This document shows positions 1 to 64,000 of a stretch of DNA of 64,000 nt, in pieces. Made by a program: the position numbers and the translations under genes. The stretch is from Geosiphon pyriformis uo1 (taxonomy: Eukaryota; Fungi; Glomeromycota), in assembly GCA_016748015.1 (NCBI GenBank), contig JAAOMT010000029.1:298896-362895 (forward strand), written 5' to 3'. The notes beneath the pieces were generated by a model that did not search any database, had not been told where the DNA came from, and worked only from the letters and a program-made list of their open reading frames with translations. Each line of letters opens with the position of its first letter. The first letter of the stretch is position 1.

Positions 1-1750
1 AGTACATTTAAATGTTAAATTTTTTTCAAACATGGTTTTAAAAAAAGCTATTTTGAATAAACAATTTCATTATTTGGTCTTAAAAGTTTTAAATTCTATT
101 AGTAATTACAGATTTCAATTTAGCTTTGTGTTAAAAAATATGTACAATAAATAAGATATATTTTAATAATTCTTTTTTTATGAAAAAATTATTAAATAAA
201 AAACAGTATTACTTTAACTAAAAGTGTTTTTAATATTAAAAAAACTTAATTTTAAAAATTTTATGTTTATTTAATCTATATTAATGATTAAATACTTGAA
301 TAATTATGTATTTAATAATATTAATTTAATTTAATTGCATATTTTATGCTCTAATAACTTGTGATTTTAGTATAATTTATAAAAACTTAATAAAAACCAA
401 TCTAATTAATATTAATATTTTTATAAATAAATCTTTAATAAATTTGAATTTTTTTATATAACCAATAGTACTTTAATATTTTTTAAGAATTTGGGTTTAA
501 ACATTAATATAGAAATATATAATCTAATTTTATTTATAATAACTAAATTATAAATAATTGTTTTAGTTTTGAAATACATTTAATATTTAATAATATTATA
601 ATAAACATAAATAATTAGACTGTTTTAAATATTTGTGTCTTAAAAACTTGTTTTTTTTTATTAGATTTTTAGATTTATTGTTAATTAAAAAAGCAATATA
701 TAATAAATATTATAAAAAAAATTAAAAGTTATTTAAACCAAGATTAAGAGTTATTTAATTATTTTATTAGTTTAGTAATATTGTTATCTTTTTTATTTTT
801 TGTTTTAGTATTAAAAAATATATAAAAACTAATATAATAGTAGTTTTTATTAATATTAAATATTTATTATATTTAAAGTAATTAGTTATTATTAAAAATT
901 TAGTTTTAATACAAATATTATTAATTAAAAAATATAAATTGAATATATTTTTTTTTAGTTTAGCATTTTGACTTATATATAACTGCTAAATATATAAACA
1001 AATATTTTGTTAATTTGTATTTATACATTATAAAAATTATTTATAAAAGATTACTAATTATTATTAAAAAATATTTATAAAATAAATTATATTTTAATAT
1101 TTTGTATTTTTATTATAATAAAATAAAACTTTTTAATTATATGTTTATATATAATATAAATTTAAATATTTATAAAAATTTGTTAATTGTTCATATTATT
1201 TATTAAATTTTTCTAATTTATATATATGTCTTATTATTTTTAATATTTTAAATACTGCTTTTTAGTAAAATTAATATTAAATTATATATGATTTATATAA
1301 AAAATTTATTTTTAAGAAATAATTTTGTAAAGTATTTACAGTTTTAATATTGTTAAAAAAACAGTTTTTAAGTTAATTATTTTTATATATAATTTAGTAA
1401 TTAAATATTATGATAAAATTTAATTATATAAAAAATTAATATAAATAAATTTAATTTAATATACAATAATAATTTAATGCTTTTTGCTATTAGTAATTTG
1501 TTATTAAATAAAATAATTTAATTATTTGATATAATTAAAATTTTTGGCATAAGTTTTAAAACATATATATATTGTTTGTTTTATTTAAATCTAAATAATA
1601 ATATTACTATTAAAATAAATATATAGTATAATTTTAATTAATTCAAGTAATTAATTATATATAATAAATATATAAATTATATTAAGTTTAAAATACTTAA
1701 TTATTAAATTATATTAAATAATAATTAGACTTTATATATTAAAAAAAAAT
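1..1750 (+). mobile_element. LINE remnant (3' part of ORF2 and 3' UTR), extremely decayed
   Basis: The first 130 nt read as a decayed DVRFFSNVVLKKAI..KQF.YLV..VL..I..Y..QFSFV, matching 6400-6520 and the intact copy. The 3' end at 1600-1750 parallels 8490-8645 (ORF2 stop, ~110-nt UTR, A-rich tail). Confidence 0.75.
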
Positions 1751-2050
1751 TATTAAGTTTATATAAATATTTTTATGTTTTTATATTTTAATTAAAATTT
1801 AATTATTTTTGGTTTTTGTATTTATTATTTATTATAAAAAATTATTATAATTTTAATATATTATAAAAATTATATTGATTTAAATAAATAATATTTTTAA
1901 AACTAATTAAAAAAATCTTTTTTCTTTCTTATATTCAAATATTTATTAAAAAGTACTTATTTTATAAAGAAGTTTTTAATTATTTAGTATGATAAATCCA
2001 AATTTTTTCTATTTAACTATAAGACTATTGTTGATTCTAATGTAACTGTT

Positions 2051-3834
2051 ATGAAAAAATCTGTTAAAAATTATGGTTTTGACAATAATAGCAAACAAAT
2101 TTTTCTTAGAAAAAAAAGAAAAAGTAATATTTTAAAAAACAATAACAAAATAGTTTTTATTAAGGCTTTAACTGATTATTTTTAGAATTTTAAGACTGGT
2201 AATATTACTAAATTTGATAGTATTAATATAGAAAAAAAAATTTTGGTAGAAGAAATCAGTGTTAATTATGATAAAAAACACATTTTTAATGAAAAAAATT
2301 TCAACTAAATGCCAAAAAATTCACAAGTTAAAACCAAAAAAGCTTTAAGTACATCTCTAAGGAAAATAAACTTCTTAAATAATAATAATAATAATAATGA
2401 TATCTTGTTGGATATTTCACCAAATTTCTTTCTTTCTTTAAAAAATCTGGTTTCTGTTTCTGTTAAGAAATCTTTTGCTTTAAATATTGGTTTGAATAAT
2501 ATTGTTGAAAAGTTTTTTCAAGAAAAACTTATGGTAATAAGAAAATTATTTTCAAAAATCAATGGTTTTAAAGGGGCTTTTATTCTTTTAAAATTTGCTG
2601 AAATTATTAGAATTGTATTTATTTTTGAATCAAGCTTGGTACTGATGACTATTTTGACAAAAACTAAGGATATTACTGTAAACACCAATCTCAAAAAATC
2701 AATTATACATTTAAATTAAACTGTGGTAATAAAAAAGATTCTAATCAAAATATTGGCTAATGTTGTATGTGCTGTACTATCCAAATTTGATAAAATCAAG
2801 TCAATCAAAATACAATTAATAGAGCTGTAACAAAAAGTTGTGGTTGAATTTGGTTATTTAAATCAAACCAATTTAGTTATAGCAATATAATCTGTCTTAA
2901 TTAGAAAGAATATAGTGTGTGTAATCAGAGTTGATACAAACAAAAAATTATGAAATACAAAGAACAAAAATAAGATACTGCTTTATACATTACCAGTAGA
3001 AACAAATACTTATAATATTTGGAATTTTATTGGTTTTATAGGTAGAAAAACATGTGTTATAAATTATTATCCAATCACATATGTTTGAATTAGGTATACA
3101 GTAGTCTGTTTTAATTTTGTTAAATTATTAAAAATCATTATAAAAACCACACTAGTGCTAAAAAACACCAATTTGCATTGGTTATGTCTGAGTTTGGTTA
3201 AGTATGCCAAGTACAAAAATTTAGATTATATATTATTGGACTGCATTATTAGTAAAAAAGTGTTTTTTGGTAGTTTAATTATAGAAGCTTATCAAAAACA
3301 GATAAAAGCAGACTGGCAAACATCTATGTCAAACATTTGGCACTTATTACTTGATTTGTCTTTTTTGGTAGTATTTTTTGGACTAAAATAGATAGTAGAA
3401 CATCTTTTTTTCTTCTTTCTATGCAAAATAGTTCTGTGAAATTTGGGTTTTTTTCGAAAATAAAACCTATTCTACTTGTGTCTAATGAATTAAATATTAG
3501 GTTTGCTGCTCTTAAGCACAGTTTTACTAGTCTTATAAGACAAGTTAATAAGTTGGCTGAGAAGTTAGACAAACTTAAGCCAATAGTTTCTTAGTCTAGC
3601 CTTAAAAATCAGTCATTAATAACCTCTTTATTACAAAATTAAAAGATAGATACAGTAATAAGTAAAAGTTCAGGTTTGGCCACTTGTAATAAAACTATAG
3701 TAAGAGCAACATTTTTAGACTTTTTGGTAGTGTATAAATTAAAAAACAATTTAAAATGTCTTTTAGATACAATTTTAGGCCTCTTAGCCAAGATAGACAA
3801 ATTTGGTTTGGTTTTGAAATTTTTTTTACCTTAA
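2051..3834 (+). pseudogene. LINE ORF1, decayed
   Basis: ORF fragments 2309-2719 and 3155-3391 align with the 595-aa ORF1 (KSFALNIGL, KLMVIRKLFS, NLHWLCL). Confidence 0.85.
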
Positions 3835-6800
3835 TAACCAGTTTTGTTTGGAAAATTGCTACATGTAATATTAAGAACATAAACAATTTGACAAAACAAA
3901 AAGATATTATTAAGTAGCATAGAAAATTTGGCAATTTGATTTTTATTGTAACTAAAACAAAATTAAAAAAACAAATTAGACTTTGGATTAAAAACAAATT
4001 TGTAAACTTGAAAATGTTTGTATCTGATTTGAACACCAGTTATTTGGGTTTAGAAGTGGTAATAATAATAGATAAACTCTTTGTTCAATATGTGTATAAG
4101 ATCTCTAAAATTACTGGTTATCTTCTCTCACTTCAAGTGTTGTTTAGCAAAAATGTTTTAATAATTATTCTGGGTCTTTATACAAATGTTTTTGCTAAAA
4201 TATAATTTAATTAAGCTGATAAGATGAATTTGTGTATTGTCAAGGCAATCAACATGAGTTTTTATGTGGTTTTAGAAGATGACTTCAATAAAAATAGAGC
4301 AAAGCAATATACAAGCTTAAAAAAATATTTTGATTTGGGTTTGTACAATTCTATGTTAAGCATTAAAATAGTTAATTTTCCAACATGAAGTAATTTAAAA
4401 AACATTAAAAAGATTATTAATTATATTTTTGTTAGTAAACATCTTTTAACAACAGTAGTTAAGTAAAAAATTAGTAGTGTTTCTAATTTTTTCAATACTA
4501 ATTATTTAATTATTGTGGTTTTATTTGGTTTAAACAGTCTTTTGGATGTAAATTTAAATACTATTCAAAAACATTCCAATAGAAATTAATAGAAATTTGG
4601 TTTTAAGAATGCTAATTCATCAAAATAAACTTAATTTAAGAAATATTCATCAATTAGAATATCTTAATTATATTATAAGTTTCAGAATACAAAGGAAAAA
4701 AGCAATTTAAATACAATATAAGATCTTGTAAAATTGATCATTGTTAGATCAGCAGACAAAATATTTTCCATAAATTGGTTCAAGGATTTCAATGATTTTA
4801 AAAACAAACAGTTTTTTAAGTACTATAAATTCTGGTTTTGAGAGTAGCTAAAGCTTTTACTTTCAGAAATATTGCTAAGTTTGATTATTTTAGACAAGTT
4901 TAGTTAAGATTAAATATTAATAGTTTAAGTGGTTTGTTTTTTCTAGTTAAATATAAAACTAAGAATAAAGAAGTTCTTTTGTATTTGTCAAAATTTAAAA
5001 AAAATATTGAAGATCCAAGTATTAGAAATTTAAGACTAAAAAGGCAGTTAATATTAAAAGCATAATTAATAAAAGAATAAAAAATTTTAGTTCTAATAAG
5101 GACAGCATAATCAAAAGTATTTTAGAGTAAATATTTCAAAATGTGATTCTAAATTATCTGGTAATTGGAGAAAAATTGGTTTTGGAATTAGATGAAATAA
5201 AACACAAGATTGATAAAATTATAGAAAATTGAACAAAAAAACATAAAGTTTTTTTAGTTTTGCTTAATTCATGGACTTGTTAATATACAATTTTGGCATA
5301 TATAAATAAAAATATTTTCTTTAGTGTGATGAGTGCTATTAGCAAAATAGATTTGATTTCAGTAATTAACAACCTGCTTAATGACAAAGCTGCTAGTTTA
5401 TTTAACATAACTAATAAACTTTAGAAAAATTATAATAATGTGATAGTAGATTGTTTTTTGGTTTTATTAAATACTTGTCTAATTCTTAGAGACATTTTTG
5501 TTTTTTAGAAAAGTGTGTGAGTTTTAATCATCTTCTAAGTTATATAATTAAGATGGAGTTTTAATTAATATATGGCCCATTGTATTAATTAAAACTGCCA
5601 GAAAGATCTTTGTCCAAAATTCTGTTAGATTATATTTTATCTGTCTGTAACAAGTTTAATGTTCTCTATGATAACAATTTCTCAGTTTTAAAAAATACTT
5701 CAATTCAATTTTCAATATTTGCTGTTGGTTTTATTATAAAAAATGTTTTGAAAAAAAAACAAAAACTCTGACTGGTTTTACAAAACATGCATAAAGCTTA
5801 TAACTCAGTTAGATAGTATTATTTAAAAGCTAGTTTAAAATAAGTTAGAATATGTAACAGATTTATTGATTTTTTTGGAAACATACATAAAAACAAAATC
5901 AACAGAGTAATAACAGATTTTGGTTTTTCAAGTAATTACAAAATGCACAATAGACTAGATTAAAATAAAATTTTCTTATCACTTCTTTAAAGAATTTTTT
6001 ATAATTTTTTACTGTGTAAAATAAAGTATTAAGAATATTTGTGTGAATACTAGATTAATACTAATTTTGTGGCTAAAACAAGCAGAATAAAAGTTAGTAG
6101 AAAGAAAACTTTTTTCTTTGCAACTGGTGCTTTTATGAATAACACAATTTGAATAGGAAATAGTTAGACTTTAATGTAATATATTTTGCACTTAACTAAT
6201 CAGTTTTTTAAAATTAATAATATTTCCATTAACAATAAAAAAACAGTTGTGATCCTTATTAACCAGAAAGTTGTATCTCCTTTATTACATATTGGCAGTC
6301 AATCTATTTTTATTGCCAAGCATAAGAAATCTTACAAATATCTAGAAATTTTTTTGTTAACAGAAAGTATATTTAAGCTGAGTTTTATTAAGATATATTC
6401 AGACATCAGATTTTTTTCAAACATAATTCTTAAGAAAACTCTATTAAATAAGCAAGTTTTTTACTTAGTTTTAGTAGTTTTATAGCCTATTATTAGTTAC
6501 TAGATACAATTTAGTTTTGTGTCTAAGAGTATGTGTCAAAAGTAGAATGTTATAATTAAGAAAAGACTTAAATCAAAAATTAATTTGCTAAAAAACTTTC
6601 TCAATAAGACTTTGTATTATCTATTATTATATGAACTTAAATTATTTAAGCAGCTTTAGGCTAAAAACAAAGTGGCTTTGTTAATTTGGTTCTCTAATAT
6701 AGCAAAGATTTTTGATAATTTATTTGTGTATTAATTTCTGTATTTACAAATTGTAGACTGGGCACCAAGAAATCTATTACAATTTCTTGTCAAGTTGAAA

Positions 6801-8513
6801 GTCTATCTCATAAACAATTTTTTGGCAAACATGGCAAGAATTTTTTTAAATAACAATATTTTTTTGGAAAATAAGTTACTTTGTGTATTTTGATCTTTTA
6901 ATTATTTTTCTATGTTGGAAATTTTGAATGACTCATATTACTTTAATGTAACTTGCTCTTTAAAATATTTTAGTATTGTTTTTAGTAATAAATTATTAGA
7001 CAAACATGATTTTATTATGAATTGAAAAACTTTTTGTCATTGGAAAATACTGAATTTAAAAAGCTCTATACCAATATAATTTGTAAAAGCTGCTAATTAT
7101 ATGAACAACTTTTTTGTTAACCTTGTTGAATACAGTTCTGATCTTAATAGTTTAGAATTTTATAGCTTAAATAAATTCTTAGATGTTTAAAAGCATTTAT
7201 ATGAATTTTGGGTAGGAGAAATTGACATTTATATCAATAGTTCTCTGTATAATCTAGGTATTATTAATGTAACAAGTAAAATAACTGTGTATTTTTCTAA
7301 GATCAGAATAGATTTTGGTGTAAAAGTTTCTAATTTGCTATCATTAAAATTATTAAAATTACAGACTATTGCTCTAGCTTTAAAATATGTCTCTTTATTA
7401 TGTTTAGTTATTTTATATACAGACAGCCAAGCTATCATAAATGTATGTATATTAGAGCTTACACTGCTTATGTCTGATTTTCGAAATAAATGCTAAATTA
7501 AAAAATATTATATGATTAATTTAATTAGATCTAAAGATATTTTTGTTAAGTAAGTAAAGATTAAAAATTATTTAAAAAATGCTAATAATAATAAAGCTGA
7601 TGATCTTATAAACATTATAGTATAGTCTTGTATTTTTTTACTTACTAATATACATAAAAATTTTATTTTGACAAATAAATCAGTTGTTTTGGGCAATACT
7701 TAATATTTTGTCTGCAATATATATTAGATAATTAATTATGTTCAATAGAAAATAAATTTAAGTATAGGGATTTTATAGAACTCTTTTATTTAAACTATTG
7801 ATTAACACTATACTGTTTTAATATGGCATCTTAATTTTCATATGCTTTCTAATTATATTAGCAGACTTTTAGCAGCTCTTCACATATATTTAATAAAAAC
7901 AGTTCATAGAAAATTGTCAATTGTAGTTAAGAAAAGACTTTATAATATAGAATATTCAGATATGTTGTGTCTGTTTTGTAGTAATATTATATTATTTGAT
8001 TATGTTTTTATCTGTCCAAAAAACACTTCAGCATGTTCTGAAATTTTGTTAGATTATGTCAAATTGTGGACTTCTTTAATAAAATTTTGCTTTTTATTAA
8101 TTTCTTTAATGTTATGTACTTTTTTATTAAAAATATCAAATATTAGTATTTATGAAATTTTATATAAAGAATTTGTTTTTAAGAATTGGATAAGTAAAAT
8201 TGTTTTTAGGATTGAGAATAAAAAAAATATTATGGTGATGATGGCTGATTTTGTTTGGTATTTAGTTAATGTATATTATAATAAATTATGGAATTTTAGG
8301 TTTAAGTATAGAATTAATATAAAAAAAAGTAATTTAATAAAGAATACAAAAATTCTGTCTAAGATATATAGTGATTTGTCTGGATTTTTTTTGTTTAAAA
8401 TAATTTGTATATTTGAGATTATTGAATTGTTTGCTGTTAATTTTAGATTTCACAAGATCTATTTGTTTTTTTTGGGTTTAAATAATAAGTTAGAGGTTAA
8501 TATAAATGTATAG
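3834..8513 (+). pseudogene. LINE ORF2 (APE-RT-RNase H-CCHC), decayed
   Basis: Begins FVWKIATCNI. Fragments 3936-4205, 6186-6485, 7287-7496 and 7842-8513 are colinear with ORF2 of the intact copy. Confidence 0.85.
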
Positions 8514-8649
8514 TATGATTTTAATTGACTTAAATAACCAGTCATATATAGTAAGTACATAAGTTATATTTAGTTTAATATACTTAGTTTGTTTCTGTAT
8601 GTTAAATAATAATTATATTGTACTTGTAAAATAATAATAAAAAAATATT

Positions 8650-10335
8650 ATAATAAAAATATTTTTGCTTTTTATAATCTAAAAAAAAATAAGTATTAAA
8701 ATAAATAAAAATTTAATTTTTTTAGTAATTTTAAAAACATTAATAAATATTATATAAATCTATTTTTGAATTTATAATTTGAATATAAAATATTAATTAG
8801 TATTATAATTTATAAAATACATTATATTTTAATTATTTATATATCTTATTGTCTTTAAAATCTGTAAAAAAGTCTTAATAAATTAATTTAAAACTTGTTT
8901 TTATTAATAAAAATATAAGCAATTGAATAATATAATTAATTTTTTTATTAAAATTTGATAATTTATAGTTTTTAAAAAAAATTTATAATATTAGCAATAG
9001 TTATATTAATAATTATTTTGGTTTTTTATTGTAATATTTTTTTATATTATCATAAATATATATTATTATATTATTTATTATTAAATTATTTTTGATATTT
9101 TTTAAATAAGAATAACTAATTTTATGATAAAATAACATATTATAATTTCAATAATAAAAGTTTTCTTATTAGTACATATTTTTTTTAAGATAATAATTTA
9201 AAGTTTATTTATTGTTTTTAGTAAGCTATTAAAAATATATCTTATTTAAATTTAAAAAAAACTTAAAATATTTTATATAATTTAGCAATTTTTTTTTAAA
9301 TTTTTTTTAAGTAATTACAATTATAATTTATTTTTAAGAAATATACTGTTTTTTTATATTTAATTAAATTATTATAATTATAATTTTTTATAATTTTTAT
9401 AATTTTGTAATTTTTTAATACTATATTTAACATAATATAATTGCATATTTTTTTATAATATATATAAAGTTTTATTACTGTATTAATATATATTAAATTT
9501 AAAATAATTTATTATTGTTAATTTAATTATTAAAAAAAATTTAAATATGTTATATTAGTATTTAATAACAATTAATTTGGTATTATAATATTAAAAAATA
9601 AGTTAAATTTATTAATTTGTTACAAATTTTGTTGGAATTTGCTTTTTAAAAACATTAACAATAAATCTGCAAAAAACATTTTTATAATATTTATTTTTGC
9701 TAAAAAAATATTATTAATTTATAAATTTTTTCTTAATATATAAACTTACACTTATATAATTTACTTATTTTTTATTGTTTACTTATTTTTTTTCTTTTTA
9801 AAAAATATAAATAAAATTTAATAATACTTTTTTTTAGATTTTTTTATGATCTGAATTTTTTAATTTTTATTCGAAATTAAAAAAAATAATATAAAAAATT
9901 ATTATCTGTTTTAAAATTTTTATTATTTTATTATTTAAAAACTTAAAACAATTTATTCTAAATAAAAATATATATATTATTTTTTAGTTAAGTTTTTTAG
10001 TTTGGCCAGTTTTAAACTTAATATATAAATAAATAACAAGTCTTTTCTATTTTTAATTTTTGATATATTTAAAGAATTAACAAATTACTTATTAATATAT
10101 TTAAGTTGTTAATAAATTTTTAAATATTTTTTATTATAATATACAAAAATTTTATTGGTAAAAACTTATTTAAAAAACATTTTGGCTAATTAAAAATTAA
10201 AAAATATTGTTTATTTATAAACAATATTAAAATTATTAAATTAGCTATTTGTTATTTAAGTTTAAAAATAATAATTTTAAATCTTTTTCTTGTTAATTTT
10301 CTGACCATAATAAGAGCAAAAGATTTATTGAAGAA
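8650..10335. other. Extremely AT-rich decayed sequence, origin unassigned (probably an old repeat)
   Basis: Almost no C/G, no ORF, and no recognisable motif; the composition matches the most decayed element copies. Confidence 0.35.
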
Positions 10336-12975
10336 CTAGTTTTTCTTTTCTTCTTTTTTTTTTGCTCTTTTTAGTTATTTTTTCATATATAATTTTTTTT
10401 ATTACAATAAAACTGGCAAGCATGCTTGTTAATGATTTTGGTTTTGGTTTGATTAGTTTGGAGATTTATCTAAGCACCAAAAAAAAACATGTAGAAAGTG
10501 TCTACTTCTACAATGCATCTTATAAAAAACCAAAAAAGCCTGTAGTTAATAGTGTGATTGACTTGTTTGTTGGTTTTTTGAGCCTAAAAGATATTAGTAG
10601 AACTGGCATCAAGCCAATAGTATTTTGGAAAAGTAATATTGATAGTATTGTGAATAATATTAGTGGTTTTTTAGATGTTGAGAATATAAAAAATACAGTT
10701 ACTAAAAAAATGAGTTATACAAATTCAAATACTTTAGTAAACAATAAAAATATAAACAAAACCACACCAAAAAAAACTTGCACTTAAATATATGTATTGA
10801 ATTACTCTTTAAAAGCACTTTTATTTATTAATATAAGCAATAATAATGATAGTCTAATGTTTCTGTTTCTTAAGTTAGTTGGCTCTAAGCAGTTATTATT
10901 ACTCAGATTATGTGTTTTGGAAAAGCAAAACTTTGAGCCTGTTAAATTGTTTATATTAGATGTTGAGCTGTTTGTTGTGCTTAACAAAACTAATAGTGAT
11001 AAGTTAATTACTATAAAAAAAATCTTCTATTATATGGATGATTTTAGAAGAATTTTTACTTTCTCAAAATTTTTTAAGATAATTAGATCTTTTTTTATAT
11101 TTGAATCAAATTTAAAAAAAGCAAAAATATTGACAGTTAGTAAAAAAATTCTGGTTAATAATAACATTTGAAAACCAAACAATCATACAAATTAGAAAGT
11201 AATTATCAAAAAAACTTCTGTAAATTTTTCTAAATTGGCAGTGAATTTGGTTTTTTTTAAATTTGGCAATATTATTTCAATTAAAATACAGCTAATTGGT
11301 CTTTGGCAAAAGGCCTTAGTTAAGTTTAAATCATTAAATATTGTTAACTCAATTGTTTTTAACTAGTTAGTTCTTATAAGAAAAAATTCTATGTACATAG
11401 TTTTGGTAATTAATAATAAACAGTTGTAAATATTCAAGAATTTTTATTAGGCTTTGCTATATACTTTGTCAGTTAGCACTACTGCTTATAATCTTTCTGA
11501 TTTACTAGAATTATATGATGAAAAGATTTGTTTTATTGGCCATAATCCAAATTCATATATGTATAACAGATGTATTGTAATTTGTTTTGCTGATAAAGCT
11601 TCTAAAAAAGTTGCTATTAGTTTTATGCTGGTTTTTAAAAGTGTGAATTTGTGCTGAATTAGTCTTTTTTTGGCTCACTGTACTTAATGCACTTATTTTA
11701 GTTATGCTTCTAGTGTGTATTTAGTGAGTGGAAATTTAGATAATCATAATAAATAGTTGTTTATCTTTTAAAATCAAATTTGTCTAGCAAACATATATAA
11801 AAAAAGCAGACACCAATCATTCATTTTATTTTATTTGGTAAAAAGACTTAGGTACAGATTGCTAATAATTCCACTTCTTGTGTAGTATCTTTGGTTTTTT
11901 CTAGTATTGGTTTATTTTTGAATGTTAAACCACTCTCACTGGTTTTTTTGAACACAAATAATAAGTTTATTATTTTTAAATACAGTTTTATCAGCTTTGC
12001 AGAGCAAGTTAACAAGCTGGCTAAGAGATTGGATACATTTAAGCTAATGATTTCTTAGTCTAATCATGAATGTTAGCCATTGGTAACCCTTTTATTACAG
12101 AATGAAGGAATGAATATAGTAATAAGTAAGAATTTAGGTGTATTCACTTATAGTGAGATTGTTGTAAAAGCAGTGTTTTTAAATTTATTGGTGGTTTCTA
12201 AATTAAAAGACAGCTTAATAAGTCTTTCAGATATAGTTATAGATCTTTTAACTAAAGTTGACAATCTTGTTTTGGAATTAAAGTCTTATTCTTTTTAATA
12301 ACAAGTCTAATTGGAAGATTATTATATGTAACATTTAAAGCCTTAATGTTTCTATCAAACAAAATAATGTTGTTTGTTGGCATATAGAATTGGAAAATAT
12401 GATTTTGATCATTACAGAAACTAAATTAAAATCTAATATTAAGTCATAGATCATAAATAAGTTTGATAAAGTTTGAATTTTTACTTTTGGTTTAGATGTT
12501 GGTTTTTTTGGTGTAAGTATTGCCATAATTATAAACAGTTTTTTGGCTTGTTATGTTTCTAAGATAGATAAAATTCTAGGTTATTTAATTTCCATATAAC
12601 TCTTGTTTAAAGGCAAGTTTTTGGTTACTATTTTGGGTTTATATGTTAGGACATTTGCTAGTATATGGTTTAATTAGACTTCTATTATTAACTCCATTAT
12701 TTCTAAAGCAATCAATTCTAGCTTTTTCATGGTTTTAGGTAAAGATTTTAATAAAAATAGGTCCAAAAAGAGTGTAAGTTTCAAGTTTTGTTTGAATTTG
12801 GGTTTGGTTAATGTTTTTAATAAGTATTTTTTGGGTAAAACTTCTATTTGGAATATTTTTAAAGGTGTTGAAAAAGTGTTAAATTTTATATTTGTAAATA
12901 AGAATCTGGTATCTGTAGTTATAAGTTATAAAGTTAATATTATGTTGGAATTTTTTAATACTGATCATAAAGCAG

Positions 12976-13860
12976 TGTTACAGATAATTATTTGGGGTCT
13001 CAAATCAAATAACAAATCCATAACTTGGTGCTCAATATCTTGACAATGCTGATGATACTGGTACATTGGTTGTATCTGAAGGTTTTAGAGTTGAGTCCTT
13101 TATATAATAAACAAAAATTCAATGATGATGTAGTTGGTTGGTGAGTTGTGTTCCCAATTTCTGTTTTCAGCTTGGTGGTTGGTTTATTCTGGTAGTTGTG
13201 CTCTTCTGGTAAGCTATCTGTTAATATATATATAATTTTACCCTTATTTCTGGGTTTTTTACCAGGCTATCTGTAACATCAATTACTCAGTACTTTAATT
13301 CTTAATCAGTTAGTATATGACAGTAAAAATCAAAAAAATAAAAAAATAAAAGAAAATAAAAAAATGAGCCAAGACAATGTGCATGTTAGTATCTCATCAA
13401 TAGCTGTGATCAAGAGCTATTGTTCCAGTGTGGTTAGGTATCAATTACTATCAACATAAAGTGTTGATAGTGGAGAGTGGATTTGAATAGTAAATGATTT
13501 ATTTATTTAATATTTGTGAATAAAAGATTTCTAACTAAAGAATTCTTATCTTTCTACTTCTAATACTACTGCTATATATACATAATTGATGTTCTATGAG
13601 ATCGCTTACATTCCCGAGCAATGTGCTATAATTTCTTGAACAATGCTCACATTGCTGAATGATGTGCCCTAATTTTCTAATATCACTTTATATTGCTAAG
13701 CAATGTGCCGTGTTTTCTGATATTGCTCCACATTGCTAAGTAATGTGCTGTGATTTCTATCATTGCTCTATATTGTTGAACAATGTGCTCATGTGCTACA
13801 TACTATTCACTCATTGGTCTACTATTCTCTCTATATCTGTTTTTCTTTTTATGAGTAATA
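12976..13860 (-). mobile_element. Solo LTR (family A), 885 bp, 4-bp TSD GCAG/GCAA
   Basis: Termini TGTTACAG...GAGTAATA (decayed TGTTAC..GTAACA), and the reverse complement matches the LTRs at 18142-18924 and 46241-47102. Removing it plus one TSD restores the LINE frame K-A-V-L-I-L-I-G-L. Confidence 0.93.
13605..13795. repeat. ~40-bp tandem repeat array in LTR U3 with palindromic core CACATTGCT-N-AGCAATGTG
   Basis: About 4-5 imperfect units. The same array has about 2 units at 18205-18280 and 4-5 units at 46305-46480. Confidence 0.85.
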
Positions 13861-16800
13861 GCAATCTTAATTTTAATTGGTCTGAATAGTTTTTTGGATG
13901 TTTGTTTTAATAACATCTATAAACAAGCTAATTGGAATTAATAGAAGTTTAGAATTAAAGATATTGATAATGTCAAATAAGTACAGTTCAGAGAATGCAC
14001 TTCTAGTAAGTTGTTGGCAAAGTTTAGTATATTCAAAAAAATAAAATATTATAATAATTTAGATATAATATAGAAAGTGTTAAAAGAGACTATAGTGTAA
14101 TTTGCTAATATAGTGTTCTCTAAATATTGGTATAATAAGTATAATTATGTGAAAAACAAACTGTTATTAAAATTTTTTAAGTTGGAACTGCTTATAATCA
14201 AGATTGTAAAGAAGTAGTGTTTTGGTAATCTGTTGAAGTTTAAATGTTTAGTCAATGTTTGATTGTCAGTTAATAATATTGAGGCATCTAAAGTAGTCAA
14301 TATGGTTTAAGATTGTGTGAGATCAATAGATATTATTAGACATTTGTTACTAGTTAAGAAAAAATATTAACAGTTTAAATATTATGAGTTAAAGATATCT
14401 AAGAATATAACTATTAGAAAGGCAATTGAGTAATATATAAAAGATTTCTGCTCTGAAAAAAAAAATGATAAAGAGTATTTTAAAATAACTTTTTTACAAA
14501 GTTGTATTAGATTACTTAGTAATAAAAAATAAATTAATAGTAGAGTCTGAAAAGATAAAGCTCAAAATTAATAAAATTATAGAAAAGTAGATAAAAAAAT
14601 AATTAGTGTTTCAAAGGATATTTGAATTTTGGTTTTGCTAATATATGTTTTTGAATTATGTAGATAATAATGTCTTTTTTAATATAATAAATAAAATTAA
14701 TTTGAAAAAATTAGCTTTAGTAGTTAATAATTTGCCAAATAGCAAGACTGTTGGATTGTCTAAAATACCTAATAAACTTTGAAAACATTATAGTAATAAA
14801 GTGTTGAAATGCTTTTTGAGATTGCTTAATTTGTGTTTAACTTTGGATGTAGTTTTAGTTCCTTGGAAAAGAGCATAGGTTTCTATAATTTCCAAATCTT
14901 ATAAATAAAATAGTGTTTTAACAAATACTTGGCTTATTGTATTGATTAAGACAGCTAAGAAAATCTTGTCCAAGATCTTCTTTGATTGGATATTCTTAGC
15001 ATACAGTAAATTTGATGTTCTTTGTGATGCCAACTTTTCAGTATTAAAGAATATCTTAACTTAGTCTCTTATTTTTGCCATTGAATTTGTGGTTAAAGAT
15101 ACATTAGAGAAAAATAAAAAGCTTTAATTGGTTTTATAGAATATGTAAAAGGTCTATAATTTTGTAAGGTAATATTATCTAAGAGCTAGTTTGCAGCATA
15201 TTAAGATGTACAATCAGTTTATTAAATTTTTTGGCAACATACATAAAGATTAAATCAATAAAGTAATAACTAATTTTGGGCTTTTGAGTAGTTACAAAAT
15301 ACATAATGAGTTAAATCAGGATGAGGTTTTTTTTCTTCTTTTTTGAAGAATTTTTTATGATTTACTTTTATGTAAAGTTAAAAGGCATAAGCACTTATAT
15401 GAATACTGAATTAATACTAAGTTTGTAGTTAAAACTAGCAGAATTAAGGCTGTTGGTAAGAAAACTTCATTTTTTGCTGCTAATATATTCATTGATAACA
15501 CAATTTAGATTGAAAGTAGCCAAGTTTCTATGCAGTATATTTTAAATATTATATATAAGTTCTTTGATATTAATAATATTTTAATTAATAATAAGAAAAT
15601 AATGGCTATTTTTATTAATTAAAATGTTAAGATAGCTTTATTAATAATTAATAGTCTGCCGATTTTGATTGCTAAGAAAAGTAAATCACATAAATACTTG
15701 AGTATTTTTTTGTCAACTAAGAGTTTTTCTAAGTTTAGTTTGGCTTAAGCTCATGTAGATGTCAGGTTTTTTTTAATGTAGTATTGAAAAAAGTAATTAT
15801 AGATAAACAGTTTTCTTATTTGGTATTGGCTGTCTTACAATCCATAATTAACTATCAATTGCAATTTAGTTTTGTTTTGTTAGATGTGTGTTATAAGTAA
15901 AATGTAATGATTAAAAAAAGTCTTAAAGCCAAGACTGATTTATTACAAAACTTTTCCAATGAAGCTTTGTATTATTTATTTTTATATGATCTGTAACTTT
16001 TTAATCAAGTGCAGTTTGAAAAAAATTGGTTTTATTAATTGTCTTTTTTAATATACTAGATATTTTTGGACATTTGTTTAAACATAGATTTTTGGATTTA
16101 TAAATTTTGGAATGGTCTCCTTTAAATTCTTTGCAATTTTTTGTTAAGTTATATGTTAGTTCAATAAACAATTTTTTGGCCAAAGTGGTTAAAATTTTTT
16201 TAAATAATGATTTATTTTTAATAAACAATTTGTTCAGTGTTTTTTGTGATATTAATAGGATTCTAATGTTTGACATTTTGGGAAAAATTTTATATTATAG
16301 TTTTTTTTTTGAAATGTTTTGATATTGTTTTTGGTAACAGACTTTTGGACAAAAAAAAAAGTATTATAGACTAGAAACTATTTCAGAAGTGAAAAAAGTT
16401 GGATTTTAGGGGTCTTGTATTTTTTTGGTTTAAGCTGGCATCTGAGTTTTTAAATAGAATAAACTCTTTGGTTATTGGATTTGCTAATGCTCATAAGTTG
16501 TGTAAATTAGATGTTTTAATATCTAATAAGTTCTCTAATGTGCATAAAAGTTTGCTTGAAATTTGGTTTAGTTTTATTAAAGTTTATACAAACAGTTTGT
16601 TAAGATACACTGGTTCTGTTAAGATTACTAATAAGATAACTGCTTATTTTCCAGTTTTGGATGTAAATATCAGCATAAAAGTACATGGGCTTGTGTCTTT
16701 TATATTAACTGAATTATAAGCTATTGTGTTGGCATTAAAGTGTGTTTTATTTTCTTGTACTGTGGTTTTATATCTAAATAGCCAATCTGTAATTAATACA

Positions 16801-17755
16801 TGTTTATTTAAGATTTTGTTTGCTATATTTGACTTCTGCAATTAGTATTGGATTGAAAAAAAACATATTGCTAATCTAGTTAAGAATAAAAATTTTTCTG
16901 TTATGTAAGTAAAAGTTAAAGAATATTTAAGTATTCTTGGCAATTTTTAGGCTAATATAATAGCAGATAAGACCACTAATTCTTCTTTTTCATTGTCAAC
17001 TGAGATTTGTGAATGGTTTTTAATAGCTGATGAAATAGTTGTATCTGATAATGCTCATTATTTTGTTCATAATTTGTACAGGTTTATTTGTTATACTTAT
17101 TAAAAAACTGGTTCTGGTTTTAGTGTAATTCTGAGTATAATAATTAAAAAGATAAATTGAATAGCTACTGTGAGTCTGACATTCTGATTTGTATATGTTT
17201 TTTGAGTTTACTAATAGAAAATCTGCCAACCAACACATATATTTAATGAAAGCTGTACATAGACAGCTATTTGTAATGATTAAAAAAAAGTTGTATAACA
17301 AAGTATATCTTAGTATGCTGTATTTGCTGTGTGGTAAAATGGAGTTGTTTAATCACATTTTTACTTGTGCTAAAGATATTGGTATCTAAAAAAACATTTT
17401 GGCTAAAGCTTTTAAGAAATAAATGTTATTGACAAATGCTTTTTGTTTGTTTTTTTCTGCTATTTTCAGATGTTTTCTCTATGTTCTTTAAATATAAGTT
17501 TGTATACTGTAATTTGTAAAAAATTTGTGCTAAATAAATAATATGCTGAGGCTATTATGGTTTTTAATGGAAAGAAGAAGACTGTTTTTGTTTTTATTGA
17601 TTATATGAAACATTTAGTAAAGTTGGATTGCACTAAGATATGGCTTATAAAGTCTAAGCATAAGATAAATATAAAAAAAGCTGAGTTAGTCAAGGATAAT
17701 GGTTTGGTTTTAGATTTGTTTTATAGAGTAGTATCTATATTATTAAATAAGATGG

Positions 17756-18141
17756 TATTACAGGTAAACTTAGAGAGGAATAAAACAGTAACTTTTGATG
17801 TTTTGGAATTGAGTAATAAAAGCTGTAAAAGTTTTTCTAAGAAGATTCATTTAGGATATTAGAGTTAATAGTCTTTGAAGGTTTTTTTTAGATATGAATT
17901 TACCTGTGAAGTTCTTTGGTTATAAGACACAGAGATATAGTTTTATGGTATTGCAACTTATAATTGTGTACTATTTTTTCCAAACTAGTTAAATACAGTT
18001 ATTAGAATTTAGTAATGTTTTTTTACTTTTCTAGTAAGCTAACAAGATAACATTATTATTTAATTCTAGAAAAAGCTTTTCTTTTTTATTAGACTATTAC
18101 AAAATCTATTCTCAAACAATCAATTTTTTCTATATTGCTAT
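17756..18141. mobile_element. Probable LTR fragment of another family, interrupted by G1
   Basis: LINE homology stops abruptly and TATTACAG (decayed TGTTACAG terminus) begins. No internal match elsewhere in the window was recognised. Confidence 0.45.
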
Positions 18142-18924
18142 TATTACTTATAAAAAGGAAAACAGATATAGAAAATAGTAGACCAATAAGAGAATAGTAG
18201 CTAGCATGTAAGCAAATTGCTCAGCAATATGAGCATTGCTTAAGAAATTATAGCACATTGCTTGGGAATGTGAGCAATCTTGTAGAACATCAATTATGTA
18301 TATATAGCAATAGCATTAGAAGAAAAAAAAACAGACTTCTTAGTTTAGATTTGATTTAAGCAATCTTCTACATCACAAATATTAATAAATAATTATTTAA
18401 TATCTCAAATTTACTCCACACTATCAATACTTTATGTTAATAATAATTGATACTTAACTACACTGGAACAATAGCTCTTGATCACAGCTATTGATGGAGT
18501 ACTAACATTTATTGTCTTGGCTTATTTCTTTATTTTTCTTTTATTTTTTTTTCTTTTATTTTGCTTTGTTATTTTTTGTTATTGACTAATTGATTAAAGA
18601 GTAAAAGTGCTGAATTATTGATGTCACAGATAGCCTAGTAAAAGACCCAGAAATAAGGATATAAGATTTATAAATTAATGGATAGCTTACCAGAAAGGCA
18701 CAACTGCCAGAATAAACCAGCCACCACACTGAAAACAGAAATTGGGAAAACAACTTGAGAGATCAACCAAAACCAACCATAGTAAATCTCTGTCTATTAT
18801 ATAAAAGACTTGACCAAAATCTTCAGATTATGAAAACCTTTAGATATTAATACTATTCTATCAATTAAGCACCAAGTTACAGGTTTGTTATTTGCTTTAA
18901 GACTCCAAATAATCATCTGTAACA
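18142..18924 (+). repeat. 5' LTR of G1 (family A)
   Basis: TATTACTTAT...CATCTGTAACA with a TATA-like GTATATATAG (~18300) and AATAAA (~18385); homologous to the other family-A LTRs. Confidence 0.9.
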
Positions 18925-18926
18925 TT

Positions 18927-18944
18927 TGGTGCTCCTTGTAAGAT
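18927..18944 (+). promoter_or_regulatory. Primer-binding site
   Basis: TGGTGCTCCTTGTAAGA lies 2 nt after the LTR end and TGG is complementary to tRNA CCA. It resembles elongator tRNA-Met or tRNA-Ile 3' ends (tRNA identity uncertain). Confidence 0.8.
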
Positions 18945-21900
18945 ATAATTCTACAGAAAACCAATACCAATGACAATTATCCAAAAGTGGCAGAATCAGA
19001 AATAATAGGGACAAACCATTTAGGATTTGCTAAATCTTTATTTTAACAATACAGCCAACAATTGGGCTTAACCAACAACTATTATCCAGCAGAATCAGTC
19101 TTTAACTTTTATGTTAACAAGAGAATCACAGATTTTCTAGGAAAACCAGTTGATATTAAATCAGCAAGAGAAAATTTCTATACAGAATTAATCCAACACA
19201 CCAGCTTATAATAAAATTACAGTTTCACACTAATTATTAAAGAAATTAATCAAGAAATTGAAAGATACACTCAACAACAATTCCTCATTACCTATGCAGA
19301 TAAAAGTAAAGGAAAGTTACAAACTCCAGCAGTAACTCCAAAAGGAATACAACTATTAACATGAAAGAAACAAAGAATCAAATCTCCACTATATCTATCA
19401 TATCATCATACACCCAAAAGTACTATCAATATCACATTAACAGGTGTATTTACATCAAATGTGACATCAACATTTGGACAACTTCCATTTCAAAGTAAAC
19501 AAAAAAAAGCAGAATTATTAGAAACCTATAGCGATTACTTCGAAGAATTTAAATTGTGATCACCAACACCATCAGAATTTTAATCACCACTACCTCCACC
19601 AGATTTCGAAACTGCAAGTTCTTAGGAAATAATGGCATCAAAAGAAGAGAAAAAAGAGGATCAAAAATTTAATTATCAAAATCTGATCACAAAAAATCCA
19701 GAAGTTGAAACTCCAAATATTCAAATCCAGCAAATTCCAAATAATCCAAACTCCGAATTAATTAATCAGCAAAACTTACCTCCAGAAATTGTCATCAATC
19801 AGCAACCAATTAATCTGATTGCTAAACAACTTCAACAGCTGCCAATACTACCTCAACAATTACTCTTTCAATCACCACAACAACCAAACTTGAATCCAAT
19901 GGCCTACACTCCAATAGCAAAACTTGAAAAGTTTACAGGCAAAGAAGACAATGCCCAAATGTGGCTGAACAATGTGGAAAAAGCCATCGCAGCCAATAGA
20001 TGGAATGACACCAGAGCCATGTAAGCCATTTCATATTTCTTCTAGGATACCGCCAACTCATGATATCAAAGCTTGATTAACAAACTTCAAGATTTCAATG
20101 CATTCAAGCTTGCAATCCTATAATATTTCAGCAATAATAATAACAATAACTGATTAGCCAATACTTTCACCACTATCAAGCAAGGAGAAAATGAAGCAGT
20201 CACTACCTACTTAGAATGCTTTTATAGAAATCTGCACCAAATTCAGGCAATTCAAGCCAATTATTTCACAGCACTACAAATTCTAAATTAATTCATTAGA
20301 GGCCTGTGCAGTAACATTTTTTAACACATATGTCCATTACATCCAGCAGACTTTTAAGCTATAGTTACAAACACCAGAGATTTTGAAGCAGCTGAACTCG
20401 AAGCTAACCATGTCCAAGCTGTAAATCTAGTAATAAATGAATCATCTGACTTGGATTTCAAATTGAAGCAATTCAGTAAATCAATCAATTAATCAAAAAT
20501 TAGAAAAATACTTAACTAATAACAATTAGGCAATTTATCAATTTTCTCAATAATACAATAATCAAGAAAACTCTAATCACATCCAAAATCAACTGCATCT
20601 AGCATCATCGACCAATCAACAGTAACAACAGAAAACACATAATTGCCACTATTGTGGGAAACAAGAACACTTACAAATTGACTGTCATGATCACTTAAAT
20701 AACTAACAATTGAGAAATCAGTATTGAAACCCTGATTGCTGGGTTCAAACTCTGAATTACTAACCAAACTCAGAACCATATCATCAGAATTACTTATCAA
20801 TAACACAGCAACCAATATATCAACTGCCAATATATCAGACTTTGACATCTGTAATATATTAACTGCAGCCACAAGTAATATATTAGTCTTCACAAATTCA
20901 AATACCATTATAAAACTTATCTTAAAATGGAATCCAAAGACCAAAAATAACACAACAAAGCTAGAAATTGGCAATAATAGTTCATCAACCAATTTCCAGT
21001 TCTTCAGCTTAACCATTAAGATTTTGACAGTGGAATTTGGGCACTGGATACATCCAAAACCCGAATTTTCAACACTATTTAAACCTTTTAGTAACTCCAG
21101 AAAATGTCTTATCTAATAACTTGGAAACCAACCAAATACAACCACTCATCAGCAACATACTTTCAGCTACCATTACCAATAATGAATCACTAGCAGCAAT
21201 TTTTTCATTCGAACTTAAAGAACTATTATCTATACTGTTGTTCAATAAAACCATGCTCGAAGAAAAACCAATCACCACCATGTATACAGATGTTAAAGTT
21301 AATGGCGACCTCATCAAATTAATATTAGATAGCAGATTAACAGGCAGTATTATTATATGACAACTCATGAACCAATTAGGTTGCTGAGTTGATTGCATTG
21401 TCAGCACCAGAATTATAACAGCTGATGGAGTGACTAAAACTCTAATTGGTGAGATTGATAACTTTTCCATAGAAGTTAACAGCATCATAGTACCAATCAA
21501 GATATTAGTTATGGAAGCCACTCAGTACTAAGCACTTATTAGTAATGACTGGTTGTCCAAAACCAATGCGATGCTTGATTGGAACATGCAGAAGCTCTAA
21601 TTTAGCCAGAATGGTTAACACACACATGTACCAGCCATGTGTGGCCACTTTAAGCCTATTACCATGCCATCAGCACCCCTTATTGAGTTTGACAATGAAG
21701 AAAAAAAACCTACTTGGAAAGCATACCAAATTTTTTGGGCTAATGATGATTACAACAAGTTACTACCAATTCTAAACTGAAAAGAAAAACCCAAAGAAAA
21801 AAAGAAAAAAAGACATACCTAAAGAAACTGATGACAACATAGAAACTAGTGGTTAAGGAAGTTCATATTTCACAGATACCAGGTCAGAACCACCTTATAT

Positions 21901-22803
21901 TCCTCTTAAATACAAAGACTGTAAGAAAAAACTGTCTTTTATGGAGCTTGGGTTGTGTTAGATAAAGATTACTGAATGAAAATCCATTATTACTGCAACC
22001 CATACCACCAAAAATGCTATGGTTACCCTAAAAGACAAGGCAAATAGAACAATGAATTATGTTTTGCTTGTGGCAAACAACTACTGGACAAAAGAATGTG
22101 GAATAACATTCCTGGACGAGAAAGAACATGTGATGCTTTGTGCCAGTACATGATTCTTATAAGCAACTGAATCAGTCATGAAACTCTTATTACTGCAGTT
22201 TAGCACCAAGAAATAACTTGCTTGGACAGTTATTCACATGACAAAAACCAAATCTGGAAAATAATAAATGCCAAAGTTGAAGGAACCACATCCAGCAAAA
22301 TCTTGGAAATTAAAAATAATCCTCCAAAACCAGTCAATGTCATTCTAATTCCAAATTCCAATGTTTTTTTTGACATAGAGACAGGCCCATAAGAGTTTCA
22401 TGAGCACTATCAAAATTTGGCACCAACAAAAAAAGAGCAGGAACAGCATTTGGAAGAAATAAACACCTGATTATGTGATTATTGTTTGATCCCATGTGAC
22501 TTTTAATATTGTAATGAGTGTGACCTCATTTACAATCCACCATCACACATAATCTACACAATTCTAAAAGAGGAAAAACCAATCAGCAGCTGTACATCAG
22601 AATCGGAATTAACTTTCAATCCCAATTCAAACTTTGACAATGACAATAACAATAATAAAAACAATGGTTTCAGCTCTGCTCAATATGACAACAAAAATAA
22701 CAACAATTCAGACTCTGATTCAAACTCTGAAACATACATTGTGCTTTTTGATCTCTCTAAGGAGCAGAAACTCAGATGGTTTAGTAATAATAGTGAAGGT
22801 ATT

Positions 22804-23200
22804 ATGCCAGAATATGTGCATAATACTGATGCCAGGTTTGATCTAAGATATCCAAGAAAGAACACCATTAAATTGGAACCACATTCATGCATATGCATTG
22901 ATCTCAAAGTAGCATTAGAAATCTCAGCAACAACAATAGTTCAATTAGCATTTAGAAATAGCTTAGTAAAAAAAGAAATCAATATTAGAAGAGGAATAAT
23001 TGACACAGAATATGTAAGAAATATTATTGCAATACTACAAAATGATTCAAAAAAGACCTATATCATAAAGCCAAACAAAAAAATAACACAGGCAATATTT
23101 CTGTTTCTGGTTAAAATAGCTCAATTAGTATTAGTAAGAAACAAAGAAGAATTAGAAATTACAGTTAGAGGAATACAGGGTTTTAGATCTACAGATAGAA
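22804..23200 (+). pseudogene. Retroelement dUTPase domain (G1 pol)
   Basis: Decayed trimeric dUTPase motifs: DARFDL, FRNSL, RGIIDTEY, KITQAIF, RGIQGFRST. Confidence 0.88.
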
Positions 23201-23742
23201 TAGATATACCAGTTAATATGGCAGAGGAAGAAATTGTTAACAAAGAAAAAATTATCTCCACCTGTCAATTAATTTCTATTCTATTATATAATTAGTACAT
23301 AGTAGTCATAGAAAAAAAAATAAAGGATCAGATTCAGATTTTTGAGACAAAAGCAACACTTTGTGAATCAAGAAAGATTGGATTAGTCAATTTATACATA
23401 TCAGCCAAGAATCACAGGCACATTAAAATTCCTATTTACAACAACATGGGAGATACTATTGAAATACCAGAAAGAACCACTATTGGATACTTAATTACTG
23501 AAATTGAGAACCAACTGCCAAACACCATTTTAAACTTTCTACAACTGTGTAGATATGTAGATATTACATCCCAAACAATATATAGCTGAGAAGAATGTTA
23601 TCTGCTCTAACCAGAACAATTGAAACAGATGAACTTGGGAAATCTAAACCCATTATAATGTATGCAGCTTAAGATATTACTCAATAACTTCAATGATATC
23701 TTTGCCAATGAAAACAAATTTGGCAGAACTGACATTATTTAA

Positions 23743-26360
23743 GCTTTTGTAGATAATAAGAATTATATAATAAAGAGTGTATTAGAAAGATCTTTTAGAA
23801 AAGTTATGCTAAATTATTTGGTTAACAATAATAAATTGGTTTTAAAGCCTGATGTAGTTAAGTATAGAGTTGATTTAATAATAAAAAATTGGGCCAAAAA
23901 ACACACAGTTAAATCTAATGTTTTTTTTATTGGCAAAGACAATTTGTACTTCTTAGTTATATTGCTAATAATGTATTTTCTGGTATAATGTTTTATATTA
24001 ACTATGATAAATTTTTACTGGTGATTAATGATTTTTTTGATGACAAAGCTACTGAATTGTTTGGTATTTCTAATAAGTTATAGAAGTATTGTAATAAGTT
24101 TGTTTTAAAATGTCTTTTGTGTTTATTTAATTTATGTTTGATAACTAAATTGGTTTCTAATGCCTAAAAAAAGACTTGGATGTCTATAATTTTAAAGTTT
24201 TATAAATGAAAAAGAGTTCTAATAAATACTAAGTCTATTGTTCTTATTGAAACAGTAAAAAAGATTTTTTCAAAAATTTTGTTTAATCATATCTTTAAAA
24301 CTTGCAGCAAGTATAATGTTTTGCATAAAGACAATTTTTCGGTTTTAAAGACTACTTTGACTTAATTTTTTATCTTTGTTATTGAATTTATGATTAAAAA
24401 CACTTTGAAAAAAGACAAAAAAATTTGGTTGGTGTTATAAAACATGTATAAAGCATATAATTTAATAGCCTAATTACATTTAAAAAATAATTTAATACAA
24501 ATCAAAATATGTAATAAGTTTATTAAATTCTTTAACTATATTTACAATAATCATATAAATAAAATTATAATAGACTTTGATCTGTTTAAAGATTACAAAA
24601 TTTATAACAAGTTAAATCAAAGCAAAGTTTTTTCATCTTTTTTTGAAGGATCTTTTATGATTTCTTTTTATATAAAATAAAAAAACAGAAATTTTTGTTT
24701 AACTATTATGTTAATTTTAAGTTTGTTGTTAAAACTGGCAAGATCAAATTAAATACTGGTCTGACCACTTATCTGGTTGCTAGTGCTTTTATAAATAATA
24801 TAATTTGGATTAATAATTGTTATACAACAATGCAAAATATATTAAACATTGCTAATGAATTCTTTAATATTATGGATATCTTAATAAATACAAATAAGAC
24901 AGTAGTTATTTCAATTAACTTAAAAGCCAATAATATTTTTTTAAACCTAAGTAATTTACTTATTTTGAGTGCTAAAATAAGTAAAACTTATTAATACTTG
25001 AGAATTTTTTTGTTAATTAAAGGTTTTTCTGGCCTTAATTTAAAGAAAGCCAATTTAGATGTAAAATTTTTTTTATTTATGGTTCTGTGCAAAGTTATTT
25101 TAAATAAACAATTTTTCTATTTGGTCTTGATTATTTTATAGTATATTGTTGAATATAGAATCTAGTTTTGCTTTATTAATAAAAGTATATATAAAAAATA
25201 AAACTGTTTAATTAGAAAAAGATTAAAGTTTAAGACCAGTTTGCTTAAAAACTTTCCTAATAAAGTGGTGTATTATTTGTCTTTATATAATTTAAAGCTT
25301 TTTGATCAGATACAAATAGAAAAAAAGATGACAGCAATAATGAATTTTGTTAATAGTAAAAATGTTTTTGGCCAGTTTTTCAGACATAAATTGCTAAATT
25401 TGCAGGTTTTAAGTTGAGTTCTTTATAATCTTCTTCAGTTTTTTGTTAAATTAAAGATTAATTTAATGAACAATTTTTTGGCTGGCATTATCAGAATATT
25501 TTTAAACAAAATTTGTTTTTGGCCAATAACTTATCCAGTGTTTTTTGTCTTAAGAATAACACTTCTGTTATGAATATTCTAAATAATATAGAATATTTTT
25601 AGGTTTGTAAGTTTTTGAAATGTTTTAATATTATTTTTGCAAACCAGTTTTTGAATAGTTATGAAAAATATTTTGTTTAAAAAAATTTTTGTTAATAAAA
25701 ATATTTAGATCTTAAAAATCTAACTTCCTTATAATTTATGCAAATTTTGAAGTTTATTAAGAATAATAATCTGGTCTAAAACCTTTTTTTTGTTTTTGAA
25801 AATTCTCTCAAAACAAGTATAACTAATATATATAACTTTGGTATTATTTGTTCCAGATTAAAAAATGTAAAATTTTGGTTTACATTAATAACTCTGTTAA
25901 AAACTTTAGTTCTTTTAATGTTGTTAATAATATAACTGCTTATTTTTCTAATCTGGGTCTGTTAATAAGAATAAAAGTGTAAAAACTATTATTTTTAATC
26001 CTAATTGAAATACAAATTATTGTTTTGGCTCTCAAATGTGTACTGGCTTCCTCCAAAATTACAATTTTTTTCAATAGTCAAACATTTTTGAATACATATT
26101 AAACTGAGTTAAAGTTGGTGGCTTCTGATTTTTACAACAGGTGCTGAGTTGAGCACTGCCAAGTCAGCAATTTGGTCAAAAATAAGAGTATTTTGGTAAT
26201 GTAAGCTAAAGTAAAGGATCATTTTGGTGTGTTGAATAATAAGTTTGTTGATAGGTTGGCAGATTGGGTTACATCTTCAGGACTTGCTCTTCTAGTTAAT
26301 ATTAAAGAAAAAGTTTTGATGGCTGATAATAAGGTGGTCTAGCAATACTTGCTGCTTTAT
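23743..26360 (+). mobile_element. Internal LINE ORF2 fragment (RT to RNase H)
   Basis: IKSVLERSFRKVML, ASAFINNIIW (decayed AFVDDTIW) and VKDHFGVLNNKFVDRLA. It ends at the VVSGN-like motif next to unique DNA. Confidence 0.88.
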
Positions 26361-26494
26361 AAGAACCTAATGATCAACATATATCCGACAAAAAAAGCGT
26401 CCGACGTTCAAGACTTTCAGTTAACCCAACGGGATTGGAAGAAATTGAATAGGAGATTTGATTAAGAACATACTGATTTCCATATCTTTTTCCA

Positions 26495-27170
26495 GGGATC
26501 TCGGCCTGGTTGTCAACTAGCAAGAATGTGGGAGAAGAAACACCTTATACCAGCCAACAAGAGCGGTGAAGCGCACGCACACAGATCTCGAGTCGGATGA
26601 TGACAATCACCAGACCGACACTAGACTGCCGATGGTGAATGATAATGAGGTATGCAGTAGTCTTGTAAAATGCTGCTATCTATTGCTGGACACATGTCAA
26701 ATCCTGTTGCTTATCCAGTCTATTGACCGTTTCCAAGCCTGTCTTAGTTGATAAACTTCGAAGGTCGCCGACACCCTAACGGGGCCGGTGCCAAATCAAT
26801 TCAAAGTCTTGAACGTCGGACGACTTCAAAGGTCACCGAAGGAGTAAAACAAAACTTTTCTTTCACCGAAAACGAACAAGGAGCAGTCATAGAGCCTTTT
26901 GTTAATCATTCAGAAAAAACGATTTGTGAGTTTTTGGTTAAAAATGAATCAGCCATTCCTCCAGAGATTGTCGAAAAATTCGAGGCTAAACAGCGTCCTC
27001 CTCGCCCTGGAAAACATCGGCTTCGTGGCTCATCTCGAAGACTTGAATGACGGAGTCTCGAAGGCTGCCCGTATTGTAGAAAAAAAAATCCACTTGATGA
27101 ACTTGTGATCGAAATCTGTTTCCAGACATGACTGATAAAAGACAATTTTCTTGAAAGAGGTATGCCTTTA
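26495..27170 (+). pseudogene. Possible spliced gene remnant, unknown product
   Basis: Acceptor-like TTTTTCCAG (~26494), donor-like GAG|GTATGC at 26649 and again near 27160, and coding-like stretches (KRTHTDLESDDD; IPPEIVEKF). No consistent open frame could be built. Confidence 0.2.
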
Positions 27171-28500
27171 GTCTGCTAAGTGTTCGTTATCTTAAGAATT
27201 AAAGTTTTTAGTAAAGCTTTTGAGGAATATAAAAAAACAGCCCGATATCATTTTTTTGCCTTTCTGCACGTGACCAGCCACCTGGCGTTGAAAAATTTCC
27301 CTAAACTTTCTTGCTATGAACTTGCTCTAATCAAGAATTTCAATATTATTGCCCCTAGCCACTTCTTGGTAAGTTTTGCGGTATGTTTGGATCATCTTGT
27401 GGAGCCAAATCAAGTATCTTTCTATACCTTTCCCGATTCAATTTCCTTTAAAACAACCCCATACCATAATACCAAATTTTACTATTGGTTGTACATGCTA
27501 GTTTCTAAATGGTTCCACAGGCTTCTTCCAATAACACTTGCGTCCGTCAGAACCGAAAATTAGGAACTTATTTTCTTCAGAACAGATAGCGTGCTTCCAG
27601 TCTTCAATAGTCCAATTTTCATAACTCTTGCTTGTAAACCATTCCGCCCGAGTGCTCTACGAACAGTTTCAACATTAATATTAATGTGTGAATTTCTGTG
27701 CTGTTGAACATTCTTGAGTAGAAATAAGACGAACAATATTTCGTTAATTTTTTTAATTTTTTATGCACATTACCGTACACTTTCATGAGAAGCAACTTTT
27801 CAGGTAGAATATCCTTCGCGTTTTTCTATAAAAATACGGATCATAATAATTTTTTTATGACAAAGATTGTTAATTCATTTCTTCCAGATTCAGTACCTTT
27901 AACTAAAGAAAAATTCTTCTCTTGAATTATTACTATTAAGACAATCTGAAATAAGCAATAGAACCATATAAGAAACGCGACCAACCTTGAGCGAACTTAT
28001 TGTTGATTTTCTCGTTTATTTTTTACAATAGTTAAGTACGAAACCATAACAATCATAATTAAAGGAGCTACTGTAAAACCTTTCTTTTATGACTGCAAGC
28101 AGGCAAACAAATAGAAAACGTATCTTATTACTCACTCGTCAGAGCCCTTTTTACAATGCCTAATGTTTTCCAGCAATAGTTGATCTGATAGGAAAATCCA
28201 CTAGATTTTCCCGCAGTATATAGCATAAACGTCTTGAGAGTTTTTGTATACGGTGCATAATAGTCTATCTTTCCGCAAAATTGGCACGAAAGTCCAAGAA
28301 CTTCAAAAATGCAAGAAGTCTAGAAGAGACTTTGTACTGCAGGTCGTAAAACGCCTTTCCTTTCTTGCATCTCTGTTTACGAGCTCCATATTATTTGATT
28401 CGGCTTATTCAAAACAGATTATGGGATCAAATTAAAAAAACGATTCGTATAGCAAAGATAAATTAAAATTTTTTAATCAAGATTTCATAAGATTAACTGT

Positions 28501-28523
28501 ATGATGATGATGATGATGATGAT
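28501..28523. repeat. (ATG)7 microsatellite
   Basis: ATGATGATGATGATGATGATGAT about 130 nt upstream of the WS/DGAT start and upstream of a TATAAA at ~28577. Confidence 0.9.
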
Positions 28524-28650
28524 TGACAAAATGCAGGAAATTCGCCAATTACTAATATATTATCTCAATTTTCCCATATAAATATGAAGACCAATTAATA
28601 AAACGTCGAAAATTTCCCTTTTTTCCGTTCTAAATTTTTTGTATTAAATC

Positions 28651-30470
28651 ATGACTGAAAATTTTACCTGTTTGGATAACTTGATGTTAGAGAGCCAGGT
28701 ATGTTATATGTTTGCTGTAAAAGCATTCGATACCAATTCGAATAATCACGGGTTTCTTCAATAAAAGTCAGAAAAACTCTCTTGGATAGTCGCATTTATA
28801 TGGATTTTTGACAATTCAGTCGATCTAGCTCGCCTTAAAGATCTATTTAGGAAAATGGTTGAAGAATTTCCCCGACTTAAAAGCCGACCAACTGGCAAGC
28901 ATCTTTTGAGAAATCATAAATGGGAATTGATTGATGGGTTTGATGTTGATGACATTATTGAGACGCATAAATTTCCAATTTCGGCAACAATGAATCAATT
29001 TCAAGCTTATGCCTCGCGAGTAATTGGTGAACCACTTGATGATCACTCTCGACCATTATGGCGCCTATATGTCATCAATGGAATAGATGGTGTTCAAAAA
29101 TCCGCCATAATCATCAAAGCACATCATTGTATTACTGACGGGGAAGGTTTTATACGAGCAGTGTTGACAGCTTCCTTGGGTCGAGAAAACCTAAATGAAA
29201 CTTTTAAAATGGCGCGAGAAAGGATGGCTCCTCCTAAACTAGAACCAAGCGAACTACCGATCCTTCGACTTGCTGTTTTCAAACCTCATGTTGATAAAAT
29301 ACCAAAGGGTCTACTTAATCTTTATTATTTATTGCTTCAGATTTTATTTGCAATTAATTGGGCTTTTGTCGGTCTATGGGAATCAATCAGATTGAACACC
29401 ATTATCTTGGGCTTTCGCCGCAAGAATTTTCTATACAATCTTAACACAAATATCGAAAGTTCATCGCCCACGAAAACAATAAATTGGTCTGAAGAGATTA
29501 ATATAGAAGATATTCGAATACCGCGTAAAGCATACAAGGTTTCATTGAACGATGTCATGGTGGCCACAATAACGCGCGCTATTCGATCATATCTCGTTGA
29601 ACAGAATCGACTTCTTGATCCTAGTATTCTGTTATTTATTCCTCTTTCAATGCGAAGGAAAGATGATTTCAGATTTACGAATTTGGTATCTGGTGTTTAC
29701 GCATTTTTTCCATTCGCGGATTTGTCTACCAAAAACCTACTGAAAGCTGTCCATGAAGAAATGAATAAGGTGAAACGTAGTCTGGTGCCACCTTTGGCTC
29801 ATCTTTTTGCCGATAAAGTCTATATTCCCGGTACTCTTATTCCTCGACCATATCTAAATTGGATGTGCGGGCTTGGTCATGGCGTTGTATCAAATGTTCC
29901 GGTCAGTATTATAATAAAGCTGGTTTAAACTGGTTCAATTGATTAGATTCACAAATTAATTTCCCCTTTCTACTTTTAAATCAAGGGCCCTCCAAATACT
30001 ATCACAATCGCTGGGCAAGTCGTCAAACGCTTTCTGGCAGTGCCACCACAAAATACTCCTGGTGGTATGTCATCAAAGCTTATTGAAATATCGATTTTCT
30101 GTTGCGTTTCAAAAAACACTTTAACTGAATCAAGATATTAATTTAAACAAAATATACATTGCTTATTACACAAGGTTTGGCAATGGCAATTCTAAGCTAT
30201 AATGGCAAGATAACTCTGAGTATTTTTGCAGACAACCTGGTGGAATATCCCTTATTAACAAAACGCATTAGTGAACTTTTTGTTAAAGAATTTAACAAAA
30301 TTTTAGAAGATGCCAAATTTGAAATCGCACGAAGTGACAACGGAAATGAGGAAATGGAAAAGTATGGAAAAAATACTCTAAAGGAAAATCTTGGGAAAAT
30401 TTTTGGGCCAGTTCATATTGCTGGAATAATATTTCTGCTTCTGGGCATTTTCTGGGCTTTCTTTTTGTAA
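28651..30470 (+). CDS. Wax ester synthase/diacylglycerol acyltransferase (WS/DGAT family), 518 aa; exons 28651-28698, 28768-29901, 29986-30064, 30175-30470
   Basis: Catalytic HHCITDG (HHxxxDG), PLDDHSRPLWRLYVI, VSLNDV, the spliced SNVP|GP motif and ILSYNG. Three GT-AG introns join 1557 nt into one open frame. C-terminal hydrophobic tail. Confidence 0.93.
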
Positions 30471-30699
30471 ACACTTTTTGAGTTTGTCGATAAATAAAGA
30501 TGAAGAATTAAGAAATAAGAATTTTGATATAAATAGAAATATCGACTTCTCAAAAAGTCCTGGTTTAAATAGTTAATTAAACATAAGTTGAGATAATTTT
30601 TCAAAAGCAAATACGTCAATGATATTCCTAGGGCCTGTTTAATTTTAATAAATACAAATGTTCGACTTCAGAAAAGCTTTTTTTTATGTAATAATAAAA

Positions 30700-32196
30700 A
30701 ATAAAACCAAACTAGTTAATATAAAATATGTAATATTAATATTAATTTTGTAAATAAAATATTATTATAAAAGTTTGTTTATATTTAAATTAAACTTAAA
30801 AGTAGAACAAACTTAATTTTTTATTTAATAACAGATTTAAATTAAAACATTTTAATAATAATAATAATATTTTTTATTTTATAAATATAATTTAATTACT
30901 ATTTAATACAATAAACCAAGTATTTTAAACTAAATATAATTTATGTGCTTATTTTATGTAATTAATTATTTGTATTAATTTATATTATTATTAGCAATAA
31001 CAAAGTTTTTTTAAAAATACAAATATCTAATACAACTTAACTGTTTGAATTAATTACAATATATTAAAATATGAAATATACTTAAAAACCAATGTAATAG
31101 TTTACAATTCAAATATTATTAATAAAACTAAACTCAAATCTAAATTTAAATAATACAAAAATATTATTTGCTACTTTAATAGTACTTAAATATTTTAAAA
31201 ACTTGTTAATAAAAATATTAATAATATTTAATACAGTTTACTAAAACATTTATAAATTAAAAAAAGTTACACAAGTTACATATATTACAAAAACAAAAAA
31301 TATAATTTAAAAATAAACAAATAATAAAATTATTCTTATTTTTAAAAAGCTTTAATATTAGTTTGAGTTATTTAAGTACAAAACTATGAAAATTAAGTTT
31401 TTTGTAATAATAAAAACTTTTTTAATTAAAATATTGTTTATATTTGTTTATTAATTAATTAACAAAAACTATTTTAAAATATTTTAACAAAAAAACAATC
31501 TTATAAAACAAAAAAACATTCAATATATTAAATATAAATATAGTATTAACAAAATAAAAAACATTAAACAAATTATTTATAAATAAAAATTTAAAGTTTA
31601 AAAAAACTTAAATTAATTTAATTAAAAATTTATCTTTAAATTAATTTTTAATTTAATAAAATATTGTAAAAAGTTTTTAACAGCTTAATTTAATATTTAT
31701 AAGTTTAAAAATTTATAATTAAATAGTTAGCCAAAAATGCTATTAATATTAGAAAATATAATTACAAAAACTAATTTTTTTTTATCTATATTTGTTTAAA
31801 AAACTTTAATTTATACAAAAATAAATAATAAATAATCTTATTTAAAAAATACTTAAATAAATTAATCTTTAATTTTATATTTTTTTAATTAAAATATCTT
31901 ATTTTATGTACATATTTTTCAAGATAAAACTTAATTACAATTTATAATTAATAATAAATTGTAAAATAACTAAAACCAAATAAAAAACTGTTTATTTAAA
32001 ACTGTTTTTTTTGTAATTTATTATTTTTATTATGGTTAATAAGTATAGTCTAATTATTATTTAGAAGTTAAAAACAGATTAAGTATTTTAGTGTTAAATA
32101 TAGTTTATGTATTTTTTTATATATAACTAACTACTCAAGCCAATTTAAGCTATACTATATTAATATTTCAGAGGAAAATTTATCCAAAAATAACAT
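30700..32196. other. Highly decayed AT-rich sequence, unassigned
   Basis: No recognisable motif; composition like the most decayed repeats. Confidence 0.3.
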
Positions 32197-33003
32197 TATT
32201 ATAGGTAATTATTTGAGTGTTAAAATAAATAACAAATTTATAACTTGGTACTTAATAGTTGCTATTGTTATTAATTTTTAAAATTTTTTGGATATTTAAA
32301 GGTTTCAAATTAAATTTTTTGTATAATAAACAAAAATTCAAATAATAGTTTTTTTTGTGAATTTTTTTTTTAACATGATAGCCAGTTTAATCTAATAGTT
32401 ATGTTTTTCTAATAAGTTATTCTTTTTTCTAAGTTTATTATTCTTGTTTTACAGATTTTTTACCAAACTATTTTTAACATTAATATCTTTGTATTTTATT
32501 TTTTAATTAATTAGTAAACAACAAAAAAATAAAAAAAATAAAAAAATAAAAAAATTAGTATCTCATTAATAGCCATAATCAAGAGTTTTTATTTTAGTAT
32601 AGTTAAATAATAATTATTACTAACATAAATTACTGATTAAGTTAGAGAATAGTAATATTAATTTGATAATATAAAAAACATAAGTTGGATAATAAATGAT
32701 AATTTTATTTGATATTTAGATAATTTAATTTTAAGATATAAAAAACTAACTTTTGAAAGGAGAAATATTTTAATTACTTGTTAATTAGAACTTGTTTAAA
32801 TCTAATTAACTCTTTTTTTTTTGTTTTTGATACTATTGTTATATATATATATATTTTTTGTTATATAAAATTTCTTAACCTCTTTTAATTTCTTGCAAAA
32901 AATTCTGGAATCTTAAAATTTTTTGAAATTTTTCTTTTTATTATGTTAATTTTCTATTGCCTATTCTCTACTTATTATAATTTTTATTTTTTTATGAGTA
33001 ATA
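32197..33003 (-). repeat. 3' LTR of G2
   Basis: TATTATAGG...ATGAGTAATA termini, the conserved hairpin core at ~32555-32630, and an adjacent decayed PPT. Confidence 0.8.
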
Positions 33004-33318
33004 TTATTCTTTTTTTTAATATTAAATTTTATTAAAATCTCTTAAATTTTTTTTTTAAATTAGTTTTATAATTTTTTTCTTTAGAATTACTTAAATAATT
33101 CTGGTCTGTAATTTTTTAAATTGAACATTGATAATTTTTTCCAATTGGTTAATAATTATTGTGTTTATTGTTAGATATAACAGTATTTTTGGACAGTTCT
33201 GAAATTTTGTTTATAATCAGTACATTACTTATGTCTGTATAGATAAATTGTTTTTTTTCAAAAATTGTTTTATTTATTATAATATTATTATATTAAACAT
33301 CTGTTTTGTTTTATCTAT

Positions 33319-33610
33319 TATTATAGATAATTATTTGAAATATTAAAACAAATAATAAATCTGTAACTTAATACTCAATAGCTATTAATAATAATAGTTT
33401 CTAAAAGTTTTATGATCTAAAAATTTTGGTTGAGTTTTTTGTATAATAAACAGAAATTCAATTAATGGTTTTTTCTGTAAATTTTTTTTTTAGTATAATG
33501 ACCAGTTTAATTTGGCAATCATGCTCTTTTGGTATACTATCTTTAAGTTTTTTATCTTTGTTTTATAAGTTTTTTAGTAAACTATTTTTAATATTAATTA
33601 TTTTAATCTT
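33319..33610 (-). mobile_element. Partial LTR (U5 end) inserted in G2 ORF3
   Basis: Repeats 32197-32490 (TATTATAGATAATTATTTG...ATAATAAACAGAAATTCA). G2 ORF3 sequence resumes after a deletion. Confidence 0.7.
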
Positions 33611-36126
33611 TGTTTTTCTTTTTTTTTTTGTGTTTTTATAACAAACTGTTTGGTAATTAATAATAATTTCTATGTCTAATTGTTGTTAATTTATGGTTTG
33701 GAACAATTATTGTGCTATTATATAAATATAATCTGAAATTTTTATTTTTTACTGTTGTTTTTGTTGTATATATTGTTTTTATATACTTTTATCTTAATTT
33801 ACTTTTCATGTTTTTTTTGATAATTATAATTGGTTTCAAATCTTGTGAAATCTTATTTGGTTTGACTAGTATTTTTTGTATTCTTAGTTGTAAAATATTA
33901 TTGGTAGATAATAATACTATATTGTAATATAGTTTTAATTAATTATTATGTATTGCTTTGATTAAAATTTTGTTGTTTTATCTTAATTTATAAGCTCTAT
34001 TTTTTAGAATTTTTTCAATATAGCATGAACTATCTTATTTGAAGTTAAACTTTTTATTCTATTGTTTTTTTCATTTTGGTATAATTTAAGAGTACTTTGT
34101 TTTCAATCTTAAATTCGACTTATTTATTTGATAACTGGTTGTTATATTGTTTTTTTTGTTTTTTTTGTAAATTTTATATGTTATTAACTGTTCTTTATTT
34201 TTTATTTTTTAAAGTTTTTATTAAGTTATATATTCTTTTTAACAATATTTCTTAAAAGTTAGCTTTTATTATTGGTTTTGTTAAATATGTATTGATATCT
34301 ATTTTAATTGATAATATTGCTGTTTTACTATAAACTAATTTAAATAATGTTGTTTATATAATATCTTGCTTTATTGTTCAATAAATAAGTAATACCAATA
34401 GTATAAACAAATTTTATATATTCTAATTTTCTTGATTAATCTTAACTATTGTTTTACACAATGTTTTGTTGAATTTTTTGACTAAGTTATTTGTTTGTAA
34501 ATAATATAAAAATGATAGTAGTCTTTTAATTCCAAATCTTTGACTTAATTTTGCTAATGTTTTGTTTATAAAATAAGTTTTTTGGTCTAATAACAATTTT
34601 TTTAGACGTCTATATTAATAAATCAAATTCTAATATATGAATTTGACTATAAATTTTGCATTTGCTCTTTAAATAGCTTTAGCTTTTGGCTATTTTGTGA
34701 AATAATTCATAACTACTACTATGTATTAGTTGTTTTTACTAGTTATTATTAATAGTCTTATTAAGTTAATTTTAATTCAATCAAATAGTTGTTCTACTTT
34801 AATTGGTCTTAGTGGTTTACTGGATCTTATTCCTTTTTTTTTTAATAAATATCACAATTTTGAACATATTAAATAATGTCTGGATATATTAATGGCTAAT
34901 AATATTTTTTTTTGGTTTTTTTCATAATTGCTTCTTTATAGAAATGTTCTAATGTTGAATCTAAATACATATTAAATAGTATTGTTTCTTTTTTTGTTTC
35001 TGTAATTACCTTAAGTGACTGGTTTAGATCTTTTTTGTTTCTCTAATATAATATATTTTAATAGGTAATAAAATATTTTAATTGTTGTTTTATGTTGTTT
35101 TGTTTTTTTTAAGATAATTTTCTCTTGAATTATTGAGTATTAATATAATATTAAAATTGTTAATATTTTTATGTATTCATTTTTTGTTATATTTTTGGGT
35201 TAAAATGTTTTTAGATTTGTTTTATTTATAATAAGCTATTAGTATTTCTATTTTTTTTTATAATATATTATATAATTAAATAGTAATAGTTTTATTTTTT
35301 ATCTTATATAATAATTGTTTTCAAATTTTTGCTTTTGGATTAATTTTAATCTTTTATAATCAGTATATATATCAAACTTTTGACTTAAATATTTTTCTAT
35401 TTGATAACAGTTTAATAAATATTTAAGTATATTAATACTGAGATATCATAGTTTTTTTTGGCTAAACTCCAACTTTAATTGGCATATACTACTAGATATT
35501 TTTGTCTATTTGGTTTTTTTTGTAATAATATTGCTCTCAATATTTGGTCTAATGTATTTATTATAATAATAAATAGTTTGTAATCTGAATAGATTAAAAC
35601 TAAAGCTTAAATAAGCTTTTGTCTTAAAGTATCAAAGACTTTTTATTGTGTTTTAGTCTATTTATATTTGGTGTTTTTTACTTAAAGGTAGTGTAATAAT
35701 TGAGTCAGTTTAAAGAAATTCTGAATATAATAACAATAGTATTTAGCAAATTTCAAAAATGTTTTTAATTTTATCAAGTTTGTTGATATTAAAAAGTTTT
35801 TAACTATTTCAATTTTATCTGAATCTGTTTTAATGTCATTTTTGCTTATAACATATCCCAAAAACTTGAGTTTAGTTTTTTCAAAGAAATATTTAATGGC
35901 ATTTAGTTTCAATTTAGCTCTTCTTAACTATTTAAACACTTGTTGAAAATAATAAAAATAATTATCAAATGTTTTGGAGAACATATTAGTATTATTTTAT
36001 ATTTATTTATTTAACGAGTGAGGTCCAAACACTACCTAGTACAATACATCATACAAGTGATCTAAACTAGGCATGAATCATGCTCTTTCTACACGTGACC
36101 AGCCACTCAGACTAGTCAGGACAACA

Positions 36127-39100
36127 CTAGGCACCTATATGCACTGAGACCAAGTTACCTATACCTGAAAAGAATAAACTAGATCTACGAAACTCAAAAC
36201 CAATACCAATTGCATCAGCGATACCCAATAATCTAACCATATTGGACGAGAGTACCGAAGGAAGACCAGAAACCGAGACAGGAATAGAACCATTATGTGG
36301 GATCAAGCCACTCTTCTCCATAACAGCTCTGTGTTTTGCACGAACCAGCCAAATACCATCATGGAATGCAAGACAAAAATCACGCACAAATGCCACAATA
36401 TTCTGAGCCACCATTTTAGAGTCCTTGAAAACAGAAAAAGATTCACAATACCACTTATTGAAAACAAAGCCCTTACATATAGCTGCACCAACAACAGCAT
36501 TGGAAGTGCAAGCAGAAAGCAACTGCAAAACACATGAAGTCGAGTGAGATAAACCTAAGCGCATTTCCCAAACAGATGCATGAGCATTCATCAACCGGGC
36601 ACGATTACCAGCATTGAATGGGCACGAAAACACATGATCTGAAATTTCAACATCGCCACAGAACAAACACATCACACTGGGGTACCTCTTATTGTAAAGA
36701 CGCTTTTGCACAGCAACAGGAAGACGATGATGCAATGCCTTTATAAAATATGTTCGATAACCAGCAGTACGTGCACTAGTGAAACCAGTGGCCAAATGAG
36801 AGTCCAGATGCCACACCGAACATGACCTGACCCAATCAACATCAGCACGTAGACTGTCCACCAATACTCAAGAACCAGAACCGACCTTCCAATGTGCATG
36901 GTGAATAGAGCGGAAAACATCACGAACAAAATGCTTAGAATTACCAGAAACCACAGTACTGCCAGCCTTGAGAAAATGTTCATTAATCCTGTGAGGAAGA
37001 TGCACACCAGAAGACGCAGCAGCCCTAGCCAAAGTGTCAGCACACTTATTGTCCAAGACTTCAGAGTGACCTCTAACTTTAATCCAATTAATATCCAAAT
37101 TTTTGCGACGAATGACATTAGAAATATGGTGGTGTTCGACCCAACACCGATTCCTGAAATCTGGACACCCCAACATTAACTCTGACTTGCATGCATCCAA
37201 AGCGGCCTGGCTGTCCAAAAACAGATTAACCAAACAAGAAGAAGGGACACACTCAAGAGCTAAAGCAATGGCCTACAGCTCCGTCATGATAGAAGAAACC
37301 AAACCAGAAACTTCCACACCTAAACCCAAATCAATGTCCTCAAAAAAAACAGTGGTGCCAGCCTCCATACCAAGAGTACCCAGCCCACACAAAGAACCAT
37401 CCGTAAACACAGAAAGACGATTGGAATCAACCTCCAACAAGCGATTACAAACAACATCAAACTCGCAAGACTCAAGTATGTTAGATGAGTCAACATTCAG
37501 TGGCAAAAGAGAACAAATAGGAGATGACCCAGAACCAGACAAAAAATGAACAACAGCATTGAACCAATCAGGAATCGGGCCCCGAGGGTCCAGTCTTTTC
37601 CACTGCTTGAAAGTCCTCCATTCGAAAACAGAACCAGTTTGATTGTGAAGCTGCTCAACAAAGGCAATGCCATATTGCCAAAGTGAAAAGACACATTTAT
37701 AAAAAGCTAACTTGCCAAGAACAATAGACATTGGGGTCCCCTTTTGAAAACAAAAAACATTGGTCACGAGACCACCCAGAGAGAGGTCACAACCCAAAAA
37801 AATCCAGATAACACCAGCCAAAAAATTATTCAAAGAACTGACATTAATATGAGAAGGGAAAAGCAGGGAGTGACGAGGGCACCAACTGAGAACCTGTAAA
37901 TCATAAGACCTATGTGCAAACAGGTGGCCCAAAATACCCACAGAATTGGCAAAACAAACAACAGCAGCTGACTTGCTCTCAGCCTGGACCTGCTCAAAAG
38001 ATTTCAACCCGTACAAAGAAGGATGATGAATAGCATCATTGGGAAAGTCGAGCGGCAAGCCAAATTTGGACTTCAAACCTTTATGAATCATAATGTCCCA
38101 TTTCGCACACACACTAATAAGAACAAAACTAAACTGAGTCTTGTAGGCAATTATGGGGTAAAGAACCACTAACACCAAATATGAGAACTGCTTATCAGAG
38201 ATAGTCTTTTTCAGAACAAGATTGGTAAAAAATCGGACATCCAAGCGTGTCTTAGCCAAGCTAGGCTTCGACAAACCCTCAGTAGACAAAAAGATACCCA
38301 GGTACCGATAAGGCTCTCCCCTTTTGGCTATTGAAATAGGCAAACCACTGATCAACAAATGAGGGCTGGAAACTCTGCAATTAATGGGAATAGCCACCGT
38401 TTTGTCATTATTGATTGAAATGTCATTGACTTGAAAAAACCCACTAGCAACATTGAGAATATGTTGGGTGGCAGCCTGGCTGCTACCAATCTAAATTGTA
38501 TCGTCGACAAAAGCACCAGCAGCGAGGAAAGAAGTCAAACCAGCCCGAGATTCAACATGACCAGTGTTGGCAACAAAACGAGAGTCTAACCTGTATTCAC
38601 ATACATTTTCTTGTCTTTTGACTTCACACAAAAGAGGATCATAAAATATGCACCAGAGAAGAGGAGAAAACACCTTCCCTTAATCCAAACCATCATGTAC
38701 CTGATATTCATCAGTTAATCCAAAATCCATCATAACTCTGTTGACCCAATCATTGTGGATGCCACCAAAAAACCGAATGAATTTATTACACATTTTTATT
38801 CTGACCAAGCTCTTCCTTAGATACTCCCAGCCAACCAAATCATAAGCCTTTCGCATGTTCTACAAGACCAGCCACAGCTCTCAGTTCTTCTCCAAAGCAT
38901 CCTCAATGACCAATTCAATAGCAAAAATAGGAGACTGCGTGGTCATGCTTTTTAAAACAGAAAAATTATCCCCCCTCAGAACGTCAAAAACACTACAAGC
39001 CAATGAAATTCTGTCCGAAAGCACTTTAGAAAGAATTTTGCGAGCTGTCTCAACCAAAGCAATAGGATGGGTATTTGTAAGAACACCCTTCCACTCATAT

Positions 39101-40815
39101 GGTTTGGGGATTATCGACACCCAAGCCTCTTTCCAAGGCCCAGGAACAGATTCATGCTCCAAGCAAACATTCAAAAGCACTAAAAGCATATCCAAAACTG
39201 ATTTGTCGCAATGTTTCCACAACTCATTCGAGATACCAGAGAGACCAGCTGCTTTCCCATCAGGCAGGTTTAAAACGACATTAAACATCTCATCAAAATC
39301 AATTAGGCTCATTACACCAGAAAAAGTGTTATCAAAAACATACTCTAAAGGCTGATATTGGCGATCCCAGACACCAGTAACATCAGAAACTATATTGCGC
39401 TTCCTAGTCCATCTCTCCATGACTGCATCTACTTTGGCCTTTACTAGAGCAGGCTCCAAAACCAACTCATCATCAACAACCAGATGATCCAAAGTTACTT
39501 TGCAAAAAAGACGTTCCAACACACTCCTAATAGTATGACTTTTGTCCAATTCGAAACTCTCCATCCTCTTATTTATCGCCAATCTGATTTGAGATTCCCT
39601 AACTCACACTGCTTTTGACATTTTGGATGTGCGATAAGACTTTTTGACCATAGACAAAACTGACCGAATACCATTGAAGTGAGAACCTGATAGAAAGAGA
39701 GACTTCACCGCAGAAACATTGACTGAATCCAAACCTTCCTACCTGTCGAGCAAGGATGCAAACTCCACAATAGAATTCATATAAGATGCTCTAACTAACT
39801 TAGACACCAAGAGCTCAAGCTTGTGAAATTTGAACAAATCCTTGCTAAAAATTTTATCATATCCCTTGAACCACTTTTTCTTGAAAACTGCCTCAGCAGA
39901 CAGACACATCACTTTATGGAAAGCAACCTACATCGAATCCAAGTCCGAGCAGATTCTGGCTGCAAGAAAATTGTCATAAAACATAGCAGCATTTGCTGCC
40001 GTATCTTTCTTAAATTTGGCCCATTTAACATCATCCACACCTTTGCAATCGTACTTCCAGCAATTTCTATTTGCTTGCTTACGAACAGAATTCAACTGAA
40101 CATCGAGCAGACCACCCAAACCCACTAGCACTGAGACAGCCTGATGATCAGTATCAAAGTATTCCCCAACGCCAAACACGTCATGACCCACTACTGTATT
40201 GACCAGATTTGAAAAAACGAACATAAAATCAATTGTCTTAGCAACGCCCCGAGAATTGAACCAAGTCGGCAATTTCCCATGGGAGCTCCCACTCAAGGCA
40301 TTAACCAGACCCAAATCCAGACACTTTTTAAAACTTGCACACTTGTGAGAACCATCTTCATTGAAATCACCACCGAGAACAATAAAAGAAGATTCATTAA
40401 CAGCTTTTGCAATGAGAGAGTTGACTTTACCAGTCTGAGAGAACCAAACTGCTGAGGAAGCACCAGCATACAGATCCAGAATAGACACCAAAAGTTTATT
40501 TTTGAAAAGCAACTTAATGGACAAGAGCCGACCAGGCATCTCTGACACTTTACACACATGTTTTGCTAAAGAAGAGTTTATGACAACTGCAACACCAGCA
40601 CCCAGATATCCAGATTCCAAACCAGAGGTAAACACCCACACACTATCATATTTGTTGACAATCCATGGGCGAATTTTCTTTTTTAACTTTGATTCCGTAA
40701 AAATAGAAACTAAATTGTTCTTCTCCATATGCCAACAAATGACATCGTTCTGTTTCACAAGATTGTTCATACCTCTGATGTTGCAAGTAGCAATATTCTA
40801 AACCAGACTGTCCAT
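36127..40815 (-). pseudogene. LINE ORF2: APE endonuclease, RT, RNase H, C-terminal CCHC (1563 codons, roughly ten nonsense codons, no frameshift)
   Basis: All track fragments share one frame. Motifs: ATCNIRG, LGGDFN, IDFMF, TDH (APE); AGAFVDDTI, YLGIFL (RT); VFTDGS, TEL, LDSQAA, KVRGHS..NKCAD (RNase H); CLFCGDVEISDHVFSC. Confidence 0.93.
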
Positions 40816-42602
40816 TAAGAAGAAAAAGAATTTGAACCCGCCCCAAAACTGTCTACTTTGGCTGAAAGTCCCAGAACTGTTTCCATCAGACACTTTATGC
40901 TGTCTTCCAACTTGGATACCAAAGATACATCAAAAGACACTGCTCCCGCAACAATCTCACCACTAGTGGCTGCACCTGAACTCTCACTTATCACTATATT
41001 CACCCCTTGATTCTGTGATGAAAGGGTCACCAACGGCTGACATCCAGGGCTCGGCTGGGAAACCATTGGCCCAAGTGCATCTAATCTCTTAGCCAGCTTA
41101 TCCACCTGCTCTGCGAGGCTAGCGAGACTGCGCTCAAGAGCAGCAAACCTATTATTGACTTCCATCAAAACTGGCAGGGATGACACCAACTTCAAAGAGG
41201 AACCAGATTTCACTGAAGCATTTTGTCCAGAGAGAGGAGAAAAAGAAGACCCACTAGCAACCTTTGCCCAAGAGAGATCACCAAAAGAGACTGGACGAGC
41301 AACTAGAGCTGATTGCTTGGTGTAGATGAGTGCCAATTTGCTTTTATCTGTGTCTGACAGAACTCTATGCAAAGACAAACCTGAAGAAACTCTCTCACCA
41401 ATTGCACAGCCCAATGATATATGGCCTGATTTCTCACACTTGGCATACTTGGCCAAAACAAGACAAGACCAGTGTAGATTGGCGCACCTCAATACTGGTG
41501 TGGTTCCCATGATGGCCTTCAATAATTCAGCAGAATCAAAACAGACAACAGCACACCTAGCCCTAGCATACGTAACCGGATGACAATTAATAACACACGT
41601 CTTCTCACCCACAGAACCAATAAAATCCCAGATGTCATGAGCAGTCGTACCCATTGGCAGAGTATAGAGCAGTGCCCTATGCTGGTCCTTCGCGTCCCAT
41701 GATTCTTTGTCCAAATCTGATTTAGCCACCTGTACAGCATCCTTCCTGATTAAGATTAACCACTCTGTCACGACCAAATTGATGTGTTCTGATTGCTTAA
41801 ATTCTACCACAGCCTTCTGCCACAGCCCCACCAATTGCATCTTGATCGACTTAATTATCCCAAACTCAGAGAGCGCAGCATGCACAGTCTCAGCTGATGT
41901 TCTAACTGGAATTTTCTTCAACACTACAGTCTGATCTGAGCAACCAGCTGATCTCTTAAGATCAGTGTTTACTATAACATTTACACTAGTAGCCTTTTCA
42001 ATGGCTTTCATTAGACCCAATTCAGAAGTGAATGTTGCTCTGATGATCCCTGAGAATTTTGAGGGGGTAGATGCCTCCCCAAAACCATTAATACCAGAAA
42101 ATAATTTCCTTACCACTACAAGCTTTTCCTGAGAAGATTTACTGGCCACCTTATCCAAGCCAATATTCAATGCGAATGACTTCCTGACTGGAATATTGAC
42201 CAAATTTTTCATAGGAGAAGGGAGCTCAAGAGGAGCATCCAAGAGAATACCATCATTACTACCATCTTTTGAGAAGTCAATCTTTTCCAATAGTTTGCCC
42301 AACGCCTTTTTGGTTTTGACCTTTGAACTCGTAGGCATCTGATCATAATCTCCACCAGCCAGAGCTCCACCTTCACCATAATCAAAGCTGGTTTCCTCCA
42401 CCAGACACTCCTCTTCCATATCAACACTTTCAGACTCAGTAGTGTCTCCAGTCTCTGAACCCCATAAACAACCACCAGGAACTTCAGCAGCAACCCTTCT
42501 ATTATCAACATCCTCTGCCAACGCACCTTCTTTCCTCTTTTTCCTTGATACAACCACCTTAAAACCACTCTCAGAACCAGAAACTTTAGCAGTTTTTTTC
42601 AT
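40815..42602 (-). CDS. LINE ORF1 (595 aa; RRM-like regions, decayed CCHC knuckle, C-terminal coiled coil)
   Basis: Open 595 codons. ALSEFGIIKSIKMQL..KAVVEF is RRM-like, YAKCEKSGHISLGC is a knuckle with C>Y, and heptads run RFAALERSLASLAEQVDKLAKRLDAL. Confidence 0.88.
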   Translation of the reverse strand: MKKTAKVSGSESGFKVVVSRKKRKEGALAEDVDNRRVAAEVPGGCLWGSETGDTTESESVDMEEECLVEETSFDYGEGGALAGGDYDQMPTSSKVKTKKALGKLLEKIDFSKDGSNDGILLDAPLELPSPMKNLVNIPVRKSFALNIGLDKVASKSSQEKLVVVRKLFSGINGFGEASTPSKFSGIIRATFTSELGLMKAIEKATSVNVIVNTDLKRSAGCSDQTVVLKKIPVRTSAETVHAALSEFGIIKSIKMQLVGLWQKAVVEFKQSEHINLVVTEWLILIRKDAVQVAKSDLDKESWDAKDQHRALLYTLPMGTTAHDIWDFIGSVGEKTCVINCHPVTYARARCAVVCFDSAELLKAIMGTTPVLRCANLHWSCLVLAKYAKCEKSGHISLGCAIGERVSSGLSLHRVLSDTDKSKLALIYTKQSALVARPVSFGDLSWAKVASGSSFSPLSGQNASVKSGSSLKLVSSLPVLMEVNNRFAALERSLASLAEQVDKLAKRLDALGPMVSQPSPGCQPLVTLSSQNQGVNIVISESSGAATSGEIVAGAVSFDVSLVSKLEDSIKCLMETVLGLSAKVDSFGAGSNSFSS

Positions 42603-43555
42603 AACAGCAATAACAAAGCCAACAGTGGCCTCGTAATCGAAGAACGGTTTTGATTTATTGTACTGAATGGTAAAAAACTTCTTTTGGAAAAACTTTTGAC
42701 TTTTTTTCAGGAATTTTGGACAAAGGAGAGAAAGAAGTTTTTTTGGTATTATTTAAGTAAATTATTACTGATTTTCATTATAAACAATTTTCATTAGCTA
42801 TTAAAAAGTAACTGAAGTATTGATTAAATCAAAAAGCATAATATCAAATTTAAAGTTTCTTTTTTTGGTGGTAAATACTGTCTTCTTTTTGTTAACTGGA
42901 TTTATAGTTATTTGTCAGTATTTACTATTTAAATCTAATGTAAAAAACTATTTCTTTTTTTCAAAAGCATTAAATAATTTTTGGATCTATGGAGTTGGAT
43001 AATTGTCTCCATGAATAATATTGTTAAGCTTTTTATAATTCACACAAAAGTGGATTTTTTCATTTTTTTTCCAAATAAGTATTACTAATAATAACTATAG
43101 ACTTATTAATAATTAAATTAATCTATTGTTTAACATATAATTGATTTTTTAACAAATAATTTTATGATTAGTAAGTGGTACTTAATATGTTCTTTGTTTA
43201 ATTGGCATTAAATTTTCAGTTTTAATTTGGTGTTAAATGATATCAGTTTTGTCAAATTTATTTTTACCTGCAAAAATATTAGCAAAATTGTTGAGTAATA
43301 GCTTAAGTTGTATACATTAAAGTGAATCTAAATTTTTTAAGTTTATTTGCTCTAATTGTTTTGGTTATAGCAAATAATATTTGTTTTATCCATAAATTGT
43401 TTATAATATAATGTCTACATATCTACAAAGTTGTAAAAAATTTGAAATGATGGTTGATGCTTAATTCTCAACTTTAGTGTTTAAGTATTTGATAATGATT
43501 TTGTTTGGTATTTTTATTGAATCTTTAATTGTATTGTATATTAGAATTTTAATAT

Positions 43556-44514
43556 TGTTATCAGTAGAATTTTAACTATTAATTAGCATAAAATTACCAT
43601 TTTAATTTCTATTATTAATTAATATATATTATTATCATTTCAATTATCACTTATTATTTAATTAAATTATCAAATATTATTATTTAATTAATAATCTGAT
43701 TTGTATCATAGAAATTAAAATAATCAAATTACACAATACCCTAAACCATTTAATATTTAGAAATTTGCCGAAATTAACAGAAATTGGTCGAAATAATCAA
43801 TAATTTGTAAAAATAACTTGTAGTTTGCCAAAATATATCTTTAGTTTGCTAAAATTAGAGCAAAAAGAAAAGTGCAAGTTCAAAAACTAGTATTACAACA
43901 AGTTGTATAAAAAAAGAACTTCTTTCTTCAAAAAATGTATCTTACCATAGTATTTTACTCTTTAGATATCTTAATTAGAAACAAATTATCTCTTACATAT
44001 CTTTACAAAAATAAAAATAAAAATTAAATATTCGAAAACCAAATCCTTAATTATTACACTTGAAATTTTTTTAAAACAACTAACATTTTGAAATTGATTA
44101 GCTACCAATTTCAGTAATCTGTTAATAACTCCAGACTTGGATAGAAAACGTTTCTCTTGACACAATTCTATTTCTTTTACTTTTTTTTTCTTTTTTTATT
44201 ATAATTATTAAAGTAATCTACAAACCAGATTCTTGTAGAAGAGTTGACTTTTACAGCAAAGTAACTACACATTTTTAGTAAGCTTCTAAACAAGCAATTT
44301 CTGGAAAAGAGTTGATATTTACTACAATATAATTATACAAAGTAACTGGCATGAAATTGACCATTCCATTTATAAGCCTAGCAGTTCAAATTATAGGAGA
44401 TTATTAAAGATAAATTCAGTTATTAGAGGTCCAACTACTTCCAAAAAAATATGAATTTACAACCAATAGGCATTAACAACATTTAAGAAAAGAGACCAAA
44501 AACCTTCAATAACA
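43556..44514 (+). mobile_element. Solo LTR (family C), 959 bp, 4-bp TSD ATAT/ATGT
   Basis: TGTTATCAG...CAATAACA, colinear with the reverse complement of 61715-62704. Removing it restores G2 pol (HIKI). Confidence 0.9.
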
Positions 44515-46240
44515 ATGTGTTTATGGTTTTTGGCTAATATATATAGATTAGTAAGCCAATTTTTTCTGACTTACAAATAGTAAGATTTATTTTAAAAATT
44601 TGGAGTTAAATTTTTACTCTTTTTTTAATAACTAATATATACTAATTATATGATAAGATAGAAATTGATTAATTGGTAAAGATAATTTTTTTTTAATTAA
44701 TGGTTTTTTTTCTATTATATTAACTGGTATTCTTATTTTATCTATAGATCTAAATTTATTTATCTTTTTTGTTGTTATTCCTAATTTTTCTCTTTTTTTT
44801 ACTGATACTAATTAAGTTATTTTTATCAAAAACAGAAATATTGCTTATGCTATCTTTTTATTTAGTTCAATTGTATATGCTTTTTCTGATTTATTTTGTA
44901 GTATTATAATAATATTTCCTACATATTCTGTGTTAATTATTCTTTCTTTAATATTAATTCTTTTTTTTCACTAAACTAAATTTAGATACTAATTTGTACT
45001 ATTATTATTGTCAGAATTTTCAGTATTAATTCTATACTGGTGTATAAATAAAGTTCCAATTGAATGGCAGTTTTTTTTGAATATTGGAGATCAAACTCTG
45101 TTTTAGTATTATGCATATATTTTAACATAATATTTTTATTATTATTATTAAATTATTTAAGTTTTTGTTTCTTTGAAAAATTTGGAAGCACAATATATTG
45201 TTTGGAATTGTAATTAGAATTTAAATTATTATTATTATTGTTGCTATCATAAACAGTATTGGAATTATTGTTATTATTATTATCAAAATTTAAATTAAGA
45301 TTATATTTTAATTTTAATTCCAAAGTGCAACTGCTGATTGGTTTTTTTCTTCAGAAATTGAATAGATTATGCATAATAATAGATTGTAAATAAAAGCACA
45401 ATTATTACAATATTTAAAATCACTAGAAATTAAATAATATTTACAGAGTTTAGTGTTTAATTGTTTTAAATACTGTTTTTGTTCTTCTTAAATAAGTGCT
45501 AAATCTTATTAATGTTTATAAAATTGTTTTAAATTACTTAAAAAGTCAAAAAAAATGTCTGAATTTGGGATAAAAATAATTTTAACAGATTCTGATAGAT
45601 TAGTTTTAATTGCCAATATCTTACTAAATGAAGTGTCTTTAACTTTGGCATTTGTTATTTGTTAGATTTTGTCTTTATTGTATAGATAACTATCTAAATA
45701 TAAAAGAATTCTATTTTATATGATGTTGAAAAACATTTCTTTGCTTATTCAATTGCTAATAAAAATTATGTATTAATACAATGTATCACATATTTTTCTA
45801 TAATCAAAAATGTCATTCTATATTTTTTTGTTAAATAGTGTTTCTTTACAAGCTAAACAAGACTTATTGTCTTATTTTTTTTGTTGTTTTGAATATTTAA
45901 AATGTTTTTAGTAATATGCTTTGCAATAATAACAGATATATGTTTCATATTTTTTTTTGCACAAAATTCAAACTTCCATAGATGAAAGCTTTTTCTTATA
46001 GTTTTTGTATTTAAGTAAAATATAGAGTGGTTGTTTTCTTGGCTTTAGTATTAAATATAAAATATTTTAATAATTAAATGTTTCTTCTATAATAATAATA
46101 CTTTGAAATTTGTTTTTTTCTTTTTCTTTTCTCTTGTCATTCCAAGAGAATATTGGTGGTAACATGTTGTATTTATTTTTAATCCATAAAACTTAATAGG
46201 CTTTGTAAGTAGGTTTTTTTTTTTTAAGTTTAATTAATGA

Positions 46241-47102
46241 TATTACTCATAAAAAGAAAACAGATATAGAAAAATAGTAGACCAATAAGAAAGTAGTAGT
46301 TAGCATGTGAGCATATTGCTTAGCAATATAGAGCAATATCAGAAATCATGGCATATTGCTCAGCAATGTGGAGCAATATCAAGAAAATATGGCATATTGC
46401 TTAGCAATATGAGCATTGCTTGAGAAATTATAGCATATTGTTTGAGAAATTATAGCACATTGCTTGAGAATGTGAGTGATCTTATAAAACCCAAATTATG
46501 TATATATAGTAGTAGCATTAGAAATAGAAAAGACAGACCTCTTAGTTTAGATTTTATCTAAGCAACCTTTCAATTTAAAAATATTAATAAATAATTATTC
46601 TCTATCTCAAATTCACTCCTATTATCAACCTTTCATGTTGATATTAATTGATACTTAATCATACTGGAACAATAGCTCTTAATCACGGCTATTGATGGAA
46701 TATTAACTTGTAATTGCTTTTGTTTATTTTCTTTTATTTTTTTTTTATTTCTTTGTTTTATTAATTAATTAAAGATTAAGCACTGAGTTATTAATGTCAA
46801 AGATAGTCTGATAAAAGACCCCAAAGAAAGGATATAAGAATTATATATATTAACAAATAGCTTACCAGAAGGGCATCTTTGCTAGATTACTGGCCACTAT
46901 GCTGAGAAAAAAATTCGACAGAATTGTAATTTCAAGAGGCTACTAGGAAGACAACAATTAAATCTCTGTCTATTATACAAAGAACTCTATAATGAAAACT
47001 TCAGATCAACAAAATCTTTAGAAACCAATATCAATATAGCAATTGAGCACTAAGTTACAGGTTTGTTATTTGATTTGAGACCCCAAATAACCATCTGTAA
47101 CA
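46241..47102 (+). repeat. 5' LTR of G3 (family A)
   Basis: TATTACTCAT...CCATCTGTAACA with the U3 repeat array, a TATA-like box (~46500) and AATAAA (~46586). Confidence 0.92.
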
Positions 47103-47104
47103 TT

Positions 47105-47121
47105 TGGTGCTCCCTGTAAAG
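47105..47121 (+). promoter_or_regulatory. Primer-binding site
   Basis: TGGTGCTCCCTGTAAAG, 2 nt downstream of the LTR, matching the G1 PBS. Confidence 0.82.
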
Positions 47122-47122
47122 T

Positions 47123-50100
47123 ATAATTCTACAGAAAACCAGCACCAACAGCAATCATTCAAAAGTAGCAGAATCAGAAATTATAGGGACAAACCATTTA
47201 AGATTCGCCAAATTCTTGTTTCAACAGTACAGCCAACAATTAGGATTAAACAATAATTATTTCTCAGTGGAATCAGTCTTTAACTTTTACATCAATGATA
47301 AAATCACAGACTGCTTAGGAGGAACAGTTAACATTGAATCTGCAAGAGAAAACTTCTATACAGAATTGTTTCAACATACCAGCTTATCAAGAAACTACAG
47401 TTTTACACCAATCATCAGGGAAATCAATTAAACCATTGAAAGGTACACACAACAACAATTCCCTATCACCTATGCAAACAAAAGCAAAAGAAGGTTGCAA
47501 ACACCAGTAGTAACACCAAAAATACAACCATCTACTTGAAAAAAAACCAAAGTTGAATTACCAACAAACTTATCATACCATTATATACCTAGAAGTGCCA
47601 TTAACATCACATCAACAGACATATCCATATCAACTATGACATCAACATTTGGACAATTTCCATTCCAGAGTAAACAAAAGAAAGAAAATTTTCTAGAACC
47701 ATATGGTGCATATTTTGAAGGATTCAAGTCACAATTGCCAATGTCATTAGGACTTTGATCTCCACCACCTTAACCCGATTTTGGAATTGCGAGTCCTTGG
47801 GAAATAATGGGATTGGAAGGAGAACAGGAAAAAGAGGAAGAAGAATTTGAAGATTAAGAATTTACTTACCAGAACTCAATTCCAGAAAACCTGGAAATTG
47901 AAATCCTGAATCTACAAATTCAGCAAAATCTAAACTTAGAAAATCCAAAAATCAGAACTCAGAATATTCAAACACTGCCAAATCAAGACAATTCAAATCC
48001 TGAGTTAGTTAATCAACAAAACTTACCTCCAATAATTGTCATTGATTAGCTACCAGCTGAACCGATTTAATCACAACAAATACCACTACAGCAACCACAA
48101 CAGCTGTTTCAACAGCCACAACAACAACTTTAACAACCAAACTTGGATCCAATGGCCTATGCTCCAATAGCAAAACTCAAGAAGTTCATTGGCAAAGAGA
48201 ACGACACCCAAATATGGCTTAACAACGTTGAAAAGGCTATCATGGCCAATAAATAAAACAATGTGAGAGCACTTCAAGCCATCCTTTATTTCTTGCAAAA
48301 TACTACTGACTCATGGTATCAAAGTTTAGCCACCAAACTTCAAACATTCCAGGAATTTAAAGTTGTATTCTTAGGATATTTCAGTAATAATAACAGCATT
48401 AATTATCTAGCAAATACTTTTACCACTATCAAACAAAGAGAAAATAAAGCAATTACTACTTACTTAGGACACTTCCACAGAAATCTGCACCAAATTCAGG
48501 CCATACAGGCTGATTATTTCACAGTGCCACAAATTTTGAATCAATTTATTAGAGGTCTGCACAGCAGCATCTTTCAATACATACACTTCATGCATCCAGC
48601 AGACCTCCAAGCCGCAGTTACAAATGCCAGAGATTTTAAAGCAGCTGAACTCGAAGCTAACCATGCCCAAACCATTAATCTAGTAATGAATAGATTATCT
48701 GAATTGGATTCCAAATTGAAACAATTTAGTGATTCCATCAATCAGAAATTAGAGGGATACTTAGCAGACAATTATGCAATTTATCAATCACCACAATAAC
48801 ACAATAATTCCAAAAACGCAAATTGTTTTCAGAATCAATTGTGTCCAACATCCTCGACCAATCAACAGTGGCAGCAGGAGACATGTGCTTGCCACTATTG
48901 TAGTAAACAAAGACATTTACAGTTTGAATGCTGTAAATGGCTAAATAAACAAAAATCAGACTATCAGTATTGAAACTCTGATTACTGACTACAAACTCAG
49001 AATTATGTTAGTAATCAATCACCAGAACTGTATTAACCGAATTACCTACTTATAACACAACAGCCAATCTATTAACTGCCAATTTATCAGCCAACAACAC
49101 CCACCAGTTATTAACTGCAGCCCCAATCCATTTATCAGCCACAGCCTCAAGTAATTTATCAGTCCCAACAAATTCAAACACAGCCACAGAACTTATCTTA
49201 AAACGGAACCCAAAGACCAAGATTGACCCAACAGAGCTGGGGATTATTGATGGTGGTCTATTAAACAATTTCCAGTTTCATAGCACAACCATTAAGATCT
49301 CGACAATAGAATTTGGGCACCAGGAACTCCCAAAACCCAAATGCCCAACACTATTTAAGTCTTCTGGTTACTCCAGAAGACGCCTTACCCAACAACCCAG
49401 AAACCAACCAAAAACAATCACTCACCAACAACATACTTTCAGCCACCATCACCAACAACAAATCACTAGCAGCAATTTTTCCATTCGAACTCGAGGAAAC
49501 CACACCAGTCCTATTATTCAGTAGAGCCATTCTTAATACCAAACCAATTACTACCATTTACACTGACACAAAAGTTGATGGCCATACCATCAAACTGATT
49601 CTAGATAGTGGATCAGCTAGCAGCATCATCACATGACAACTCATGGACTAATTAGGTCACAGAGTTGATCACACTGCCAGTGTGCACATAATCACTGCTG
49701 ATGGAGTAACCAAAACACCAATCAGTGAAATTGATGACTTTTCTTTTGAAATCAATAGCATTATTACTTCCATCAAAGTTCTAGTAATGGAAGCAACCCA
49801 ATATCAAGCATTGGTAGGCAACAATTGGTTAACCAAAACTAATGCCATACTCAATTGGACTACTTAAGAACTGCAACTCAGCCAAAATGGCCAACACACC
49901 TGAGTATTAGCAATCTGTGGTCACTTCAAATCCAGCACTACTATGCAACCATTAATTGAGTTCGAGAAGAACAAAAAAAAACCAATGTGAGAAGCATATC
50001 AAGTCTCCTGGGCCAACAAAGACCACAACGAGTTACTGCCCATACTATTCTGAGATAACAATGGCAAAGAAAAGCAGAAAAACATGAAACTTACTTGGAA

Positions 50101-53100
50101 TGCCAACCAAGCCTGGGAAACCAACAACAATCAAGACAAAATAACAAAGTGGAAATGAAAAAAAGCTAAAAATAAGAGAAAAGGGAAAGAGGAGGAAAAA
50201 AATCCAATACCAACTACCACTTATAATTACTATACTTACACTACACCACAACAATCCATCTATCATTGGCCAAAACTCATATGTGTCAATTGTGGTAAGA
50301 AATTGTCATTAATGGGCATGTGCTGTGCTGATAATAAAGAATACTCAACAGTGACCAAATTCTACTGCTGCGCGTGCATCATAGAATGCTTTGGACAACC
50401 AAAACAAAAAAGAAAATAGGACAACAAACTTTGTCTAGCTTGTGGAGAAACATTACTTGACAAAGGAATGTGGAATGACATTCCTGGTCAAGGAGGAACA
50501 TGCAATACTTTGTGCCAGTACATGACCCTCATCAGCAACTGGGTTAAAAAAGAAACACTAATAAAAGCCACCTAGAGAAAAGCCATACAACAATTAAACA
50601 GTTGTCCACATGATAATAATAAGATATGAAGAATGGCAATTACCAAAATAGAAAGAGCATCACCTAAAGAAATCAGAAAAATCAAGAACAACTCCTCAGA
50701 GCCCATAGAACTTGACTGGGACCCAGAGCCAGTCATAAATCTCTTGAACCCAGAAAAATTCTATAAACACTATCAAGAGCTAGCACCTACAAGAAAAGAG
50801 CAGAAGCAATGCTTGGAAAAAATCAACACTTAACTATGTGACTATTGTTTGATTCTATATGACTTTCAATATTATAATGAGTATGACTTCATTTACAATC
50901 CACCACCATGCATAATCTACACAATCTCAAAAGAAAACAAACCAATGAGAAGTTGCGCATCAGAATCAGAATCAAATTTTAATCCCAATTCAAACTCCAA
51001 CAATAATGACAATAAAAATAATGGTTGTAGTTCTGTTCAAAATGGCAACAAAATTATCAACAATTCAGACTTCAATTTAAATTCTGAAATATACATTGTG
51101 CTTTTTGATCTCTCCAAAGAGCAGGAACTCAAATGGTATAGTAACAATAATAAAAGTATCATATCAGAATGTGCACACAATACTAATATAGAGTTTGATC
51201 TAAGATATCCAAAGAAAGATGCCATTAAATTGAAACCCTATTTGTCCATCTGCATTGATCTTAAAATAGCACTGGAAATTCTAGCAACAACTATGGTTTA
51301 ATTAGCATCTAGGAGTAGCCTAGCAAAAAAAGGAATCAATATCAGAGGAGAGATAATTGACACAGGATATGTGGGAAATATCATTGCTATGCTATAAAAT
51401 GACTCAGAAAAGGCCTACACCATAGATCCAAATGAAAAGATAGCACAAGCAATATTTCTATCTCTGGTTAAAATAGCTAAATTAGTATTAATGAGAAACA
51501 AGGAAGAATTAAGGATAACAGCAAGAGAGATACAGGGATTTGGATCCATGAATAAAATAGATGTACCAGTCAATATGGCAGAAGAAGAAATTATTAACAA
51601 GAAAAAAATTATCTCCACCCATCAACCAATTTCCATTTTACTATATGACCAGTACATAGTAGTTATAGAAAGAAAAGTAAAAGATCAGATTCAAATTTTT
51701 GAGACAGAATTAACATTGTGTGAATCAGGAGAGATTGAACTTACCAATCTTCACATACCAGCCAAGAACCATAATCACATCAAAATTTTCATCTATAACA
51801 ACACTGAAAATATTGTAGAGATACCAGAAAGAACTATCATTGGCTATTTAAATACCAAAATCGAAGACCAATAGCCAGACACTGTTCCAGATTTTCCACA
51901 ACTATGCAGATATGTGGATATTATATTACAAACTATATACAGATGAAAAAAATGTTATCTGTTTCAATGGGAACAGTTGGAACAGATGAACATGAGGAAT
52001 CTAGACCCACTTCAATGTATGCAACTTAAGATGTTACTCAACAATTTCAATGACATTTTTGCCAGTGAAAACAAATTTGGCAGAACCAACATAATCCAGC
52101 ATCAAATCAAGACCGGAGATGCAATGCCAATTAAACAACAAGCATACAAAATACTATCAGCCAGCCATAAAATCATTCATCAAGAAATCAACCAGATGCT
52201 TGACAATAAATTAATTCAACCATCAATAAGCCCATAGTCATTACCAATGGTATTGGTCAGTAAGAAGAATGGAAAAATCCATTTTTGTGTGAACTACCAA
52301 AAACTGAATGGAGTGACTAAAGATGATAGCTATCCAACCCCAAAGATCCAAGAATTATTTGATGCTTTCGGCAGGAAGAAATGGTTCTTAACATTAGATT
52401 TAGACAGTAGTTACTGGCAAATAGCCATAAAGCCAAAAAATAAGAAAAAAATGGCTTTCACAACACGAGAAAAAAATTTTGAATTTGAAGTTATGCCATT
52501 TGGCTTGATGAATGCTCCAGCAACATTTCAACAGTTCATGAAAATTGTCTATATTAGATTACTATAGAAATCAGTAGTCATATACTTAAATGACACCAAT
52601 GTGTTCTCAAAAACATTTGATAATCATCTGCATTATCTTCAACAAGTGTTTGAAAGATTAAGAAGAGCCGGATTGAAACTAAATGCAACCAAATGTTTTT
52701 TAAGAAAAACTGAACTCAAGTTTTTAGAACATGTGGTAAGCAAAGATAGAATCAAAATGGATCCAGACAAAATTAATATTGTCAAGAACTTTCCAGTACC
52801 AAATAATCTCACAGAATTAAGAGCATTCTTGGGATTTGCTGGATACTACTGCCACTTTATTAAAGACTTTTTCAAAATAATTTAACCACTACACCAGTTT
52901 CAAACAAAGAACACCAAATATGAATAGACAGAAACCCAACAAAAGGCTTTTAATACATTAAGAAGAAAGCTTATTTAAGCCCCAGTACTAATCTATTTGG
53001 ATCATAGCAAGCCATTTATTATTACCACCAATGCATCTGGTCAAGCATTGGGAGCAGTATTGTCGCAAAAAAAACTGGATGGATGAGAACATCCAGTAGC

Positions 53101-53386
53101 TTATGCCAGTAGAAACTTAAGTCCAGCAAAAAAAAACTATGAAACTCCAGCACTGGAACACTTAGCCATTTATTGGGCTGTTACAAAATGGAAAAAATAT
53201 TTGAGTCAAAAGTTCAATGTGTACACTGATCATAAAGGATTGACTTTAATCCAAAAACAAAAATTTGCAGATGATCACTATGTCAGATAGAAAATAGAAC
53301 TTTCACCATTCAATTATACAATACATTATAAAAAGAGAAAAAACAATGGAAATGCTAATAATTTGTCGAGAATGAGACAAATGTAA
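47123..53386 (+). pseudogene. gag-PR-Cys-rich-dUTPase-RT-RNase H polyprotein of G3
   Basis: Track fragments from 47216 to 52885 share one frame. Motifs: CHYCSKQRHLQFEC, LILDSGSASSII, SRSSLA, GYVG, GFGS, VMPFGLMNAPATFQ, YLNDT, TTNASG, YTDHK, NAN.LSR. Confidence 0.9.
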
Positions 53387-53416
53387 AAACATTTCAACCC
53401 AAAAATATAACAAAAG

Positions 53417-54514
53417 ATGAATATACAAAAATACCAACAACTTTAACATTATATAAATACCCAATTGTTTAAGGAGAAATTATTTCAAAGAGAACAAAGA
53501 AACATAAAACAACAATCAAAATATTTCATCAACCATCAAAATATATTTTACTGGAAAAATAGAAGAAATCCAGATCAACCAACCAGAGTAATCACAAAAC
53601 TAAAGAAAGAGACAATACTATTCAACATGCACTCAGATCCAACAGTAGGACATTTTCATAAAAAAACAACCATAAAAAGAACTAGAAAAAGATACTATTG
53701 GCTATCAATGTATCCAGACATTATTCAGTATGTTCAAAATTGTGATGCTTGTCAGAAAAGAAGAGGAACAAAACCCAGTGAACTATTGAAACCAATTAAA
53801 GTGAAACAACCATTCAATTGCATTGGAATTGACTTAGTTGGACTATTAACAATCACCAGCAGAGGCAACAGATATATTGTAGTAACCATAAACTATCTCA
53901 CAAAATGGCCAGAAGCAAAAGTCATTTAAAAAGCAGATGCAGAATCCATTGCCAAATTCGTTCATCAAGATCTGATTTGTCAACATGGATGTTCAAAAGA
54001 ATTATTATCAGATCAAAGAACTTATTTTGTGAATAGAACATTAGCAAAATTAAGCCAAAAATTTGAAATAAAAAGACCACTATCATTACTATACCATTCA
54101 CAAACAAATGGGTTAGTTAAAAGGTTCAACAGAATACTGTGTGAAGCAATAGCCAAAATTAGCCAAGAAAACCAGGACGAATGGGATTTGTTTATACCAT
54201 CAGTATTATTTGTTTATTGAACAATGAAGCAAGATACCATACAAGCAACACCATTTGAATTGATATATGATAGAACAGCAACATTACCAGTTGAGATAAA
54301 GATCAATACATATCCAACTGAACCAATAACAAAAGATAATTTCCAAGAAACATTGTTAAGAAGAACATATGACTTAATAGAAACATTAGAAAACAGATGA
54401 TGAAAAGCAGCTGATAACATCCAAAAGTCACAAGAAAAGCAAAAAGAATGACATGATAACCAACTACCAGATAAATCAATTGAATTCAAGATTGGAGACA
54501 AAGTACTATTACAT
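53417..54514 (+). pseudogene. Integrase of G3 (truncated)
   Basis: HHCC (MHSDPTVGHF..CDAC), IGIDLVG, LSDQRT, NGLVKRFN. Confidence 0.9.
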
Positions 54515-55404
54515 TGTTACAAGTGATTCTTTGGGAGGTCAAGTGAATAACAAACCTGTAACTTTGTGTTCAAGATGATTGGCGACAATGATAATCTGAA
54601 GGTATTTTATCTGAAGGTTTTCCAATTGAATTCTTTGTATAATAGACAGAGATTCAATGGTAACAGTTTATTAGTAGTTTCCTAAAACCGTTGTTTTGTC
54701 GATGGCTTGCTCAGCTTAATGGTTGATGATTCTCCTAGTATGATATTCTCCGTAAGTGTATACCAGTGCTGTTTGCTGACGTCAGTTCCTCCATAAGTCC
54801 TCCAAGAGTAAGTATTGTTTAAGTAAGTTTTATTTCTCCGTAAGTCCTCCAAGAGTAAATTTTTTAATCAAGTTAGTAGACAATAAAGAAAATAAAGAAA
54901 AAATAAAGAGAAAATAAGAAATAAGCCAAGGTGATTTGCAAATTAGTATCTCATCAATAGCCATGATCAAGAGTTATTGTTCTAGTATGGTTAAGTATCA
55001 GTTACTATCAACATAAAGTGTTGATAGTGAAAAATAAATTGGATATAATGAATAATTATTTATTTGAAAATTGTGGTAACTAAGCTAAGAATTCTTGGTG
55101 TTGATTCTGTCTTTTCTGCTTCTAATGCTACTACTATATATACATATTTGAGATTTCTCAATTCCTTAATTCCTTGTAACAGGAATTCTGGAATTCCTAG
55201 AATCTTGCGATTTCTGATGAGAAGAATCCTGGAATTCTGGAATTCTGGAATCCTGCAATTCCTTGTTGGAGAATCCTAAAATTTCTGGAATCCTGCAATT
55301 TCTCTGAGAGGAATCTTGAAATTCCACATTTACTATGTCTATATCTGATTGTCTTAATATCTACTGACTAATAATACTATATTTCCTATATTCTATGAGT
55401 AATA
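54515..55404 (-). repeat. 3' LTR of G4 (family B), 890 bp
   Basis: TGTTACAAG...ATGAGTAATA. It shares the hairpin core and TATA region with family A but carries a GGAATTCT-type U3 array (55150-55325). Confidence 0.9.
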
Positions 55405-55419
55405 TTATCCTCTCCTTTT
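55405..55419 (-). promoter_or_regulatory. Polypurine tract of G4
   Basis: Minus-strand AAAAGGAGAGGATAA immediately before the LTR. Confidence 0.85.
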
Positions 55420-56077
55420 AATATTGAGCTCCGTCGAAATCTAATTCTTTTAATTCTCCCTCTTGAAGTATTTCCTGAATTTCGTTTTCAAGAATTACTT
55501 GTGTTATTTGAGTCTGTAATTTTTCAAATTGAGCATTGGTGATTTTTCCCAATTGATTACTGGTAACTGTATCCATTGCTTTGTTGAGTAGGATTTCTGG
55601 TTGATCTTAAAATGCTGTGTGTATTCGGTATATAGCTCGAGCTTGTGTGGATAAGTTGTTTTTCCCTACAAAATGTTCTAGTTGTTGTAGTATTGTTGTG
55701 TCGAATAACCACTTTGTTTTATCTGTATATAAGTTCTGGATATTCACATGTTGTCCCAAGTAAAAGTAACAATAATTTTTTGGAAATTGTTGTATCTACC
55801 AAGTCCAAGTTTCTCTAGTAAGTTCTTGGTGTAATCTGACTATTTGTTGTTCTTTTATGGCCAATTTTATCTTGGTCATGATCTTGTCAACAACATTTTC
55901 AAGTCTTTTTTGTGCTTTGTTTTGTAATATCTTTGTCATATTTTTGTAACAAATGGTTTGTTGATTGATTGTAATTTTTATCTCCTAGTGTTGGATTAAT
56001 TGAAAAATTTGTTGGGCTAGTGAATGGATATTGTCCATAATTTCCATTTTTCTGATCTCTTTTGTCGCGTCAACCAT
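55418..56077 (-). pseudogene. Extra 3' ORF (ORF3) of G4, 219 aa, unknown function, 3 nonsense codons
   Basis: Hand translation MVDATKEIRK...NYCYFYLGQ...QARAIYRIHTAF*DQPEILLN...LGKITNAQFEKL...DFDGAQY* with no frameshift; protein similarity to G5 ORF3. Confidence 0.8.
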
Positions 56078-56100
56078 GTTCTTATATATTCTTTTGTTGA

Positions 56101-57483
56101 TCAATTGGACGTGTTGTTGTCAATAATAATGATTGGTTCCAGATCTTGTAGAATTTTATCTGATTGGACTAGTATCCTCTGTACTTCTAATTGTGAAATA
56201 TTACTGGTAGATGATAATACTGTATAGTGATATGGTTTCAGTCAATCTCCATGTGCTGCTTTGGTCAAGATTTTGTTATTCAATTTTAATTTGTAAGCTC
56301 CATTTCTTAGAATTTCTTCTATGTGAAATGGTCCGTTCCATTTGGAGTCAAATTTTCTACTCCATTGTTTTTCTGCTTTGGTATGATGTAGTAGTACTTT
56401 GTCTCCAATCCTGAATTCAACTAGTTTATCTGGTAGTTGGTTATCATGTCTTTTTTTTTGTTTCTCTTATAACCTTTGTATGTTATCAGCTGCTTTTTGT
56501 CATTTGTTTTCTAATGTTTTCATTAAGTCATATGTTCTTTTCAACAATGTGTTTTTGAAATTCTCTTTTGTTATTGGTTCGGTTGGGTATGTGCTGACTT
56601 CTATTTCCACTGGTAGTGTTGCTGTTCTACTATATACTAATTCAAATGGTGTTGCTTGTGTAGTATCTTGCTTCATTGTTCAATAAACAAATAGTACTGA
56701 TGGTATCAACAAATCCCAATTGTTCTGGTTTTTTTGGCTGAATTTAGCTATTGCTTTACACAATGTTCTGTTGAATCTTTTGACTAATCTATTGGTTTGT
56801 GGATGGTATGGTGATGATAGTGGTCTCTTAATTCCGAATCTTTGGCTTAATTCTGCTAATGTTCTGTTCACAAAATGAGTTTCTTGGTCTGAAAGTAATT
56901 CTTTTGGACATCCATGTCAACAGATCAAATCTTAATAAATAAATTTGGCAATGGATTTTGCATCTGCTCTTTGAATTGCTTTTGCTTCTGGCCATTTAGT
57001 GAAATAGTCCATGGCTACTGCTATGTACCTGTTTCCTCTGCTGGTAATTGTTAATGGTCCAACTAAATCAATTCCAATACGGTTGAATGGTTGTCTCACT
57101 TTGATTGGTCTTAATGGTTTATTGGGTTTTGTACCTCCTTTTCACTGACAAGCATTACAATTTTGAACATATTGGATGATGTCTGGATACATTGATGGCC
57201 AATAGTATCTTTTTCTGGTTTTTTCCATGGTTGCTTCTTTGTGAAAGTGTCCTGCTGTTGGATTTGAGTGCATGTTGAATAATATTGTCTCTTTTTCTGG
57301 CTCTGTAATTACTTTGGTTGGTTGCTCTAGATCTCTTCTATTTTTCCAATACAGTATATTTTGGTGAGTAATAAAATATTTTGATTGTTGTTTGATACTC
57401 TTTTGTTCCGTTTGAAATAAATTCTCCTTGAACTGTTGAGTGTTTATATAATGTTGCAGTTGTTGATATTTTTGTATGTTCAT
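56101..57483 (-). pseudogene. Integrase of G4 with GPF-type C-terminus, no chromodomain
   Basis: MNIQKYQQL, HSNPTAGHF..CNAC, IGIDLVG, LSDQET, KRFN, WNGPFHI; stop at 56101. Confidence 0.9.
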
Positions 57484-57553
57484 TTTTTTTTTTTTTTTTA
57501 TATTTTTCATTGGTATTGTTCTGGTTTTGTTATATTTTTGGGTTGAAATGTTC

Positions 57554-60500
57554 TTAGATTTGTCTTATTCATGACAAACCGTCAGCATTTCCATTGTTTT
57601 TTTTTTTTTTATAATGTATAGTATAATTATATGGTGCGAGTGTCATTTTCTATCTTGATTATTTTTCGTTTCCGAATTCTTGTTTTTGAAGTGATGTTAA
57701 TCCTTTGTGATTTGTGTATACTTCAAACTTCTGGCTCAAGTATTCTTTCCATTTCATGACTGTCCAGTATATCACTAAGTGTTCTTGTTTCAGTGTTCCA
57801 TAGTTCTTTTTGGCTGGTGTTAAACCTTTACTGGCATATGCTACTTGATGTTCTCTGCCATCTGGTCCTCTCTGAGATAGTACTGCTCCCAATGCTTGGC
57901 CAGATGCATCAGTGGTAATGATAAATGGTTTGCTGTGATCTGAATAGATCAGTACTGAAGCTTGAATGAGCTTTCTTTTCAGAATATTAAAAGCTTTTTG
58001 TTGACTTTCTGTCCATTCATATTTTGTATTCTTGGTTTGCAGTTGGTTGAGTGGCTGCGCTATCTTGGAAAAGTTCTTGATAAAACGTTGATAGTAGCTG
58101 GCGAATTCCAAGAATAATTTCAGTTCTGTCATATTGGTTGGCACTGAAAAGTTTTTTACTATCTCTATTTTCTCTGGATCCATTTTGATGCCATCATTGC
58201 TGACTATGTGTCCCAAGAATTTTAGTTCTGTCTTGCCGAAGAAGCACTTTGTTGCATTTAACTTTAGTCCTGCTTTTCTTAGTCTTTCGAACACTTGTTG
58301 AAGATGATGAAAATGATCATCAAATGTTTTTGAGAATACATTGGTGTTGTCTAAGTATACAACTACTGATTTTCACAATAAGCCAGTATAAATAATTTCC
58401 ATTAGCCATTAGAAAGTTGCTGGGGCATTGGTTAAGCTGAATGGCATTACTTCAAATTCAAAATTTCCTTCTCTAGTGGTAAATGCCGTCTTTTCTTTGT
58501 TGGCTGAATTCATGGCTACTTGCCAGTAACCACTGTCCAGGTCTAATGTTGAAAACCATTTGTTTCTACCGAAAGCATTGAATAATTTTTGGATCCGTAA
58601 AGTGGAGTAGCTATCTCTATGAGTTACTCTATTGAGTTTTCTATAATCTACACAAAAGCAAATTTTTCCATTTTTTTTCCGGATAAGTACTACTGGTAAT
58701 GACCATGGGCTCATTGATGGCTGAATTAGCCCATTGTCAAGCATTCAGTTTATCTCTTGATGGATAATCTCATGGCTGGCTGGTGGTACTCTGTATGCTC
58801 TTTGTTTAATTGGCATTGCATCTTCAGTCTTGATCTGATGCTGGATAATATCAGTTTGGCCAAACTCGTTTTTGTTGGCAAAGATGTTGTTGAAATTGTT
58901 GAGCAACATCTTAAGTTGCATATGTTGGAATAGATCTAAGTTTCTCATGTTCATTTGTTCCAACTGTTCTGGTTGGAGCAAATAATATTCACTTCGTCTG
59001 TATATTGTTTGTGATATGATATCGACATATCCACAAAGCTGTAGAAAGTCTGGAATGGTGCTTAGTGGTTGATCCTCTATTTCTGTGGTCAAATATCCGA
59101 TGATGGTTCCTTCTGGTATATTAACAATATTTCCGGTGTTGTTGTAGATAGGAATTTTGATGTGGTTATAGTTCTTGGCTGGTAAGTGAAGATTGATGAG
59201 TCCAACTTCTCCTGATTTACAAAGACTTGTTTCTGCTTCAAAAATTTGTGCTTGGTCTTTTATCTTCCTCTCTATTGTTATCATGTACTGGTCATATGGT
59301 GGAATGGAAATTGCTTGACTGGTTGAGATAATTTCTCCTTGGCCAACAATTTCTTCTTCTGCCATATTGACTGGCACATCTATTCTATCTGTTGATCTGA
59401 ATCCCTGTATTTCTCTTGCTGTTATTCCTAATTTCTCTCTTTTTCTCACTGATACTAACTGAGCTACTCTAACCAGAGACAGGAATATTGCCTGTGCTAT
59501 CTTTTCATTGGGCTCTATTATATAGGCCTTTTCTGAGTCATTTTGTAGTATAGCGATGATATTTCCTACATATCTCACATCAATTATTCCTTCTCTTATA
59601 TTAATCTCTCTTTTTGCTAAACTGCTCCTAAATGCTAATTGAACTATTGTTGTTGCCAGAATTTCTAGTGTTACTTTCAAATCAATGCAGGTGCATGAAT
59701 GTGGTTTCAATTTAATGGCTTCTTTTTCTAGATACTTCAGATTAAACCTGGTATCAATATCATGTGCACATTCAGGCATGATACCTTTATCATTATCACT
59801 GAACTATTTTAGTTCCAATTCCTTGGTAAGGTCAGAGATTGTGATATATTGTTTGTATTTTGTATTGGAGTTTGAATCTGAGTTGGAATTAGTATCGTTG
59901 TTATTGCCATATTGAATGGAGCTAGAACCAGTGTTTTCGTTGTTATTATTGTCGGGATTTGAATTGGGATTGAATGGTGATTCTGATTCTGATGCGCAGC
60001 TGCTGATTGGTTCCTTTTCCTCTGGGATCATGTAGATTATGCGGATTGGTGGATTGTAAATAAGGTTACACTCATTACAATATTGAAAGTTATATGAAAT
60101 TAAACAGTGGTCACATAATTGAGTGTTTAGCTGTGCTAACCACTCTTCTTGTTTTTCTCTTGTGGGTGCTAGTTGTTGATAGTGTTCGTGAAATTCCTTG
60201 GAATCATCCTCAATGTTGCCAAAAACATCGAATGTTGCAACATATTTTGGTTCTGGGAAGGATAATGGATTGGTTTTGATTTCCCACAACTCGCTGATTG
60301 TAGCTCCTTCTGCCATTGCATATGCCATTCTCCAGATCTCATGTTTGTTATGTGGGTAGCCTTCCAAACATCTTAAGGCTCATTTCCATGTATCATCAAT
60401 TAAGGTCTCTTTTCATACCCAATTATTTATTAGGATTGTGTACTGGCATGTTTCATCACATGTTCTTCCTTGTCCTGGAATGTCATTCCATATTCCTTTA

Positions 60501-61705
60501 TCCAGAAGCATTTTTCCACATGCTAGACATGGTGTATTGTCCCATTTTTTTATTTTTAGTGGTCAGCAATCGCATTCAATAATATATAGGCGACAATAGT
60601 ATCATGTTGTTATCTGTTAGTTTTTGTCATTGTCACAACATGCACTCATCGTTGACAATTTCTTACCACAAGTGATGCATTCGAGTTTAGGTCAATGGTA
60701 GGTGGCCTGAGTTTGTATAGAATATGGGACATATGTAGGGGTGGTAGATTGTGCTGGCTTATCTTCTTGTTCTTTCCCTTTTCTTTTCTCTTCTCAAATC
60801 TATTCTGTGGTTGGTTCACTTTGGCTGTTATTACTCCAAAATCTCTGATTTGTTCCCCAGATAAGTTTTTCTTCCTCTTTCTTTTTCTTTTTGTCATTCC
60901 ATGATAGTATAGGTGGTAGTTTGTTGTGGTCAGCATCAGCCCAGGAGACTTGGTAAGCTTCTCAGATAGGTTTTTCTTTTGTCTCCTCCAGTTCGATCAA
61001 TAGTTTCTCTCTTGGCAGAGTTTTGAAATGGCCACATGTGGCCGATACACGTATGTGTTAACCCTAATATGTTAGCTAGAGTTTTTGGGTGTTCCAGTCT
61101 AACGTTGCATTGACTTTGAATAGCCAGTCATTACCAATGAGAGCTTGGTATTGAGTAGCTTCCATCACTAAAACTTTAATGGGAGTCATAATGCCATTGA
61201 CTTTGAAAGAAAAGTCATCAATTTTGCCGATTGAAGTTTTGATTACTCCATTGGCTGTGATGATTCTGGCGCTGACAGCTTGATCAACTCAGCGACTTAA
61301 TTGATCCATAAGCTGTCTTGTAATAATGCTGCCAGCTGATCCACTATCTAAGATGAGTTTGATGGGATAACCATCAACTCTGACATCCATGTATATCACT
61401 GTGATGAGTTTTTCTTTGAGGGTGGTTCCACTAAATAACAGTACTAGTGTGGTTTCTTCAAGTTTGAAAGGAAAAATAGCTGCTAGAGATTTGTTGTTGG
61501 AGATGGTTGCTGGTGGAATCATGTTGGTAAGTAATTGCTGATTGGATTCTGGTTTGTTAGATGTGGTATCTTCTGGGATAACCAGGAAACTTAAATAGTA
61601 TTGAAAATTTGGATTTTGGACGTGACCAGTATCCAAATTCCGTGAGCATGATCCTAATTATGGGTTTGATAAACTGGAGACCAGTTGGTGAACAACCATT
61701 GCTGA
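57554..61705 (-). pseudogene. PR-Cys-rich-dUTPase-RT-RNase H region of G4
   Basis: Track fragments 61289-61636, 59804-60367, 58745-59779, 58409-58744 and 57659-58294 share one frame. Motifs: FRSSLA, GIIDVRYVG, EKIAQ, LDLDSGYWQ, TTDASG. Confidence 0.92.
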
Positions 61706-61714
61706 TGTTACCAG

Positions 61715-62704
61715 TGTTACCGGAGGTTTTTGGTCTCTTTTCTTAATTGTTGTTGATGCCTGTTTGCTGTGAATCTACATTTTCTAGATGTGGTTGAATC
61801 TTCAGTAACTGAATTTATCTTCAAATTATCTTCAAATTATCTCCTATAATTTAAACTGCTGGACTTATAAGTGGAATGGCCAATTCTGTGCCAGTTACTT
61901 TTGTAGTTATGTTGTAGTAAACATCAACTCTTTCCCAGGAATTGCTCGTCTAGAAGCTCACTAAAATGTGTAATTACTTTGCTGTGAAAGTCAACTTTTC
62001 TACAGGAATCTCATCTGTAGGCTACCTTAATGATTATAATAAGAAAAGAAAAGAAAAATAAAAGAAATGTAAAAGAAATAGGATTTTATCAAGAGAAATG
62101 TTTTTCTATCCAGGTCTGGAGTCACTAACAGTTTACTGAAATTGGTAGCTAATCAATTTCGAAATATTAGTTGGGTTTTGGGGATTTTCCAAGTGCAATA
62201 ATTAAAGAATTTGGTTTTTCGAATTATTTGATATTTATTTCTTTTTGTGTATATAGGAATGGTTCTAAGAGATAAATCTAAAGTAAAATACATTTCCTCG
62301 AAGAGAGAAGCTCTTCTTTTATATAACTTGTTGTAACACTATTTTATGAACTTAAACTTTGCTCTTTTCTACAATTTCGCTGAACTAAAGATACATTTCA
62401 GTGAACTATAAGTTATTTCTGCAAACTATTAGATATTTCAGTAAACTATCAATTATTTTGGCAAATTTCTACAAATTTTGGCGAACTTTTTGAATGTTAC
62501 ATAATTCAGGGTATTGCATGATTGATCATCGCGATTAGGTTATATTTGTGTTATGTACAAATTGGGTTATTAATTAAATAATAATTTTGGACATTTTGCT
62601 AATATACTAAGTAATAATTTGAAACGATAATATATGTTAATTAATGATAGGAATTATAAAAATAATTTCATGTTAAATAATATCTCTAATTTCGTCTGGT
62701 AACA
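61715..62704 (-). repeat. 3' LTR of G5 (family C), 990 bp
   Basis: Homologous end to end with the solo LTR at 43556-44514. Confidence 0.9.
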
Positions 62705-63392
62705 TAACCTCTTCCTCAAGACTGAGCTCTGTTAAAGTCCAAGTACTGTCTGTAATTTCCAGATAGTAATCCAAAATTATTGAAGAAATTTGGTCTGAAA
62801 ATTGTTGAAATTTCAGTTCTGTGAACTTTCCAATGTATTGAATCTTCAAAGGTCGTAAAATTGGGTTTTGTAGGACATTTTCACAGGTGTGGAATAGGTC
62901 ATAAAGTCTAAGAGCAGCTTTGAGCTTGTAGTGACTGTTTGTTGGTCCAGCTGTTGTCTTGAATTTGTTGTGGAGTTGTTTCTAAATAGCTTCTTTTGTG
63001 AGATTTGCTGTTGTAAGTTCCAGTTTCTGTTCATAGAGTGTTTTTCCAATGTGAAAATATCTATAGATTGGAGGATATTCAGTGTTTTCTTTATTGAGAC
63101 ACAGTTGAAGTCTTTGTTAAATTGTAGTATTTGGTGGAATACTAATCGGAGTGAGCATTAAGTTTTCTCTTAAAGCAAGCTTTAAAAGTTCTGGCAGGTG
63201 AATTCCAGAATAACTTCTTGTGTTCTTTTTATATGGGTAATATTTTCATGAATTTGGGGTTAGTTTTGTAACTACTTCTGTTTAGGTATAATTAATGTGG
63301 TTTCCAGTAACAGTAATGGATAATTCGGGTATTGTTTTTAAAGCTAATATTAGTTTTTGAGATAATTGTTGAATGTTTTGAGGAATAGTCAT
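62673..63392 (-). pseudogene. Extra 3' ORF (ORF3) of G5, 239 aa, 4 nonsense codons, runs through the PPT into U3
   Basis: Hand translation MTIPQNIQQLSQKL...IYRYFHIGK...KLKAALRLYDLF...IGKFTELKFQQF...EEEVMLPDEIRDII*; 720 nt with no frameshift. Confidence 0.8.
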
Positions 63393-63495
63393 TATAAGAG
63401 ATTTGAAATAAAAGAATATTTTTGGTGTATGGGTTTTTATGTTATTTTTGTTTTGATTATTTCTAAATTATAAGGGAATAACTAGTAAAGTTAAA

Positions 63496-64000
63496 TTAAG
63501 TGTTCAGGTTGGAAGGTTGTTCAATGACAACTATTGGTTCTAAGTTTCAGGGAATATCTTCGGAATTGACTAAAGGGGAATGTATACCAATTTGTGGAAT
63601 TAATGGTTCAGGATTGTTTCTGGAATGATAATGTTTCAAACAATCTCTATGTACAACTTTTGCTAGGATTTTGTTATCAAGTCTTAGCTTGTATGATCTA
63701 TTGCTTAGGACTTCATGGATAAAGAATAGTCCATCCCATTTATTTTCAAATTTTCCACTCCATTGTTTTTCAGCTTTAGTTCTGTGTAAGAGAACTTTGT
63801 TTCCGATTTTAAATTCATTGGTAACTGGAGGCAATTTGTCATCATGCTGTTCTTTTTGTTGAGCTTGAGAGTGTTCAATATGAGTGGCTGCTATTCATCA
63901 TTTTCCTTCCAATGTGCTAAGCAGAATGTAGGCTCTTCATTGAAGTGTTTTCTGGAAATTGTTTTTATTGATTGGTTGTGCTGGGTATGTTTCCACTGTG
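63496..64000 (-). pseudogene. Integrase C-terminus of G5
   Basis: EFKIGNKVLLHRTKAEKQWSGKFENKWDGLFFI...YKLRL, ending NLEPIVVIEQPSNLNT*, similar to G4 DLEPIIII. Confidence 0.88.

Follow-up and report, generated by a model that had tools for sequence, protein, structure and literature searches.

Two reading frames in the 64,000-nucleotide stretch of Geosiphon pyriformis DNA that we analysed (the window) are dead copies of a genuine third gene of the Ty3/Gypsy elements of this fungus, here called ORF3. They belong to the elements G4 and G5, and a further copy was found in the element G2:

55418..56077, minus strand: ORF3 of G4 (subfamily C), 219 codons, nonsense codons at 31, 94 and 157
62673..63392, minus strand: ORF3 of G5 (subfamily A), 239 codons, nonsense codons at 37, 49, 92 and 137
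33035..33733, minus strand: decayed ORF3 of G2, split by an LTR-end duplicate at about 33317-33624

The sequence-only reading that drew attention to these frames had described them as ATG-led and free of frameshifts with three to four stops each, and translation confirmed this with three stops in G4 and four in G5. All motif pairs quoted from the two proteins were found, as was the ungapped block of 53 residues. The proteins align with 22% identity (BLASTP, E 6e-10) and a Smith-Waterman score of 108, which none of 2,000 shuffled controls equalled (maximum 83). That the underlying DNA is diverged also held, since blastn yielded no significant match between the two ORF DNAs or between the LTRs of the two elements. 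The decayed copy proposed for G2 is real (tblastn E 5e-14).

Open natural copies of the gene exist, G9A89_002837 and G9A89_013590 among them: 67 of the 120 G5-type matches listed are open over at least 90% of their length, and 3 of the 119 G4-type matches listed are near full length. At the positions of the stop codons of the window, open copies carry Q, W or R, and the CpG observed/expected ratio is 0.31, which we count as a sign of host pressure. The gene had been called hidden, which is not so genome-wide, because gene callers have annotated many of the copies: at least 239 protein clusters in NCBI, listed as hypothetical host proteins, are ORF3 copies or fragments, and in 20 of 331 fetched proteins the C-terminal sequence of the integrase was fused on by the gene callers. 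ORF3 falls into several subfamilies with 14–66% identity to each other, and full-length frames are kept across 14–37% identity and across hosts. A sense frame between pol and the 3´ LTR is kept across copies and families (G4, G5, G2 and L001); L001, an unrelated metagenome contig, shows the same order of integrase, spacer, open ORF3, PPT and LTR. Long branches meet in the ORF3 tree, which was left out of claims about origin.

The core of ORF3 is under purifying selection. A GY94 codon model run with our own script gave an omega of 0.17 (62 codons, four elements, p 4.5e-7; LRT 25.5, versus 0.43, 5.7 and 0.76 in other frames), and 0.34 for the ORF3 pair of G4 and G2 (p 0.02). One simpler count was not significant: with transitions weighted, pN/pS for G4 versus G2 was 0.71, and 190 of 2,000 permutations were as low. 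The comparison with the integrase was made by unweighted counts instead, which gave 0.15–0.39 for the integrase, 0.33–0.41 for the G4/G2 ORF3 pair, 0.36–0.79 for distant ORF3 pairs and 0.58–0.79 for LTRs. ORF3 and the LTRs diverge faster than the integrase.

The elements themselves have the architecture of Ty3/Gypsy retrotransposons with the exception of the integrase (see below). The order gag, protease, reverse transcriptase, RNase H, integrase was found with Pfam and tblastn in G3, G4 and L001, the protease being assigned by a weak Pfam match plus position. The LTRs have ends of the TG...CA type, with a single transition to TA at the start of the G4 LTR, and a PPT lies ahead of the 3´ LTR. 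The chromodomain that marks chromoviruses was not found: the integrase C-terminus gave no match to it, and weak SH3_Tf2-1 matches on G5 and L001 only. The following features surround ORF3 in the window:

54515..55404, minus strand: 3´ LTR of G4, with a short repeated motif in U3
55408..55419, minus strand: PPT of G4, directly at the ORF3 stop
57557..61640, minus strand: rest of G4 within the window (partial gag, protease region, dUTPase, reverse transcriptase, RNase H), decayed
61715..62704, minus strand: 3´ LTR of G5, 990 bp
62707..62717, minus strand: PPT of G5, within ORF3 and encoding an acidic EEE stretch
63393..63495, minus strand: spacer from the integrase stop to ORF3 of G5, G-poor with 2 G in 103 nt
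63496..64000, minus strand: integrase C-terminus of G5, SH3-type domain with a weak match to Pfam PF24626
43556..44514, plus strand: solo LTR, 74% to the G5 LTR, its first bases matching the coding tail of ORF3 of subfamily B

The elements of the window are nested in one another; G5, for example, is an insertion within the gag region of G4. The frame had been placed between the integrase stop and the PPT. This is correct for G4, in which the ORF3 ATG is located 23 nt downstream of the integrase stop and the PPT follows the ORF3 stop, but not for G5, in which ORF3 crosses the PPT and ends 32 nt inside the 3´ LTR (LTR start at 62704). The G-poor spacer of G5 may serve as a leader or an internal promoter.

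A further trait of these elements concerns the integrase, which Ty3/Gypsy elements have fused within one Pol frame. Such a fusion was seen in none of the four elements; in all four, a stop follows RNase H and the integrase begins with its own ATG:

56101..57483, minus strand: integrase of G4, an ATG-led frame of its own, decayed with stops and frameshifts
57484..57556, minus strand: RNase H stop of G4 with the A/C-rich spacer that leads to the integrase ATG
53384..53419, plus strand: corresponding junction of G3, with the stop after RNase H, a second stop and the ATG of the integrase
35178..35213, minus strand: corresponding junction of G2, with the stop after RNase H, a second stop and the ATG of the integrase

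The distance from RNase H to the integrase is 24–30 nt in L001, G2 and G3. When CAA/TAA sites were compared between G3 and G4, 38 were CAA in both and 7 were discordant; only 2 were TAA in both, and these are the junction stops. Recurrent mutation yields shared stops as well, as at four other sites that are stops in both elements. An intron spanning the junction was rejected because the GT is present in G3 alone. The integrase thus looks like a separate cistron, and the element therefore has three reading frames. Very probably, the lineage is organised as three cistrons, namely gag-PR-dUTPase-RT-RH, integrase and ORF3, each of the two internal ATGs being preceded by a G-poor spacer.

What does the product of ORF3 look like? 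The highest mean hydropathy (Kyte-Doolittle, 19 residues) is between 0.27 and 1.29 in eight of eight members, so that, as stated before, the protein has no TM segment and is not an env; in the hydropathy profile, the N-terminus likewise shows no hydrophobic window that would suggest a signal peptide. The predicted structure is mostly helical and the model confident (pLDDT 79); a first model (pLDDT 47, best fold match at Z 5.3) was set aside for this better one. Together with the open natural copies and the omega of the core, this bears out the description of ORF3 as a selected, soluble, helical accessory gene. The data thus establish where the gene lies and that it runs in sense orientation, that natural copies are open, that its subfamilies are deeply diverged, that the layout recurs outside Geosiphon, that the core is under selection and that the protein lacks a TM segment.

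The ORF3 protein matches no named family. Searches of Pfam, PHROGs and PDB sequences returned nothing at curated cut-offs; a Glypican match below the cut-off (E 1.9e-5) was confined to subfamily C and is treated as composition. With the better model, Foldseek gave no match at E 0.001 in the viral and PDB libraries, and none of 48,161 chains reached Z 5 in a wide fold search, although such a lack of matches to a predicted structure is no proof of a new fold. Weak echoes in sequence and structure lead to helical cores resembling a helix-turn-helix: DUF1016_N, the N-terminus of YhcG, was matched at E 0.037–0.16 in Pfam and at 0.85 in the ESM Atlas, and the DNA-binding domains of Spo0J, KorB and ParB at Z 3.3–3.7 over 59–95 residues (rmsd about 5 Å for the two longest). 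The ParB domain and YhcG-N align with each other at 94%, and these matches are weak leads pointing to one superfamily. However, hhalign against self-built profiles of YhcG-N (71 sequences) and ParB (27 sequences) remained at shuffle level, with probabilities under 1%.

Our tentative proposal, to which we give somewhat less than an even chance, is that the soluble product of ORF3, of which the window holds mutation-killed copies, works in the nucleus, where it binds nucleic acid and acts on the LTR of its own element as an activator or anti-silencing factor. An internal promoter or reinitiation would provide for its synthesis, and a basic PY linker for its import into the nucleus; its helix-turn-helix-like core would bind family-specific repeats in U3, countering methylation-based silencing and raising the expression of its own element family. 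A nuclear role is likely, judging from a basic [RKH]x2-5PY motif in the linker, which we take to be a PY-type nuclear import signal; eight of 11 natural representatives carry it, as do 47 of the 79 G5-type proteins that cover the linker, and P46 and Y47 are invariant in alignment A3. The conserved G-K-T-N turn, R149/R155 and G-K-x-T make nucleic-acid binding likely. The weak leads to helix-turn-helix domains, the signs of host pressure and the faster divergence of ORF3 and LTRs also count in favour of the proposal.

Several results speak against such a regulator, among them the profile comparisons at shuffle level, the fold searches that stayed empty and the transition-weighted count for G4 and G2. 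In addition, the PY motif is missing from P0332 and from subfamily C, to which ORF3 of G4 itself belongs, and isoelectric points range from 5.1 to 9.3 among members. For the putative targets in U3, the results go both ways. In U3 of G4 the top 7-mer occurs five times, a count reached in none of 100 shuffles, and repeats were significant in two of seven LTRs (G4 and the 13k solo LTR) and borderline in L001 (7 of 100 shuffles); in the other four, that of G5 among them, they were not enriched. One 7-mer of L001, picked post hoc, is confined to U3 (three times) and the region upstream of ORF3 (twice); in G5, by contrast, the stretch upstream of ORF3 lacks the U3 motif, and in G4 it has one partial match. 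The observation made in the sequence-only reading is confirmed and its interpretation partly supported.

Alternatively, ORF3 might act on RNA, exporting or protecting the three-cistron genomic RNA or promoting reinitiation for the integrase, an explanation that we consider rather unlikely. It would be analogous to TAV/P6 of CaMV (PMC5902531), which serves polycistronic translation, and CERV of the C. elegans element Cer1 (PMC10309623), both described as extra proteins by which reverse-transcribing elements serve their own RNA. The ATG-led integrase behind a stop, the position of ORF3 as last gene, its basic linker and its distance from the integrase in G4, similar to that between RNase H and integrase, fit such a role. 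Yet no likeness to TAV or CERV was found in Pfam, PDB sequences or fold, short spacers may permit reinitiation without a helper, and the fast divergence from family to family would suit a target peculiar to each family better than the conserved ribosome. CERV is reported to come from a spliced mRNA (PMC10309623), whereas a conserved splice site was not seen in the Geosiphon elements.

An integrase apart from Gag-Pol would need another way into the particle, and ORF3 could be the cofactor that tethers it to particle or chromatin in place of a chromodomain. The integrase C-terminus without a chromodomain match and the nesting of the elements within the window agree with this, but no reader or targeting fold was matched, and we regard it as unlikely. 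Improbable, in our view, is capture of a viral or host gene, either the coat protein of a filamentous virus or an unnamed helical family of Mucoromycota, whose product would now serve packaging or passage from one nucleus or hypha to another. In the ESM Atlas, the top cluster for the relative P0283 was an unnamed Mucoromycota family (0.94), followed by a closterovirus coat protein cluster (0.93), and with Z 4.0 the coat protein of an archaeal filamentous virus turned up in the fold search. However, the Atlas recognition of 2186 is under the threshold of 2300, the coat-protein cluster has 156 shared features only, no closterovirus protein is among the 50 viral fold matches listed, none of which reaches E 0.001, and no relative was encoded on the viral contigs and plasmids searched. 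For the loose likeness to a helical family of AM-fungal proteomes noted in the sequence-only reading, this Mucoromycota cluster is a lead. That the frame is a functionless passenger which has stayed open through base composition and recent amplification has the dead window copies, the non-significant G4/G2 count and the few near-full-length G4-type frames in its favour, but is largely refuted and highly improbable given the full-length frames across distant subfamilies and hosts, the low omega of the core and the confident predicted fold.

Additional ORFs are known from other LTR retrotransposons. The aORF-3S, which lie in sense orientation from pol to the 3´ LTR (Vicient and Casacuberta 2020, PMC7264820), share position, orientation and the presence in many copies, and their function is given there as unknown; the plant examples presented are env-like, some with TM segments, whereas the Geosiphon ORF3 is soluble, fungal and without a Pfam family, is preceded by an integrase in a frame of its own and, in one clade, extends over the PPT into the LTR. 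Fungal Gypsy elements with a dUTPase between PR and RT were described by Novikova et al. 2010 (PMC2864245), in which a figure legend mentions an 'add. ORF'; the dUTPase-bearing context is shared and the ORF may be comparable, the survey as cited here covering no Glomeromycotina and leaving the ORF uncharacterised. In bdelloid rotifers, dUTPase-bearing lineages likewise have, in the place of env, a third ORF that is not an env (Rodriguez et al. 2017, PMC5408684); the families named in that account, GDSL esterases, DEDDy exonucleases and TM proteins, did not match ORF3 in Pfam and sequence searches. As working model for the proposed regulator we use VANC of Arabidopsis TEs (PMC5735166), portrayed as a TE-encoded, fast-diverging protein that is specific to its family and has its target motifs in tandem, in a host that methylates; VANC stems from plant elements, and no homology to ORF3 was seen.

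Our literature search, which did not reach the Geosiphon genome paper and Repbase, found no description of this ORF3 or of the split integrase, and we know of no LTR retrotransposon of fungi with a protein for anti-silencing or transactivation. Conceivably, although the chances are low, an old fungal Gypsy lineage no longer makes one Pol polyprotein but uses three cistrons, and carries in the env slot a family-specific nuclear regulator of undescribed fold that co-evolves with its own LTR repeats against methylation silencing.

How the element produces and packages an integrase that is not fused to the rest of Pol is a question posed by the separate frame. Since open natural copies exist, the ORF3 protein can be expressed without repair. 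At least 239 hypothetical protein clusters of Geosiphon are copies or fragments of a retrotransposon gene, which affects comparisons of gene content among mycorrhizal fungi. In G. pyriformis, 41.2% of the genome is reported to consist of LTR sequences (PMC11952901). For such an expansion in a repeat-eroding host, a regulator encoded by the elements themselves offers an explanation that can be tested, and, if true, a family-specific regulator of the LTR may explain the LTR expansion of Geosiphon.

ORF3, the extra frame between integrase and 3' LTR of Ty3/Gypsy elements in Geosiphon pyriformis, is a real multicopy gene. The sequence-only reading had proposed it from the elements G4 and G5, and both frames were recovered as claimed:

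56077-55418, minus strand, ORF3 of G4 (subfamily C), 219 codons with 3 stops
63392-62673, minus strand, ORF3 of G5 (subfamily A), 239 codons with 4 stops

The two proteins can be aligned at E 6e-10 and 22% identity, and none of 2,000 shuffles reached their Smith-Waterman score of 108. The DNA is diverged and the LTR families are separate, as had been stated, without a significant G4/G5 match in the ORF3 DNA or in the LTRs, and the decayed copy in the element G2 is real as well. The placement of ORF3 before the polypurine tract (PPT) held for G4, in which the PPT follows the stop, and failed for G5, in which it is located within the frame (62717-62707) and ORF3 ends 32 nt inside the LTR.

With the G4 frame as query, 119 clusters were identified from 223 candidates; with the G5 frame, it was 201 clusters from 411 candidates. 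Among the matches listed, all 119 G4-type and all 120 G5-type rows are annotated as "hypothetical protein" of G. pyriformis, and 67 of the 120 G5-type and 3 of the 119 G4-type rows combine at least 90% query cover with no more than 6 gap columns. At the stop positions of the window copies, open copies encode Q, W or R, which fits decay of the window copies by C-to-T and G-to-A changes. When a profile was run against 1.84 billion representatives, 113 matches resulted; the origin of ten of these, mainly divergent ones, is Geosiphon (6) or metagenome proteins (4). Ten subfamily representatives show pairwise identities of 11-66%.

The window consists mainly of nested, decayed repeats and has a CpG observed/expected ratio of 0.31. 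G5 was inserted into the gag region of G4, and G4 (minus strand) into the integrase of G3; both G4 and G5 have their 5' ends outside the window. Further features are:

28765-29928, plus strand, WS/DGAT host gene, matching G9A89_005716 of the glomeromycotan fungus Geosiphon pyriformis at 100% identity
36127-42752, minus strand, LINE-like element with long open frames and weak RRM and endonuclease matches
near 2309-7057, 11907-16353 and 23754-25701, decayed copies of the LINE-like element
12976-13872 and 43556-44514, solo LTRs from two separate families, their 4-bp flanks almost matching

At E 0.001 the database search gave the WS/DGAT gene only four relatives, of which two, at 23-25% identity, are distant. 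The elements G1 and G3 share a primer-binding-like motif starting TTTGGTGCTCC, located just after 18924 and 47102 (plus strand) past the 5' LTRs, which may resemble the complement of the tRNA-Ile 3' end.

A metagenome scan confirmed at least two ORF3 relatives among 589 candidate stretches. The contig L001 contains, in this order, RT, RNase H, an SH3-bearing integrase, a spacer of 316 nt, an open ORF3 of 230 codons and the LTR start, with the PPT placed inside the ORF3 end; over RT-RNase H it shares about 50% identity with G3 and G4. The 7-mer TTGCCCT, picked out post hoc, occurs in L001 at 2258, 2279, 3403, 3471 and 3564, within 3.7 kb only in U3 and upstream of ORF3, and is a candidate for a shared promoter motif. 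The contig L002 carries a partial ORF3 without flanking pol; the interval directly 5' of it (398-811) is open over about 128-137 codons, gave no match in a Pfam search and is possibly a fourth gene of that lineage.

In all four elements G2, G3, G4 and L001, a stop just past the RNase H terminal motif is followed by an ATG 24-70 nt further on:

53384-53419, plus strand, RNase H stop to integrase ATG in G3
57556-57483, minus strand, RNase H stop to integrase ATG in G4
35213-35178, minus strand, RNase H stop to integrase ATG in G2
772-801, RNase H stop to integrase ATG in L001

Of 47 CAA/TAA sites common to G3 and G4, 38 are CAA in both, 7 are discordant and 2 are TAA in both, the latter being the junction stops. 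Four further sites are stops in G3 and in G4, showing that recurrent mutation occurs. From these sequences, pol appears to be split, with integrase likely its own cistron; we put it no higher because shared stops also arise recurrently. G-poor spacers are located 5' of integrase and 5' of ORF3; only 6 of 938 minus-strand windows of 110 nt contain at most two G.

For the ungapped 62-codon core of G4, G2, G5 and L001, GY94 gave an omega of 0.17 (LRT 25.5, p 4.5e-7), for a core that was selected for protein similarity and has synonymous sites close to saturation; the remaining frames of this core gave 0.43 (p 0.034), 5.7 and 0.76. Across 93 DNA-aligned codons of G4 and G2 omega was 0.34 (p 0.02), with 39, 20 and 37 differences at codon positions 1, 2 and 3 (position 2 versus 3, p 0.011). 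Transition-weighted counts argue against selection, with a pN/pS of 0.71 for G4 versus G2, as low in 190 of 2,000 permutations, and of 1.14 for the 53-codon G4/G5 block. We read the data as suggesting selection while the families diverged, then neutral decay of the window copies.

The protein is soluble and not an env, as anticipated, since a TM-like window was absent in all eight members tested. AlphaFold2 with a 58-sequence alignment (mean pLDDT 79.3, pTM 0.66) predicted an N-terminal helix with a beta-hairpin, then a basic linker that is flexible, and a helical core modelled with confidence. Pfam, PHROGs, PDB-sequence and structure libraries gave no named match. Weak leads pointed to ParB-like helix-turn-helix domains; profile-profile tests of ORF3 against YhcG-N and ParB were negative, and the control pair, DUF1016_N (the YhcG N-terminus) versus the ParB DNA-binding region, reached an hhalign probability of 94% (E 1e-7). 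In the ESM Atlas the neighbour of one ORF3 relative is a Mucoromycota cluster without a name (0.94, at low recognition), which would agree with the helical family of AM fungi mentioned in the sequence-only reading. A basic PY motif, presumably an import signal, is found in the linker of 8 of the 11 natural representatives and is missing from the subfamily of G4.

Tentatively, and with somewhat less than even confidence, we infer at every step that the ORF3 product would be a nuclear nucleic-acid-binding factor that lifts expression of its own family via the LTR. This reading is suggested by the PY linker, by basic residues kept around the helix-turn-helix-like turn, by the fast divergence of ORF3 in step with the LTRs, by U3 repeats in two of seven LTRs (borderline in a third) and by the methylation-scarred host. 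It is less likely that ORF3 is an RNA-level helper of a three-cistron RNA. A role as cofactor of integrase or of the particle is rather improbable, and capture of a coat-like or host gene still more so. That ORF3 is without function is hardly credible.

Additional ORFs are common in this slot, and those lying between pol and the 3' LTR form a known kind according to excerpts of PMC7264820 and PMC5408684; an excerpt of PMC2864245 notes fungal Gypsy elements with a dUTPase and an unnamed additional ORF. VANC (PMC5735166), TAV (PMC5902531) and CERV (PMC10309623), anti-silencing or RNA-level proteins of other elements, serve as analogies. The portions covered of PMC3248453 and PMC2836005 contain nothing on ORF3, and no description of the family was found in the literature searched, a scope outside of which lie the Geosiphon genome paper and Repbase. 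ORF3 is a real, unnamed, soluble family of a fungal Gypsy lineage, and this lineage is probably a three-cistron one.
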